Below are positions 1-64,000 of a DNA stretch of 64,000 nt, one piece after another; within the stretch, counting starts at the first letter, position 1, and each line of letters starts with the position of its first letter. The stretch comes from Octopus sinensis. Its lineage: Eukaryota. The stretch lies in contig NC_043014.1 in the NCBI RefSeq assembly GCF_006345805.1, forward strand, positions 49,104,001 to 49,168,000. The letters are read 5' to 3'. Under the pieces are notes generated by a model. It worked only from the letters and a program-made list of their open reading frames with translations. It did no database searches and was not told the origin of the DNA. Position numbers and translations under genes: made by a program.

Positions 1-820
1 CCTTCTGGGTCCAGAAAGACAGTACTTACCTGCAAGTCCAAGCTCTTCCTGAAAAGGACTGCCACGCCTCTTCCTCTTCCTCGGCTAGGAGAAATAAATT
101 TCTCAAAACCATTTAGAAGAGGCGAGAACGCTTGGGCCCCGTTCATCTTGGACTCGGTTACAATAGCTACATCCACACCGTGTGTCGTGAGGTCGTTCAG
201 GAAATAAATTTGTTTCCATTTCGACCCCATTCCACGCACATTTCCGCAACCCAGCTTTGCCATTGTCGGTGAGAGAAAAAATAAACAAACTTACGGTTGG
301 GACAGGGAGCATGGCAGTTTAAATCTGCCTGCTTCCCCTTCTTCCTCCCTTGTGGTCGTAGCTGCAGGGCTCTTAACCGGCGTTGCCATCGGGCTCTGGG
401 TAGGTGTGGTTGCCGGGGTTATAATAAGTTTACCCTCCAGTATTTCCTTTGTTACATCTCTTATAAGATTATTCTTTAAATGTTCTTGTAGTGTTTTTTC
501 CTTCCACTCGTCTTCCTTTATTTTTGCGAAGCGAGTGGTTGATATTGTGTCTGTAGACTTACTGAATAGTTTAACTTTTGAAAATTTGAAATATTTGTAC
601 ACCCTATCGTTCTTCTCGTCAAATGCTATAATCTTATCATTTTTTTTAACAATTTTTTCAAATCTTGTTTTATGGGGAGGGGCTTGGCGAACTGTGTTCC
701 AATGAATATAGTGCCGTGGGGGTAGGGCTGGGGAATTTGTTTTGTATGTATGTCTGCGGTGTTTGCTGATTTTTTCTTTGTTTGGGGAGGGGAGTCCAGG
801 GTGTTATCTTTTTTTCTTTT
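1..820 (-). mobile_element. L1/Tx1-type LINE, 5' part (ORF1 tail and start of the APE endonuclease), unit 1; continues left of the window
   Basis: Near-identical to 19612-20432, which encodes MAKLGCVNVRG...VVLDVT and a basic ORF1 tail. Confidence 0.9.
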
Positions 821-1570
821 TCAAATTGTTTAGTTAACTAGAAAATTCCGTCCACCAAACAGAAAAGATCCCAATGGAGAGATGTTTTACTTTCACTTTT
901 GACATGTGATATCGATTCACCAGTATTCGAGTAGGTCAATGCGGAAGTAAAATGTTTTTACAGAAGTCTTTCACATTTACTCATTTAGTTGGTGACATTA
1001 ACGGGCGTTGATATTATTATCTGAGATTCCCAAAACAGTTTTTATTATTTCTTAATTATTTTCCCTCTTCAATCTCGACTATTTTACTTTATTAATCCCT
1101 TCACAACTTCCAGCATTCCAATAGGACCTGGTTTCCAGAGAGGAACACTTGCACAAAAAGTGACACTCTCTCTGTATATAATATTCGTTGCCATATATTT
1201 ACCATTCTGAGAAGCTTGGATAGAGATTGGTTACAAATTTAAGTTACAAATTACAATTTTGTTTACAATAATGTTTTCTTTTGACACATTCTACCAGTAT
1301 ACGAAGTTTCAAATTGTTTAGTTAACTAGAAAATTCCGTCCATCAAACAGAAAAGATCCCAATAGAGAGATGTTTTACTTTCACTTTTGACATGTGATAT
1401 CGATTCACCAGTATTCGAGTAGGTCAATGCGGAAGTAAAATGTTTTTACAGAAGTCTTTCACTTTTACTCATTTAGTTGGTGACATTAACGGGCGTTGAT
1501 ATTATTATCTGAGATTCCCAAAACAGTTTTTATTATTTCTTAATTATTTTACTTCTCCAATCTCGACTGT
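821..1570. repeat. Intronic array (2 copies) of transposon right TIR plus IRF-like site, with a GAS-containing spacer
   Basis: CAGAAAAGATCCC recurs at ~868 and ~1355, each followed by TTTACTTTCACTTTTG. The spacer matches the sequence upstream of exon 1 (16040-16206). Confidence 0.9.
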
Positions 1571-2105
1571 TTTAGAATTTTAGAATTTTATCGTAACACA
1601 ACCATAATAAGAGAAGAATAACCGATCCTAGATTTGGTAGCGTAGCATCATCTAGTTATTAGCTTTCGAAAATGTGGGGAAAATGAATTCCATTGTTTAT
1701 TTAAATGGTTTTTCAGTTTCATTAAACACACATACACAAATGTATATACACTCTCACACGTTCTCCAGAGTCTACAGTGGGGTATACATACTCACGCACG
1801 CACACAGTCGAGTAATGGTAAAGGGTGTGCGTGTGCACACGCACACACGCAGAGTCAGAAACGCACGCACACACTTGATCGGGCGTGCGCACACAAAAAC
1901 ACACTCTCACACATACACACACAGAATGTCTTCAATCTTATGCATTGTCAACTTGCCAAATACTTCTTACGTAGAATGTTTCCACAATAGAAAAGTTTCA
2001 AATTTTCTAAATAACCGATCCAATTTCTTTTCGAACCTATGATAAATTTGATAACCTGATATTATCCAAGCAATTACCCAAGCTACTAGAGGTCAAAAAC
2101 TCCCT

Positions 2106-2528
2106 GGGATCTTTTCGGTTTGAACGGCAGTTTTTAACATAATTTCTAGGTAATTAAAAAATTTTAAACTTCGTATACTGGTAGAATGTGTTTATAAAAC
2201 ATCTTTTTCTCTTGGCTTTATTGAGAAAATTCTATAGTTTGTAAGATATTTGTTGTTTTTTTTCTTCAATTTCTGCAATTTCAACCAATCAGTGACGTCT
2301 ATTGAGTTAAAAAGCATTGTGTGCCGTATGAATATGTCCCTCGTTTAAGAAACAGATTGGGTTTATTTACATTTGTGAAGGAAAAAAAGATACCCTTCAA
2401 CCACCCCTAACTAACCCTAACCCTAAAACAGATTGAAATGCAATAGATCGATACTAGGGTCATAATTTTGGGTGACAATTTCATATGAAACCGCTAGAAA
2501 AAACTGCCGTTCAAACCGAAGAGATCCC
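2106..2528. mobile_element. MITE with ~30-bp TIRs (GGGATCTTTTCGGTTTGAACGGCAGTTTTT) and internal CCCTAA repeats
   Basis: Matching inverted termini at 2106 and 2528, no ORF. Several other copies in the window. Confidence 0.85.
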
Positions 2529-2822
2529 AAGCTGCTGCTAGTCTTATGACCGCTACAACAGCAATCAAAAAGATTCATTTTCTGTCGTGTTTTCGTGAGA
2601 AAAAAAAATGAACATCGAAGGGGAATAAATCTTTTATGGTTTGTGTATGATAGTTAAGGAAAGGTTGCCATGATGAATAAAACACGGGAGACAATATATA
2701 CGTGTGTTCCACAGAGTAATTTCCCTTGAAATGAAATTGGAAAATTCCTTTTCTCTGTATTAAAATCGAGGGCAGCGTTTATATCTCTAAGTTTTTAGTA
2801 TAGTGATGCAATTTTATAGAAG

Positions 2823-3196
2823 ACTAGCAGTATAACCCGGCGTTGCTCGGGTTTCTTTCGACCCTTTAGGATTGGAATTTTTGAAAGCTACAAATTTTGC
2901 ATTATGTAGCTTGTTATTCTCTGAACATTTTTCTGGTAGAAATACACTGAGAAATGGCGACAGAGCAGTAAAAAAAAATCGTCAAAATTAGGGATTTTCA
3001 TAGAAAAAAAGCACCTTTTTGATGTTAACATGCTCCGATTTGAATTTTTTCTTCTACGGAAGGAAGAGCAAGCCTTCTTCTATCATACTCTCAATTTTGG
3101 TCAACTTGTGCCGCAGGGTCTCGGAGGAGATAGTGTTAGTTGAAGGCTACCAAACCTTCCATACACAGACAACTTCAGCTTTATATAGAGAGAGAT
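2823..3196. mobile_element. Non-autonomous Helitron-like element; also at 22805-23177, 38189-38562, 56491-56863
   Basis: Starts ACTAGCAGTATAACCCGGCGTTGCTCGGG and ends ACAGACAACTTCAGCTTTATATAGAGAGAGAT. Shares its 5' end with the element at 13382. Class assigned from resemblance to invertebrate ACTAGC...CCCGGC..GC.CGGG elements. Confidence 0.5.
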
Positions 3197-3409
3197 TAAT
3201 TGTACAGAAATATATAATTTCGCTGCTTTTCGGAGACGCGCGCACACACACACACACATGTATGTATATATGAATATGTATAAATGTGTAGGTGCGAGTG
3301 TATGTGTGCGTGTATATGTGTGTGTTATATACTTATAGGCGTAGTTGTGAGGTAAAAAAGTTGTTTCTCAACCCTGTGCCACAGGGTTCGATTTCAGTTT
3401 CAGCCTATA

Positions 3410-4622
3410 CAGGGGTTGGACAAAATAATGGAAACACATTAACGTTTCAAACAAATTTATTTTAATATGGCAGTAATTTTGATATTTGGCAGTAATTACA
3501 AGTTGAATTCTACGAGATATGGACTTGTGCAAAGTTTGAATTCTTTCCAAAGGAATTTTTGTTCAAACAGTCTCCAGTTCTTGTAGTGATGATAGTGGAG
3601 GATATCGGCTCCTTCCTTATTTTTCTAAAATGCACCAATAAGTGTTCAATAATATTGAGACCTGGGGACTGTGGTGGCCATATAAGATATTCAACCTCAC
3701 TAAAATGTTCCTCGTACCATTCAGTAACAACTTTAGCTGTGTGAATTGGTGCATTATCATTCTGAAAGATTGCATTTCGCTCCGGAAACAGTTCTGCAAC
3801 CATTGGATGAATTTGATCAGATAAAATGCTTCAATAATCTTGACTATTAATTCTGCCATGAAGGAAAAACATTGGGCCAGCAGATTTCCAAGATATAGCC
3901 CCCAAAGCTCATCATTGCAGATCCTCTTCCGTGTTTAATAAAAGAAAGCAGTCTGGGTCAAATGCTTCTTTTGGCTGACTCCACAAGTACACTCGGTGGT
4001 CGGAAAAAAGGTAAAGGATGACTCGTCCAAGAAAATAGCATTCATCCACTGCTCTGGGGACCAATTCTGTAGATTTTTTACTCCACTCTAAACGCTTTGC
4101 AACGTTTGTTTTTGAAAGTAGTGGTTTTCTTAACAGTAGCCCTCCCTTGAAATCCTGCCTTTTGTAGCTCCCGGTGAACTGTTCTTGAGGAAACTGGGTT
4201 CTCTACAGTAATTTAGGGAGCTGTACTTTTGTGATTCTTTCTAATAATTCGCATAAGAATCCAACGGTCCCTATCTGGAAGTTTTGGTTTTCTTCTGGAG
4301 TTTTGTTTCAACGAGGAGGTTTTTTTCCTCTTTCTCAAAGGCTGTCATTACTTTCAAGACTTCTTGATACACCAAACATTTCAGCTGTTTTCGTTATGCT
4401 AGCTCCTGCTATACGAGCACCAACAATTTGACCGCTTTGAAAGTCCGATAGATCTGTCATCTTAATGAATTTTAATTACCTTATTTTGATGATATCTGAA
4501 AAGAAAAGCAATTTTAGCAAAACATATTAAGCAACACTAATAATAAATCAAAAAACGTTTTGACGGTTTTATAAATATCTCAAAATTATGATGTTATGAT
4601 GCTAGGTGTTTCCATTATTTTT
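3410..4622 (-). mobile_element. Degenerate Tc1-family DNA transposon
   Basis: TIR CAGGGGTTGGACAAAATAATGGAAACAC after TA, with a partial inverted match at 4606-4622. The minus strand gives MTDLSDFQSGQIVGARIAG (start 4460), an FSDES-like first-Asp motif and FQNDNAPIH...WPPQSPGLNIIEHL (DDE core), with frameshifts. Confidence 0.92.
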
Positions 4623-4991
4623 GCGCGTGTGTGTATGTGTGTGTGAGAGAGTGTTATATCATATTATATTACATAATATAAGTGATCTACAACAGCCTGT
4701 CCATCTTGTTGTTGTTGTCGTTGTTGTTGATGATGATGATGATGCATTTATCACTCTGTCAAACACACCTCTTACATTGTTCTCTCACTTATTTACGCTC
4801 AGTTTTCCGTGCGCATATTAAAAACATCGAACATTCGGATCCAAAATGCTCAGCCACTACATCAACCGTATCAGACAGGGAAGGTTTGACATTGTTTCAT
4901 TAACTAAAAATCGAAAATTGGAGAATATCTTTTTGTCAATGATAATGTGTGATATCATATTTCATACGCAATCATTTTGTTTTTATTTCAG

Positions 4992-6394
4992 GATGAAGGA
5001 AGTAGAAGAGAATCGTATAGGGAGAGAATTAAAAGATTTCCAAATGTAATGGAAGAAAGTTTTGAGAAAGCCGAAGAAGGTTGGTCGTCTTTCTACAAAA
5101 AAGTAGAAAGTACGTTGAATAATGATATCTTATTTGGTTTAGAAGATGAGATTCGTCAAAAGAACGTCCTAGTATATATTCTGTGGCAGATGAACGATAA
5201 ATTTTCAGCTGAAAAATTAGCCAATGAAGTTCGAGAAAAGAAGCCAGATAACCTGGTGGCATTAACCAACCTTGCATTCATTCATTTGTACGATGGAAAT
5301 ATCCCTGAGGTAAGAAACCTTTTGGATAATCTAAGCAAGCTTGAAGAAAGAGAAAATTTCTCGCTGATAGAAGCAGAAGGCAAAAGAAATGTTGCTTATT
5401 GTTTAGCTACTATATCTTTTGAAGATCATGAAAGAGCTGTCGAAGATCATGAAAGAGCTGTAAAGAGAAAAGATGTGAAAATATTAAGGAATCAATACAG
5501 TACTTAGAGAAAATACGATGTGCTTTTCCACGCCATATTGATAAGGGCCTAATGGGAAGAACATTAGCATTGATTGGTTTGTTTCAACTTAGTCCTTATA
5601 ATTTTCATAGTCAACCAGCTAAAAAGTATTTTCAGAGAGCTCTTGATATTTCCCCTGATGACCGCTATGTTTTGGAGAAAAGTGCCTATCATTATATACG
5701 TTCATATCAGCATGAAGAAGGAAGAAAATTGCTTGAAAAAGCAATTGAAATAAAGGCAACATCATATTCTCATCATCAGCTTGGATTAGTTTATCTAAGA
5801 ATGAATACACCAAAATATACATATGTCCCAATGAACAAACAATTCTCAAAAGAAACGAATGTATTTGCGAAAGTTTTAAAACATGCTCAAAGTATTCCTC
5901 ATAGAGAAAGGAATGAGTTAATCAACAAAGCTGAATATCACTTTCAACAAGCTCTTGAACTTTCTCATGAATATTCACCTACTCTCTATGATATAATTTT
6001 ATTATATATGTCTTTGAAAGAATATGACAATGCCAGGAAGTATTGTGAAAGATTTAAAGCAGATAACACAAGGCAAGATGTTAATTTTTACATTTTGTTT
6101 GGAAAATTATGTTTTAAAGAAGCAGATGTAAAAAATGATGAAGAAGAAAAAGATCAATTAAGATGTACAGGAATGGATTGGTTTGTTCTGGCTCTTAAAT
6201 CTGCTGTAGAATTTCTTCCTTTCGACAAAGACCTGATAGAAATTTGGGAGATAAAGGAAATAATACTTGATTTATATGAGTATGGAAATGGAAATACTGA
6301 ATACAAAAAATTTGTTTTGGAATTCATTCAGTCAGTAGAAGACCTTGCCAATGACAAAGCGTTCCAAAATATACTTCACAAGAGTGAATTATAA
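4992..6394 (+). pseudogene. IFIT/TTC22-like TPR gene copy 1, large coding exon, frameshifted; its ATG exon lies left of the window
   Basis: Acceptor TTTTGTTTTTATTTCAG|GAT at 4991/4992. ORFs 4977-5507 and 5552-6394 together match the intact copy. A 95-bp deletion replaced by a 16-bp templated insert (5445-5460) shifts the frame. Confidence 0.9.
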
Positions 6395-6683
6395 AAGATA
6401 AATTGTGTTCATACTTTTCTTATTACTTTCTTTATTGATAATACTCAACAATATTTTGAAATTCATTGTTATATATCTCACGTTTTCTGAAGTAATACCA
6501 AATACGTTTATCTAAAGCTAAATTTTAAAAATCATATAAATTTAGACTACTCCTTTCTTTGAAACACAAGATGAATGTAGCAAAGAATTCTACAGGAAAT
6601 ATTACTGCCTTTGTAATGGATGTGGCCCTGAAACCAACGTTGAAATGATGTCAGAGCATTCAAAGGATGACGACATAACTAAC

Positions 6684-7020
6684 TTTCATTTTGACATATT
6701 TTAACATCCCCAAACAGTGAAGAAGTGGCAGAAAATATTAGAATGAATCTAGAGATATACTTTTGCTTGAAAGTTCCATTTGATAATCGTGACTACATAT
6801 TGGGATGATGTAAAACTGGAAACCTTTGCATTATACTGAAACATCGTTGGAATATTGGAATTCTATAAGTAACAATCAAAAATTACTAATTTACACAAAA
6901 GACACCAAGTAAATCCTTGAAGATTGACAACCTAAGTAAGGACGACATTTTACTATCAGGAAGCATGAAGCCAGAAATTCCAAAACATTTAAAAAGTTTT
7001 CCTCAATTTAAATGGCAATG

Positions 7021-7065
<45 letters not shown>

Positions 7066-7136
7066 GGGGGGGAGAGAGAGAGAGTGAGAGAGAGATAGAG
7101 ATGAATAGTTTTAGTTTCCTTTGCAGACTATATTAG
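6684..7136 (+). pseudogene. Decayed TIR-like domain relic behind the stop codon of copy 1
   Basis: With one frameshift repaired it reads FHFDIF[L]TSPNSEEVAENI.MNLEI.FCLKVPFDNRDYILG*...IPKHLKSFPQFKW...FSFLCRLY*, following the order of TIR box1, box2 (RD..PG-like) and box3. Internal stops present. Confidence 0.6.
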
Positions 7137-7589
7137 TTCGTGTTCATTAGTGTGCAGATCATTTCATGTGTCTGTATTTTGGCAATGTCCTATCTAAGAG
7201 TTACTGCTGCTGTGGTGGTTCTACATCAGATGTAACTTAACATCGGTGACAGGTCTTGATGATAAACTTTAATACTATTTTATTATGAAAGCACTAAAGA
7301 ACTGAATGGCATATTTGGCCCTTGTAAATTGTTTGCCTCTTTTCTGGGACACAAGCAAATAACTGAGGCAGCAAAATCTTTCAACAGGTTAGCCATATGT
7401 GGAAGAGTTGTAACTTTCAGTTAAACGGGCATAAAAGAAATCGATGTAATAAACATCACAGAGAAATACGTATAAACTTATCATCAGATCCTCGTTACTT
7501 CCCTGCACTTCCCATAAAAACATGTAAACATTCCACTAACCAAACCACATTAGTTATGTATTAAAACCTTTTAACTTAAAGAGAAAATA

Positions 7590-7914
7590 ATGCGGGAGTG
7601 CTATGATAGTAGTAGGATGTTGAATGGTCAAGTGACCTAAAAGTGATCACTTGACAATTTTAACATCCTACTACTATCCTAACATCCTGCATTCTCTTAT
7701 TATTCTGTCTCTTTCTTCTTCTTCGTCTTCCTCTCCACCACCTCCTTCCTTACTTTACTACTACTGCTGTTTAGAATAACATCTACGAAAATATTATAAA
7801 CAATACATTCAAAAGAGATATCGCAAGGATTCAATCACTACTACCATCCACAACAATCCACTTTCTGGGCACAACACCATTTAACATCCTACTACTATCA
7901 TAGCACTCCCATAT
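7590..7914. mobile_element. MITE with ~38-bp TIRs flanked by TA; also at 27741-28065, 43104-43428, 61358-61682
   Basis: GGGAGTGCTATGATAGTAGTAGGATGTTGAATGGT at 7594 is inverted at 7876-7910. TA dinucleotides at 7588 and 7915 fit a Tc1/mariner-type TSD. Confidence 0.75.
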
Positions 7915-9211
7915 TATTTCTTCCTCCTCCACCTCCTCCTTCTTCTTCTTCTCTGCCAAGAATTCACAATGACCGCGAACCCCAAGAGTAAACAAGAGAG
8001 ACAGAGACAGGCAGAAACACGGAAAATGTCCCTTGTATTTGAATACTATGCAAACATTCTTTTAAAGTACTTTTCATTTAATTTTTTCAAATTTAATTGT
8101 TTTCTATACTTACAGTTGAAAAAGTCTCAATGACTGAAACGGTAATGAAATGTTTTTTTCATACAATTATTTTAGCATTTTCTACCTTGACTATTTTCCA
8201 TATTTATATATATATATATACATACATACATTTTATTAACCTTAGCCATTTCACATAAACACACACACACACCCACAGATTCCTCTCAATGAGGAAGAAA
8301 AGAAAGAAAAAGAACATTGTGTTAAAGAGAAAAAGAAAGAAGAAAGACAATGTTGAACTGTTCGAACTCTATATTGCATCAAAACATTAATGTTTTGATT
8401 GTTTCCGGACGTTCTGTATTGTGCATGCCCTTTTATTGTTTTCTTTTTTTAAATTCTGTTGCAGGTTATTTTCTTTAATGTATCTGATATGTTTCACGTT
8501 TTATTTGATGTTGTAATAATTGTATAAACTGTTGTTAAGCGTTAAGCAATTGCCTTCTGCCGTCTCTCTCTTTTCTTCCTGTTGTTGTTGTTGTTGTTGT
8601 TATCTCCGGTCACCGGTTCGAGTTCGCTGCCATCCCCCACAACCGTTTTCTCTGTGGCAGATTCCGTTCGACTGAGCCTGGTGAATCATTGCTCGACTTT
8701 GTAGGGTCCCGGGTTCGAGTTGAGCGATGGCAGGTTCGTAACAATAGCATTGTGTCTACAAGATGCCTGTAACAGCACTGGATTTTCCACAATTGACAAT
8801 AAAAATTGAAATAAAATAAGAATAAAAGTATACAGTTGTGTTTGATTGTTGTTTCCTAAAAATTATTCAAAGAAACAGATGTATAAGAAGAAAACAATGA
8901 AAGATGAAAAAAAAAATGGAAATCAGATGAATTTCTGATGAATTTGATCTCAGAGGATACGTATAAGGGAAGGTAATGAGTTGTATGCAGATCTAATATT
9001 GAAGAAACAAACCTTCTAGACTCACAAAATACTTAAACTAAAATATAAGTGTCATAATAGTGGTGGTTGGCTGCAGAGTTTCAAAGTTCGACGTAACTTA
9101 ATGTTTCGTGTAGTGTATGATGAAAGGTATTCAGTGGACAAGGAAGCAGCTGTAAAGGTATGGAAGAGTATTTTATATATATGTATTTATTTATATATAT
9201 ATAATTTATAT

Positions 9212-9253
<42 letters not shown>

Positions 9254-9254
9254 A

Positions 9255-9309
<55 letters not shown>

Positions 9310-9310
<1 letters not shown>

Positions 9311-10215
9311 AAAAGTATTAAATGAATTATAAATATAATATAAGTAAGAACACTAAGGTACGTTTCATGGCTACATTAAATTTGAATTACAATTAAGTTT
9401 AAATTCAATTGAAATAAATTAAAGTTAAAATTATAGTCAATCTTCAGGTTAATGATAATAGTTAAATAAATAAGCAAATAGAGTTAAACAATATTTATTT
9501 AAGAAATAAATAAAATAATAATTTTTCTTATAGAAAAAACTCCATTATCAAAATTAGAAACTTAAATCATTAGGATTATTTCCTACAACACATTTATTAA
9601 GTTAAATATTTATTTTTAGGGTAAAATAAAATAGATAGAAATATGTATTTATCTATGAAGATATAATATAGCTTTAAAAAAACATAATAAACTCTCGAAT
9701 ATCCTTAACTCAGTTATAGTCCAATATTTAATTACCAAATTATTTAACAAAATAATCACTATTCATATTTTTAAATTTAAGTTCACATCTAATAAATATA
9801 AAATATTTTAAAATAAGTATCTAAATTATAATCAACAAATATAGTAATTAAAATCTAAAATTTACTCTATCAATAAATATAAAGACATATAATGAAAAAA
9901 AATTAATTAATTAGTCCATTATTACTTACATAAATATTATAAATATCAATATAATATATTATGAAATACATTTAAAAATTAAATTATTTATGTATTGGTT
10001 TATGTCTATCACTGTTTGAGTTGCATATTAATGGTTTTATCTCTAATTCATATTTTATATCTCTATACTATGAATGAAATTGATTTAATATTAAACTGAA
10101 TATTTCCCTGTAAGCTTGGAGTTATACTCCCTAATATTATTATTTATATGTATATATAATCAATAATAATAAAGGGTAAAATTAATTAATTAATTAATTA
10201 ATAATTAATGATTTT
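9310..10215. other. Extremely AT-rich, non-periodic ~900-bp block between (TA)n and (TAAT)n; also ~30225-31130, 45605-46495 and starting ~63932
   Basis: Composition is directly visible. No ORF in the track. Recurs in every unit. Confidence 0.8.
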
Positions 10216-10227
10216 ACCAATTAGTTA

Positions 10228-10474
10228 TGAACCGCTAAGTTACGGGAATGTAAACACACCACCATCGTTGTCAAGCGATGTTGGGAGGACAAACACATAC
10301 ACACACATACATATATATATACATATATACGACGGCTTCTTTCAGTTTCCGTCTACCAAATCCTGGCCCGAAGCTATAGTAAAGACGCTTGCTCAAGGTG
10401 CCATGCAGTGGGACTGAACTCAGAACCATGTAGTTCGTAACCAAGCTACTTAACACAAAGCCACTCCTACGCCT
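10228..10474 (-). mobile_element. tRNA-derived SINE, 3'-truncated; also ~31145-31392 and ~46507-46754
   Basis: Reverse-complement head GGCGTAGGAGTGGCTTTGTGTTAAGTAGCTTG with a box-B-like GGTTCTGAGTTCAGTCCC, and the internal (TG)n tract of the family. Confidence 0.85.
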
Positions 10475-10617
10475 ATTTAAATTATTTTTTTTTTCTAATT
10501 TGATAATATTCGAGGAATTTATATGACTCACTATTTGCTTTCTTTTTCGTTTTTAGTTGTTTCTGGTTTCTAGGTATTTAATAAACGTATTCAGGTTACT
10601 CGTTTATAAATGACATT

Positions 10618-11448
10618 GGATCGTTTCGGTTTGAACGGCAGTTTTTAAAAATAATTTACACGTAGGAGTGGCTGTGTGGTAAGTAGCTTGTTTACCAACC
10701 ACATGGTTTTGGGTTCAGTCGCACTGTGTGGCACCTTGGGCAAGTGTCTTCTACCATAGCCTCAGGCCGACCAAAGCCTTGTGAGTAGATTTGGTAGATA
10801 GAAACTGAAAGAAGCCTGTCGTATATATGTATATATATATATATGCGTGTGTGTGTTTGTATGTCTGTGTTTGTCCCCCTAGCATTGCTTGACAACCGAT
10901 GCTGGTGTGTTTACGACCTCGTAACTTAGCGGTTCGGCAAAAGAGACCAATAGAATAAGTACTGGGCTTGCAAAAGAATAAGTCCTGGGGTCGAGTTGCT
11001 TGATTAAAGGTGGTGCTCCAGTATGGCCGCAGTCAAATGACTGAAACAAGTAAAAGAGTAAAAGAGAGAGAGAGAGAGTAACTAAACACTTTTAAACTTC
11101 GTATACTGGTAGAATGTGTTTATAAAACATCTTTTTCTCTTGGCTGCCTTGAGAAAATTCTATAGTTTGTAAGATATTTGTTGTTTTTTCCCTCCAATTT
11201 CTGCAATTTCAACCAATCAATGATGTCTATTGAGCTGAAAACATTCTGTGTGGTATGAATATGTTCCTTGTTTAAGAAACAGATTGGGTTTATTTACATT
11301 TGTGAAGAAAAAAAAATACCCTTCCCCCACCTCTAACCCTAAACCTAAAAGAGATTGAAATGCAATAGATCGATACTAGGGTCATAATTACGGTGACAAT
11401 TTCATATGACATGCTAGAAAAAACTGCCGTTCAAACCGAAAAGATCCC
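10618..11448. mobile_element. GGATC-TIR MITE interrupted by a nested SINE; further fragments of the family at 11450-12089
   Basis: Left TIR at 10618, right TIR ending at 11448. The body resumes at ~11080 after the SINE. Confidence 0.8.
10660..11068 (+). mobile_element. Full-length tRNA-derived SINE of octopus type
   Basis: Head CGTAGGAGTGGCTGTGTGGTAAGTAGCTTG, core CACCTTGGGCAAGTG, (TA)/(TG) tract, tail GACTGAAACAAGTAAAAGAGTAAAAGAG. Confidence 0.88.
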
Positions 11449-12650
11449 ATCTTTTTCTCTTGGCTTTCTTGAAAAAATTCTGTAGTTTGTAAGATATTTT
11501 CTTCAATTTTGGCAATTTCAACCAATCAATGACGTCTATTGAGGTGAAAACATTATTTGACGTAAAATTTTCTGGCGTTGAAATATGAAAATGTCCCGCG
11601 TTTAAGAAACAGATTGGGTTTATTTACATTTCTGAAGTAAAAAAGATACCTTTCCCCTCACTCCTAACCCTAACCCTAACTCTAACCGTAAAACAGATTG
11701 AAATGCAATAGATCGATACTAGGGTCATAATTATGGGTGGACACTAAAGAGGGAACGGTTTTGTTATCCAGCTGTTTACGAGTGACCCGTCAGTTTATGG
11801 CCAATGGGTATCTTTTTTCTCATTAAAAAAAACAGGGACATTTTCATATGACGCCGCCATAAAATGTTACGGCAGAAATCGTTTTCACATCAATAGACGT
11901 CATTGATTGGTTGAAATTGCCGAAATGCAAGAAATTAAAGACCAAATATCTTACAAACTATAGAATTTTCTCAAGAAAGCCAAGAGAAAAACATGTTTTA
12001 TAAACACATTTTACCAGTATACGAAGTTTAAAATTTTTTAGTTACATAGAAATTATTTTAAAAAACTGCCGTTCAAACCGAAAAGATCCATGGCATTTTT
12101 TCACAGAATACTTTTACTTTATACTTTTAGTTGGTGGTGCAAAAACTGCTGCTGTTACCGTCTGAGATTACTTTAACAGATTTTATTACTTTTTCAATTT
12201 TTAATAGCTTGTGATGACCCTCCTCTTACGTTCTGGAAATTCATGAGTATCCTTTTCGCCATAACGGTGTCCCAACAGAGCTGAGTTTATTGACACGAAA
12301 TTGAGTTGACTCGAAATGGGAGAACCACATGCAACAAGTTGAAGGAACATGGGCCGGCATAACATTTCAGTAATAAACGAGGCTCTGGGAAACAACTCTT
12401 TTAAGGTTTAAGCTAATAAAACGGTGAAATGGGTAACAAAACATGGCAGACAATACAATTGTTTCGCTAGAAATGAAATTGTAAGATTCCTTCTGCATCT
12501 GTTAAAATCGAAGTTGCTTGTATAGTGCAGCGATTTTATAGAAGTTAAGTTGGTGAAGGTGGTGGTGCCTGTTATATGTATCCTTAAATCCTTAAAAATG
12601 TTTCAGCCCGAAGGTCGCGGCCATGCTGGGGCACCACTGCTGTATATATA

Positions 12651-13060
12651 CTCTTTTACTCTTTTACTTGTTTCAGTCATGTGACAGCGGCCATACTGGA
12701 GCACCGCCTTTAATCGAGCAACTCGACCCCGGGACTTATACTTTTGCAAGCCCAGTACTTATTCTATTGGTCTCTTTTGCCGAACCGCTAAGTAACGGGG
12801 ACGTAAACACACCAGCATCGGTTGTCAAGCAATGCTAGGGGGACAAACACAGACATACAAACACACACACGCATATATATATATATATACATATATACGA
12901 CAGGCTTCTTTCAGTTTCTGTCTACCAAATCTACTCACAAGGCTTTGGTCGGCCCGAGGCTATGGTAGAAGACGCTTGCCCAAGATTCCACACAGTGGGA
13001 CTGAACCCAAAACCATGTGGTTGGTAAACAAGCTACTTACCACACAGCCACTCATGCGCC
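12651..13060 (-). mobile_element. Full-length SINE; truncated equivalents at ~31587-31974 and ~46949-47336
   Basis: Reverse complement of the SINE at 10660, abutting a (TA)n tract. Confidence 0.88.
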
Positions 13061-13067
13061 TATATAT

Positions 13068-13143
<76 letters not shown>

Positions 13144-13146
13144 TAA

Positions 13147-13248
13147 TTTATTATAGAAGGAGCTTCTACAGGACTAGTACTGTTTCATTCAAGAGAATTT
13201 CTCTTGAATGAAACAGTACTAGTCCTGTAGAGCTCCTTCTATAATAAA
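13147..13248. repeat. ~102-bp near-perfect palindrome, unit 1 only
   Basis: Arm TTTATTATAGAAGGAGCTTCTACAGGACTAGTACTGTTTCATTCAAGAGAA, a 1-nt centre, then the reverse complement with one bulge. Confidence 0.95.
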
Positions 13249-13313
13249 TAATTTTACTCTGCTATGTATTGAGTACCTTACTTACTGTGGTTAACCCGGA
13301 TCAACCCGGGACC

Positions 13314-13363
<50 letters not shown>

Positions 13364-13381
13364 TAGTATATATATATATAT

Positions 13382-13686
13382 ACTAGCAGTATCGCCTGGC
13401 GTTGCTCGGGTTTGTAAGGGAAATAACTATATAAGCATTTTTAGAGAGTTACTTCCCTTATATAACCCGAGCAAAAATCATTAAAATGCGGAAAAATGAT
13501 GGTAAATTTTTTTTTAAATCGTAGACTCATCGTACACGCGCGCTAATACCCAGAAGGGCTCGATATGAATGACGACTATAAGATACCCGCTTTTTGGTTA
13601 AACTGCACCGCAAAATGTGGGAGTAGTTAGGAATCTAAATCGGAGGAGACAGAGTCTCACACACACAACTTGAATTTTATATATAA

Positions 13687-13690
<4 letters not shown>
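13382..13690. mobile_element. Non-autonomous Helitron-like element in a (TA)n tract; also at 32065-32371 and 47432-47740
   Basis: Starts ACTAGCAGTATCGCCTGGCGTTGCTCGGG and ends CACACAACTTGAATTTTATATATAAAGAT. No TIR or TSD. Confidence 0.5.
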
Positions 13691-13739
<49 letters not shown>

Positions 13740-13898
13740 AATTTAAATTTAAAATAATAAGAGTCAAAAATTGAATATCAATTTGATTTGTAAGAATTTA
13801 AAACCAGTGGTGTAGCATATAAGACCATTGCGGATCTTCTTCCAGCAGAATGGATGTCCAGTTACTGCCCTCCCTGTTATATAATAGTTTCAGTATTT

Positions 13899-14140
13899 AA
13901 GTGAAAGTATCTGACATTACAACAGAGAAATGTTTTTCTTTCACTTTTGACACGTAATACTGAAATAGTAGAGAAGATACGATATTGCTGTTGGCTCGCC
14001 CTAGGCAAGAAGTTATTATTTTTTTTTGCTCATGACACCACATGGACCCTAATCAAGTCTAGCAGAATGTATGTCCAGTTACAGTTCATCCCTGTTACAT
14101 AATAGTTTCATTTTAATAGTTTCAATATTAAAGTGAAAGT
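13899..14140. promoter_or_regulatory. Cluster of IRF-element/PRDM1-like motifs; also from 32574 and from 47939
   Basis: AAGTGAAAGT at 13899, inverted CTTTCACTTTT at 13938, AAAGTGAAAGT at 14130. These match the GAAANNGAAA IRF-E core. Function is inferred. Confidence 0.5.
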
Positions 14141-14159
14141 ATCTGACATTACAATAGAG

Positions 14160-15139
14160 GAATCTTTTCTGTTTGATGGACGGAATTTTCTAGTTAACTA
14201 AACAATTTCAAACTTCGTATACTGGTAGAATGTGTCAAAAGAAAACATTTTGTAAACAAAATTGAAAACAAAATTGTAATTCGTAACTTAAACGTAGTTT
14301 AATTTTACGAATTTTAACTCATGAAATCGCAGCATTCGAGCTCAAATTATTTACTGCGTCTAAAAACTCACACACACACGTCTTATTCATCCTTGTCTCT
14401 TCTGTCTTCTACATGTGCTAGAAATAACAGCTATATCTCATCAATCGATGAATTTCGTCGCCCAATAAAAATATTAACGATATTTTTTGAATATTTTCTT
14501 TATTTTTTTTTACCATGGTTTTGAAGGGACAGAAACAACAAAAACAAAACAATAATATGCCTAAATCGGTCTCGCGCGTGGAGTGTGAATAGTATTGTAA
14601 AAATTTGCGAAATATTTTTTCATAAAAGGATGCCCCAGCTTGTCGGAAGCTGTGATATAAATTGGGAAAAAAATCCTCGACACCAGTGCGTAATTGGTAC
14701 TTAATTATCGACCCCGAAACGATGAAACATTGACCCCTTCCCTTCTGGTTTATTTACCTTTTGTGCAAATTTGTTGCGGCAAGTGGCAAAACACGATCGT
14801 GTATGTGTGCGTATGTGTGAGTACGTATATGTCCGTTTGTATGTGTGTGTACGCTTATATATTAATTACTATGTGCTTGTGCAAATGTATATGCATGTGT
14901 TTGAGAGAGAGAGAGAGAGAATGTGTGTGTGTCGTGCGTCTGCTATATTTCTCTATCAATATCGATAACGCAGCAATGCTGGGATTTCATTGGTTAAAAT
15001 TCGTAAAATTAAACTACGTTTAACTTACAAATTACAATTTTGTTTACAATAATGTTTTCTTTTGACACATTCTACCAGTATACGAAGTTTCAAATTGTTT
15101 AGTTAACTAGAAAATTCATCCATCAAACAGAAAAGATCC
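14160..15139. mobile_element. 980-bp non-autonomous DNA transposon with ~165-bp TIRs and an 8-bp TSD (hAT-like)
   Basis: 14160-14336 is the reverse complement of 14975-15139. CAATAGAG flanks both ends (14152-14159, 15140-15147). An uninterrupted paralogous site is present at ~13899-13960. Confidence 0.88.
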
Positions 15140-16045
15140 CAATAGAGAGATGTTTTACTTTCACTTTTGACATGTAATACCGGTTAAACCAGTATTCGAG
15201 TAGTCAATGCGGAAGTAAAATGTTTTTACAGAAGTCTTTCACTTTTACTCATTTAGTTGGTGACATTAATGGGCGTTGATATTATTATCTGAGATTCCCA
15301 AAACAGTTTTTATTATTCTTATTATTTTCCCTCTTCAATCATTGGTTTTAAAATTCGTAAAATTAACTACGTTTAAGTTACAAATTACAATTTTGTTTAC
15401 AATAATGTTTTCTTTTGACACATTCTACCAGTATACGAAGTTTCAAATTGTTTAGTTAACTAGAAAATTGCGTCCACCAAACAGAAAAGATCCAATAGAG
15501 AGATGTTTTACTTTCACTTTTGACATGTGATATCGATTCACCAGTATTCGAGTAGGTCAATGCGGAAGTAAAATGTTTTACAGAAGTCTTTCACTTTTAC
15601 TCATTTAGTTGGTGACATTAACGGGCGTTGATATTATTATCTGAGATTCTCAAAACAGTTTTTATTATTTCTTAATTATTTTCCTCTTCAATCATTGGTT
15701 AAAATTCGTAAAATTAAACTACGTTTAAGTTACAAATTACAATTTTGTTTACAATAATGTTTTCTTTTGACACATTCTACCAGTATACGAAGTTTGAAAT
15801 TGTTTAGTTAACTAGAAAATTGCGTCCACCAAACAGAAAAGATCCCAATAGAGAGATGTTTTACTTTCACTTTTGACATGTGATATCGATTCACCAGTAT
15901 TCGAGTAGGTCAATGCGGAAGTAAAATGTTTTTACAGAAGTCTTTCACTTTTACTCATTTAGTTGGTGACATTAACGGGCGTTGATATTATTATCTGAGA
16001 TTCCCAAAACAGTTTTTATTATTTCTTAATTATTTTACTTCTCCA
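15140..16045. repeat. ~353-bp tandem repeat (IRF-site flank plus right TIR), 3 flank copies upstream of the copy-2 ATG exon
   Basis: AAAAGATCC ends at 15139, 15493 and 15845, each followed by TTTACTTTCACTTTTG and TCTTTCACTTTTAC. Confidence 0.92.
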
Positions 16046-16180
16046 ATCTCGACTGTTTTACTTTATTAATCCCTTCACAACTTCCAGCATTCCAATAGGA
16101 CCTGGTTTCCAGAGAGGAACACTTGCACAAAAAGTGACACACTCTCTCTGTATATAATATTCGTTGCCATATATTTACCC

Positions 16181-16189
16181 TTCTGAGAA
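16181..16189. promoter_or_regulatory. GAS/STAT-like motif TTCTGAGAA; also at 34176-34184 and 49541-49549
   Basis: Exact TTC-N3-GAA about 180 bp before the ATG. A TATA-like TATATAA lies ~30 bp upstream. Function is inferred. Confidence 0.4.
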
Positions 16190-16366
16190 GCTTGGATAGA
16201 GATTGGATATAGATATTGACTGTTATAATTCATTATATCATTTCTACAAATTGACCTTTCTTCATTTCACGAATACAACAGAAAGCATAATTTCACAAAA
16301 AGAAAACGTACAAATTTTGTTGTCCAAAGAAAATTTGCCTTTTTATACACACACAGCTATAAAGGA

Positions 16367-16417
16367 ATGGCTGAAGAAATGCAGAAAATAACTGGGGAAA
16401 TGCAGGAAATTCTACTG
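16367..16417 (+). CDS. First coding exon of TPR gene copy 2 (MAEEMQKITGEMQEILL)
   Basis: GGAATGGCT start context, 17 codons, canonical donor CTG|GTGAGT in phase 0. This matches the phase-0 acceptor at 24974. Confidence 0.8.
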
Positions 16418-16457
16418 GTGAGTATATCAATACATACACTCGCTTGAACAAATGTAC

Positions 16458-16795
16458 ACTCTTTACTCTCTCTTTTACTTGTTTCAGTCATTTGACTGCG
16501 GCCATGCTGGAGCACCGCCTTTAATCGAGCAACTCGACCCCGGGACTTATTCTTTTGTAAGCCCAGTACTTATTCTATCGGTCTCTTTTGCCGAACCGCT
16601 AGGTAACGGGGACATCGGTTGTCATGCACACACACTCAAACATATACATATATACGACGGGCTTCTTTCAGTTTCCGTTTACCAAATCACAAAGCTATAG
16701 TAGAAGACACTTGCCCAAGATGCCATGCAGTGGGACTGAACCCGGAGCCATGTGGTTGGTAAGCATGCTACTTACCACACAGCCACTCCAGCGCC
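16458..16795 (-). mobile_element. SINE at the start of the intron; also ~49818-50154, and a remnant at ~34432-34528
   Basis: Reverse complement of the SINE family, with head GGCGCTGGAGTGGCTGTGTGGTAAG and tail GACTGAAACAAGTAAAAGAG. Confidence 0.88.
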
Positions 16796-16812
16796 TATAT
16801 ATATATATATAT

Positions 16813-19800
16813 CGTCCCAGATGCGATAACACTTGTTCTGCGTAACTTATCAAGTCTGACAACTTCCGACAGTGTACAAAAGCGTGCTGGACGGTTTCAT
16901 CGTCCAACCCGCATCTTGGACAAGTCGGTGGCACTGAAATTCCGTGCCGCGATAACTTCTCGCGAACAGGTAAAGCATTCCTATAACACTGCCAGGCCAG
17001 GGATCTTTGGAAATTATCCAAATACCCCGTCCTGAAAGTCTTTTTAAACAGGTTGGTAAGCTGGTCTTCGTCAAACCCCAGAGCCCCTCCTAGGACGTCG
17101 TCGTTCTTTGCCTCTACCAGCCTGCTATAAAATACCGAGGTGGTATTTCCGCAGCCGGCCTTGCCCGCCTTGTGGATCAGCGTGAGTGCCTGTCGGCACT
17201 CCTTTTGCCATAAAGTCAGATTCCGTCTTTTGATGCGACCGGGTTTAAAATTCACTAAGGAAGCCGGTCTCGGGAAAAATTCCCCTGCCAGCGGACTCCA
17301 CACCTTATCACCCTCCAGGTGGTGCCAGAGATGCTTCAGCCTCAACGCATGCCTGCGCATCATCAACCAAGGCATTCCTAACCCACCCTTTAACGGTTCC
17401 TGGCAGCAAACGGAGCGCCTCACAAGTGGCTTTCCTCCCTTCCACAAAAAGCGGAAAAGGATTCGCTCCAACTTGCTAAGCCATGAATCGGGGCAAGGGA
17501 CAGCGGTCAGGCGGTAAGTGATTACAGATGCAATGAACATCTGTGCCACCTCCGCCCTTCCTTTCAAGGACAGAGACCTTCCGGACCAGGTCCGTACTAT
17601 GGCCTCCACCTTGTTCGTCACCTCACTCCAATTCCTCTCCGTTTGGGAGTCTGACCCAAACCAAACTCCTAGCAACTTAACAACCACAGTGTCACGACAC
17701 TGGACGATATCGACTTGCTCCTCCAGGTGCCGAGGCGCAAGCCAACCGACTTGTCCTTGTTAACCCTTGCTCCTGCCACCGCCTCGTATCCTCTGATAGC
17801 ATCTTCTACACAAGGTAGCTGGGCCTCATTGGACACGATGAGGGTGACGTCATCCGCATAAGCAGTAACCGTCCTCCCACCTCCGATCTCATCCGGGTTA
17901 CTTCCCAGCCTCTCCAACTTTCGCAGCAATGGCTCGAGAGCCAACACGTATAAAAGTGGTGACAAGAGGCACCCTTGACGAACTGAACATTCGATCGAAA
18001 ACGGTTCCGTTAGGTATCCGTTTATCTGGACGGTGGACTTGATGCCGTTATACATAGCGGAGATCCAACCGCGAAATTCAGGGCCCAGTCCAGCCGCTTC
18101 GAGGACCGTCGCCAGGTACTTATGGTCTACCCTATCGAACGCTTTACTTTGGTCTAAATGGACCATTACCCCGCCCTTGCCGGTTAATTTACCCACCCTA
18201 TCTAAGGTGTAGCGTATAAGGTGAATATTGTCCTGGATCGACCTGCCTGGAATTGCACATGTCTGTGCTTTCCCTACAAGTTTCTCCACGACAATCGTCA
18301 ACCTTTTTGCCAACACCTTGGCCAAAATCTTTAACTCTACATTAAGTAGAGTTATGGGCCTGTAATTACTAATGTTATCCCCCTTGCTCGGGTCTTTCTG
18401 GATTAGCGTCACCACTCCCCGGCTTACAGAACTGGGAATTCTCCCATTCTGCTGCCAGTTCGCGTAGACGCCTGCCATTATTCCCCCGAACAAGTCCGGC
18501 ATACTTTGGTAAAACTCGTAGGGCAGACCATCCAACCCCGGCGACTTCTCCCCGGCGCATCCAGCCAGTATCCCCTCTATCTCCGCGGGAGTGATCGCTC
18601 CTTCACAGCACTCCACCTCACGCCCCGAGAGCCGCGGTCCGCCGGCTAGGAAGTCCTTTAAGGCCCTCCCCCGTTCCGGCGCCACACCACCCCCGAACAC
18701 GCGGGCGAAATGATGGTGAAGAAACTTTTGCATCTCCTCCTGTCCATAGATCTTTTGTCCCTGTTCGTCAGTTAAAGACTTGATTGAAGCTTTGTTACCT
18801 CTCTGACTCTCCACTCGACGGGCCCATCCGGCAACGTTAATACCTTCTCGTTTCCCAGCGCGTAGCTTAGCTCTGACTCTGCAACCTTCGTGTTTGGAGT
18901 TAAGGTGACGGTACAATACCGTCCTTGCCGCCATCACTCCGGATGCAGAGCCAGCTTCCATTGCCTCGTTTAGATTCTTAACTAAATTGTCCTCTATCCT
19001 AGACCTATCTAACCTTAGCTGATTGCTAAATCTAATGGACTCTGAACGAATGGCTCTTTTGAGGGAGTGCCACCATCTATTGTTAATGATGGTGCCACAC
19101 AATGCCCTCTGTACTAACACCTTAATCCGGGTACGGAAGTCTTCACAATTCAAAATAGACTTGTTCAGCTTCCAGTACCCGGGTCCCTGTCTATGGCACT
19201 TATCTAATTGCACCCTACAAGTCACAAATTTGTGATCCGTGTAAGGCACAATGTGAAACTGTGGACAACTAAACGTATCCTTATCTCTTTTCCTAACGAA
19301 TATCCGATCTATATACGATGTGTGAGCCGTCGTTGTTACTCCACGTCCACTGTTAACGGTCCACTAGATCAAAGCTCTCTAGTAGACCCTTGAGGCTAGG
19401 TTTCCCCTTCCTATTGGTTGAGCCAACACTGTCGACCCGCGCTTCAAGGACAGTGTTAAAGTCCCCTACTAAGACTACCGTTTTCGACGTCGCTAAAAAG
19501 GGCTCCAGATTCCGAAAAAAACCCGCCTGCCTACACTCATTCGGAGCGTAGACAGCTACCAACCTGAAGGACTGTTTACTTACGTGGGTCACATCCAGAA
19601 CGACCAGCCTGCCTTCTGGGTCCAGAAAGACAGTACTTACCTGCAAGTCCAAGCTCTTCCTGATAAGGACTGCCACGCCTCTTCCTCTTCCTCGGCTAGG
19701 AGAAATAAATTTCTCAAAACCATTTAGAAGAGGCGAGAACGCTTGGGCCCCGTTCATCTTGGACTCGGTTACAATAGCTACATCCACTCCGTGTGTCGTG

Positions 19801-20432
19801 AGGTCGTTCAGGAAATAAATTTGTTTCCATTTCGACCCCATTCCACGCACATTTACGCAACCCAGCTTTGCCATTGTCGGTGAGAGAAAAAATAAACAAA
19901 CTTACGGTTGGGACAGGGAGCATGGCAGTTTAAATCTGCCTGCTTCCCCTTCTTCCTCCCTTGTGGTCGTAGCTGCAGGGCTCTTAACCGGCGTTGCCAT
20001 CGGGCTCTGGGTAGGTGTGGTTGCCGGGGTTATAATAAGTTTACCCTCCAGTATTTCCTTTGTTACATCTCTTATAAGATTATTCTTTAAATGTTCTTGT
20101 AGTGTTTTTTCCTTCCACTCGTCTTCCTTTATTTTTGCGAAGCGAGTGGTTGATTTTGTGTCTGTAGACTTACTGAATAGTTTAACTTTTGAAAATTTGA
20201 AATATTTGTACACCCTATCGTTCTTCTCGTCAAATGCTATAATCTTATCATTTTTTTTAAACAATTTTTTCAAATCTTGTTTTATGGGGAGGGGCTTGGC
20301 GAACTGTGTTCCAATGAATATAGTGCCGTGGGGGTAGGGCTGGGGAATTTGTTTTGTATGTATGTCTGCGGTGTTTGCTGATTTTTTCTTTGTTTGGGGA
20401 GGGGAGTCCAGGGTGTTATCTTTTTTTCTTTT
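16813..20432 (-). mobile_element. L1/Tx1-clade LINE, truncated at both ends and inactive, intronic and antisense
   Basis: APE endonuclease (NVRG, TE, GDFN, YIDRIF, TDH), RT (KSPGLDG, YRPITLLN, DQSKAFDRV, RQGCLLSP, YADD) and a C-terminal CPRC..ETVQHAFVHC motif. Stop plus frameshift at ~19250-19355 and a frameshift at ~17690. Confidence 0.95.
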
Positions 20433-21545
20433 TCAAATTGTTTAGTTAACTAGAAAATTCCGTCCACCAAACAGAAAAGATCCCAATGGAGAGATGTTTT
20501 ACTTTCACTTTTGACATGTGATATCGATTCACCAGTATTCGAGTAGGTCAATGCGGAAGTAAAATGTTTTTACAGAAGTCTTTCACATTTACTCATTTAG
20601 TTGGTGACATTAACGGGCGTTGATATTATTATCTGAGATTCCCAAAACAGTTTTTATTATTTCTTAATTATTTTCCCTCTTCAATCTCGACTATTTTACT
20701 TTATTAATCCCTTCACAACTTCCAGCATTCCAATAGGACCTGGTTTCCAGAGAGGAACACTTGCACAAAAAGTGACACTCTCTCTGTATATAATATTCGT
20801 TGCCATATATTTACCATTCTGAGAAGCTTGGATAGAGATTGGTTACAAATTTAAGTTACAAATTACAATTTTGTTTACAATAATGTTTTCTTTTGACACA
20901 TTCTACCAGTATACGAAGTTTGAAATTGTTTAGTTAACTAGAAAATTGCGTCCACCAAACAGAAAAGATCCCAATAGAGAGATGTTTTACTTTCACTTTT
21001 GACACGTAATACCGGTTAAACCAGAATTCGAGTAGGTCAATCCGGATATCACATGCTTTCAGAGAATTCTTTCACCTTTACTCATTTAGTTGGTGACATT
21101 AACGGGCGTTGATATTATTATCTGAGATTCCCAAAACAGTGTTTATTATTTCTTAATTATTTTCCCTCTTCAATCATTGGTTAAAATTCGTAAAATTAAA
21201 CTACGTTTAAGTTACAAATTACAATTTTGTTTACAATAATGTTTTCTTTTGACACATTCTACCAGTATACGGAGTTTCAAATTGTTTAGTTAACTAGAAA
21301 ATTCCGTCCATCAAACAGAAAAGATCCCAATAGAGAGATGTTTTACTTTCACTTTTGACATGTGATATCGATTCACCAGTATTCGAGTAGGTCAATGCGG
21401 AAGTAAAATGTTTTTACAGAAGTCTTTCACTTTTACTCATTTAGTTGGTGACATTAACGGGCGTTGATATTATTATCTGAGATTCCCAAAACAGTTTTTA
21501 TTATTTCTTAATTATTTTACTTCTCCAATCTCGACTGTTTTAGAA
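20433..21545. repeat. Intronic TIR+IRF-site array (3 copies) with a GAS-containing spacer
   Basis: AAAAGATCCC at ~20480, ~20968 and ~21323, each followed by TTTACTTTCACTTTTG. Confidence 0.9.
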
Positions 21546-22077
21546 TTTTAGAATTTTAACCTAACACAACTATAATAAGAGAAGAATAACCGATCCTAGA
21601 TTTGGTAGCGTAGCATCATCTAGTTATTAGCTTTCGAAAATGTTGTGGGGAAAATGAATTCCATTGTTTATTTAAATGGTTTTTCAGTTTCATTAAACAC
21701 ACATACACAAATGTATATACACTCTCACACGTTCTCCAGAGTCTACAGTGGGGTATACATACTCACGCACGCACACAGTCGAGTAATGGTAAAGGGTGTG
21801 CGTGTGCACACGCACACACGCAGAGTCAGAAACGCACGCACACACTTGATCGGGCGTGCGCACACAAAACACACACACACACACACTCACACACAGAATG
21901 TCTTCAATCTTATGCATTGTCAACTTGCGAAATACTTCTTACGTAGAATGTTTCCACAATAGAAAAGTTTCAAATTTTCTAAATAACCGATCCAATTTCT
22001 TTTCGAACCTATGATAAATTTGATAACCTGATATTATCCAAGCAATTACCCAAGCAATTAGAGGTCAAAAACTCCCT

Positions 22078-22508
22078 GGGATCTTTTCGGTTTGAACGGC
22101 AGTTTTTAACATAATTTCTAGGTAACTAAAAAATTTTAAACTTCGTATACTGGTAGAATGTGTTTATAAAACATCTTTTTCTCTTGGCTTTATTGAGAAA
22201 ATTCTATAGTTTGTAAGATATTTGTTGTTTTTTTTCTTCAATTTCTGCAATTTCAACCAATCAGTGACGTCTATTGAGTTAAAAAGCATTGTGTGCCGTA
22301 TGAATATGTCCCTCGTTTAAGAAACAGATTGGGTTTATTTACATTTGTGAAGAAAAAAAAGATACCCTTCCCCCACCCCTAACCCTGACCCTAACCCTAA
22401 CCCTAAAAGAGATTGAAATGCAATAGATCGATACTAGGGTCATAATTTTGGGTGACAATTTCATATGATACCGCTAGAAAAAACTGCCGTTCAAACCGAA
22501 AAGATCCC
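22078..22508. mobile_element. GGGATC-TIR MITE (unit 2)
   Basis: Paralogue of 2106-2528. Confidence 0.85.
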
Positions 22509-23384
22509 AAGCTGCTGCTAAAGTCTTATGACCGCTACAACAGCAATCAAAAAGATTCATTTTCTGTCGTGTTTTCGTGAGAAAAAAAAATGAACATCGA
22601 AGGGGAATAAATCTTTTATGGTTTGTGTATGATAGTTAAGGAAAGGTTGCCATGATTAATAAAACACGGGAGACAATATAAACGTGTGTTCCACAGAGTA
22701 ATTTCCCTTGAAATAAAATTGTAAAATTCCTTTTCTCTGTATTAAAATCGAGGGCAGCGTTTATATCTCTAAGTTTTTAGTATAGTGATGCAATTTTATA
22801 GAAGACTAGCAGTATAACCCGGCGTTGCTCGGGTTTCTTTCGACCCTTTAGAATTGGAATTTTTGAAAAGTAAAAATTTTGCATTATGTAGCTTGTTATT
22901 CTCTGAACATTTTTCTGGTTGAAATACACTGAGAAATGGCGACAGAGCAGTAAAAAAAATCGTCAAAATTAGGGATTTTCATAGAAAAAAAGCACCTTTT
23001 TGATGTTAACATGCTCCGATTTGAATTTTTTCTTCTACGGAAGGAAGAGCAAGCCTTCTTCTATCATACTCTCAATTTTGGTCAACTTGTGCCGCAGGGT
23101 CTCAGAGGAGATAGTGTCAGTTGAAGGCTACCAAACCTGCCATACACAGACAACTTCAGCTTTATATAGAGAGAGATTAATTGTACAGAAATATATAATT
23201 TCGCTGCTTTTCGGAGACGCGCGCACACACACATGTATGTATATATGAATATGTATAAATGTGTAGGTGAAAGTGTTTGTGTGCGTGTATATGTGTGTGT
23301 TATATACTTATAGGCGTAGTTGTGCGGTAAAAAGGTTGTTTCTCAACCCTGTGCCACAGGGTTCGATTTCAGTTTCCGCCTATA

Positions 23385-24598
23385 CAGGGGTTGGACAAAA
23401 TAATGGAAACACCTTAACGTTTCAAACAAATTTATTTTAATATGGCAGTAATTTTGATATTTGGCAGTAATTACAAGTTGAATTCTACGAGATATGGACT
23501 TGTGCAAAGTTTGAATTCTTTCCAAAGGAATTTTTGTTCAAACAGTCTCCAGTTCTTGTAGTGATGATAGTGGAGGATATCGGCTCCTTCCTTATTTTTC
23601 TAAAATGCACCAATAAGTGTTCAATAATATTGAGACCTGGGGACTGTGGTGGCCATATAAGATGTTCAACCTCACTAAAATGTTCCTCGTACCATTCAGT
23701 AACAACTTTAGCTGTGTGAATTGGTGCATTATCATTCTGAAAGATTGCATTTCGCTCCGGAAACAGTTCTGCAACCATTGGATGAATTTGATCAGATAAA
23801 ATGCTTCAATAATCTTGACTATTAATTCTGCCATGAAGGAAAAACATTGGGCCAGCAGATTTCCAAGATATAGCCCCCAAAGCTCATCATTGCAGATCCT
23901 CTTCCGTGTTTAATAAAAGAAAGCAGTCTGGGTCAAATGCTTCTTTTGGCTGACTCCACAAGTACACTCGGTGGTCGGAAAAAAGGTAAAGGATGACTCG
24001 TCCAAGAAAATAACATTCATCCACTGCTCTGGGGACCAATTCTGTAGATTTTTTACTCCACTCTAAACGCTTTGCAACGTTTGTTTTTGAAAGTAGTGGT
24101 TTTCTTAACAGTAGCCCTCCCTTGAAATCCTGCCTTTTGTAGCTCCCGGTGAACTGTTCTTGAGGAAACTGGGTTCTCTACAGTAATTTAGGGAGCTGTA
24201 CTTTTGTGATTCTTTCTAATAATTCGCATAAGAATCCAACGGTCCCTATCTGGAAGTTTTGGTTTTCTTCTGGAGTTTTGTTTCAACGAGGAGGTTTTTT
24301 TCCTCTTTCTCAAAGGCTGTCATTACTTTCAAGACTTCTTGATACACCAAACATTTCAGCTGTTTTCGTTATGCTAGCGCCTGCTATACGAGCACCAACA
24401 ATTTGACCGCTTTGAAAGTCCGATAGATCTGTCATCTTAATGAATTTTAATTACCTTATTTTGATGATATCTGAAAAGAAAAAGCAATTTTAGCAAAACA
24501 TATTAAGCAACACTAATAATAAATCAAAAAACGTTTTGACGGTTTTATAAATATCTCAAAATTATGATGTTATGATGCTAGGTGTTTCCATTATTTTT
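23385..24598 (-). mobile_element. Degenerate Tc1 transposon (unit 2)
   Basis: Paralogue of 3410-4622. DNAPIH and WPPQSP motifs appear in ORF 23485-23778. Confidence 0.9.
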
Positions 24599-24973
24599 GC
24601 GCGTGTGTGTATGTGTGTGTGAGAGAGTGTTATATCATATTATATTACATAATATAAGTGATCTGCAACAGCCTGTCCATCTTGTTGTTGTTGTCGTTGT
24701 TGTTGATGATGATGATGATGATGATGCATTTATCACTCTGTCAAACACACCTCTTACATTGTTCTCTCACTTATTTACGCTCAGTTTTCTGTGCGCATAT
24801 TAAAAACATCGAACATTCGGATCCAAAATGCTCAGCCACTACATCAACCGTATCAGACAAGGAAGGTTTGACATTGTTTCATTAACTAAAAATCGAAAAT
24901 TCGAGAATATCTTTTTGTCAATGATAATGTGTGATATCATATTTCATACGCAATCATTTTGTTTTTATTTCAG

Positions 24974-26453
24974 GATGAAGGAAGTAGAAGAGAATCGTAT
25001 AGGGAGAGAATTAAAAGATTTCCAAATGTAATGGAAGAAAGTTTTGAGAAAGCCGAAGAAGGTTGGTCGTCTTTCTACAAAAAAGTAGAAAGTACGTTGA
25101 ATAATGATATCTTATTTGGTTTAGAAGATGAGATTCGTCAAAAGAACGTCCTAGTATATATTCTGTGGCAGATGAACGATAAATTTTCAGCTGAAAAATT
25201 AGCCAATGAAGTTCGAGAAAAGAAGCCAGATAACCTGGTGGCATTAACCAACCTTGCATTCATTCATTTGTACGATGGAAATATCCCTGAGGTAAGAAAC
25301 CTTTTGGATAATCTAAGCAAGCTTGAAGAAAGAGAAAATTTCTCGCTGATAGAAGCAGAAGGCAAAAGAAATGTTGCTTATTGTTTAGCTACTATATCTT
25401 TTGAAGATCATGAAAGAGCTGTCGAACTTTACAAAGAGTCTCTCAACGTTTGTCCAGACATTATCTGTGTATGTTTTCTATTGCTTTGTTGCAATATCGT
25501 TGTTTAAAAAAGAACATAGTAAAGAGAAAAGACGTGAAAATATTAAGGAATCAATACAGTACTTAGAGAAAATACGATGTGCTTTTCCACGCCATATTGA
25601 TAAGGCCCTAATGGGAAGAACATTAGCATTGATTGGTTTGTTTCAACTTAGTCCTTATAATTTTCATAGTCAACCAGCTAAAGAGTATTTTCAGAGAGCT
25701 CTTGATATTTCCCCTGATGACCGCTATGTTTTGGAGAAAAGTGCCTATCATTATATACGTTCATATCAGAATGAAGAAGGAAGAAAATTGCTTGAAAAAG
25801 CAATTGAAATAAAGGCAACATCATATTCTCATCATCAGCTTGGATTAGTTTATCTAAGAATGAATACACCAAAATATACATATGTCCCAATGAACAAACA
25901 ATTCTCAAAAGAAACGAATGAATTTGCGAAAGTTTTAAAACATGCTCAAAGTATTCCTCATATAGAAAGGAATGAGTTAATCAACAAAGCTGAATATCAC
26001 TTTCAACAAGCTCTTGAACTTTCTCATGAATATTCACCTGCTCTCTATGATATCATTTTATTATATATGTCTTTGAAAGAATATGACAATGCCAGGAAGT
26101 ATTGTGAAAGATTTAAAGCAGATAACACAAGGCAAGATGTTAAGTTTTACATTTTGTTTGGAAGATTATGTTTTAAAGAAGCAGATGTAAAAAATGATGA
26201 AGAAGAAAAAGATCAATTAAGACGTACAGGAATGGATTGGTTTGTTCTGGCTCTTAAATCTGCTGTAGAATTTCTTCCTTTCGACAAAGACCTGATAGAA
26301 ATTTGGGAGATAAAGGAAATAATACTTGATTTATATGAGTATGGAAATGGAAATACTGAATACAAAAAATTTGTTTTGGAATTCATTCACTCAGTAGAAG
26401 ACCTTGCCAATGACAAGGCGTTCCAAAATATACTTCACAAGAGTGAATTATAA
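24974..26453 (+). CDS. IFIT/TTC22-like TPR gene copy 2, large exon; two 1-bp deletions (~25460 and ~25520), pseudogene or sequencing error
   Basis: Acceptor TTTCAG|GAT. ORFs 24959-25507 and 25401-26453 reconstruct the protein. CCAGACATTAT replaces CCAGACGATTAT, and CATAGTAAAG replaces CATAGATAAAG. Confidence 0.8.
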
Positions 26454-26742
26454 AAGATAAATTGTGTTCATACTTTTCTTATTACTTTCTTTATTGATAA
26501 TACTCAACAATATTTTGAAATTCATTGTTATATATCTCACGTTTTCTGAAGTAATACCAAACACGTTTATCTAAAGCTAAATTTTAAAAATCATATAAAT
26601 TTAGACTACTCCTTTCTTTGAAACACAAGATGAATGTAGCAAAGAATTCTACAGGAAATATTACTGCCTTTGTAATGGATGTGGCCCTGAAACCAACGTT
26701 GAAATGATGTCAGAGCATTCAAAGGATGACGTCATAACTAAC

Positions 26743-27285
<543 letters not shown>

Positions 27286-30107
27286 TTCGTGTTCATTAGT
27301 GTGCAGATCATTTCCTGTGTCTGTATTTTGGCAATGTCCTATCTAAGAGTTACTGCTGCTGTGGTGGTTCTACATCAGATGTAACTTAACATCGGTGACA
27401 GGTCTTGATGATAAACTTTAATACTATTTTATTATGAAAGCACTAAAGAACTGAATGGCATATTTGGCCCTTGTAAATTGTTTGCCTCTTTTCTGGGACA
27501 CAAGCAAATAACTGAGGCAGCAAAATCTTTCAACAGGTTAGCCATATGTGGAAGAGTTGTAACTTTCAGTTAAACGGGCATAAAAGAAATCGATGTAATA
27601 AACATCACAGAGAAAATACGTATAAACTTATCATCAGATCCTCGTTACTTCCCTGCACTTCCCATAAAAACATGTAAACATTCCACTAACCAAACCACAT
27701 TAGTTATGTATTAAAACCTTTTAACTTAAAGAAGAAAATAATGCGGGAGTGCTATGATAGTAGTAGGATGTTGAATGGTCAAGTGACCTAAAAGTGATCA
27801 CTTGACAATTTTAACATCCTACTACTATCCTAACATCCTGCATTCTCTTATTATTCTGTCTCTTTCTTCCTCTTCGTCTTCCTCTCCACCACCTCCTTCC
27901 TTACTTTACTACTACTGCTGTTTAGAATAACATCTACGAAAATATTATAAACAATACATTCAAAAGAGATATCACAAGGATTCAATCACTACTACCATCC
28001 ACAACAATCCACTTTCTGGGCACAACACCATTTAACATCCTACTACTATCATAGCACTCCCATATTATTTCTTCCTCCTCCACCTCCTCCTTCTTCTTCT
28101 TCTCTGCCAAGAATTCACAATGACCGCGAACCCCCAAGAGTAAACAAGAGAGACAGAGACAGGCAGAAACACGGAAAATGTCCCTTGTATTTGAATACTA
28201 TGCAAACATTCTTTTAAAGTACTTTTCATTTAATTTTTTCAAAATTTAATTGTTTTCTATACTTACAGTTGAAAAAGTCTCAATGACTGAAAACGGTAAT
28301 GAAATGTTTTTTTCATACAATTATTTTAGCATTTTCTACCTTGACTATTTTCCATATTTATATATATATATATACATACATACATTTTATTAACCTTAGC
28401 CATTTCACATAAACACACACACACACACCCACAGATTCCTCTCAATGACTTCTAATATCATCAATTCACTGGTCAACATATTTCACTACAGATTGACAAA
28501 TGTATTTTCAAGTGCATCGATGTGTGTAAACTAGGTTGCCAAACAGACATGAAACCTGATACCATTGTTCCAACATTTAGCATAAACTCAATGCAGCATC
28601 ACTTGGTTAACATTACTTACAAACACAAACAAGCCATTCCAATTTGTTCTCCTCTTTCTTATAATATCTCGTTCATGTCTAACCCCTGCCATTTTCCCAA
28701 TAAATAAAGGAAATTTATTTCATTTCATAAACTGAAAATATCGGAAAGTTTTCATTAAATATAAATTCGAAAATTTGAAAAGAAATTTAATAGTGATATG
28801 GGGTAATTCGGAGAAAGAGTGCTTGTGGCCTGGTTCCGTGGTTTGGTGCCAGGCAGACGGATAAAGCCTTTGTTCTGTCAATTTTTAGAGAAATTAATGA
28901 GTTTGGAAAATACCTCTGACCCTTTTCCGGTCAAGCAAAGTTTAAGAAACCACCCTTTAAAATGCGGTGAGCTGTGAGTTTGTTGGTCAGTTCTGCCTGA
29001 GACAGTGAGTTGGCAACAGGTGCAGTCGGAGAGGCTATGACAGGGATGACAGTCATGGCGAGAAAGACAGGCAGATAGCATTGGGGGCATGTAGAGCGAA
29101 AGAGAGGGATTACGGCGAAAAGGCATGGCTATTGTAGTAGGAGTTTGTAGCGGTATGTTTTGTTTATGTTAAAATTGTGAACTGTGTTGAAAAGAAAAAG
29201 TATTGTGTCAATAAAAGAGAACTGTGATTTGAGGAAAAGAGGAAGAAAAGAAAGAAAAAAGAACATTGTGTTAAAGAGAAAAAGAAAGAAAGACAATGTT
29301 GAACTGTTTCGAACTCTATATTGCATCAAAACATTAATGTTTTGATTGTTTCCGGACGTTCTGTATTGTGCATGCCTTTTATTGTTTTCTTTTTTTAAAT
29401 TCTGTTGCAGGTTATTTTCTTTAATGTATCTGATATGTTTCACGTTTTATTTGATGTTGTAATAATTGTATAAACTGTTGTTAAGCGTTAAGCAATTGCC
29501 TTCTGCCGTCTCTCTCTTTTCTTCCTGTTGTTGTTGTTGTTGTTATCTCCGGTCGCCGGTTCGAGTTCGCTGCCATCCCCCACAACCGTTTTCTCTGTGG
29601 CGGATTCCGTTCGACTGAGCCTGGTGAATCATTGCTCGACTTTGTAGGGTCCCGGGTTCGAGTTGAGCGATGGCAGGTTCGTAACAATAGCATTGTGTCT
29701 ACAAGATGCCTGTAACAGCACTGGATTTTCCACAATTGACAATAAAAATTGAAATAAAATAAAAGTAAAAGTATACAGTTGTGTTTGATTGTTGTTTTCC
29801 TAAAAATTATTCAAAGAAACAGATGTATAAGAAGAAAACAATGAAAGATGAAAAAAAATCGAAATTAGATGAATTTCTGATGAATTTGATCTCATAGGAT
29901 ACGTATAAGGGAAAGTGATGAGTTGTATGCAGATTGAAGAAACAAACCTTCTAGACTCACAAAATACTTAAACTAAAATATAAGTGTCATTATAGTGGTG
30001 GTTGGCTGCAGAATTTCAAAGTTCGACGTAACTTAATGCTTCGTGTAGTGTATGATGAAAGGTATTCAATGGACAAGGAAGCAGTTGTAAAGGTATTGAA
30101 GAGTATT

Positions 30108-30138
<31 letters not shown>

Positions 30139-30141
30139 CTA

Positions 30142-30200
<59 letters not shown>

Positions 30201-31972
30201 CTATCTATATATATATATATATTTCAAAACGGATAAAATGAATTATAAATATAATATAAGTAAGAACACTAAGGTACGTTTCATGGCTACAATTAAATTT
30301 GAAGTACAATTAAGTTTAAATTCAATTGAAATAAATTCAAATTAAAATTACAGTCAATCTTCAGGTTAATGATAATAGTTAAATAAATAAGCAAATAGAG
30401 TTTATCAATATTTATTTAAGAAATAAATAAAATAATAATTTTTCTTAAAAAAAAATCTCTATTATCTAAATTAGAAACTTAAATCATTAGGATTATTTCC
30501 TACAACACATTTATTATGTTAAATATTTATTTTTAAGGTAAAAAAAATAGATAGAAATATGTATTTATCTATGAAGATATAATATAGTTTAAAAATAACA
30601 TAATAAACTCTCGAATATCCTTAACTCAGTTATAGTCCAATATCTAATTACCAAATTATTTAAGAAAATAATCACTATTCATATTTTTAAATTTAAGTTC
30701 ACATCTAATAAATATAAAATATTTAAAAATAAGTATCTAAATTATAATCAACAAATATAGTAATTAAAATCTAAAATTTACTCTATCAATAAATATAAAG
30801 ACATATAATGAAAAATAAATTAATTAATTAGTCCATTATTACTTACATAAATATTATAAATATCAATATAATGTATTTATGAAATACATTTAAAAATTAA
30901 ATTATTTATGTATTGGTTTATGTCTATCACTGTTTGAGTTGCATAATAGTGGTTTTATCTCTAATTCATATTTTATATCTCTATACTGTGAACTTTGATT
31001 TAATATTAAACTGAATATTTCCCTGTAAGCTTGGAGTTATACTCCCTAATATTATTATTTATATGTATATATAATCAATAATAATAAAGGGTAAAATTAA
31101 TTAATTAATTAATTAATAATTAATGATTTTACCAATTAGTTATGAACCGCTAAGTTACGGGAATGTAAACACACCACCATCGGTTGTCAAGCGATGTTGG
31201 GAGGACAAACACATACACACACATACATATATATATACATATATACGACGGGCTTCTTTCTGTTTCCGTCTACCAAATCCTGGCCCGAAGCTATAGTAAA
31301 AGACGCTTGCTCAAGGTGCCATGCAGTGGGACTGAACTCAGAACCATGTAGTTCGTAACCAAGCTACTTAACACAAAGCCACACCGACGCCTATTTAAAT
31401 AATTTTTTTTTTCTAATTTGATAATATTCGAGGACTTTATATGAATCACTATTTGCTTTCCGTTTCGTTTTTAGTTGTTTCTAGTTTCTAGGTATTTAAT
31501 AAACGTATTCAGGTTACTCGTTTATAAATGACATTGGATCTTTTCGGTTTGAACGGCAGTTTTTTAAATTAATTTACACGTAGGAGTTTCAGTCATGTGA
31601 CTGCGGCCATACTGGAGCACCGCCTTTAATCGAGCAACTCGACCCCGAGACTTATACTTTTGCAAGCCCAGTACTTATTCTATTGGTCTCTTTTGCCGAA
31701 CCGCTAAGTAACGGGGACGTAAACACACCAGCATCGGTTGTCAAGCAATGCTAGGGGGACAAACACAGACATACAAACACACACACGCATATATATATAT
31801 ACATATATACGACAGGCTTCTTTCAGTTTCTGTCTACCAAATCTACTCACAAGGCTTTGGTCGGCCCGAGGCTATGGTAGAAGACACTTGCCCAAGGTGC
31901 CACACAGTGGGACTGAACCCAAAACCATGTGGTTGGTAAACAAGCTACTTACCACACAGCCACTCATGCGCC

Positions 31973-32046
<74 letters not shown>

Positions 32047-32367
32047 TAGTATATATATATATATACTAGCAGTATCGCCTGGCGTTGCTCGGGTTTGTAA
32101 GGGAAATAACTATATAAGCATTTTTAGAGAGTTACTTCCCTTATATAACCCGTGTAAAAATCATTAAAAATGCGGAAAAATGATGGTAAATTTTTTTTTA
32201 AATCGTAGACTCATCGTACACGCGCGCTAATACCCAGAAGGGCTCGATATGAATGACGACTATAAGATACCCGCTTTTGGTTAAACTGCACCGCAAAATG
32301 TGGGAGTAGATAGGAATCTAAATCGGAGGAGACAGAGTCTCACACACACAACTTGAATTTTATATAA

Positions 32368-32414
<47 letters not shown>

Positions 32415-32824
32415 AATTTAAATTTAAAATAATAAGAGTGAAAAATTGAATATTAATTTGATGAGTAAGAATTTAAAACCAGTGGTGTAGCATATAAGAC
32501 CATAGCGGATCTTCTTCTAGCAGAATGGATGTCCAGTTACTGCCCTCCCTGTTATATAATAGTTTCAGTATTTAAGTGAAAGTATCTGACATTACAACAG
32601 AGAAATGTTTTTCTTTCACTTTTGACACGTAATACTGAAATAGTAGAGAAGATACGATATTGCTGTTGGCTCGCCCTAGGCAAGAAGTTAATATTTTTTT
32701 TTGCTCATGACACTACATGGACCCTAAGCAAGTCTAGCAGAATGTATGTCCAGTTACAGTTACATAATAGTTTCATTTTAATAGTTTCAATATTAAAGTG
32801 AAAGTATCTGACATTACAATAGAG

Positions 32825-33840
32825 GAATCTTTTCTGTTTGATGGACGGAATTTTCTAGTTAACTAAACAATTTCAAACTTCGTATACTGGTAGAATGTGT
32901 CAAAAGAAAACATTATTGTAAACAAAATTGAAAACAAAATTGTAATTCGTAACTTAAACGTAGTTTAATTTTACGAATTTTAACTCATGAAATCGCAGCA
33001 TTCGAGCTCAAATTATTTACTGCGTCTAAAAACTCACACACACACGTCTTATTCATCCTTGTCTCTTCTGTCTTCTACATGTGCTAGAAATAACAGCTAT
33101 ATCTCATCAATCGATGAATTTCGTCGCCCAATAAAAATATTAACGATATAGTTTTGAATATTTTCTTTACCTTTTTTTACCATGGTTTTGAAGGGACAGA
33201 AACAACAAAAACAAAACAATAATATGCCTAAATCGGTCTCGCGCGTGGAGTGTGAGTAGTATTGTAAAAATTTGCGAAATATTTTTTCATAAAAGGATGC
33301 CCCAGCTTGTCGGAAGCTGTGATATAAATTGGGAAAAAAATCCTCGACACCAGTGCGTAATTGGTACTTAATTTATCGACCCCGAAACGATGAAACATTG
33401 ACCCCTTCCCTTCTGGTTTATTTACCTTTTGTGCAAATTTGTTGCGGCAAGTGGCAAAACACGATCGTGTATGTGTGCGTATGTGTGAGTACGTATATGT
33501 CCGTTTGTATGTGTGTGTACGCTTATATATTAATTACTATGTGCTTGTGCAAATGTATATGCATGTGTTTGAGAGAGAGAGAGAGAGAATGTGTGTGTGT
33601 GTCGTGCGTCTGCTATATTTTTTTATCAATATCGATAACGCAGCAATGCTGGGATTTCATTGGTTAAAATTCGAAGATGTTGGGATTTCATTGGTTAAAA
33701 TTCGTAAAATTAAACTACGTTTAAGTTACAAATTACAATTTTGTTTACAATAATGTTTTCTTTTGACACATTCTACCAGTATACGAAGTTTCAAATTGTT
33801 TAGTTAACTAGAAAATTCATCCATCAAACAGAAAAGATCC
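32825..33840. mobile_element. hAT-like long-TIR element (unit 2); one flank copy only, no tandem expansion
   Basis: TSD CAATAGAG at 32817-32824 and 33841-33848. A ~30-bp duplication sits at the inner edge of the right TIR. Confidence 0.87.
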
Positions 33841-34361
33841 CAATAGAGAGATGTTTTACTTTCACTTTTGACACGTAATACCGGTTAAACCAGTATTCGA
33901 GTAGGTCAATGCGGAAGTAAAATGTTTTTACAGAAGTCTTTCACTTTTACTCATTTAGTTGGTGACATTAACGGGCGTTGATATTATTATCTGAGATTCC
34001 CAAAACAGTTTTTATTATTTCTTAATTATTTTACTTCTCCAATCTCGACTGTTTTACTTTATTAATCCCTTCACAACTTCCAGCATTCCAATAGGACCTG
34101 GTTTCCAGAGAGGAACACTTGCACAAAAGTGACACACTCTCTCTGTATATAATATTCGTTGCCATATATTTACCCTTCTGAGAAGCTTGGATAGAGATTG
34201 GATATAGATATTGACTGTTATTATTCATTATATCATTTCTACAAATTGACCTTTCTTCATTTCACGAATACAACAGAAAGCATAATTTCACAAAAAGAAA
34301 ACGTACAAATTTTGTTGTCCAAAGAAAATTTGCCTTTTTATACACACACAGCTATAAAGGA

Positions 34362-34391
34362 ATGGCTGAAGAAATGCAGGAAACTCTACAG
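34362..34391 (+). CDS. First coding exon of TPR gene copy 3 (MAEEMQETLQ)
   Basis: ATG, 10 codons, CAG|GTGAGT donor in phase 0. It joins the exon at 40375 to give an uninterrupted 505-aa protein. Confidence 0.82.
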
Positions 34392-34529
34392 GTGAGTATA
34401 TCAATATATACACTCGCTTGAACAAATGTACACTCTTTACTCTCTCTTTTACTTGTTTCAGTCATTTGACTGCGGCCATGCTGGAGCACCGCCTTTAATC
34501 GAGCAACTCGACCCCGGGACTTATTCTTA

Positions 34530-35827
34530 CGGAAGTCTTCACAATTCAAAATAGACTTGTTCAGCTTCCAGTACCTGGGTCCCTGTCTATGGCACTTATC
34601 TAATTGCACCCTACAAGTCACAAATTTGTGATCCGTGTAAGGCACAATGTGAAACTGTGGACAACTAAACGTATCCTTATCTCTTTTCCTAACGAATATC
34701 CAATCTATATACGATGTGTGAGCCGTCGTTGTTACACCACGTCCACTGTTAACGGTCCACTAGATCAAAGCTCTCTAGTAGACCCTTGAGGCTAGGTTTC
34801 CCCTTCCTATTGGTTGAGCCAACACTGTCGACCCGCGCTTCAAGGACAGTGTTAAAGTCCCCTACTAAGACTACCGTTTCGACGTCGCTAAAAAGGGCTC
34901 CAGATTCCGAAAAAAACCCGCCTGCCTACACTCATTCGGAGCGTAGACAGCTACCAACCTGAAGGACTGTTTACTTACGTGGGTCACATCCAGAACGACC
35001 AGCCTGCCTTCTGGGTCCAGAAAGACAGTACTTACCTGCAAGTCCAAGCTCTTCCTGATAAGGACTGTCACGCCTCTTCCTCTTCCTCGGCTAGGAGAAA
35101 TAAATTTCTCAAAACCATTTAGAAGAGGCGAGAACGCTTGGGCCCCGTTCATCTTGGACTCGGTTACAATAGCTACATCCACTCCGTGTGTCGTGAGGTC
35201 GTTCAGGAAATAAATTTGTTTCCATTTCGACCCCATTCCACGCACATTTACGCAACCCAGCTTTGCCATTGTCGGTGAGAGAAAAAATAAACAAAGTTAC
35301 GGTTGGAACAGGGAGCATGGCAGTTTAAATCTGCCTGCTTCCCCTTCTTCCTCCCTTGTGGTCGTAGCTGCAGGGCTCTTAACCGGCGTTGCCATCGGGC
35401 TCTGGGTAGGTGTGGTTGCCGGGGTTATAATAAGTTTACCCTCCAGTATTTCCTTTGTTACATCTCTTATAAGATTATTCTTTAAATGTTCTTGTAGTGT
35501 TTTTTCCTTCCACTCGTCTTCCTTTATTTTTGCGAAGCGAGTGGTTGATTTTGTGTCTGTAGACTTACTGAATAGTTTAACTTTTGAAAATTTGAAATAT
35601 TTGTACACCCTATCGTTCTTCTCGTCAAATGCTATAATCTTATCATTTTTTTTAAACAATTTTTTCAAATCTTGTTTTATGGGGAGGGGCTTGGCGAACT
35701 GTGTTCCAATGAATATAGTGCCGTGGGGGTAGGGCTGGGGAATTTGTTTTGTATGTATGTCTGCGGTGTTTGCTGATTTTTTCTTTGTTTGGGGAGGGGA
35801 GTCCAGAGTGTTATCTTTTTTTCTTTT
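34530..35827 (-). mobile_element. LINE remnant (ORF1 tail plus endonuclease only; RT removed by a ~2.6-kb deletion)
   Basis: Junction GGGACTTATTCTT|ACGGAAGTC at ~34529 fuses the SINE (equivalent of ~16553) to the LINE (equivalent of ~19135). Confidence 0.92.
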
Positions 35828-36935
35828 TCAAATTGTTTAGTTAACTAGAAAATTCCGTCCACCAAACAGAAAAGATCCCAATGGAGAGATGTTTTACTTT
35901 CACTTTTGACATGTGATATCGATTCACCAGTTTTCGAGTAGGTCAATGCGGAAGTAAAATGTCTTTACAGAAGTCTTTCACATTTACTCATTTAGTTGGT
36001 GACATTAACGGGCGTTGATATTATTATCTGAGATTCCCAAAACAGTTTTTATTATTTCTTAATTATTTTCCCTCTTCAATCTCGACTATTTTACTTTATT
36101 AATCCCTTCACAACTTCCAGCATTCCAATAGGACCTGGTTTCCAGAGAGGAACACTTGCACAAAAAGTGACACTCTCTCTGTATATAATATTCGTTGCCA
36201 TATATTTACCCTTCTGAGAAGCTTGGATAGAGATTGGTTACAAATTTAAGTTACAAATTACAATTTTGTTTACAATAATGTTTTCTTTTGACACATTCTA
36301 CCAGTATACGAAGTTTCAAATTGTTTAGTTAACTAGAAAATTCCGTCCATCAAACAGAAAAGATCCCAATAGAGAGATGTTTTACTTTCACTTTTGACAT
36401 GTGATATCGATTCACCAGTATTCGAGTAGGTCAATGCGGAAGTAAAATGTTTTTACAGAAGTCTTTCACATTTACTCATTTAGTTGGTGACATTAACGGG
36501 CGTTGATATTATTATCTGAGATTCCCAAAACAGTTTTTATTATTTCTTAATTATTTTCCCTCTTCAATCATTGGTTAAAATTCGTAAAATTAAACTACGT
36601 TTAAGTTACAAATTACAATTTTGTTTACAATAATGTTTTCTTTTGACACATTCTACCAGTATACGAAGTTTCAAATTGTTTAGTTAACTAGAAAATTCCG
36701 TCCATCAAACAGAAAAGATCCCAATAGAGAGATGTTTTACTTTCACTTTTGACATGTGATATCGATTCACCAGTATTCGAGTAGGTCAATGCGGAAGTAA
36801 AATGTTTTTACAGAAGTCTTTCACATTTACTCATTTAGTTGGTGACATTAACGGGCGTTGATATTATTATCTGAGATTCCCAAAGCAGTTTTTATTATTT
36901 CTTAATTATTTTACTTCTCCAATCTCGACTGTTTT
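35828..36935. repeat. Intronic TIR+IRF-site array (3 copies) with a GAS-containing spacer
   Basis: AAAAGATCCC at ~35875, ~36362 and ~36717. Confidence 0.9.
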
Positions 36936-37470
36936 AGAATTTTAGAATTTTATCGTAACACAACCATAATAAGAGAAGAATAACCGATCCTAGATTTGGT
37001 AGCGTAGCATCATCTAGTTATTAGCTTTCGAAAATGTTGTGGGGAAAATGAATTCCATTGTTTATTTAAATGGTTTTTCAGTTTCATTAAACACACATAC
37101 ACAAATGTATATACACTCTCACACGTTCTCCAGAGTCTACAGTGGGGTATACATACTCACGCACGCACACAGTCGAGTAATGGTAAAGGGTGTGCGTGTG
37201 CACACGCACACACGCAGAGTCAGAAACGCACGCACACACTTGATCGGGCGTGCGCACACAAAAACACACTCTCACACATACACACACAGAATGTCTTCAA
37301 TCTTATGCATTGTCAACTTGCGAAATACTTCTTACGTAGAATCTTTCCACAATAGAAAAGTTTCAAATTTTCTAAATAACCGATCCAATTTCTTTTCGAA
37401 CCTATGATAAATTTGATAACCTGATATTATCCAAGCAATTACCCAAGCTACTAGAGGTCAAAAACTCCCT

Positions 37471-37893
37471 GGGATCTTTTCGGTTTGAACGGCAGTTTTT
37501 AACATAATTTCTAGGTAACTAAAAAAATTTAAACTTCGTATACTGGTAGAATGTGTTTATAAAACATCTTTTTCTCTTGGCTTTATTGAGAAAATTCTAT
37601 AGTTTGTAAGATATTTGTTGTTTTTTTTCTTCAATTTCTGCAATTTCAACCAATCAGTGACGTCTATTGAGTTAAAAAGCATTGTGTGCCGTATGAATAT
37701 GTCCCTCGTTTAAGAAACAGATTGGGTTTATTTACATTTGTGAAGAAAAAAAAGATACCCTTCAACCACCCCTAACTAACCCTAACCCTAAAACAGATTG
37801 AAATGCAATAGATCGATACAAGGGTCATAATTTTGGGTGACAATTTCATATGAAACCGCTAGAAAAAACTGCCGTTCAAACCGAAGAGATCCC
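37471..37893. mobile_element. GGGATC-TIR MITE (unit 3)
   Basis: Paralogue of 2106-2528. Confidence 0.85.
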
Positions 37894-38769
37894 AAGCTGC
37901 TGCTAGTCTTATGACCGCTACAACAGCAATCAAAAAGATTCATGTTCTGTCGTGTTTTCGTGAGAAAAAAAAAATGGACATCGAAGGGGAATAAATCTTT
38001 TATGGTTTGTGTATGATAGTTAAGGAAAGGTTGCCATGATGAATAAAACACGGGAGACAATATATACGTGTGTTCCACAGAGTAATTTCCCTTGAAATGA
38101 AATTGTAAAATTCCTTTTCTCTGTATTAAAATCGAGGGCAGCGTTTATATCTCTAACTTTTTAGTATAGTGATGCAATTTTATAGAAGACTAGCAGTATA
38201 ACCCGGCGTTGCTCGGGTTTCTTTCGACCCTTTAGGATTGGAATTTTTGAAAGCTACAAATTTTGCATTATGTAGCTTGTTATTCTCTGAACATTTTTCT
38301 GGTAGAAATACACTGAGAAATGGCGACAGAGCAGTCAAAAAAAATCGTCAAAATTAGGGATTTTCATAGAAAAAAAGCACCTTTTTGATGTTAACATGCT
38401 CCGATTTGAATTTTTTCTTCTACGGAAGGAAGAGCAAGCCTTCTTCTATCATACTCTCAATTTTGGTCAACTTGTGCCGCAGGGTCTCAGAGGAGATAGT
38501 GTCAGTTGAAGGCTACCAAACCTGCCATACACAGACAACTTCAGCTTTATATAGAGAGAGATTAATTGTACAGAAATATATAATTTCGCTGCTTTTCGGA
38601 GACGCGCGCACTCACACATGTATGTATATATGAATATGTATAAATGTGTAGGTGAAAGTGTTTGTGTGCGTGTATATGTGTGTGTTATATACTTATAGGC
38701 GTAGTTGTGCGGTAAAAAGGTTGTTTCTCAACCCTGTGCCACTTGGTTCGATTTCAGTTTCCGCCTATA

Positions 38770-39999
38770 CAGGGGTTGGACAAAATAATGGAAACACCTT
38801 AACGTTTCAAACAAATTTATTTTGATATGGCAGTAATTTTGATATCTGGCAGTAAGTACAAGTTGAATTCTATGAGATATGGACTTGTACAAAGTTTGAA
38901 TTCTTTCCAAAGGAATTTTGTTCAAACAGTCTCCAGTTCTTGTAGTGATGATAGTGGAGGATATCGGCTCCTTCCTTATTTTTCTAAAATGCACAATAAG
39001 TGTTCTATAATATTGAGACCTGGGGACTGTGGTGGCCATATAAGATGTTCAACCTCACTAAAATGTTCCTCGTACCATTCAGTAACAACTTTAGCTGTGT
39101 GAATTGGTGCATTATCATTCTGAAAGATTGCATTTCGCATCCAGAAACAATTCTGCAACCATTGGATGAATTTGATCAGATAAAATGCTTCAATAATCTT
39201 GACTATTAATTCTGCCATGAAGGAAAATCATTGGGCCAGCGGATTTCCAAGATATAGCCCCCAAAGCTCATCATTGCAGATCCTCTTCCATGTTTAATAA
39301 AAGAAAGCAGTCTGGGTCAAATGCTTCTTTTGGCTGACTCCACAAGTACACTCAGTGGTCGGAAAAAAGGTAAAGGATGACTCGTCCGAGAAAATAACAT
39401 TCATCCACTGCTCTGGGGACCAATTCTGTAGATTTTTACTCCACTCTAAACGCTTTGCAACGTTTGTTTTTGAAAGTAGTGGTTTTCTTGACTGTAGCCC
39501 TCCCTTGAAATCCTGCCTTTTGTAGCTCCCGGTGAACTGTTCTTGTGGAAACTGGATTCTCGAGGTGGTCATTAAGCTCTACAGTAATTTAGGGAGCTGT
39601 ACTTTTGTGATTCTTTCTAATAATTCGCATAAGAATCCAACGGTCCCTATCTGGAAGTTTTGGTTTTCTTCTGGAGTTTTGTTTCAACGAGGAGGTTTGT
39701 TTCCTCTTTCTCAAAGGCTGTCATTACTTTCAAGACTTCTTGATACACCAAACATTTCAGCTGTTTTCGTTATGCTAGCGCCAGCTATACGAGCACCAAC
39801 AATTTGACCGCTTTGAAAGTCCGATAGATCTGTCATCTTAATGAATTTTAATTACCTTATTTTGATGATATCTGAAAAGAAAAAGCAATTTTAGCAAAAC
39901 ATATTAAGCAACACTAATAATAAATCAAAAAACGTTTTGACGGTTTTATAAATATCTCAAAATTATGATGTTATGATGCTAGGTGTTTCCATTATTTTT
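38770..39999 (-). mobile_element. Degenerate Tc1 transposon (unit 3), the least decayed copy
   Basis: WMNVIFSDESSFTFF in ORF 39294-39572. Retains 18 bp (~39557-39575) that the other three copies lack. Confidence 0.9.
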
Positions 40000-40374
40000 G
40001 CGCGTGTGTGTATGTGTGTGTGAGAGAGTGTTATATCATATTATATTACATAATTTAAGTGATCTACAACAGCCTGTCCATCTTGTTGTTGTTGTCGTTG
40101 TTGTTGCTGCTGATGATGATGATGATGCATTTATCACTCTGTCAAACACACCTCTTACATTGTTCTCTCACTTATTTACGCTCAGTTTTCTGTGCGCATA
40201 TTAAAAACATCGAACATTCGGATCCAAAATGCTCAGCCACTACATCAACCATATCAGACTAGGAAGGTTTGACATTGTTTCATTAACTAAAAATCGAAAA
40301 TTGGAGAATATTTTTTTGTCAATGGTAATGTGTGATATCATATTTCATACGCAATCATTTTGTTTTTATTTCAG

Positions 40375-41862
40375 GATGAAGGAAGTAGAAGAGAATCGTA
40401 TAGGGAGAGAATTAAAAGATTTCCAAATGTAATGGAAGAAAGTTTTAAGAAAACCAAAGAAGATTGGTCGTCTTTCTACAAAAAAGTAGAAAATTCGTTG
40501 AATAAAGATATCTCATTTGGTTTAGAAGATGAGATTCGTCAAAAGAACGTCCAAGTATATATTCTTTGGCAGATGAAAGATAAATCCAAAGCTGAAGAAT
40601 TAGCCAGTGAAGTTCGAGAAAAGAAGCCAGATAACCTGGTGGCATTAACCAGCCTTGCATTCATTCATTTGAACAATGGAAATATCCCTGAGGTAAGAAA
40701 CCTTTTGGATGATCTAAGTAATCTTGAAGAAAGAGAAAATTTCTCGCTGATAGAAGCAGAAGGCAAAAGAAATGTTGCTTATTGTTTAGCTACTATATCT
40801 TTTGAAGATCATGAAAGAGCTGTCGAACTTTACAAAGAGTCTCTCAACGTTTGTCCGGATGATTATCTGTGTATGTTTTCCATTGCTCTGTTGCAATATC
40901 GTTGTTTAAGAAAGAACATAGATAAAGAGAAAAGATGTGAAAATATTAAGGAATCAATACAGTACTTAGAGAAAATACAATGTGCTTTTCGACAACATAA
41001 TAACAAGGCCCTAATGGGAAGAACATTAGCATTGATTGGTTTGTTTCAACTTAGACCTTATAATTTTCATAGTCAAGTAGCTGAAGAGTATTTTCAGAGA
41101 GCTCTTGATATTTCCCCTGATGACCCCTATGTTTTGGAGAAAAGTGGCAATCATTATATACTTTCAAAGCAGCTTGAAAAAGCAAGAAAAGTGCTTGAAA
41201 AAGCAATTGAAAAAAAGGCAACACCATATTCTCATCATCAGCTTGGGTTACTTTATCTAAGAGATGAGAACCCTACATATACATATGTCCCAGTGAACAA
41301 ACAATTCTCAAAAGAAACGAATGAATTTGCGAAATTTTTAAAACCTCCTCAAAATATTCCTGATAGAGAAAGGAATGAGTTAATCAACAAAGCTGAATAT
41401 CACTTTCAACAAGCTCTTGAACTTTCTTATAGATATTCACCTGCTCTCTATGATATCATTATATTATATATGTCTTTGAAAGAATATGACAATGCCAGGA
41501 AGTATTGTGAAAGATTTAAAGCAGATAATATAATGCAAGATGTTAATTATTACATTTTGTTTGGAAAATTATATTTTAAAGAAGCAGATGTAAAAAATGA
41601 TGAAGAAGAAAAAGATCAATTAAGACGTACAGGAATGGATCGGTTTGTTCGGGGTCTTGAATCTGCTGTAGAATTTCTTCCTTTCAACAAAGACCTGATA
41701 GAAATTTGGGAGATAAAGGAAATAATACTTGAAATATATGAGTATGGAAATGGAAATGGAAATACTGAATACAAAAAACGTGTTTTGGAAATCATTCAGT
41801 CAGTAGAAGACCTTGCCAATGACAAAGCGTTCCAAAATATACTTCACAAGAGTGAATTATAA
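40375..41862 (+). CDS. IFIT/TTC22-like tetratricopeptide-repeat protein, copy 3, large exon, intact (495 aa; 505 aa with exon 1)
   Basis: Open frame from the acceptor TTTCAG|GAT to TAA. Recurrent TPR-type helices: NLVALTSLAFIHL, ERAVELYKESLNVCPDD, AEEYFQRALDISPDDPYVLEK, ARKVLEKAIE...YSHHQLGLLY, AEYHFQQALELS...ALYDIIILY...EYDNARKY. The spacing resembles IFIT and TTC22 N-terminal repeats, judged by eye. Confidence 0.9.
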   Translation, partial: DEGSRRESYRERIKRFPNVMEESFKKTKEDWSSFYKKVENSLNKDISFGLEDEIRQKNVQVYILWQMKDKSKAEELASEVREKKPDNLVALTSLAFIHLNNGNIPEVRNLLDDLSNLEERENFSLIEAEGKRNVAYCLATISFEDHERAVELYKESLNVCPDDYLCMFSIALLQYRCLRKNIDKEKRCENIKESIQYLEKIQCAFRQHNNKALMGRTLALIGLFQLRPYNFHSQVAEEYFQRALDISPDDPYVLEKSGNHYILSKQLEKARKVLEKAIEKKATPYSHHQLGLLYLRDENPTYTYVPVNKQFSKETNEFAKFLKPPQNIPDRERNELINKAEYHFQQALELSYRYSPALYDIIILYMSLKEYDNARKYCERFKADNIMQDVNYYILFGKLYFKEADVKNDEEEKDQLRRTGMDRFVRGLESAVEFLPFNKDLIEIWEIKEIILEIYEYGNGNGNTEYKKRVLEIIQSVEDLANDKAFQNILHKSEL

Positions 41863-42151
41863 AAGATAAATTGTGTTCATACTTTTCTTATTACTTTCTT
41901 TATTGATAATACTCAACAATATTTTGAAATTCATTGTTATATATCTCACGTTTTCTGAAGTAATACCAAACACGTTTATCTAAAGCTAAATTTTAAAAAT
42001 CATATAAATTTAGACTACTCCTTTCTTTGAAACACAAGATGAATGTAGCAAAGAATTCTACAGGAAATATTACTGCCTTTGTAATGGATGTGGCCCTGAA
42101 ACCAACGTTGAAATGACGTCAGAGCATTCAAAGGATGACGTCATAACTAAC

Positions 42152-42648
42152 TTTCATTTTGACATATTTTAACATCCCCAAACAGTGAAGAAGTGGCAGA
42201 AAATATTGGAATGAATCTAGAGATATGTTTTTGCTTGAAAGTTCCATTTGATAATCGTAACTACATATTGGGATGATGTAAAACTGGAAACCTTTGCATT
42301 ATACTGAAACATCGTTGGAATATTGGAATTCTATAAGTAACAATCAAAAATTACTAATTTACACAAAAGACACCAAGTAAATCCTTGAAGATTGACAACC
42401 TAAGTAAGGACGACATTTTACTATCAGGAAGCATGAAGCCAAAAATTCCAAAACATTTAAAAAGTTTTCCTCAATTTAAATGGCAATGTGGAGAGAGAGA
42501 GAGAGAGAGAGAGAGGAGAGGGAGGGGGAGAGAGAGAGTGAGAGAGAGAGAGAGAGGGAGGGGGAGAGAGAGAGTGAGAGAGTGAGAGAGAGAGAAAGAG
42601 AGAGAGAGAGAGATGAATAGTTTTAGTTTCCTTTGCAGACTATATTAG
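42152..42648 (+). pseudogene. Decayed TIR-like relic (copy 3)
   Basis: Same sequence and same lesions as 6684-7136. Confidence 0.55.
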
Positions 42649-45505
42649 TTCGTGTTCATTAGTGTGCAGATCATTTCATGTGTCTGTATTTTGGCAATGT
42701 CCTATCTAAGAGTTACTGCTGTTGTGGTGGTTCTACATCAGATGTAACTTAACATCGGTGACAGGTCTTGATGATAAACTTTAATACTATTTTATTATGA
42801 AAGCACTAAAGAACTGAATGGCATATTTGGCCCTTGTAAATTGTTTGCCTCTTTTCTGGGACACAAGCAAATAACTGAGGCAGCAAAATCTTTCAACAGG
42901 TTAGCCATATGTGGAAGAGTTGTAACTTTCAGTTAAACGGGCATAAAAGAAATCGATGTAATAAACATCACAGAGAAAATACGTATAAACTTATCATCAG
43001 ATCCTCGTTACTTCCCTGCACTTCCCATAAAAACATGTAAACATTCCACTAACCAAACCACATTAGTTATGTATTAAAACCTTTTAACTTAAAGAAGAAA
43101 ATAATGCGGGAGTGCTATGATAGTAGTAGGATGTTGAATGGTCAAGTGACCTAAAAGTGATCACTTGACAATTTTAACATCCTACTACTATCCTAACATC
43201 CTGCATTCTCTTATTATTCTGTCTCTTTCTTCCTCTTCGTCTTCCTCTCCACCACCTCCTTCCTTACTTTACTACTACTGCTGTTTAGAATAACATCTAC
43301 GAAAATATTATAAACAATACATTCAAAAGAGATATCACAAGGATTCAATCACTACTACCATCCACAACAATCCACTTTCTGGGCACAACACCATTTAACA
43401 TCCTACTACTATCATAGCACTCCCATATTATTTCTTCCTCCTCCACCTCCTCCTTCTTCTTCTTCTCTGCCAAGAATTCACAATGACCGCGAACCCCCAA
43501 GAGTAAACAAGAGAGACAGAGACAGGCAGAAACACGGAAAATGTCCCTTGTATTTGAATACTATGCAAACATTCTTTTAAAGTACTTTTCATTTAATTTT
43601 TTCAAAATTTAATTGTTTTCTATACTTACAGTTGAAAAAGTATCAATGACTGAAAACGGTAATGAAATGTTTTTTTCATACAATTATTTTAGCATTTTCT
43701 ACCTTGACTTTTTCCATATTTATATATATATATACATACATACATTTTATTAACCTTAGCCATTTCACATAAACACACACACACCCACAGATTCCTCTCA
43801 ATGACTTCTAATATCATCAATTCACTGGTCAACATATTTCACTACAGATTGACAAATGTATTTTCAAGTGCATCGATGTGTGTAAACTAGGTTGCCAAAC
43901 AGACATGAAACCTGATACCATTGTTCCAACATTTAGCATAAACTCAATGCAGCCTCACTTGGTTAACATTACTTACAAACACAAACAAGCCATTCCAATT
44001 TGTTCTCCTCTTTCTTATAATATCTCGTTCATGTCTAACCCCTGCCATTTTCCCAATAAATAAAGGAAATTTATTTCATTTCATAAACTGAAAATATCGG
44101 AAAGTTTTCATTAAATATAAATTCGAAAATTTGAAAAGAAATTTAATAGTGATATGGGGTAATTCGGAGAAAGAGTGCTTGTGGCCTGGTTCCGTGGTTT
44201 GGTGCCAGGCAGACGGATAAAGCCTTTGTTCTGTCAATTTTTAGAGAAATTAATGAGTTTGGAAAATACCTCTGACCCTTTTCCGGTCAAGCAAAGTTTA
44301 AGAAACCACCCTTTAAAATGCGGTGAGCTGTGAGTTTGTTGGTCAGTTCTGCCTGAGACAGTGAGTTGGCAACAGGTGCAGTCGGGAGAGGCTATGACAG
44401 GGATGACAGTCATGGCGAGAAAGACAGGCAGATAGCATTGGGGGCATGTAGAGCGAAAGAGAGGGATTACGGCGAAAAGGCATGGCTATTGTAGTAGGAG
44501 TTTGTAGCGGTATGTTTTGTTTATGTTAAAATTGTGAACTGTGTTGAAAAGAAAAAGTATTGTGTCAATAAAAGAGAACTGTGATTTGAGGAAAAGAGGA
44601 AGAAAAGAAAGAAAAAAGAACATTGTGTTAAAGAGAAAAAGAAAGAAAGACAATGTTGAACTGTTTCGAACTCTATATTGCATCAAAACATTAATGTTTT
44701 GATTGTTTCCGGACGTTCTGTATTGTGCATGCCTTTTATTGTTTTCTTTTTTTAAATTCTGTTGCAGGTTATTTTCTTTAATGTATCTGATATGTTTCAC
44801 GTTTTATTTGATGTTGTAATAATTGTATAAACTGTTGTTAAGCGTTAAGCAATTGCCTTCTGCCGTCTCTCTCTTTTCTTCCTGTTGTTGTTGTTGTTGT
44901 TATCTCCGGTCGCCGGTTCGAGTTCGCTGCCATCCCCCACAACCGTTTTCTCTGTGGCGGATTCCGTTCGACTGAGCCTGGTGAATCATTGCTCGACTTT
45001 GTAGGGTCCCGGGTTCGAGTTGAGCGATGGCAGGTTCGTAACAACAGCATTGTGTCTACAAGATGCCTGTAACAGCATTGGATTTTCCACAATTGACAAT
45101 AAAAATTGAAATAAAATAAAAATAAAAGTATACAGTTGTGTTTGATTGTTGTTTTCCTTAAAATTATTCAAAGAAACAGATGTATAAGAAGAAAACAATG
45201 AAAGATGAAAAAAAAATGGAAATCAGATGAATTTCTGATGAATTTGATCTCATAGGATACGTATAAGGGAAAGTAATGAGTTGTATGCAGATCTAATATT
45301 GAAGAAACAAACCTTCTAGACTCACAAAATACTTAAACTAAAATATAAGTGTCATTATAGTGGTGGTTGGCTGCAGAGTTTCAAAGTTCGACGTAACTTA
45401 ATGTTTCGTGTAGTGTATGATGAAAGGTATTCAGTGGACAAGGAAGCAGCCGTAAAGGTATGGAAGAGTATTTATATATATATGTATTTATTTATATATA
45501 TATAA

Positions 45506-45605
<100 letters not shown>

Positions 45606-47335
45606 AAAAGTATTAAATGAATTATAAATATAATATAAGTAAGAACACTAAGGTACGTTTCATGGCTACAATTAAATTTGAATTACAATTAAGTTTAAAT
45701 TCAATTGAAATAAATTAAAATTAAAATTATAGTCAATCTTCAGGTTAATGATAATAGTTAAATAAATAAGCAAATAGAGTTAAACAATATTTATTTAAGA
45801 AATAAATAAAATAATAATTTTTCTTATAGAAAATCTCCATTATCAAAATTAGAAACTTAAATCATTAGGATTATTTCCTACAACACATTTATTAAGTTAA
45901 ATATTTATTTTTAGGGTAAAATAAAATAGATAGAAATATGTATTTATCTATGAAGATATAATATAGCTTTAAAAAAACATAATAAACTCTCGAATATCCT
46001 TAACTCAGTTATAGTCCAATATTTAATTACCAAATTATTTAACAAAATAATCACTATTCATATTTTTAAATTTAAGTTCACATCTAATAAATATAAAATA
46101 TTTTAAAATAAGTATCTAAATTATAATCAACAAATATAGTAATTAAAATCTAAAATTTACTCTATCAATAAATATAAAGACATATAATGAAAAATAAATT
46201 AATTAATTAGTCCATTATTACTTACATAAATATTATAAATATCAATATAATATATTCATGAAATACATTTAAAAATTAAATTATTTATGTATTGGTTTAT
46301 GTCTATCACTGTTTGAGTTGCATATTAATGGTTTTATCTCTAATTCATATTTTATATCTCTATACTATGAAATTTGATTTAATATTAAACTGAATATTTC
46401 CCTGTAAGCTTATATTATTATTTATATGTATATATAATCAATAATAATAAAGGGTAAAATTAATTAATTAATTAATTAATAATTAATGATTTTACCAATT
46501 AGTTATGAACCGCTAAGTTACGGGAATGTAAACACACCACCATCGGTTGTCAAGCGATGTTGGGAGGACAAACACATACACACACATACATATATATATA
46601 CATATATACGACGGGCTTCTTTCAGTTTCCGTCTACCAAATCCTGGCCCGAAGCTATAGTAAAAGACGCTTGCTCAAGGTGCCATGCAGTGGGACTGAAC
46701 TCAGAACCATGTAGTTCGTAACCAAGCTACTTAACACAAAGCCACTCCTACGCCTATTTAAATAATTTTTTTTTTCTAATTTGATAATATTCGAGGACTT
46801 TATATGAATCACTATTTGCTTTCCGTTTCGTTTTTAGTTGTTTCTAGTTTCTAGGTATTTAATAAACGTATTCAGGTTACTCGTTTATAAATGACATTGG
46901 ATCTTTTCGGTTTGAACGGCAGTTTTTTAAATTAATTTACACGTAGGAGTTTCAGTCATGTGACTGCGGCCATACTGGAGCACCGCCTTTAATCGAGCAA
47001 CTCGACCCCGGGACTTATACTTTTGCAAGCCCAGTACTTATTCTATTGGTCTCTTTTGCCGAACCGCTAAGTAACGGGGACGTAAACACACCAGCATCGG
47101 TTGTCAAGCAATGCTAGGGGGACAAACACAGACATACAAACACACACACGCATATATATATATACATATATACGACAGGCTTCTTTCAGTTTCTGTCTAC
47201 CAAATCTACTCACAAGGCTTTGGTCGGCCCGAGGCTATGGTAGAAGACACTTGCCCAAGGTGCCACACAGTGGGACTGAACCCAAAACCATGTGGTTGGT
47301 AAACAAGCTACTTACCACACAGCCACTCATGCGCC

Positions 47336-47413
<78 letters not shown>

Positions 47414-47736
47414 TAGTATATATATATATATACTAGCAGTATCGCCTGGCGTTGCTCGGGTTTGTAAGGGAAATAACTATATAAGCATTTTTAGAGAGTT
47501 ACTTCCCTTATATAACCCGAGCAAAAATCATTAAAAATGCGGAAAAATGATGGTAAATTTTTTTTTAAATCGTAGACTCATCGTACACGCGCGCTAATAC
47601 CCAGAAGGGCTCGATATGAATGACGACTATAAGATACCCGCTTTTGGTTAAACTGCACCGCAAAATGTGGGAGTAGATAGGAATCTAAATCGGAGGAGAC
47701 AGAGTCTCACACACACAACTTGAATTTTATATATAA

Positions 47737-47779
<43 letters not shown>

Positions 47780-48189
47780 AATTTAAATTTAAAATAATAA
47801 GAGTGAAAAATTGAATATCAATTTGATTTGTAAGAATTTAAAACCAGTGGTGTAGCATGTAAGACCATAGCGGATCTTCTTCTAGCAGAATGGATGTCCA
47901 GTTACTGCCCTCCCTGTTATATAATAGTTTCAGTATTTAAGTGAAAGTATCTGACATTACAACAGAGAAATGTTTTTCTTTCACTTTTGACACGTAATAC
48001 TGAAATAGTAGAGAAGATACGATATTGCTGTTGGCTCGCCCTAGGCAAGAAGTTATTATTTTTTTTTGCTCATGACACCACATGGACCCTAATCAAGTCT
48101 AGCAGAATGTATGTCCAGTTACAGTTACATAATAGTTTCATTTTAATAGTTTCAATATTAAAGTGAAAGTATCTGACATTACAATAGAG

Positions 48190-49204
48190 GAATCTTTTCT
48201 GTTTGATGGACGGAATTTTCTAGTTAACTAAACAATTTCAAACTTCGTATACTGGTAGAATGTGTCAAAAGAAAACATTATTGTAAACAAAATTGAAAAC
48301 AAAATTGTAATTCGTAACTTAAACGTAGTTTAATTTTACGAATTTTAACTCATGAAATCGCAGCATTCGAGCTCAAATTATTTACTGCGTCTAAAAACTC
48401 ACACACACACGTCTTATTCATCCTTGTCTCTTCTGTCTTCTACATGTGCTAGAAATAACAGCTATATCTCATCAATCGATGAATTTCGTCGCCCAATAAA
48501 AATATTAACGATATAGTTTTGAATATTTTCTTTACCTTTTTTACCATGGTTTTGAAGGGACAGAAACAACAAAAACAAAACAATAATATACCTAAATCGG
48601 TCTCGCGCGTGGAGTGTGAGTAGTATTGTAAAAATTTGCGAAATATTTTTTCATAAAAGGATGCCCCAGCTTGTCGGAAGCTGTGATATAAATTGGGAAA
48701 AAAATCCTCGACACCAGTGCGTAATTGGTACTTAATTTATCGACCCCGAAACGATGAAACATTGACCCCTTCCCTTCTGGTTTATTTACCTTTTGTGCAA
48801 ATTTGTTGCGGCAAGTGGCAAAACACGATCGTGTATGTGTGCGTATGTGTGAGTACGTATATGTCCGTTTGTATGTGTGTGTACGCTTATATATTAATTA
48901 CTATGTGCTTGTGCAAATGTATATGCATGTGTTTGAGAGAGAGAGAGAGAGAATGTGTGTGTGTGTCGTGCGTCTGCTATATTTTTTTATCAATATCGAT
49001 AACGCAGCAATGCTGGGATTTCATTGGTTAAAATTCGAAGATGTTGGGATTTCATTGGTTAAAATTCGTAAAATTAAACTACGTTTAAGTTACAAATTAC
49101 AATTTTGTTTACAATAATGTTTTCTTTTGACACATTCTACCAGTATACGAAGTTTCAAATTGTTTAGTTAACTAGAAAATTCATCCATCAAACAGAAAAG
49201 ATCC
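48190..49204. mobile_element. hAT-like long-TIR element (unit 3); one flank copy only
   Basis: TSD CAATAGAG at 48182-48189 and 49205-49212. Confidence 0.87.
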
Positions 49205-49726
49205 CAATAGAGAGATGTTTTACTTTCACTTTTGACACGTAATACCGGTTAAACCAGTATTCGAGTAGGTCAATGCGGAAGTAAAATGTTTTTACAGAAG
49301 TCTTTCACTTTTACTCATTTAGTTGGTGACATTAACGGGCGTTGATATTATTATCTGAGATTCCCAAAACAGTTTTTATTATTTCTTAATTATTTTACTT
49401 CTCCAATCTCGACTGTTTTACTTTATTAATCCCTTCACAACTTCCAGCATTCCAATAGGACCTGGTTTCCAGAGAGGAACACTTGCACAAAAAGTGACAC
49501 ACTCTCTCTGTATATAATATTCGTTGCCATATATTTACCCTTCTGAGAAGCTTGGATAGAGATTGGATATAGATATTGACTGTTATTATTCATTATATCA
49601 TTTCTACAAATTGACCTTTCTTCATTTCACGAATACAACAGAAAGCATAATTTCACAAAAAGAAAACGTACAAATTTTGTTGTCCAAAGAAAATTTGCCT
49701 TTTTATACACACACAGCTATAAAGGA

Positions 49727-49777
49727 ATGGCTGAAGAAATGCAGAAAATAACTGGGGAAATGCAGGAAATTCTACTG
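49727..49777 (+). CDS. First coding exon of TPR gene copy 4 (MAEEMQKITGEMQEILL)
   Basis: Identical to 16367-16417, with a phase-0 GTGAGT donor. Confidence 0.8.
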
Positions 49778-50170
49778 GTGAGTATATCAATACATACACT
49801 CGCTTGAACAAATGTACACTCTTTACTCTCTCTTTTACTTGTTTCAGTCATTTGACTGCGGCCATGCTGGAGCACCGCCTTTAATCGAGCAACTCGACCC
49901 CGGGACTTATTCTTTTGTAAGCCCAGTACTTATTCTATCGGTCTCTTTTGCCGAACCGCTAGGTAACGGGGACATCGGTTGTCATGCACACACACTCAAA
50001 CATATACATATATACGACGGGCTTCTTTCAGTTTCCGTTTACCAAATCACAAGGCTATAGTAGAAGACACTTGCCCAAGATGCCATGCAGTGGGACTGAA
50101 CCCGGAGCCATGTGGTTGGTAAGCATGCTACTTACCACACAGCCACTCCAGCGCCTATATATATATATAT

Positions 50171-53100
50171 CGTCCCAGATGCGATAACACTTGTTCTGCG
50201 TAACTTATCAAGTCTGACAACTTCCGACAGTGTACAAAAGCGTGCTGGACGGTTTCATCGTCCAACCCGCATCTTGGACAAGTCGGTGGCACTGAAATTC
50301 CGTGCCGCGATAACTTCTCGCGAACAGGTAAAGCATTCCTATAACACTGCCAGGCCAGGGATCTTTGGAAATTATCCAAATACCCCGTCCTGAAAGTCTT
50401 TTTAAACAGGTTGGTAAGCTGGTCTTCGTCAAACCCCAGAGCCCCTCCTAGGACGTCGTCGTTCTTTGCCTCTACCAGCCTGCTATAAAATACCGAGGTG
50501 GTATTTCCGCAGCCGGCCTTGCCCGCCTTGTGGATCAGCGTGAGTGCCTGTCGGCACTCCTTTTGCCATAAAGTCAGATTCCGTCTTTTGATGCGACCGG
50601 GTTTAAAATTCACTAAGGAAGCCGGTCTCGGGAAAAATTCCCCTGCCAGCGGACTCCACACCTTATCACCCTCCAGGTGGTGCCAGAGATGCTTCAGCCT
50701 CAACGCATGCCTGCGCATCATCAACCAAGGCATTCCTAACCCACCCTTTAACGGTTCCTGGCAGCAAACGGAGCGCCTCACAAGTGGCTTTCCTCCCTTC
50801 CACAAAAAGCGGAAAAGGATTCGCTCCAACTTGCTAAGCCATGAATCGGGGCAAGGGACAGCGGTCAGGCGGTAAGTGATTACAGATGCAATGAACATCT
50901 GCTCCACCTCCGCCCTTCCTTTCAAGGACAGAGACCTTCCGGACCAGGTCCGTACTATGGCCTCCACCTTGTTCGTCACCTCACTCCAATTCCTCTCCGT
51001 TTGGGAGTCTGACCCAAACCAAACTCCTAGCAACTTAACACTGGACGATATCGACTTGCTCCTCCAGGTGCCGAGGCGCAAGCCAACCGACTTGTCCTTG
51101 TTAACCCTTGCTCCTGCCACCGCCTCGTATCCTCTGATAGCATCTTCTACACAAGGTAGCTGGGCCTCATTGGACACGATGAGGGTGACGTCATCCGCAT
51201 AAGCAGTAACCGTCCTCCCACCTCCGATCTCATCCGGGTTACTTCCCAGCCTCTCCAACTTTCGCAGCAATGGCTCGAGAGCCAACACGTATAAAAGTGG
51301 TGACAAGAGGCACCCTTGACGAACTGAACATTCGATCGAAAACGGTTCCGTTAGGTATCCGTTTATCTGGACGGTGGACTTGATGCCGTTATACATAGCG
51401 GAGATCCAACCGCGAAATTCAGGGCCCAGTCCAGCCGCTTCGAGGACCGTCGCCAGGTACTTATGGTCTACCCTATCGAACGCTTTACTTTGGTCTAAAT
51501 GGACCATTACCCCGCCCTTGCCGGTTAATTTACCCACCCTATCTAAGGTGTAGCGTATAAGGTGAATATTGTCCTGGATCGACCTGCCTGGAATTGCACA
51601 TGTCTGTGCTTTCCCTACAAGTTTCTCCACGACAATCGTCAACCTTTTTGCCAACACCTTGGCCAAAATCTTTAACTCTACATTAAGTAAAGTTATGGGC
51701 CTGTAATTACTAATGTTATCCCCCTTGCTCGGGTCTTTCTGGATTAGCGTCACAACTCCCTGGCTTACAGAACTGGGAATTCTCCCATTCTGCTGCCAGT
51801 TCGCGTAGACGCTTGCCATTATTCCCCCGAACAAGTCCGGCATACTTTGGTAAAACTCGTAGGGCAGACCATCCAACCCCGGCGACTTCTCCCCGGCGCA
51901 TCCAGCCAGTATCCCCTCTATCTCCGCGGGAGTGATCGCTCCTTCACAGCACTCCACCTCACGCCCCGAGAGCCGCGGTCCGCCGGCTAGGAAGTCCTTT
52001 AAGGCCCTCCCCCGTTCCGGCGCCACACCACCCCCGAACACGCGGGCGAAATGATGGTGAAGAAACTTTTGCATCTCCTCCGGTCCATAGATCTTTTGTC
52101 CCTGTTCGTCAGTTAAAGACTTGATTGAAGCTTTGTTACCTCTCTGACTCTCCACTCGACGGGCCCATCCGGCAACGTTAATACCTTCTCGTTTCCCAGC
52201 GCGTAGCTTAGCTCTGACTCTGCAACCTTCGTGTTTGGAGTTAAGGTGACGGTACAATACCGTCCTTGCCGCCATCACTCCGGATGCAGAGCCAGCTTCC
52301 ATTGCCTCGTTTAGATTCTTAACTAAATTGTCCTCTATCCTAGACCTATCTAACCTTAGCTGATTGCTAAATCTAATGGACTCTGAACGAATGGCTCTTT
52401 TGAGGGAGTGCCACCATCTATTGTTAATGATGGTGCCACACAATGCCCTCTGTACTAACACCTTAATCCGGGTACGGAAGTCTTCACAATTCAAAATAGA
52501 CTTGTTCAGCTTCCAGTACCCGGGTCCCTGTCTATGGCACTTATCTAATTGCACCCTACAAGTCACAAATTTGTGATCCGTGTAAGGCACAATGTGAAAC
52601 TGTGGACAACTAAACGTATCCTTATCTCTTTTCCTAACGAATATCCGATCTATATACGATGTGTGAGCCGTCGTTGTTACTCCACGTCCACTGTTAACGG
52701 TCCACTAGATCAAAGCTCTCTAGTAGACCCTTGAGGCTAGGTTTCCCCTTCCTATTGGTTGAGCCAACACTGTCGACCCGCGCTTCAAGGACAGTGTTAA
52801 AGTCCCCTACTAAGACTACCGTTTTCGACGTCGCTAAAAAGGGCTCCAGATTCCGAAAAAAACCCGCCTGCCTACACTCATTCGGAGCGTAGACAGCTAC
52901 CAACCTGAAGGACTGTTTACTTACGTGGGTCACATCCAGAACGACCAGCCTGCCTTCTGGGTCCAGAAAGACAGTACTTACCTGCAAGTCCAAGCTCTTC
53001 CTGATAAGGACTGCCACGCCTCTTCCTCTTCCTCGGCTAGGAGAAATAAATTTCTCAAAACCATTTAGAAGAGGCGAGAACGCTTGGGCCCCGTTCATCT

Positions 53101-53773
53101 TGGACTCGGTTACAATAGCTACATCCACTCCGTGTGTCGTGAGGTCGTTCAGGAAATAAATTTGTTTCCATTTCGACCCCATTCCACGCACATTTACGCA
53201 ACCCAGCTTTGCCATTGTCGGTGAGAGAAAAAATAAACAAACTTACGGTTGGAACAGGGAGCATGGCAGTTTAAATCTGCCTGCTTCCCCTTCTTCCTCC
53301 CTTGTGGTCGTAGCTGCAGGGCTCTTAACCGGCGTTGCCATCGGGCTCTGGGTAGGTGTGGTTGCCGGGGTTATAATAAGTTTACCCTCCAGTATTTCCT
53401 TTGTTACATCTCTTATAAGATTATTCTTTAAATGTTCTTGTAGTGTTTTTTCTTTCCACTCGTCTTCCTTTATTTTTGCGAAGCGAGTGGTTGATATTGT
53501 GTCTGTAGACTTACTGAATAGTTTAACTTTTGAAAATTTGAAATATTTGTACACCCTATCGTTCTTCTCGTCAAATGCTATAATCTTATCATTTTTTTTA
53601 AACAATTTTTTCAAATCTTGTTTTATGGGGAGGGGCTTGGCGAACTGTGTTCCAATGAATATAGTGCCGTGGGGGTAGGGCTGGGGAATTTGTTTTGTAT
53701 GTATGTCTGCGGTGTTTGCTGATTTTTTCTTTGTTTGGGGAGGGGAGTCCAGGGTGTTATCTTTTTTTCTTTT
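50171..53773 (-). mobile_element. L1/Tx1-clade LINE, inactive; 811-codon open RT segment
   Basis: Same motifs as 16813-20432. The endonuclease is separated from the RT by the shared stop and frameshift at ~52590-52695. The 3' end is cut at a (TA)n tract. Confidence 0.95.
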
Positions 53774-55240
53774 TCAAATTGTTTAGTTAACTAGAAAATT
53801 CCGTCCACCAAACAGAAAAGATCCCAATGGAGAGATGTTTTACTTTCACTTTTGACATGTGATATCGATTCACCAGTATTCGAGTAGGTCAATGCGGAAG
53901 TAAAATGTTTTTACAGAAGTCTTTCACATTTACTCATTTAGTTGGTGACATTAACGGGCGTTGATATTATTATCTGAGATTCCCAAAACAGTTTTTATTA
54001 TTTCTTAATTATTTTCCCTCTTCAATCTCGACTATTTTACTTTATTAATCCCTTCACAACTTCCAGCATTCCAATAGGACCTGGTTTCCAGAGAGGAACA
54101 CTTGCACAAAAAGTGACACTCTCTCTGTATATAATATTCGTTGCCATATATTTACCATTCTGAGAAGCTTGGATAGAGATTGGTTACAAATTTAAGTTAC
54201 AAATTACAATTTTGTTTACAATAATGTTTTCTTTTGACACATTCTACCAGTATACGAAGTTTGAAATTGTTTAGTTAACTAGAAAATTCCGCCCACCAAA
54301 CAGAAAAGATCCCAATAGAGAGATGTTTTACTTTCACTTTTGACACGTAATACCGGTTAAACCAGAATTCGAGTAGGTCAATGCGGATATCACATGCTTT
54401 CAGAGAATTCTTTCACTTTTACTCATTTAGTTGGTGACATTAACGGGCGTTGATATTATTATCTGAGATTCCCAAAACAGTTTTTATTATTTCTTAATTA
54501 TTTTTCCTCTTCAATCATTGGTTAAAATTCGTAAAATTAAACTACGTTTAAGTTACAAATTACAATTTTGTTTACAATAATGTTTTCTTTTGACACATTC
54601 TACCAGTATACGAAGTTTGAAATTGTTTAGTTAACTAGAAAATTCCGTCCACCAAACAGAAAAGATCCCAATAGAGAGATGTTTTACTTTCACTTTTGAC
54701 ACGTAATACCGGTTAAACCAGAATTCGAGTAGGTCAATGCGGATATCACATGCTTTCAGAGAATTCTTTCACTTTTACTCATTTAGTTGGTGACATTAAC
54801 GGGCGTTGATATTATTATCTGAGATTCCCAAAACAGTTTTTATTATTTCTTAATTATTTTTCCTCTTCAATCATTGGTTAAAATTCGTAAAATTAAACTA
54901 CGTTTAAGTTACAAATTACAATTTTGTTTACAATAATGTTTTCTTTTGACACATTCTACCAGTATACGAAGTTTGAAATTGTTTAGTTAACTAGAAAATT
55001 CCGTCCACCAAACAGAAAAGATCCCAATGGAGAGATGTTTTACTTTCACTTTTGACATGTGATATCGATTCACCAGTATTCGAGTAGGTCAATGCGGAAG
55101 TAAAATGTTTTTACAGAAGTCTTTCACATTTACTCATTTAGTTGGTGACATTAACGGGCGTTGATATTATTATCTGAGATTCCCAAAACAGTTTTTATTA
55201 TTTCTTAATTATTTTACTTCTCCAATCTCGACTGTTTTAG
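53774..55240. repeat. Intronic TIR+IRF-site array (4 copies) with a GAS-containing spacer
   Basis: AAAAGATCCC at ~53820, ~54309, ~54664 and ~55020; period ~355 bp. Confidence 0.9.
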
Positions 55241-55773
55241 AATTTTAGAATTTTATCGTAACACAACCATAATAAGAGAAGAATAACCGATTCTAGATTT
55301 GGTAGCGTAGCATCATCTAGTTATTAGCTTTCGAAAATGTTGTGGGGAAAATGAATTCCATTGTTTATTTAAATGGTTTTTCAGTTTCATTAAACACACA
55401 TACACAAATGTATATACACTCTCACACGTTCTCCAGAGTCTACAGTGGGGTATACATACTCACGCACGCACACAGTCGAGTAATGGTAAAGGGTGTGCGT
55501 GTGCACACGCACACACGCAGAGTCAGAAACGCACGCACACACTTGATCGGGCGTGCGCACACAAAAACACACTCTCACACATACACACACAGAATGTCTT
55601 CAATCTTATGCATTGTCAACTTGCCAAATACTTCTTACGTAGAATGTTTCCACAATAGAAAAGTTTCAAATTTTCTAAATAACCGATCCAATTTCTTTTC
55701 GAACCTATGATAAATTTGATAACCTGATATTATCCAAGCAATTACCCAAGCTACTAGAGGTCAAAAACTCCCT

Positions 55774-56195
55774 GGGATCTTTTCGGTTTGAACGGCAGTT
55801 TTTAACATAATTTCTAGGTAACTAAAAAAATTTAAACTTCGTATACTGGTAGAATGTGTTTATAAAACATCTTTTTCTCTTGGCTTTATTGAGAAAATTC
55901 TATAGTTTGTAAGATATTTGTTGTTTTTTTTCTTCAATTTCTGCAATTTCAACCAATCAGTGACGTCTATTGAGTTAAAAAGCATTGTGTGCCGTATGAA
56001 TATGTCCCTCGTTTAAGAAACAGATTGGGTTTATTTACATTTGTGAAGAAAAAAAAGATACCCTTCAACCACCCTAACTAACCCTAACCCTAAAACAGAT
56101 TGAAATGCAATAGATCGATACTAGGGTCATAATTTTGGGTGACAATTTCATATGAAACCGCTAGAAAAAACTGCCGTTCAAACCGAAGAGATCCC
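55774..56195. mobile_element. GGGATC-TIR MITE (unit 4)
   Basis: Paralogue of 2106-2528. Confidence 0.85.
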
Positions 56196-57086
56196 AAGCT
56201 GCTGCTAGTCTTATGACCGCTACAACAGCAATCAAAAAGATTCATGTTCTGTCGTGTTTTCGTGAGAAAAAAAAAATGGACATCGAAGGGGAATAAATCT
56301 TTTATGGTTTGTGTATGATAGTTAAGGAAAGGTTGCCATGATGAATAAAACACGGGAGACAATATATACGTGTGTTCCACAGAGTAATTTCCCTTGAAAT
56401 GAAATTGTAAAATTCCTTTTCTCTGTATTAAAATCGAGGGCAGCGTTTATATCTCTAAGTTTTTAGTATAGTGATGCAATTTTATAGAAGACTAGCAGTA
56501 TAACCCGGCGTTGCTCGGGTTTCTTTCGACCCTTTAGGATTGGAATTTTTGAAAGCTACAAATTTTGCATTATGTAGCTTGTTATTCTCTGAACATTTTT
56601 CTGGTAGAAATACACTGAGAAATGGCGACAGAGCAGTAAAAAAAATCGTCAAAATTAGGGATTTTCATAGAAAAAAAGCACCTTTTTGATGTTAACATGC
56701 TCCGATTTGAATTTTTTCTTCTACGGAAGGAAGAGCAAGCCTTCTTCTATCATACTCTCAATTTTGGTCAACTTGTGCCGCAGGGTCTCAGAGGAGATAG
56801 TGTCAGTTGAAGGCTACCAAACCTGCCATACGCAGACAACTTCAGCTTTATATAGAGAGAGATTAATTGTACGGAAATATATAATTTCGCTGCTTTTCGG
56901 AGACGCGCACACACACACATGTATGTATATATGAATATGTATAAATGTGTAGGTGAAAGTGTTTGTGTGCGTGTATGTGTGTGTGTTATATACTTATAGG
57001 CTTGGTTGTGAGGTATAAAAGTTGTTTCTCAACCCTGTGCTACTGGGTTCGGTTTCAATGTGCGGCAATTTCAATTTCTGCCTACA

Positions 57087-58299
57087 CAGGGGTTGGCCAA
57101 AATAATGGAAACACCTTAACGTTTCAAACAAATTTATTTTGATATGGCAGTAATTTTGATATTTGGCAGTAATTACAAGTTGAATTCTACGAGATATGGA
57201 CTTGTACAAAGTTTGAATTCTTTCCAAAGGAATTTTTGTTCAAACAGTCTCCAGTTCTTGTAGTGATGATAGTGGAGGATATCGGCTCCTTCCTTATTTT
57301 TCTAAAATGCACAATAAGTGTTCAATAATATTGAGACCTGGGGACTGTGGTGGCCATATAAGATGTTCAACCTCACTAAAATGTTCCTCGTACCATTCAG
57401 TAACAACTTTAGCTGTGTGAATTGGTGCATTATCATTCTGAAAGATTGCATTTCGCTCCGGAAACAGTTCTGCAACCATTGGATGAATTTGATCAGATAA
57501 AATGCTTCAATAGTCTTGACTATTAATTCTGCCATGAAGGAAAATCATTGGGCCAGCGGATTTCCAAGATATATCCCCGAAAGCTCATCATTGCAGATCC
57601 TCTTCCGTGTTTAATAAAAGAAAGCAGTCTGGGTCAAATGCTTCTTTTGGCTGACTCCACAAGTACACTCGGTGGTCGGAAAAAAGGTAAAGGATGACTC
57701 GTCCAAGAAAATAACATTCATCCACTGCTCTGGGGACCAATTCTGTAGATTTTTTACTCCACTCTAAACGCTTTGCAACGTTTGTTTTTGAAAGTAGTGG
57801 TTTTCTTAACAGTAGCCCTCCCTTGAAATCCTGCCTTTTGTAGCTCCCGGTGAACTGTTCTTGAGGAAACTGGGTTCTCTACAGTAATTTAGGGAGCTGT
57901 ACTTTTGTGATTCTTTCTAATAATTCGCATAAGAATCCAACGGTCCCTATCTGGAAGTTTTGGTTTTCTTCTGGAGTTTTGTTTCAACGAGGAGGTTTTT
58001 TTCCTCTTTCTCAAAGGCTGTCATTACTTTCAAGACTTCTTGATACACCAAACATTTCAGCTGTTTTCGTTATGCTAGCGCCTGCTATACGAGCACCAAC
58101 AATTTGACCGCTTTGAAAGTCCGATAGATCTGTCATCTTAATGAATTTTAATTACCTTATTTTGATGATATCTGAAAAGAAAAAGCAATTTTAGCAAAAC
58201 ATATTAAGCAACACTAATAATAAATCAAAAAACGTTTTGACGGTTTTATAAATATCTCAAAATTATGATGTTATGATGCTAGGTGTTTCCATTATTTTT
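57087..58299 (-). mobile_element. Degenerate Tc1 transposon (unit 4)
   Basis: DNAPIH and WPPQSPGLNIIEHL in ORF 57294-57479. Variant left TIR. Confidence 0.9.
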
Positions 58300-58674
58300 G
58301 CGCGTGTGTGTATGTGTGTGTGAGAGAGTGTTATATCATATTATATTACATAATATAAGTGATCTGCAACAGCCTGTCCATCTTGTTGTTGTTGACGTTG
58401 TTGTTGATGATGATGATGATGATGATGCATTTATCACTCTGTCAAACACACCTCTTACATTGTTCTCTCACTTATTTACGCTCAGTTTTCTGTGCGCATA
58501 TTAAAAACATCGAACATTCGGATCCAAAATGCTCAGCCACTACATCAACCGTATCAGACAAGGAAGGTTTGACATTGTTTCATTAACTAAAAATCGAAAA
58601 TTGGAGAATATCTTTTTGTCAATGATAATGTGTGATATCATATTTCATACGCAATCATTTTGTTTTTATTTCAG

Positions 58675-60155
58675 GATGAAGGAAGTAGAAGAGAATCGTA
58701 TAGGGAGAGAATTAAAAGATTTCCAAATGTAATGGAAGAAAGTTTTGAGAAAGCCGAAGAAGGTTGGTCGTCTTTCTACAAAAAAGTAGAAAGTACGTTG
58801 AATAATGATATCTTATTTGGTTTAGAAGATGAGATTCGTCAAAAGAACGTCCTAGTATATATTCTGTGGCAGATGAACGATAAATTTCAGCTGAAAAATT
58901 AGCCAATGAAGTTCGAGAAAAGAAGCCAGATAACCTGGTGGCATTAACCAACCTTGCATTCATTCATTTGTACGATGGAAATATCCCTGAGGTAAGAAAC
59001 CTTTTGGATAATCTAAGCAAGCTTGAAGAAAGAGAAAATTTCTCGCTGATAGAAGCAGAAGGCAAAAGAAATGTTGCTTATTGTTTAGCTACTATATCTT
59101 TTGAAGATCATGAAAGAGCTGTCGAACTTTACAAAGAGTCTCTCAACGTTTGTCCAGACGATTATCTGTGTATGTTTTCTATTGCTTTGTTGCAATATCG
59201 TTGTTTAAAAAAGAACATAGATAAAGAGAAAAGACGTGAAAATATTAAGGAATCAATACAGTACTTAGAGAAAATACGATGTGCTTTTCCACGCCATATT
59301 GATAAGGCCCTAATGGGAAGAACATTAGCATTGATTGGTTTGTTTCAACTTAGTCCTTATAATTTTCATAGTCAACCAGCTAAAGAGTATTTTCAGAGAG
59401 CTCTTGATATTTCCCCTGATGACCGCTATGTTTTGGAGAAAAGTGCCTATCATTATATACGTTCATATCAGAATGAAGAAGGAAGAAAATTGCTTGAAAA
59501 AGCAATTGAAATAAAGGCAACATCATATTCTCATCATCAGCTTGGATTAGTTTATCTAAGAATGAATACACCAAAATATACATATGTCCCAATGAACAAA
59601 CAATTCTCAAAAGAAACGAATGAATTTGCGAAAGTTTTAAAACATGCTCAAAGTATTCCTCATATAGAAAGGAATGAGTTAATCAACAAAGCTGAATATC
59701 ACTTTCAACAAGCTCTTGAACTTTCTCATGAATGTTCACCTGCTCTCTATGATATCATTTTATTATATATGTCTTTGAAAGAATATGACAATGCCAGGAA
59801 GTATTGTGAAAGATTTAAAGCAGATAACAAAATGCAAGATGTTAATTTTAACATTTTGTTTGGAAGATTATGTTTTAAAGAAGCAGATGTAAAAAATGAT
59901 GAAGAAGAAAAAGATCAATTAAGACGTACAGGAATGGATAGGTTTGTTCTGGCTCTTAAATCTGCTGTAGAATTTCTTCCTTTCAACAAAGACCTGATAG
60001 AAATTTGGGAGATAAAGGAAATAATACTTGATTTATATGAGTATGGAAATGGAAATACTGAATACAAAAAATTTGTTTTGGAATTCATTCACTCAGTAGA
60101 AGACCTTGCCAATGACAAAGCGTTCCAAAATATACTTCACAAGAGTGAATTATAA
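58675..60155 (+). CDS. IFIT/TTC22-like TPR gene copy 4, large exon; one 1-bp deletion in a T-run at ~58885, possibly an error
   Basis: ORFs 58660-58902 and 58938-60155. GATAAATTTCAG here versus GATAAATTTTCAG in copies 1 and 2. Confidence 0.82.
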
Positions 60156-60450
60156 AAGATAAATTGTGTTCATAAATATACTTTCCTTATTACTTTCTTT
60201 ATTGATAATACTCAACAATATTTTGAAATTCATTGTTATATATCTCACGTTTTCTGAAGTAATACCAAACACGTTTATCTAAAGCTAAATTTTAAAAATC
60301 ATATAAATTTAGACTACTCCTTTCTTTGAAACACAAGCTGAATGTAGCAAAGAATTCTACAGGAAATATTACTGCCTTTGTTATGGATGTGGCCCTGAAA
60401 CCAACGTTGAAATGACGTCAGAGCATTCAAAGGATGACGTCATAACTAAC

Positions 60451-60787
60451 TTTCATTTTGACATATTTTAACATCCCCAAACAGTGAAGAAGTGGCAGAA
60501 AATATTGGAATGAATCTAGAGATATGCTTTTGCTTGAAAGTTCCATTTGATAATCGTGACTACATATTGGGATGATGTAAAACTGGAAACCTTTGCATTA
60601 TACTGAAACATCGTTGGAATATTGGAATTCTATAAGTAACAATCAAAAATTACTAATTTACACAAAAGACACCAAGTAAATCATTGAAGATCGATAACCT
60701 AAGTAAGGACGACATTTTACTATCAGGAAACATGAAGCCAGAAATTCCAAAACATTTAAAAAGTTTTCCTCAATTTAAATGGCAATG

Positions 60788-60870
<83 letters not shown>

Positions 60871-60902
60871 ATAGTTTTAGTTTCCTTTGCAGACTATATT
60901 AG
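60451..60902 (+). pseudogene. Decayed TIR-like relic (copy 4)
   Basis: Same sequence and same lesions as 6684-7136. Confidence 0.55.
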
Positions 60903-61970
60903 TTCGTGTTCATTAGTGTGCAGATCATTTCATGTGTCTGTATTTTGGCAATGTCCTATCTAAGAGTTACTGCTGTTGTGGTGGTTCTACATCAGATGTA
61001 ACTTAACATCGGTGACAGGTCTTGATGATAAACTTTAATACTATTTTATTATGAAAGCACTAAAGAACTGAATGGCATATTTGGCCCTTGTAAATTGTTT
61101 GCCTCTTTTCTGGGACACAAGCAAATAACTGAGGCAGCAAAATCTTTCAACAGGTTAGCCATATGTGGAAGAGTTGTAACTTTCAGTTAAACGGGCATAA
61201 AAGAAATCGATGTAATAAACATCACAGAGAAAATACGTATAAACTTATCATCAGATCCTCGTTACTTCCCTGCACTTCCCATAAAAACATGTAAACATTC
61301 CACTAACCAAACCACATTAGTTATGTATTAAAACCTTTTAACTTAAAGAAGAAAATAATGCGGGAGTGCTATGATAGTAGTAGGATGTTGAATGGTCAAG
61401 TGACCTAAAAGTGATCACTTGACAATTTTAACATCCTACTACTATCCTAACATCCTGCATTCTCTTATTATTCTGTCTCTTTCTTCTTCTTCGTCTTCCT
61501 CTCCACCACCTCCTTCCTTACTTTACTACTACTGCTGTTTAGAATAACATCTACGAAAATATTATAAACAATACATTCAAAAGAGATATCACAAGGATTC
61601 AATCACTACTACCATCCACAACAATCCACTTACTGGGCAAAACGCCATTTAACATCCTACTACGATCATAGCACTCCCATATTATTTCTTCCTCCTCCAC
61701 CTCCTCCTTCTTCTTCTTCTCTGCCAAGAACTCACAATGACCGCGAACCCCCAAGAGTAAACAAGAGAGACAGAGACAGGCAGAAACACGGAAAATGTCC
61801 CTTGTATTTGAATACTATGCAAATATTCTTTTAAAGTACTTTTCATATAATTTTTTCAAAATTTAATTGTTTTCCATACTTACAGTTGAAAAAGTCTCAA
61901 TGACTGAAACCAGTAATGAAATGTTTTTTTTATATAATTATTTTAGCATTTTCTACCTTGACTTTTTTCC

Positions 61971-62051
<81 letters not shown>

Positions 62052-63826
62052 CATACATACATACATTTTATTAACCTTAGCAATTTCACATAAACACACA
62101 CACACCCACAGATTCCTCTCAATGACTTCTAATATCATCAATTCACTGGTCAACATATTTCACTACAGATTGACAAATGTATTTTCAAGTGCATCGATGT
62201 GTGTAAACTAGGTTGCCAAACAGACATGAAACCTGATACCATTGTTCCAACATTTAGCATAAACTCAATGCAGCCTCACTTGGTTAACATTACTTACAAA
62301 CACAAACAAGCCATTCCAATTTGTTCTCCTCTTTCTTATAATATCTCGTTCATGTCTAACCCCTGCCATTTTCCCAATAAATAAAGGAAATTTATTTCAT
62401 TTCATAAACTGAAAATATCGGAAAGTTTTCATTAAATATAAATTCGAAAATTTGAAAAGAAATTTAATAGTGATATGGGGTAATTCGGAGAAAGAGTGCT
62501 TGTGGCCTGGTTCCGTGGTTTGGCGCCAGGCAGACGGATAAAGCCTTTGTCCTGTCAATTTTTAGAGAAATTAATGAGTTTGGAAAATACCTCAGACCCT
62601 TTTCCGGTCAAGCAAAGTTTAAGAAACCACCCTTTAAAATGCGGTGAGCTGTGAGTTTGTTGGTCAGTTCTGTCTGAGACGGTGAGTTGGCAACAGGTGC
62701 AGTCGGGAGAGGCTATGACAGGGATGACAGTCATGGCGAGAAAGACAGGCAGATAGCATTGGGGGCATGTAGAGCGAAAGAGAGGGATTACGGCGAAAAG
62801 GCATGGCTATTGTAGTAGGAGTTTGTAGCGGTATGTTTTGTTTATGTTAAAATTGTGAACTGTGTTGAAAAGAAAAAGTATTGTGTCAATAAAAGAGAAC
62901 TGTGAATTGAGGAAAAGAGGAAGAAAAGAAAGAAAAAAGAACATTGTGTTAAAGAGAAAAAGAAAGAAAGACAATGTTGAACTGTTTCGAACTCTATATT
63001 GCATCAAAACATTAATGTTTTGATTGTTTCCAGACGTTCTGTATTGTGCATGCCTTTTATTGTTTTCTTTTTTTAAATTCTGTTGCAGGTTATTTTCTTT
63101 AATGTATCTGATATGTTTCACGTTTTATTTGATGTTGTAATAATTGTATAAACTGTTGTTAAGCGTTAAGCAATTGCCTTCTGCCGTCTCTCTCTTTTCT
63201 TCCTGTTGTTGTTGTTGTTGTTATCTCCGGTCGCCGGTTCGAGTTCGCTGCCATCCCCCACAACCGTTTTCTCTGTGGCGGATTCCGTTCGACTGAGCCT
63301 GGTGAATCATTGCTCGACTTTGTAGGGTCCCGGGTTCGAGTTGAGCGATGGCAGGTTCGTAACAACAGCATTGTGTCTACAAGATGCCTGTAACAGCATT
63401 GGATTTTCCACAATTGACAATAAAAATTGAAATAAAATAAAAATAAAAGTATACAGTTGTGTTTGATTGTTGTTTTCCTTAAAATTATTCAAAGAAACAG
63501 ATGTATAAGAAGAAAACAATGAAAGATGAAAAAAAAATGGAAATCAGATGAATTTCTGATGAATTTGATCTCATAGGATACGTATAAGGGAAAGTAATGA
63601 GTTGTATGCAGATCTAATATTGAAGAAACAAACCTTCTAGACTCACAAAATACTTAAACTAAAATATAAGTGTCATTATAGTGGTGGTTGGCTGCAGAGT
63701 TTCAAAGTTCGACGTAACTTAATGTTTCGTGTAGTGTATGATGAAAGGTATTCAGTGGACAAGGAAGCAGCCGTAAAGGTATGGAAGAGTATTTATATAT
63801 ATATGTATTTATTTATATATATATAA

Positions 63827-63934
<108 letters not shown>

Positions 63935-64000
63935 AAAAGTATTAAATGAATTATAAATATAATATAAGTAAGAACACTAAGGTACGTTTCATGGCTACAA

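Follow-up and report, generated by a model that had tools for sequence, protein, structure and literature searches.

In the window analysed here, that is, the whole stretch of 64,000 nucleotides of Octopus sinensis chromosome CM016876.1 (~49,104,001-49,168,000, about 49.10-49.17 Mb), each of four tandemly arranged IFIT-like TPR genes is followed, behind its stop codon, by what is very probably the dead C-terminal third of a gene of ~740 codons, a module lost once and whose alpha/beta domain was most likely a divergent TIR. The interest of the locus lies in the possibility of following, base by base and with a relative date, how a two-module immune protein would have become a one-module protein by one nonsense mutation, the lost module being still readable in the 3'UTR. 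The coordinates of the features discussed below are collected in Table 1.

The Tandem Array and Its TPR Genes

The four tandem units of the window, each carrying one IFIT-like TPR gene with one large exon coding for the TPR protein, are spaced, start to start, by ~19.6-20.1, 15.4 and 17.9-18.3 kb, and their pairwise identity is mostly 95-100%, the non-coding DNA included. The unlike lengths of the units are due to a non-LTR retrotransposon (a 3-kb insertion on the minus strand) present in two of the four, and to satellite arrays with a period of ~355 bp. Copy 3 is the only one to retain an uninterrupted main exon, to which its first exon is joined (at ~40374) via canonical GTGAGT..CAG splice sites. 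In the other three copies the TPR exon contains frame-breaking indels, namely in copy 1 a deletion of 79 nt, accompanied by a local duplication near 5441-5470, in copy 2 two 1-nt deletions, after 25459 and after 25519 and both outside homopolymers, and in copy 4 a single nucleotide missing from a T run at 58884; the last of these could be either genuine or an assembly error.

Multiple Pfam TPR families match the TPR exons of the window; the best, weak PDB match of the TPR protein is human IFIT5 (3zgq, E 1.9e-7), with a colinear alignment of ~300 residues (92-409 versus 93-388), and the relatives of the protein bear the NCBI names IFIT5-like/IFIT1B-like. A continuous TPR superhelix of ~470-500 residues is therefore predicted, whose nearest characterised relative would be IFIT; because the similarity is weak, no orthology to IFIT is claimed. 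The relatives fall into short forms of 474-510 residues and two long forms, P0014 (O. sinensis LOC115221491, 741 aa) and P0012 (O. bimaculoides LOC106878804, 736 aa), the locus of the O. sinensis long gene lying on the same chromosome as the window, ~3.6 Mb distant. A profile search with P0012, P0014 and the O. vulgaris protein P0016 (see below) found no further long forms, and at detectable similarity the family seems confined to Octopus.

Table 1: Features of the four gene copies and of the relics that follow them (positions are those of the window).
Feature	Position	Strand	Basis or remark
Copy 1 TPR exon and stop	4977..6394	+	stop TAA 6392-6394
Copy 2 TPR exon and stop	24959..26453	+	stop TAA 26451-26453
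Copy 3 exon 1 (MAEEMQETLQ)	34362-34391	+	RefSeq model P0003
Copy 3 main coding exon	40374..41862	+	ORF list, Pfam TPR families, RefSeq P0003; stop TAA 41860-41862
Copy 4 TPR exon and stop	58666..60155	+	stop TAA 60153-60155
Truncating TAA, copies 1-4	6392..6394, 26451, 41860, 60153	+	codon-level comparison
Copy 1 whole relic	6395..7136	+	tblastn 6477-6701 and 6695-7018, E 1.4e-30
Copy 1 relic, helical linker part	6395-~6650	+	
Copy 1 relic, alpha/beta (TIR-like) part	~6650-7022	+	
Copy 2 whole relic	26454..27285	+	tblastn 26536-26760 and 26754-27077, E 8.6e-31
Copy 3 whole relic	41863..42648	+	tblastn 41945-42169 and 42163-42486, E 1.8e-30
Copy 4 whole relic	60156..60902	+	tblastn 60244-60468 and 60462-60791, E 4.4e-33
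Frameshift site, first strand of the domain	6693..6709; also 26752, 42161, 60460	+	
In-frame stop TGA, replacing AAA (Lys after RDYILG)	6806..6808	+	
In-frame stop TAA	6866-6868	+	
In-frame stop TAA	6887-6889	+	
(GA)n-rich microsatellite, copy 1	7023..7100 (78 nt)	+	
Last-helix relic and ancestral stop	7101..7136	+	MNSFSFLCRLY then stop, versus IVNIFNFLCSLS then stop in the intact gene
Copy 1 ancestral stop TAG, relic end	7134-7136	+	
Terminal coding exon of P0003, inside the copy 3 relic	42014..42172	+	TTPFFETQDECSKEF...NFHFDIF then stop
Poly(A)-signal-like hexamers	AATAAA 42960, ATTAAA 43073 (42960..43078)	+	

The Relic behind Each Stop Codon

After each of the four stops lies a region of roughly 750-830 bp, colinear with the last 224 codons of LOC115221491. 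In tblastn the C-terminal 224 residues of P0014 yield, in every copy, two colinear HSPs in two frames (identities of 45% and 48-50%, E 1e-30 to 4e-33), values which rule out a chance resemblance and bear out the claim, made in a preliminary description of the window, that a domain fossil stands behind every stop. That description placed the start of the copy 1 relic at ~6684; the homology begins in fact right after the stop codon, at 6395, and a helical linker, now decayed, accounts for the first ~290 bp. The extra 224 residues of the long form start after ..DKSEL, exactly where the short form ends, and read ..ETEPDCSKEFFRKCYELCFGFGSETNAKT..VTNFHYDIYILTSPNSEELAENIGMNLDKYFGLKVTFGNRDYILGKYKTVNL..NIGIYLEHSK..IEIPKHLESFPQLKCQSGHRDDIVNIFNFLCSLS, matching the fossil residue for residue.

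At the DNA level the homology to the long gene is continuous through the main exon, the stop codon, the relic and ~450 bp of 3'UTR beyond the (GA)n tract; in copy 3, blastn aligns the long gene colinearly with 40357-42500 (71%) and then with 42614-43068 (68.5%). Identity to the long gene amounts to 71.6% in the TPR exon, 73.3% in the relic (66% in its linker and 77.7% in its alpha/beta part) and 73.3% in the 3'UTR, and the dead relic has diverged no further than the live TPR exon because the latter evolves very fast. Compared with one another, the four post-stop regions are near-identical except for the (GA)n tract. On these alignments the post-stop stretch can be identified as a real, disabled remnant of a lost C-terminal domain.

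The truncating change is the conversion of TCA (Ser) into TAA, the intact codon being Ser518 of P0014: GAA TTA TCA (E L S) is read in the long genes of O. sinensis and O. bimaculoides and in the P0016-type gene, and GAA TTA TAA in all four copies of the window as well as in the short gene of O. vulgaris. Farther on, the linker relic contains several in-frame stops, and where the intact gene has GAT ATC TAT ATT TTA ACA TCC (DIYILTS), at the first strand of the domain, the relic has GACATATTTTAACATCC; a 4-nt deletion, which turns GAT ATC TAT ATT TTA into GAC ATA TTT TAA, accounts for a frameshift that had been taken for one missing T. The string GACATATTTTAACATCC occurs exactly four times in the window, at the frameshift sites of Table 1, where the chance expectation is none; indeed, the string and the translations quoted in the preliminary description are present in the frames given there in all four copies, at sites that match its copy offsets. 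The three stops of the alpha/beta part are likewise the same in every copy, and additional indels are found in the relic, with a net loss of 15 nt. The (GA)n tract, which measures 78, 168, 122 and 77 nt in copies 1 to 4, occupies the position of ~8 nt of the intact gene (..SGHRDD..), just before the last helix, in agreement with the earlier suggestion that it grew later.

Domain loss through a premature stop is commonplace, and the octopus case resembles other instances with a fossil in the 3'UTR as far as the single nonsense mutation, the decay of the downstream codons and the inheritance of the lesions are concerned; it differs in that the relic is as well preserved as the adjoining functional exon (73% versus 72%).

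The poly(A)-signal-like hexamers of copy 3 coincide with the end of the homology to the 3'UTR of the long gene, and therefore the relic lies inside the presumed 3'UTR; judging from the hexamers and from where the homology ends, the relic is most likely part of the 3'UTR of the short mRNA. The RefSeq model of the same copy, P0003, whose locus (9.8 kb) is 100% identical to window positions 33362-43172, is drawn differently. Instead of running to ..KSEL, the predicted protein (451 aa) would come from a transcript spliced from 41541 (..KADNIMQD) to 42014, with a tail of 52 linker-relic codons ending at the stop made by the 4-nt deletion, so that the intron (41542-42013, GT..AG) would bypass the final ~105 codons of the TPR part together with the stop and the linker riddled with stops.

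Polarity and Age of the Loss

Identity over the TPR region is 71-82% within the short group, 80% within the long group and 52-58% between short and long forms; a third lineage, the O. vulgaris P0016 type (locus L003), shares 37-39% identity with all others and is therefore the outgroup. At this locus the linker and the domain are intact in one copy (...FFQYDVYILTSKSDNGDAKHLAESLVTYFGLQTSYGDSDFTLGIGKMVNVNKVMEDSCHIGIFY...EIAKHLQSFP...LFELLCSSEKDR), and in the neighbouring copy the domain stands behind a 1-nt frameshift. Since the domain is intact both in the long group and in the outgroup, it is ancestral and was lost in the short group. The homologues with a related, intact C-terminal domain that the preliminary description had called for thus exist (P0014, P0012 and L003); of the TPR-TIR ancestor proposed there, the longer TPR-plus-domain protein stands, while the identification of the domain as a TIR is only probable (see below).

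As to the age of the event, the short gene of O. vulgaris (L004) shares with the window copies the truncating stop, the frameshift and the three stops of the alpha/beta part, and the short protein of O. bimaculoides (P0007) ends at the same ..SEL. In the O. bimaculoides short gene the DNA homology persists for ~130 bp past the stop and gives way to unrelated sequence, the rest of the relic not being found within 6 kb downstream. Because the short genes of O. bimaculoides, O. vulgaris and O. sinensis share the stop, the truncation is older than the split of these species. By the same cross-species comparison, on which the order of events rests, the tandem array is much younger than the truncation. 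The earlier proposal that the loss preceded the amplification is therefore upheld by the lesions shared across species; the lesions common to the four copies, to which it had appealed, are by themselves weak evidence for dating, because whole units are 97-100% identical, non-coding DNA included.

The following history very probably accounts for these observations. In the ancestral gene, of ~740 codons, an IFIT-like TPR array was followed by a helical linker (~85 residues) and an alpha/beta domain (~140 residues). One C to A change made TAA of the Ser codon behind ..KSEL and left a TPR-only protein of ~510 residues, and the 224 downstream codons, turned into 3'UTR, then decayed (by the 4-nt deletion, the stops, the net 15-nt loss and the (GA)n tract). 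The loss was one event, placed after the short/long duplication and before the split of O. bimaculoides, O. vulgaris and O. sinensis, and the four-copy array of the window arose much later. The relic itself has no protein function, serving at most as UTR or, in part, as an alternative terminal exon. In this account the homology, the lesions and the direction and relative age of the loss are demonstrated; the TIR identity and any sensor or effector logic are inferred.

Different readings of the locus can be set against this history. The opposite polarity, with the short form ancestral and the long form gaining its domain through loss of the stop codon and read-through, is refuted by the outgroup, in which linker and domain are already in frame, and by the multiple independent lesions that the relic holds in a sequence open in two lineages. 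Very unlikely, too, is the idea that the array of four, or the indels of copies 1, 2 and 4, are artefacts of assembly, the true locus having fewer copies or copies that are all intact: near-identical units (97-100%) are indeed hard for assemblers and the copy 4 indel sits in a T run, but the units are told apart by the 3-kb retrotransposon, by the length of the (GA)n tract and by the number of satellite copies, the copy 3 exon has diverged by 5-6%, and both the 79-nt deletion of copy 1 and the indels of copy 2 fall outside homopolymers. The P0003 model would imply that the linker relic at 42014-42172 is used as an alternative terminal exon, in an isoform lacking ~105 TPR residues and provided with a 52-residue tail. 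This is exactly how RefSeq models P0003 here, its intron bordered by GT/AG at 41542 and 42013; neither splice site is strong, however (a GTTAAT donor and an acceptor without a pyrimidine tract), the other models of the family (P0001, P0002, P0004-7) end at ..SEL, and automated pipelines that align a long paralogue can invent introns which bypass a stop. Because such introns can be artefacts of protein-guided prediction, this predicted isoform is considered unlikely, and the relic is better regarded as untranslated sequence behind a genuine truncation.

Nature of the Lost Domain

TIR domains adopt a flavodoxin-like fold in which helices are interleaved with five parallel strands; box 1, (F/Y)D(A/V)F(I/V)SY, lies at the first strand, box 2 in the BB loop is RDxxPG, a conserved Glu in helix C is catalytic in the NADase TIRs, and box 3 (FW) lies in the last helix. 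From the comparisons described in this section we infer that the lost alpha/beta domain is probably a highly divergent member of this family.

The reference set consisted of eight animal TIRs (TLR1, 2, 4, MyD88, MAL, IL-1R1, SARM1 and Toll), each confirmed by Pfam (E 1e-13 to 1e-30, 50-105 bits). When the alignment of the octopus domain is compared with these eight by hhalign, a probability of 82-86% is obtained (P 1e-5 to 5e-6, score 37-39); the match spans octopus columns 10-83 and TIR columns 3-72, that is, the N-terminal half only (strands A-C), and its register places YD(I/V)YILTS on YDAFISYS and RDYILGK on RDxxPGK, followed by a helix, a strand and S-P-x-F. None of 200 column shuffles reaches the observed score (12.1 +/- 2.2, maximum 20.7), nor does any of 200 block shuffles (maximum 25.2), and the decoy folds Response_reg and Ras, represented by Pfam-validated profiles, score 13.9 and 15.1. 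Taken alone, the long lineage and the L003 lineage score 31.7 and 25.9 against the TIR profile, in identical register. A home-built TIR HMM, run unfiltered, gives 11.8 bits in a match colinear over 115 positions, a value reached by none of 1000 shuffles, and BLASTP against the TIR of TLR2 (E 0.002) aligns YD as well as RDYILGK with RDFIPGK. The relic alone is marginal in these comparisons (hhalign P 0.006; an HMM score of 2.4 bits, which 18 of 1000 shuffles attain). Overall, the profile-profile comparisons point to a remote homology to bona fide TIRs, in register and specific.

Considering the individual motifs, box 1 is recognisable as YDIYILTS in P0014 and P0012 and as YDVYILTS in L003, against the consensus YDAFISYS, and in the relic as FDIF-LTS after the 4-nt deletion. 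The BB loop, RDYILGK in the long forms and in the relic and SDFTLGI in L003, aligns with the RDFIPGK of TLR2, the hallmark Pro being replaced by Leu in every octopus sequence. In the column of the conserved Glu, the HMM places the E of HTEY opposite the TIR residue, with K in the L003 lineage, a placement which is unreliable; the only candidate for box 3, FNFLCS, belongs to the C-terminal half, outside the hhalign match. Between species the intact alpha/beta domain has a dN/dS of 0.52, calculated from only 16 substitutions, so that constraint on it is weakly documented.

Curated resources do not recognise the domain. Pfam TIR, TIR_2, ThsB_TIR and other TIR-like models give no match at E<=10 with the relic pieces, with the joined relic (frames fused and X put at the stops), with the extensions of P0014 and P0012 or with the L003 domain, and neither the relic nor the intact domains reach the gathering threshold of the curated TIR models (PF01582 / PF13676); the check recommended in the preliminary description, a Pfam TIR/TIR_2 search with the repaired relic, therefore came back negative, and the intact domain fares no better. 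PADLOC and NCBIfam gave no match. In PDB, phmmer and a three-sequence profile with the intact domain retrieved no TIR chains, while the TLR2 TIR used as a control query recovers 41 of them, including MyD88, SIGIRR and the oyster TIR-STING. Searched by phmmer against 1.84 billion representatives, the extension finds only P0012 and the linker of P0016, and no relative outside the octopuses; a word-index protein search with the 242-aa extension alone was empty, missing even P0014 itself owing to a limit of the index. AlphaFold2, run on shallow alignments, models the 244-aa extension and the 144-aa domain with pLDDT of 48 and 51. The order of strands and helices in the poor model is compatible with a TIR, too weakly to count as evidence, and a Foldseek search of PDB with the better model returned noise only, with no TIR among it and nothing at E<=0.001; because the models are too poor, the predicted fold is used neither for nor against a TIR.

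These results leave some room for a real relic whose lost domain was not a TIR, being instead an octopus-specific alpha/beta domain of another or new fold, with motifs that are convergent or superficial. Such a domain would agree with the silence of the curated HMM libraries and of the PDB sequence searches, with a phmmer search that returns the family's own cluster plus a linker-only match, and with the failed fold prediction; one lineage, in addition, matches Ribosomal_L4 below threshold (22.8 bits, E 7.9e-5) over its C-terminal half. Against it, the match to the TIR profile is a specific one, keeps its register and recurs in two lineages with 38% identity to each other, decoy alpha/beta folds remain at background, and the Ribosomal_L4 match, confined to one lineage and under the gathering score, is treated here as a local beta-alpha-beta resemblance. 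A domain other than a TIR is accordingly held to be unlikely, though not to a negligible degree, and a divergent TIR is the preferred identification. If the domain is indeed a TIR, the long form would join a TIR module for signalling or effector action to a TPR part acting as sensor or scaffold, an output that the short form would lack; no NADase or adaptor function is claimed, because the curated models fail, the modelled fold is of low confidence, the Pro of the BB loop is Leu and the Glu cannot be placed.

Relation to Known Systems

The resemblance to vertebrate IFIT1 and IFIT5 concerns both the protein, all-TPR and of ~480-510 residues, and the gene, with its tiny first coding exon plus one large exon, its tandem clusters and its fast evolution, all of which are typical of IFIT genes; the sequence similarity, by contrast, is weak, and the C-terminal linker with an alpha/beta domain, carried by the ancestral and long forms of octopus, is lacking in vertebrate IFITs. 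The IFIT family is further characterised by a pocket that binds 5'-triphosphate or cap0 RNA and by induction through antiviral signalling. Molluscs are not known to have an interferon system. Should the present reading be true, an IFIT-like-TIR architecture would join, in an interferon-less animal, two antiviral themes which are separate in vertebrates.

Proteins combining TPR and TIR are a recognised 'TIR-TPR' class in surveys of molluscan immune genes (PMC9334734), a class that traces to the survey of Gerdol et al. 2017, as cited in PMC6321704. The octopus long forms resemble it in carrying TPR repeats and a (probable) TIR in one cytosolic chain, and differ in that their TPR part is IFIT-like and their TIR-like domain is invisible to Pfam/InterPro-type models, so that such genes would have gone uncounted in such surveys; in particular, LOC115221491 and LOC106878804, filed as 'uncharacterized', would hold a probable TIR, and cephalopod TIR surveys based on Pfam/InterPro would undercount. 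TIR-STING fusions are known from lophotrochozoans (PMC6723221); the oyster TIR-STING (PDB 6wt6), like SARM1, would share with the octopus protein the fusion of a ligand-binding or scaffold module to a TIR output, while the sensor module and the domain order of the octopus protein are different and the Pro of its BB loop is absent. Within the literature covered, which was incomplete, no account of a cephalopod IFIT-like-TIR protein came to light. What is new is modest but concrete: a TIR-like domain missed by the databases, joined to an IFIT-like TPR array in Octopus, together with a precisely reconstructed loss event. The role of amplified effector or decoy that the preliminary description gave to the TPR-only product is conjectural: in the window, three of the four copies have frame-breaking indels in their TPR exon. 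The broader picture of an octopus-specific immune family, in which an IFIT-like TPR sensor would be paired with a cryptic TIR output, the TPR-only proteins would have been amplified as decoys or regulators and a piece of the dead domain would have been re-used as an exon, is a speculative one, and as a whole distinctly unlikely.

Divergence of the TPR Exon

The dN/dS of the TPR exon is 0.53 between short and long forms, 1.06 between the long orthologues and 0.89-1.22 between short genes of different species; in the comparison of copy 3 with the other copies of the window it rises to 1.5-1.9, which is not significantly above 1. Between the short genes of O. sinensis and O. vulgaris, 4.9-8.2% of the sites differ in the TPR exon, against 1.7-3.4% in the relic and in the 1 kb upstream (Fisher p 4e-9 and 0.006). 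The pattern suggests diversifying selection, gene conversion between paralogues, or both. Within the window, units 2 and 3 are 87.5-97% identical in the exon and 96-100% in the flanks; an exon that diverges faster than its flanks fits diversification, and would make the family a candidate arms-race locus.

Divergence and integrity of the TPR exons

Both in the comparison of O. sinensis with the TPR-only short gene of O. vulgaris (L004) and among the units of the window, the TPR exon (40374-41862), the main coding exon of the IFIT-like gene, outpaces the neighbouring non-coding DNA in divergence by a factor of 2-4; between the two species, the values are 4.9-8.2% for the exon versus 1.7-3.4% for the non-coding DNA (Fisher p 4e-9 and 0.006). 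The exon's dN/dS is ~1-1.9. This fast divergence could stem from diversifying selection, or it could be produced by gene conversion between the paralogues. Frame-breaking indels are carried by three of the four TPR exons of the window (see the table); these exons are either young pseudogenes or, in the case of the single-nucleotide deletion at 58884, possibly the product of an assembly error.

At copy 3, the annotated intron of the RefSeq protein model P0003 covers the last part of the TPR exon, its stop codon and the worst part of the linker relic (i.e., of the decayed remnant of the lost C-terminal region), and the model continues after this intron with 52 relic codons, up to the stop made by the frameshift; this splicing may represent an alternative isoform, or it may be an artefact of gene prediction.

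Features of the window
Feature	Position	Strand	Remarks
Intron of P0003	41542-42013		RefSeq model
Exon of P0003	42014-42172		RefSeq model
79-nt deletion and local duplication, TPR exon	~5441-5470
Two 1-nt deletions, TPR exon	25459 and 25519
1-nt deletion within T run, TPR exon	58884
Non-LTR (LINE-like) retrotransposon, copy one	16695-19874	-	RT ORF in two pieces
Non-LTR (LINE-like) retrotransposon, copy two	50155-53215	-	RT ORF of 811 aa, uninterrupted
Satellite array	14987-16048		~353-356-bp period
Satellite array	36245-36924		~353-356-bp period
Satellite array	54191-55227		~353-356-bp period
Related satellite copies	near 919-1706 and 20531-21674

The C-terminal domain in other octopus loci

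A divergent paralogue cluster of O. vulgaris (L003; OX597833.1, 8.80 Mb; sites 2-520 and 13000-13600) includes one copy with an intact C-terminal domain, which was not recovered as a separate protein in the search of representative proteins. In the neighbouring gene, P0016 (annotated 521 aa), the same domain lies behind a 1-nt frameshift (..KIPFF|QYDVY..), only a few codons away from the position of the frameshift in the window relic. A Pfam match to Ribosomal_L4 in this lineage's C-terminal half stays below threshold (22.8 bits, E 7.9e-5).

At the short gene of O. bimaculoides (L001; CM046620.1, 8.71 Mb, ~10255-10800), homology to the relic ends ~130 bp past the stop codon and is replaced by unrelated sequence, including a transposon-like ORF fragment (..FLDLYIEIQNSTCATDVFFKNTDTHQYLNLYSCHPSHIKRNIPYSMARRICAIV..); no remaining relic was found within 6 kb.

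The word-index protein search with the 242-aa C-terminal extension alone as query returned zero matches at E<=10, though the long forms of O. sinensis (P0014) and O. bimaculoides (P0012) contain the query; for short or unusual queries, therefore, a negative from this search is not evidence of absence.

Repeats and unit length

The two retrotransposon copies of the window are GC-rich (0.44-0.52 versus ~0.34), and their ORFs are one for an AP-endonuclease (173 aa) and one for RT plus zf-RVT; the 15.4-kb unit lacks a full-length copy, and the units differ in length largely for this reason. Each gene unit has a satellite array upstream, the arrays consisting of 2-3 copies apiece with an internal identity of 95-98%.

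Follow-up and report, generated by a model that had tools for sequence, protein, structure and literature searches.

The IFIT genes consist of two exons, of which the first coding exon is very short, and they occur in tandem clusters. The coding exons of snake PLA2 genes reportedly evolve faster than their introns and UTRs (Nakashima et al. 1993/1995), and the multigene family of cone-snail conopeptides is said to show accelerated coding evolution relative to its non-coding DNA (Conticello et al. 2001). In the MHC class I and II genes, introns have reportedly been homogenised by recombination, and the peptide-binding exons are said to keep old diversity (Cereb, Hughes and Yang 1997). Mammalian IFIT1 has undergone positive selection and recombination with IFIT1B (McDougal et al. 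2025, PMC12543323); for the IFIT1/IFIT1B locus this paper cites Daugherty et al. 2016, which we quote in that form. The zebrafish NLRs form a large lineage-specific innate-immune array with gene conversion and positive selection (PMC4852459).

Here we describe a tandem array of IFIT-like genes in an octopus, in which the coding exon of the single intact copy of the region is far more diverged than the DNA around it. A literature search returned nothing specific on octopus or mollusc IFIT arrays. The window, that is, the whole stretch of 64,000 nucleotides that was analysed, corresponds to Octopus sinensis chromosome CM016876.1:49,104,001-49,168,000, and positions are counted from its first base.

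Organization of the array

The window contains four copies of IFIT-like TPR genes, which belong to a tandem array of at least 5 units in 105 kb. The repeat units are 15-20 kb long and differ structurally in their LINE content. An active-looking LINE reverse transcriptase is also located in the array. Among the four copies of the window only copy 3 has an intact reading frame, which encodes an IFIT-like TPR protein; all copy 3 features given here and below lie on the + strand. Its exon 1 (34362..34391) encodes MAEEMQETLQ, which matches the N-terminus of the NCBI model P0003, and is followed by a GTGAGT donor. Intron 1 (34392..40374) spans about 6 kb, includes a truncated LINE and 325-bp repeats, and is 1.4-1.7% diverged from the other units. 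The CDS of exon 2 (40375..41862), with 495 codons and a stop, starts at GAT after the acceptor tttcag. Compared with exon 1 of copy 2 (16367-16417) and copy 4 (49727-49777), exon 1 of copy 3 lacks 21 bp, which leaves the frame intact, and carries 2 nonsynonymous changes, and the 600-bp promoter region around these differences is otherwise identical to copies 2 and 4.

Copies 1, 2 and 4 are frameshifted pseudogenes, a point overlooked in an earlier sequence-only reading of this DNA. Exon 2 of copy 1 (4992..6394, + strand) has lost 79 bp after 5459 and shows an 18-bp duplication there, and its first stop is at 5505. Copy 2 (24974..26453, + strand) carries 1-bp deletions after 25459 and 25518, with the first stop at 25505, and copy 4 (58675..60155, + strand) a 1-bp deletion in a T run after 58887, with the first stop at 58900.

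The octopus short forms arose by truncation of a longer protein that has an additional C-terminal domain. A relic of this domain (41945..42486) follows the copy 3 CDS, with 45-50% amino acid identity to the C-terminus of the long paralogue P0014 (L007); it contains stops and a frameshift common to all four copies and is now non-coding 3' sequence. The extra domain of the long paralogues matched no Pfam family and no PDB sequence, and a search for its homologues was empty; distant relatives of 700-900 amino acids display TPR families alone in Pfam. A TIR-like identity of this domain was a by-eye impression that no search confirmed, and its single-sequence AF2 model (pLDDT 35) was unusable.

Copy 3 encodes a putative IFIT-family protein

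A phmmer search against PDB revealed human IFIT5 as the top and sole match below 1e-6 (E=1.6e-7, residues 87-404 against 93-388), and the match of the octopus protein to vertebrate IFITs is weak, at about 15-16% identity. The automatic NCBI names in the family are IFIT5-like and IFIT1B-like. When the AF2 model of the copy 3 protein (pLDDT 91.9, pTM 0.88) was compared with PDB by Foldseek, the best 14 matches were all IFIT1 or IFIT5 (E 3e-10 to 2e-9, TM 0.55-0.65, about 500 aligned columns), whereas generic TPR proteins reached an E of 1e-6 or worse, about 1000-fold poorer. By sequence homology, and by a predicted full-length, all-helical TPR clamp fold, the copy 3 protein appears to be a member of the IFIT family. 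The gene structure is IFIT-like as well, with an exon 1 of 10-17 codons, an exon 2 of 495 codons and tandem units.

In IFIT5, binding of 5'-triphosphate and cap RNA involves K150, R186, Y250, R253, Y254, R260 and Q288 (PMC9677429 Table 5). According to the phmmer alignment, in which residue equivalence is uncertain because identity is only 16%, R186 (R176 in the octopus protein), Y250 (Y252) and H287/Q288 (H288/Q289) are kept, whereas K150, R253, Y254 and R260 are changed to T140, E255, K256 and I262, respectively. The canonical GAAANNGAAA (ISRE) is absent from the 600 bp upstream of copy 3 exon 1. Each 325-bp promoter repeat contains the IRF-element-like AAAAGTGAAAG two times, and 29 were found in the window against 0.13 expected. 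To our knowledge, octopuses and other cephalopods have no interferon genes.

Divergence of the coding exon and its flanks

Comparison of copy 3 (40375-41862) with copy 4 (58675-60155) showed 68 amino-acid-changing and 10 synonymous-only codons among the 491 comparable ones. A 6-bp insertion private to copy 3 (41744..41749), an additional GGAAAT unit, adds 2 amino acids. The CDS is 6.16% diverged (91/1478) and the 7.4 kb of flanks 1.23% (91/7396), a difference of about 5-fold, and the 620 bp downstream of the stop contain exactly 10 substitutions. In 300-bp sliding windows a peak of 4-10% is confined by the CDS, with the first difference at 40447 and the last at 41799, and the intron and the 3' side remain at 0-2.5%. 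The CDS begins with 72 bp and ends with 60 bp that are free of substitutions, and the core divergence island (40447..41799) contains 91 substitutions in 1353 bp (6.7%). The differences are clustered, as indicated by the variation of their spacing (CV 1.42 vs 0.95 for random placement, p=4e-4) and by the number of pairs at most 3 nt apart (33 observed vs 15.9 expected), and 14 codons differ at two or more positions, including two from the 6-bp insertion. A similar island of CDS divergence is present between two O. vulgaris paralogues. Four private silent changes of copy 3 are clustered at codons 161-172, and protein-level selection leaves this cluster unexplained.

These data confirm the counts of the sequence-only reading, which had given about 69 replacement and 10 silent codons with a 2-residue insertion, about 10 substitutions in some 620 bp past the stop, an exon more diverged than its flanks and a patchy distribution of the changes; the sliding-window comparison that it proposed agrees. 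Its neutral expectation of about 3:1 was too low for this AT-rich gene, in which 1190 N sites and 286 S sites give 4.2:1, so the codon ratio of 6.8:1 corresponds to an omega of about 1.4-1.6 and not of about 2.3. For copies 1 and 2 we recovered its count of 9 replacement and 2 silent changes over the last 280 codons, but not its interpretation as selection, since 9:2 is exactly neutral and both copies are pseudogenes.

Nonsynonymous sites are 6.7% diverged (p=9e-26 against the flanks) and synonymous sites 4.2%, which is 3.4 times the flank value (p=4e-4). Because the silent sites also exceed the flanks, the exon lineage is older than its homogenised flanks, and the contrast between exon and flanks is partly a matter of age and not of selection. 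An older-paralogue origin with raised dS had been named in advance as evidence against the selection reading, and in part this is what the silent sites reveal.

The raised dN and dS of the CDS, the excess of adjacent substitutions and the active-looking LINE reverse transcriptase of the array would also be compatible with a mutational process that targets the coding exon, either error-prone repair, as proposed for cone-snail toxins, or reverse transcription of edited mRNA. We disfavour this mechanism as highly improbable. The 540 bp of relic coding sequence past the stop, located in the same exon and transcript, differ by 1.6% between copies 3 and 4, which is the level of the flanks, so that only the live CDS shows the excess; the pseudogene copies of the exon are not accelerated either. 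The transition:transversion counts (42:49 in the CDS vs 52:39 in the flanks) do not differ significantly, and A>G changes (11 vs 5) show no marked excess. Since the substitution spectrum is that of the flanks, no special mutator is required.

Concerted evolution and gene conversion

In the upstream 1.5 kb the O. sinensis units differ by 0.5-2.0% among themselves and by 2.6-3.6% from the O. vulgaris units Ov_a and Ov_b. Paralogues within the species are thus closer than units of different species, indicating that the flanks are homogenised by concerted evolution, in agreement with the sequence-only reading. The sister copy c6 (L001), 56 kb downstream, is copy-3-like on both sides of the stretch equivalent to 41529..41791 of copy 3, and inside it 15/16 informative sites match copy 1. 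This 270-bp conversion tract shows directly that gene conversion occurs in the array. The NJ trees of the four gene quarters are also discordant, with copy 3 paired with different partners.

A wrongly assembled haplotype or a stretch rich in errors might be suspected in a repetitive array assembled from long reads, in which the frameshift of copy 4 lies in a T homopolymer. The copy 3 states, however, recur exactly in c6, an independent copy (0 differences over about 1.2 kb at a distance of 56 kb), the units differ from each other in LINE structure, and the changes leave the frame open and respect conserved sites, so that we consider an artefact extremely unlikely.

The clustered changes of copy 3 may instead have been copied in as a patchwork by short conversion tracts from unsampled diverged paralogues. 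Such an import is suggested by the strong clustering with its many adjacent changes, by the 14 multi-position codons (two of them the 6-bp insertion), by the differing partners of copy 3 in the segment trees, by the real tract in c6 and by the private cluster of four silent changes. Moreover, about half of the differences (classed as 'ambiguous', 38.8 N and 6.2 S) recur in one or another paralogue of O. vulgaris or O. bimaculoides. On the other hand, 45 amino-acid states and 8 silent codons occur in none of the 9 family sequences except copy 3 and c6, and the densest patch (codons 258-270) has no silent differences in its unchanged codons, where a diverged donor should leave some. The long paralogue P0014 of the same genome was rejected as donor: it matches the copy-3-private residues at 3 sites only, and its nucleotides agree with copy 4 at 47 sites vs 24 with copy 3. 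We therefore regard patchwork import as unlikely on these points, although it is compatible with the explanation that we favour below, because shuffling and selection both belong to the latter.

Evolutionary rate and tests of selection

The Tajima relative-rate test, with O. bimaculoides as outgroup, revealed 59 copy-3-specific vs 25 copy-4-specific changes (p=2e-4), and the polarised changes of the upstream flank numbered 13 vs 9. The strictly polarised synonymous changes are asymmetric, with 6 vs 0. As no orthologue of the copy 3 type was found among the annotated O. vulgaris proteins, the age of the copy 3 lineage is estimated from dS alone (about 12 events). The changes of copy 3 hit the three codon positions nearly evenly (24, 20, 15) and fall preferentially at positions where other paralogues vary (OR 5.3, p=6e-10). 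The probability that no stop codon would arise after 59-84 neutral substitutions is 0.045-0.012.

Selection was analysed by maximum likelihood in 9 family sequences, 7 of them for the site models, with our own implementation rather than PAML or HyPhy, which was validated with only 5 null simulations, and on a poorly resolved tree (ΔlnL <2.5 between topologies). The gene-wide omega of copy 3 ranged from 1.33 to 2.16 by method (Fisher p=0.069). The pairwise ML estimate was 1.46 (p=0.245), and the branch model gave 1.47-1.49 (p=0.24-0.26 vs 1, and p=0.15 vs the background of 0.87). Gene-wide dN/dS of copy 3 is thus not significantly higher than 1 (p=0.07-0.26). The branch-site test on copy 3 yielded a 2ΔlnL of 6.8-7.7 (p=0.003-0.009), which fell to 0.14 (p=0.71) when the 12 codons with two or more nucleotide changes and the two insertion codons were masked. 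The branch-site signal of copy 3 rests wholly on multi-nucleotide codons.

For the family as a whole, the site models supported a class of codons with omega above 1 (2ΔlnL 51.2 for M1a/M2a, 52.1 for M7/M8 and 51.1 for M8a/M8), which comprises about 7% of the codons at an omega of 6.5-6.7; about one third of the codons are strongly conserved and more than half are neutral. This class is robust to recombination: with segment-specific trees the gene quarters gave 2ΔlnL of 19.2, 10.8, 19.3 and 5.6 (sum 54.9, 8 df, p=5e-9), and five recombinant null simulations gave 0.0-6.1. The fast codons lie chiefly at residues 226-270, 297 and 352-356, and they take in the copy 3 changes at residues 72, 251, 258, 263, 297, 352 and 354. 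In the alignment with IFIT5, the hypervariable residues 258-270 correspond to the helix bearing the RNA-binding residues R253, Y254 and R260 (PMC9677429), and the alignment offers a lead that the variable codons may be ligand-contact surfaces, for which they are candidates.

The diversifying selection proposed from the sequence is hence partly supported. It is found in the family-wide site class, and neither the gene-wide omega nor the masked branch-site test of copy 3 reveals it; the formal dN/dS estimates of 1.3-2.2 lie above 1 as point values without reaching significance.

These results also bear on the hypothesis that copy 3 represents an old exon lineage under relaxed constraint, which drifts at an omega of 1 without positive selection after its flanks were homogenised. 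An omega indistinguishable from 1 and from the background, the loss of the branch-site signal after masking, the elevated dS and the nearly even use of codon positions are all in accordance with such drift. Nevertheless, the frame stayed intact through 59-84 substitutions when each of the three neighbours became frameshifted, family-invariant sites were avoided, and the fast codon class of the family includes seven copy 3 residues. Over an equal time span the copy 3 lineage has also changed 2.4 times as fast as that of the pseudogene, and neutrality is therefore insufficient. We consider relaxed constraint rather unlikely.

Proposed evolution of the array

The array has probably evolved by birth and death of its copies, with shuffling by conversion and diversifying selection on a minority of codons, as one would anticipate for a binding protein that faces pathogens. 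Unequal crossing-over and gene conversion would hold the non-coding DNA of the units 98-99% alike, and the copy 3 CDS, with two thirds of c6, would represent an older exon lineage that escaped homogenisation. This lineage may have gained some 60-80 substitutions, evolving about 2.4 times as fast as the pseudogene lineage next to it, with a protein-level rate that would be neutral or slightly higher (omega about 1.5). The selected minority of codons may include the helix whose homologue in human IFIT5 belongs to the RNA cleft. We infer that selection, and not chance, protects the CDS from homogenisation; the target may be a pathogen ligand such as RNA, and copy 3 itself has possibly been positively selected.

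Two more far-reaching variants seem quite improbable to us. In one of them the live CDS would be diversified by a dedicated process confined to the ORF and rich in adjacent multi-nucleotide changes, which raises silent and replacement sites alike and would parallel in cephalopods the hypervariability suggested for cone-snail toxins. In the other, selection against homogenisation would maintain an IFIT-type arms race in an animal without interferon, with short forms derived from a truncated sensor-plus-effector protein.

Under birth and death with conversion and selection on few codons, copy 3 would be a putative, expressed-looking candidate gene in a field, cephalopod antiviral immunity, that is almost uncharted, and about 10 hypervariable residues would be candidates for RNA or viral-protein binding. 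The flanks, the dead relic domain and the sister pseudogenes provide internal neutral controls for coding evolution. The data also call for caution in genome scans, as a raw 7:1 ratio of replacement to silent changes in an AT-rich gene means an omega of about 1.5 only, and branch-site signals may depend entirely on multi-nucleotide codons.

Comparison with known gene families

Rapidly evolving immune arrays with concerted evolution are already well known, and the advance made here is taxonomic and not conceptual. Venom families share with the octopus array a coding sequence more diverged than introns and UTRs among recent paralogues, dN equal to or higher than dS, and clustered substitutions. 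The conopeptides are a mollusc system too, whereas the octopus IFIT-like protein, unlike venom components, is not a secreted toxin. As in the MHC, an old, mainly nonsynonymous exon island lies within younger homogenised non-coding DNA; the MHC case, however, involves alleles of one locus under balancing selection, and the octopus pattern is seen between tandem paralogues, most of which are decaying. The zebrafish NLRs have likewise expanded in tandem in a species-specific manner, with gene conversion and with positive selection on ligand-binding domains of the repeat type, but they belong to another domain family and the octopus array is far smaller.

Like mammalian IFIT1/IFIT1B, the octopus genes, which have a short exon 1 followed by a single long coding exon, form a tandem cluster of IFIT-fold TPR genes in which copies are gained and lost and paralogues exchange sequence by recombination and gene conversion; M7/M8-type models detect a small class of positively selected codons in both. 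They differ from mammalian IFITs in an identity of only about 15-16%, in the apparent lack of conservation of K150, R253, Y254 and R260, in short forms truncated from a longer protein, and in being an array known so far from its sequence. As a whole, the pattern fits that of known immune families, in which protein diversity is kept and non-coding DNA is repeatedly homogenised.

Structure of the array and identity of its genes

The DNA of the window is AT-rich and eukaryotic, and is built of tandem units of 15–20 kb that are 97–99% alike. A locus (L002) retrieved through an exact protein match agrees 100% with window 24362–52172 and puts the window at Octopus sinensis GCA_006345805.1, chromosome CM016876.1:49,104,001–49,168,000. 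Each unit carries one two-exon gene: exon 1 has 10–17 codons (starting at 16367, 34362 and 49727 in copies 2, 3 and 4), and an intron of 6–9 kb is followed by a single long exon after a tttcag acceptor. The product of copy 3 (CDS 40375–41862) has only TPR matches in Pfam, and among PDB sequences human IFIT5 matches it best (E=1.6e-7). The top 14 structural neighbours of its AF2 model (pLDDT 91.9) are IFIT1/IFIT5 (TM 0.55–0.65), with E-values about 1000-fold better than those of generic TPR proteins. Close relatives of the protein come from Octopus species only, and NCBI names for relatives include 'IFIT5-like' and 'IFIT1B-like'. The gene is therefore called IFIT-like: it resembles IFIT genes in fold, exon structure and clustered arrangement, and keeps only part of the RNA-binding residues.

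Among the four copies only copy 3 is intact, a point overlooked in the sequence-only reading. Copy 1 (4992–6394) has a 79-bp deletion after 5459 and a premature stop at 5505; copy 2 (24974–26453) has lost single bases after 25459 and 25518, with a premature stop at 25505; copy 4 (exon 2, 58675–60155) lacks 1 bp of a T run after 58887, which could be a homopolymer assembly error, and has a premature stop at 58900. In the NCBI annotation copies 2 and 4 are stubs of 194 and 92 aa. The lesions are independent, each copy having its own, and therefore the ancestor shared by these B-type copies (the exon lineage of copies 1, 2 and 4) was intact.

The 540 bp after each stop (6477–7018, 26536–27077, 41945–42486 for copy 3, and 60244–60791) are the decayed remnant of an extra C-terminal domain, with stops and one frameshift common to all four copies. 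The long paralogues P0012 and P0014 retain this domain, of roughly 230 aa, intact (relic match E about 1e-30). The short genes are thus truncated forms of a longer protein that joined the TPR part to the extra domain, and the relic is an ideal neutral control within the same exon as the live CDS. The domain looks TIR-like by eye, for which Pfam, PDB, homologue search and AF2 gave no confirmation. The NCBI model of copy 3 (P0003; 41540–42170) joins codon ~390 (...KADNIMQD) by a splice to the dead relic and leaves out some 105 codons at the end of the open frame, probably an annotation artefact of protein-guided modelling.

The units also carry a non-LTR retrotransposon (endonuclease, reverse transcriptase and zf-RVT) in intron 1 of copies 4 (50155–53215, − strand) and 2 (16695–19874, − strand). 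The former has an uninterrupted 811-aa RT ORF (50155–52590), the latter is frameshifted, and that in the copy 3 intron (about 34528–35270) is truncated at a unit junction (34528). A 325–355-bp repeat forms tandem runs directly before exon 1 and, once more, within intron 1 (15019–16060, 20850–21530, 33688–34056, 36245–36924, 49052–49420, 54191–55227 and others). Each repeat unit has two CTTTCACTTTT (reverse complement AAAAGTGAAAG, IRF-element-like). This motif occurs 29 times in the window, always on the + strand, where 0.13 occurrences would be expected. Downstream of each copy, a (GA)n microsatellite (42490–42640; homologous sites 7022–7095, 27081–27250 and 60790–60865) has a length that varies among units, by as much as about 100 bp.

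Divergence of the coding exon and its flanks

Copies 3 and 4 are 6.16% diverged in the CDS versus 1.23% over 7,396 flank positions. The sliding-window check proposed by the sequence-only reading places a peak of 4–10% from 40447 to 41799, within the CDS, with 0–2.5% on either side. The hand counts of that reading were accurate: of 491 codons, 68 carry a replacement and 10 only silent changes, the 2-aa insertion corresponds to 6 bp private to copy 3 (41744–41749), the 620 bp that follow the stop contain exactly 10 substitutions, and over the last 280 codons 9 replacement and 2 silent codons separate copies 1 and 2. Nonsynonymous sites are 6.7% diverged, 5.5-fold above the flanks (p=9e-26), and synonymous sites 4.2%, 3.4-fold above them (p=4e-4). 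This exon/flank feature is real and statistically strong. Since two O. vulgaris paralogues show the same island (exon 4.4% vs upstream 1.5%), it belongs to the family at large and not to copy 3 alone. A mutator targeted at the CDS is an unlikely source, since the adjacent relic domain remains at flank level (1.6%), the spectrum is like that of the flanks (ts:tv 42:49 vs 52:39, no significant difference) and the exons of the pseudogene copies evolve slowly.

Exon 1 of copy 3 (34362–34391), compared with copies 2 and 4 (16367–16417 and 49727–49777), lacks 21 bp in frame and carries two amino-acid replacements (I>T, L>Q), while the 600 bp upstream equal copy 4 except for one indel; it is coding-only divergence in miniature.

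Upstream flanks differ by 0.5–2.0% among O. sinensis units and by 2.6–3.6% from O. vulgaris units. Being closer within the species, they have been homogenised since speciation, as the proposal of concerted evolution had held. The dS of B-type copies against O. vulgaris is 3.0–5.4%, and the exon divergence of copy 3 (dS 4.2–4.8%) appears to be at least as old as the O. sinensis/O. vulgaris split.

Tests of positive selection

The comparison of copies 3 and 4 has 1190 nonsynonymous and 286 synonymous sites, a neutral ratio of 4.15:1 instead of the roughly 3:1 assumed previously. The 9:2 of copies 1 and 2 equals this ratio and is thus not evidence for selection. A dN/dS well above 1 had also been expected for copy 3; omega is above 1 numerically (NG86 1.42, with dN 0.068 and dS 0.048; YN00 1.33; Biopython ML 2.16; our GY94/F3x4 pairwise fit 1.46) but not significantly so (LRT against 1, p=0.245; Fisher test on site counts, p=0.069). 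A two-ratio branch model gave omega 1.47–1.49 for copy 3 (p=0.24–0.26 versus 1; p=0.15 versus a background of 0.87). Across the family, omega is 0.7–1.9 in every pair and 0.96 under M0.

Site models fitted to seven sequences with our own implementation gave 2ΔlnL of 51.2 (M1a/M2a), 52.1 (M7/M8) and 51.1 (M8a/M8). The fit puts 33% of sites in a class with omega near 0, 59% in one with omega 1 and 7% in one with omega about 6.6, and the candidate selected sites are 72, 187, 226, 236, 251, 258, 263, 297, 352, 354 and 356. With a separate NJ tree per gene quarter the statistics were 19.2, 10.8, 19.3 and 5.6 (sum 54.9 on 8 df, p=5e-9), and five M1a data sets simulated on four discordant segment trees and analysed on a single tree yielded 0.0–6.1. 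Since the signal holds with segment trees and null simulations, diversifying selection is supported at the level of the family. A genealogy-free lower-bound count within the two sister species found 171 replacement and 30 silent events (ratio 1.37, p=0.05). Selection on copy 3 in particular is not supported: a branch-site test that took this copy as the foreground (2ΔlnL 6.8–7.7, p=0.003–0.009; top position codon 297, a triple change ATG>GAT) fell to 0.14 (p=0.71) after masking of 12 codons with at least two differences and the two codons of the 6-bp insertion.

Lineage-specific change and gene conversion

Most differences arose on the copy 3 side, with 59 copy-3-specific versus 25 copy-4-specific changes when O. 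bimaculoides is the outgroup (p=2e-4) and 69–76 versus 15–21 with O. vulgaris copies; the upstream flank is split evenly (13 vs 9). A long paralogue as outgroup gives 47 versus 24, which excludes import from it into copy 3. Private to copy 3 are 45 amino-acid states and 8 silent codons, compared with 13–18 and 1–7 for the O. vulgaris copies. Many of these states occupy positions invariant in all other copies of the three species (e.g. RQHNN 206–210, PP..N..D 324–330 and RG.E 426–429); copy-3 changes are nonetheless enriched at family-variable sites (OR 5.3, p=6e-10). Its frame is still open, with a probability of only 0.045–0.012 under 59–84 neutral hits.

The sister copy c6 (P0001; L001 9944–11425 = CM016876.1:49,196,932–49,198,413), 56 kb downstream, equals copy 3 without difference for about 1.2 kb, a stretch that takes in two thirds of the CDS. 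It reproduces the copy-3 states, which makes an assembly artefact an unlikely origin for them. Across 41529–41791, 15 of its 16 informative sites have the copy 1 state, and beyond them the sequence is of copy-3 type again: c6 is a mosaic, and its copy-1-like tract of about 270 bp is direct evidence for conversion. It also has seven private replacements (e.g. E279K, A282V, N338T, Y342N) and silent differences at codons 291, 347 and 385. The partner of copy 3 is discordant among the NJ trees of the four gene quarters.

Short conversions into copy 3 from unsampled array members would explain the clustering of its differences (spacing CV 1.42 vs 0.95; 33 adjacent pairs vs 15.9) and its four private silent changes at codons 161–172, but the unchanged codons of the densest replacement patch carry no silent differences. 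These four changes, shared with c6, fall within 32 bp (40857–40888), in a stretch with an amino-acid change in no family member, and may mark a short conversion whose donor was a paralogue outside the sample.

Comparison with known systems

In a phmmer alignment, the hypervariable patch 258–270 corresponds to the helix of IFIT5 residues 249–262. Mutation of IFIT5 Y250, R253, Y254 or R260 strongly reduces RNA binding (PMC9677429, Table 5). In the same alignment copy 3 keeps counterparts of R186 (R176), Y250 (Y252) and H287/Q288 (H288/Q289), and K150, R253, Y254 and R260 are without conserved ones. The patch as a putative ligand contact is a lead.

Exons that evolve faster than introns are classical in venom gene families and MHC. 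We found no literature on octopus IFIT-like arrays. For mammalian IFIT1, PMC12543323, citing Daugherty 2016, describes positively selected codons together with recombination with a tandem paralogue. The octopus array shows the same pairing of selected codons and paralogue recombination, and is best read as an invertebrate case of an already known phenomenon.
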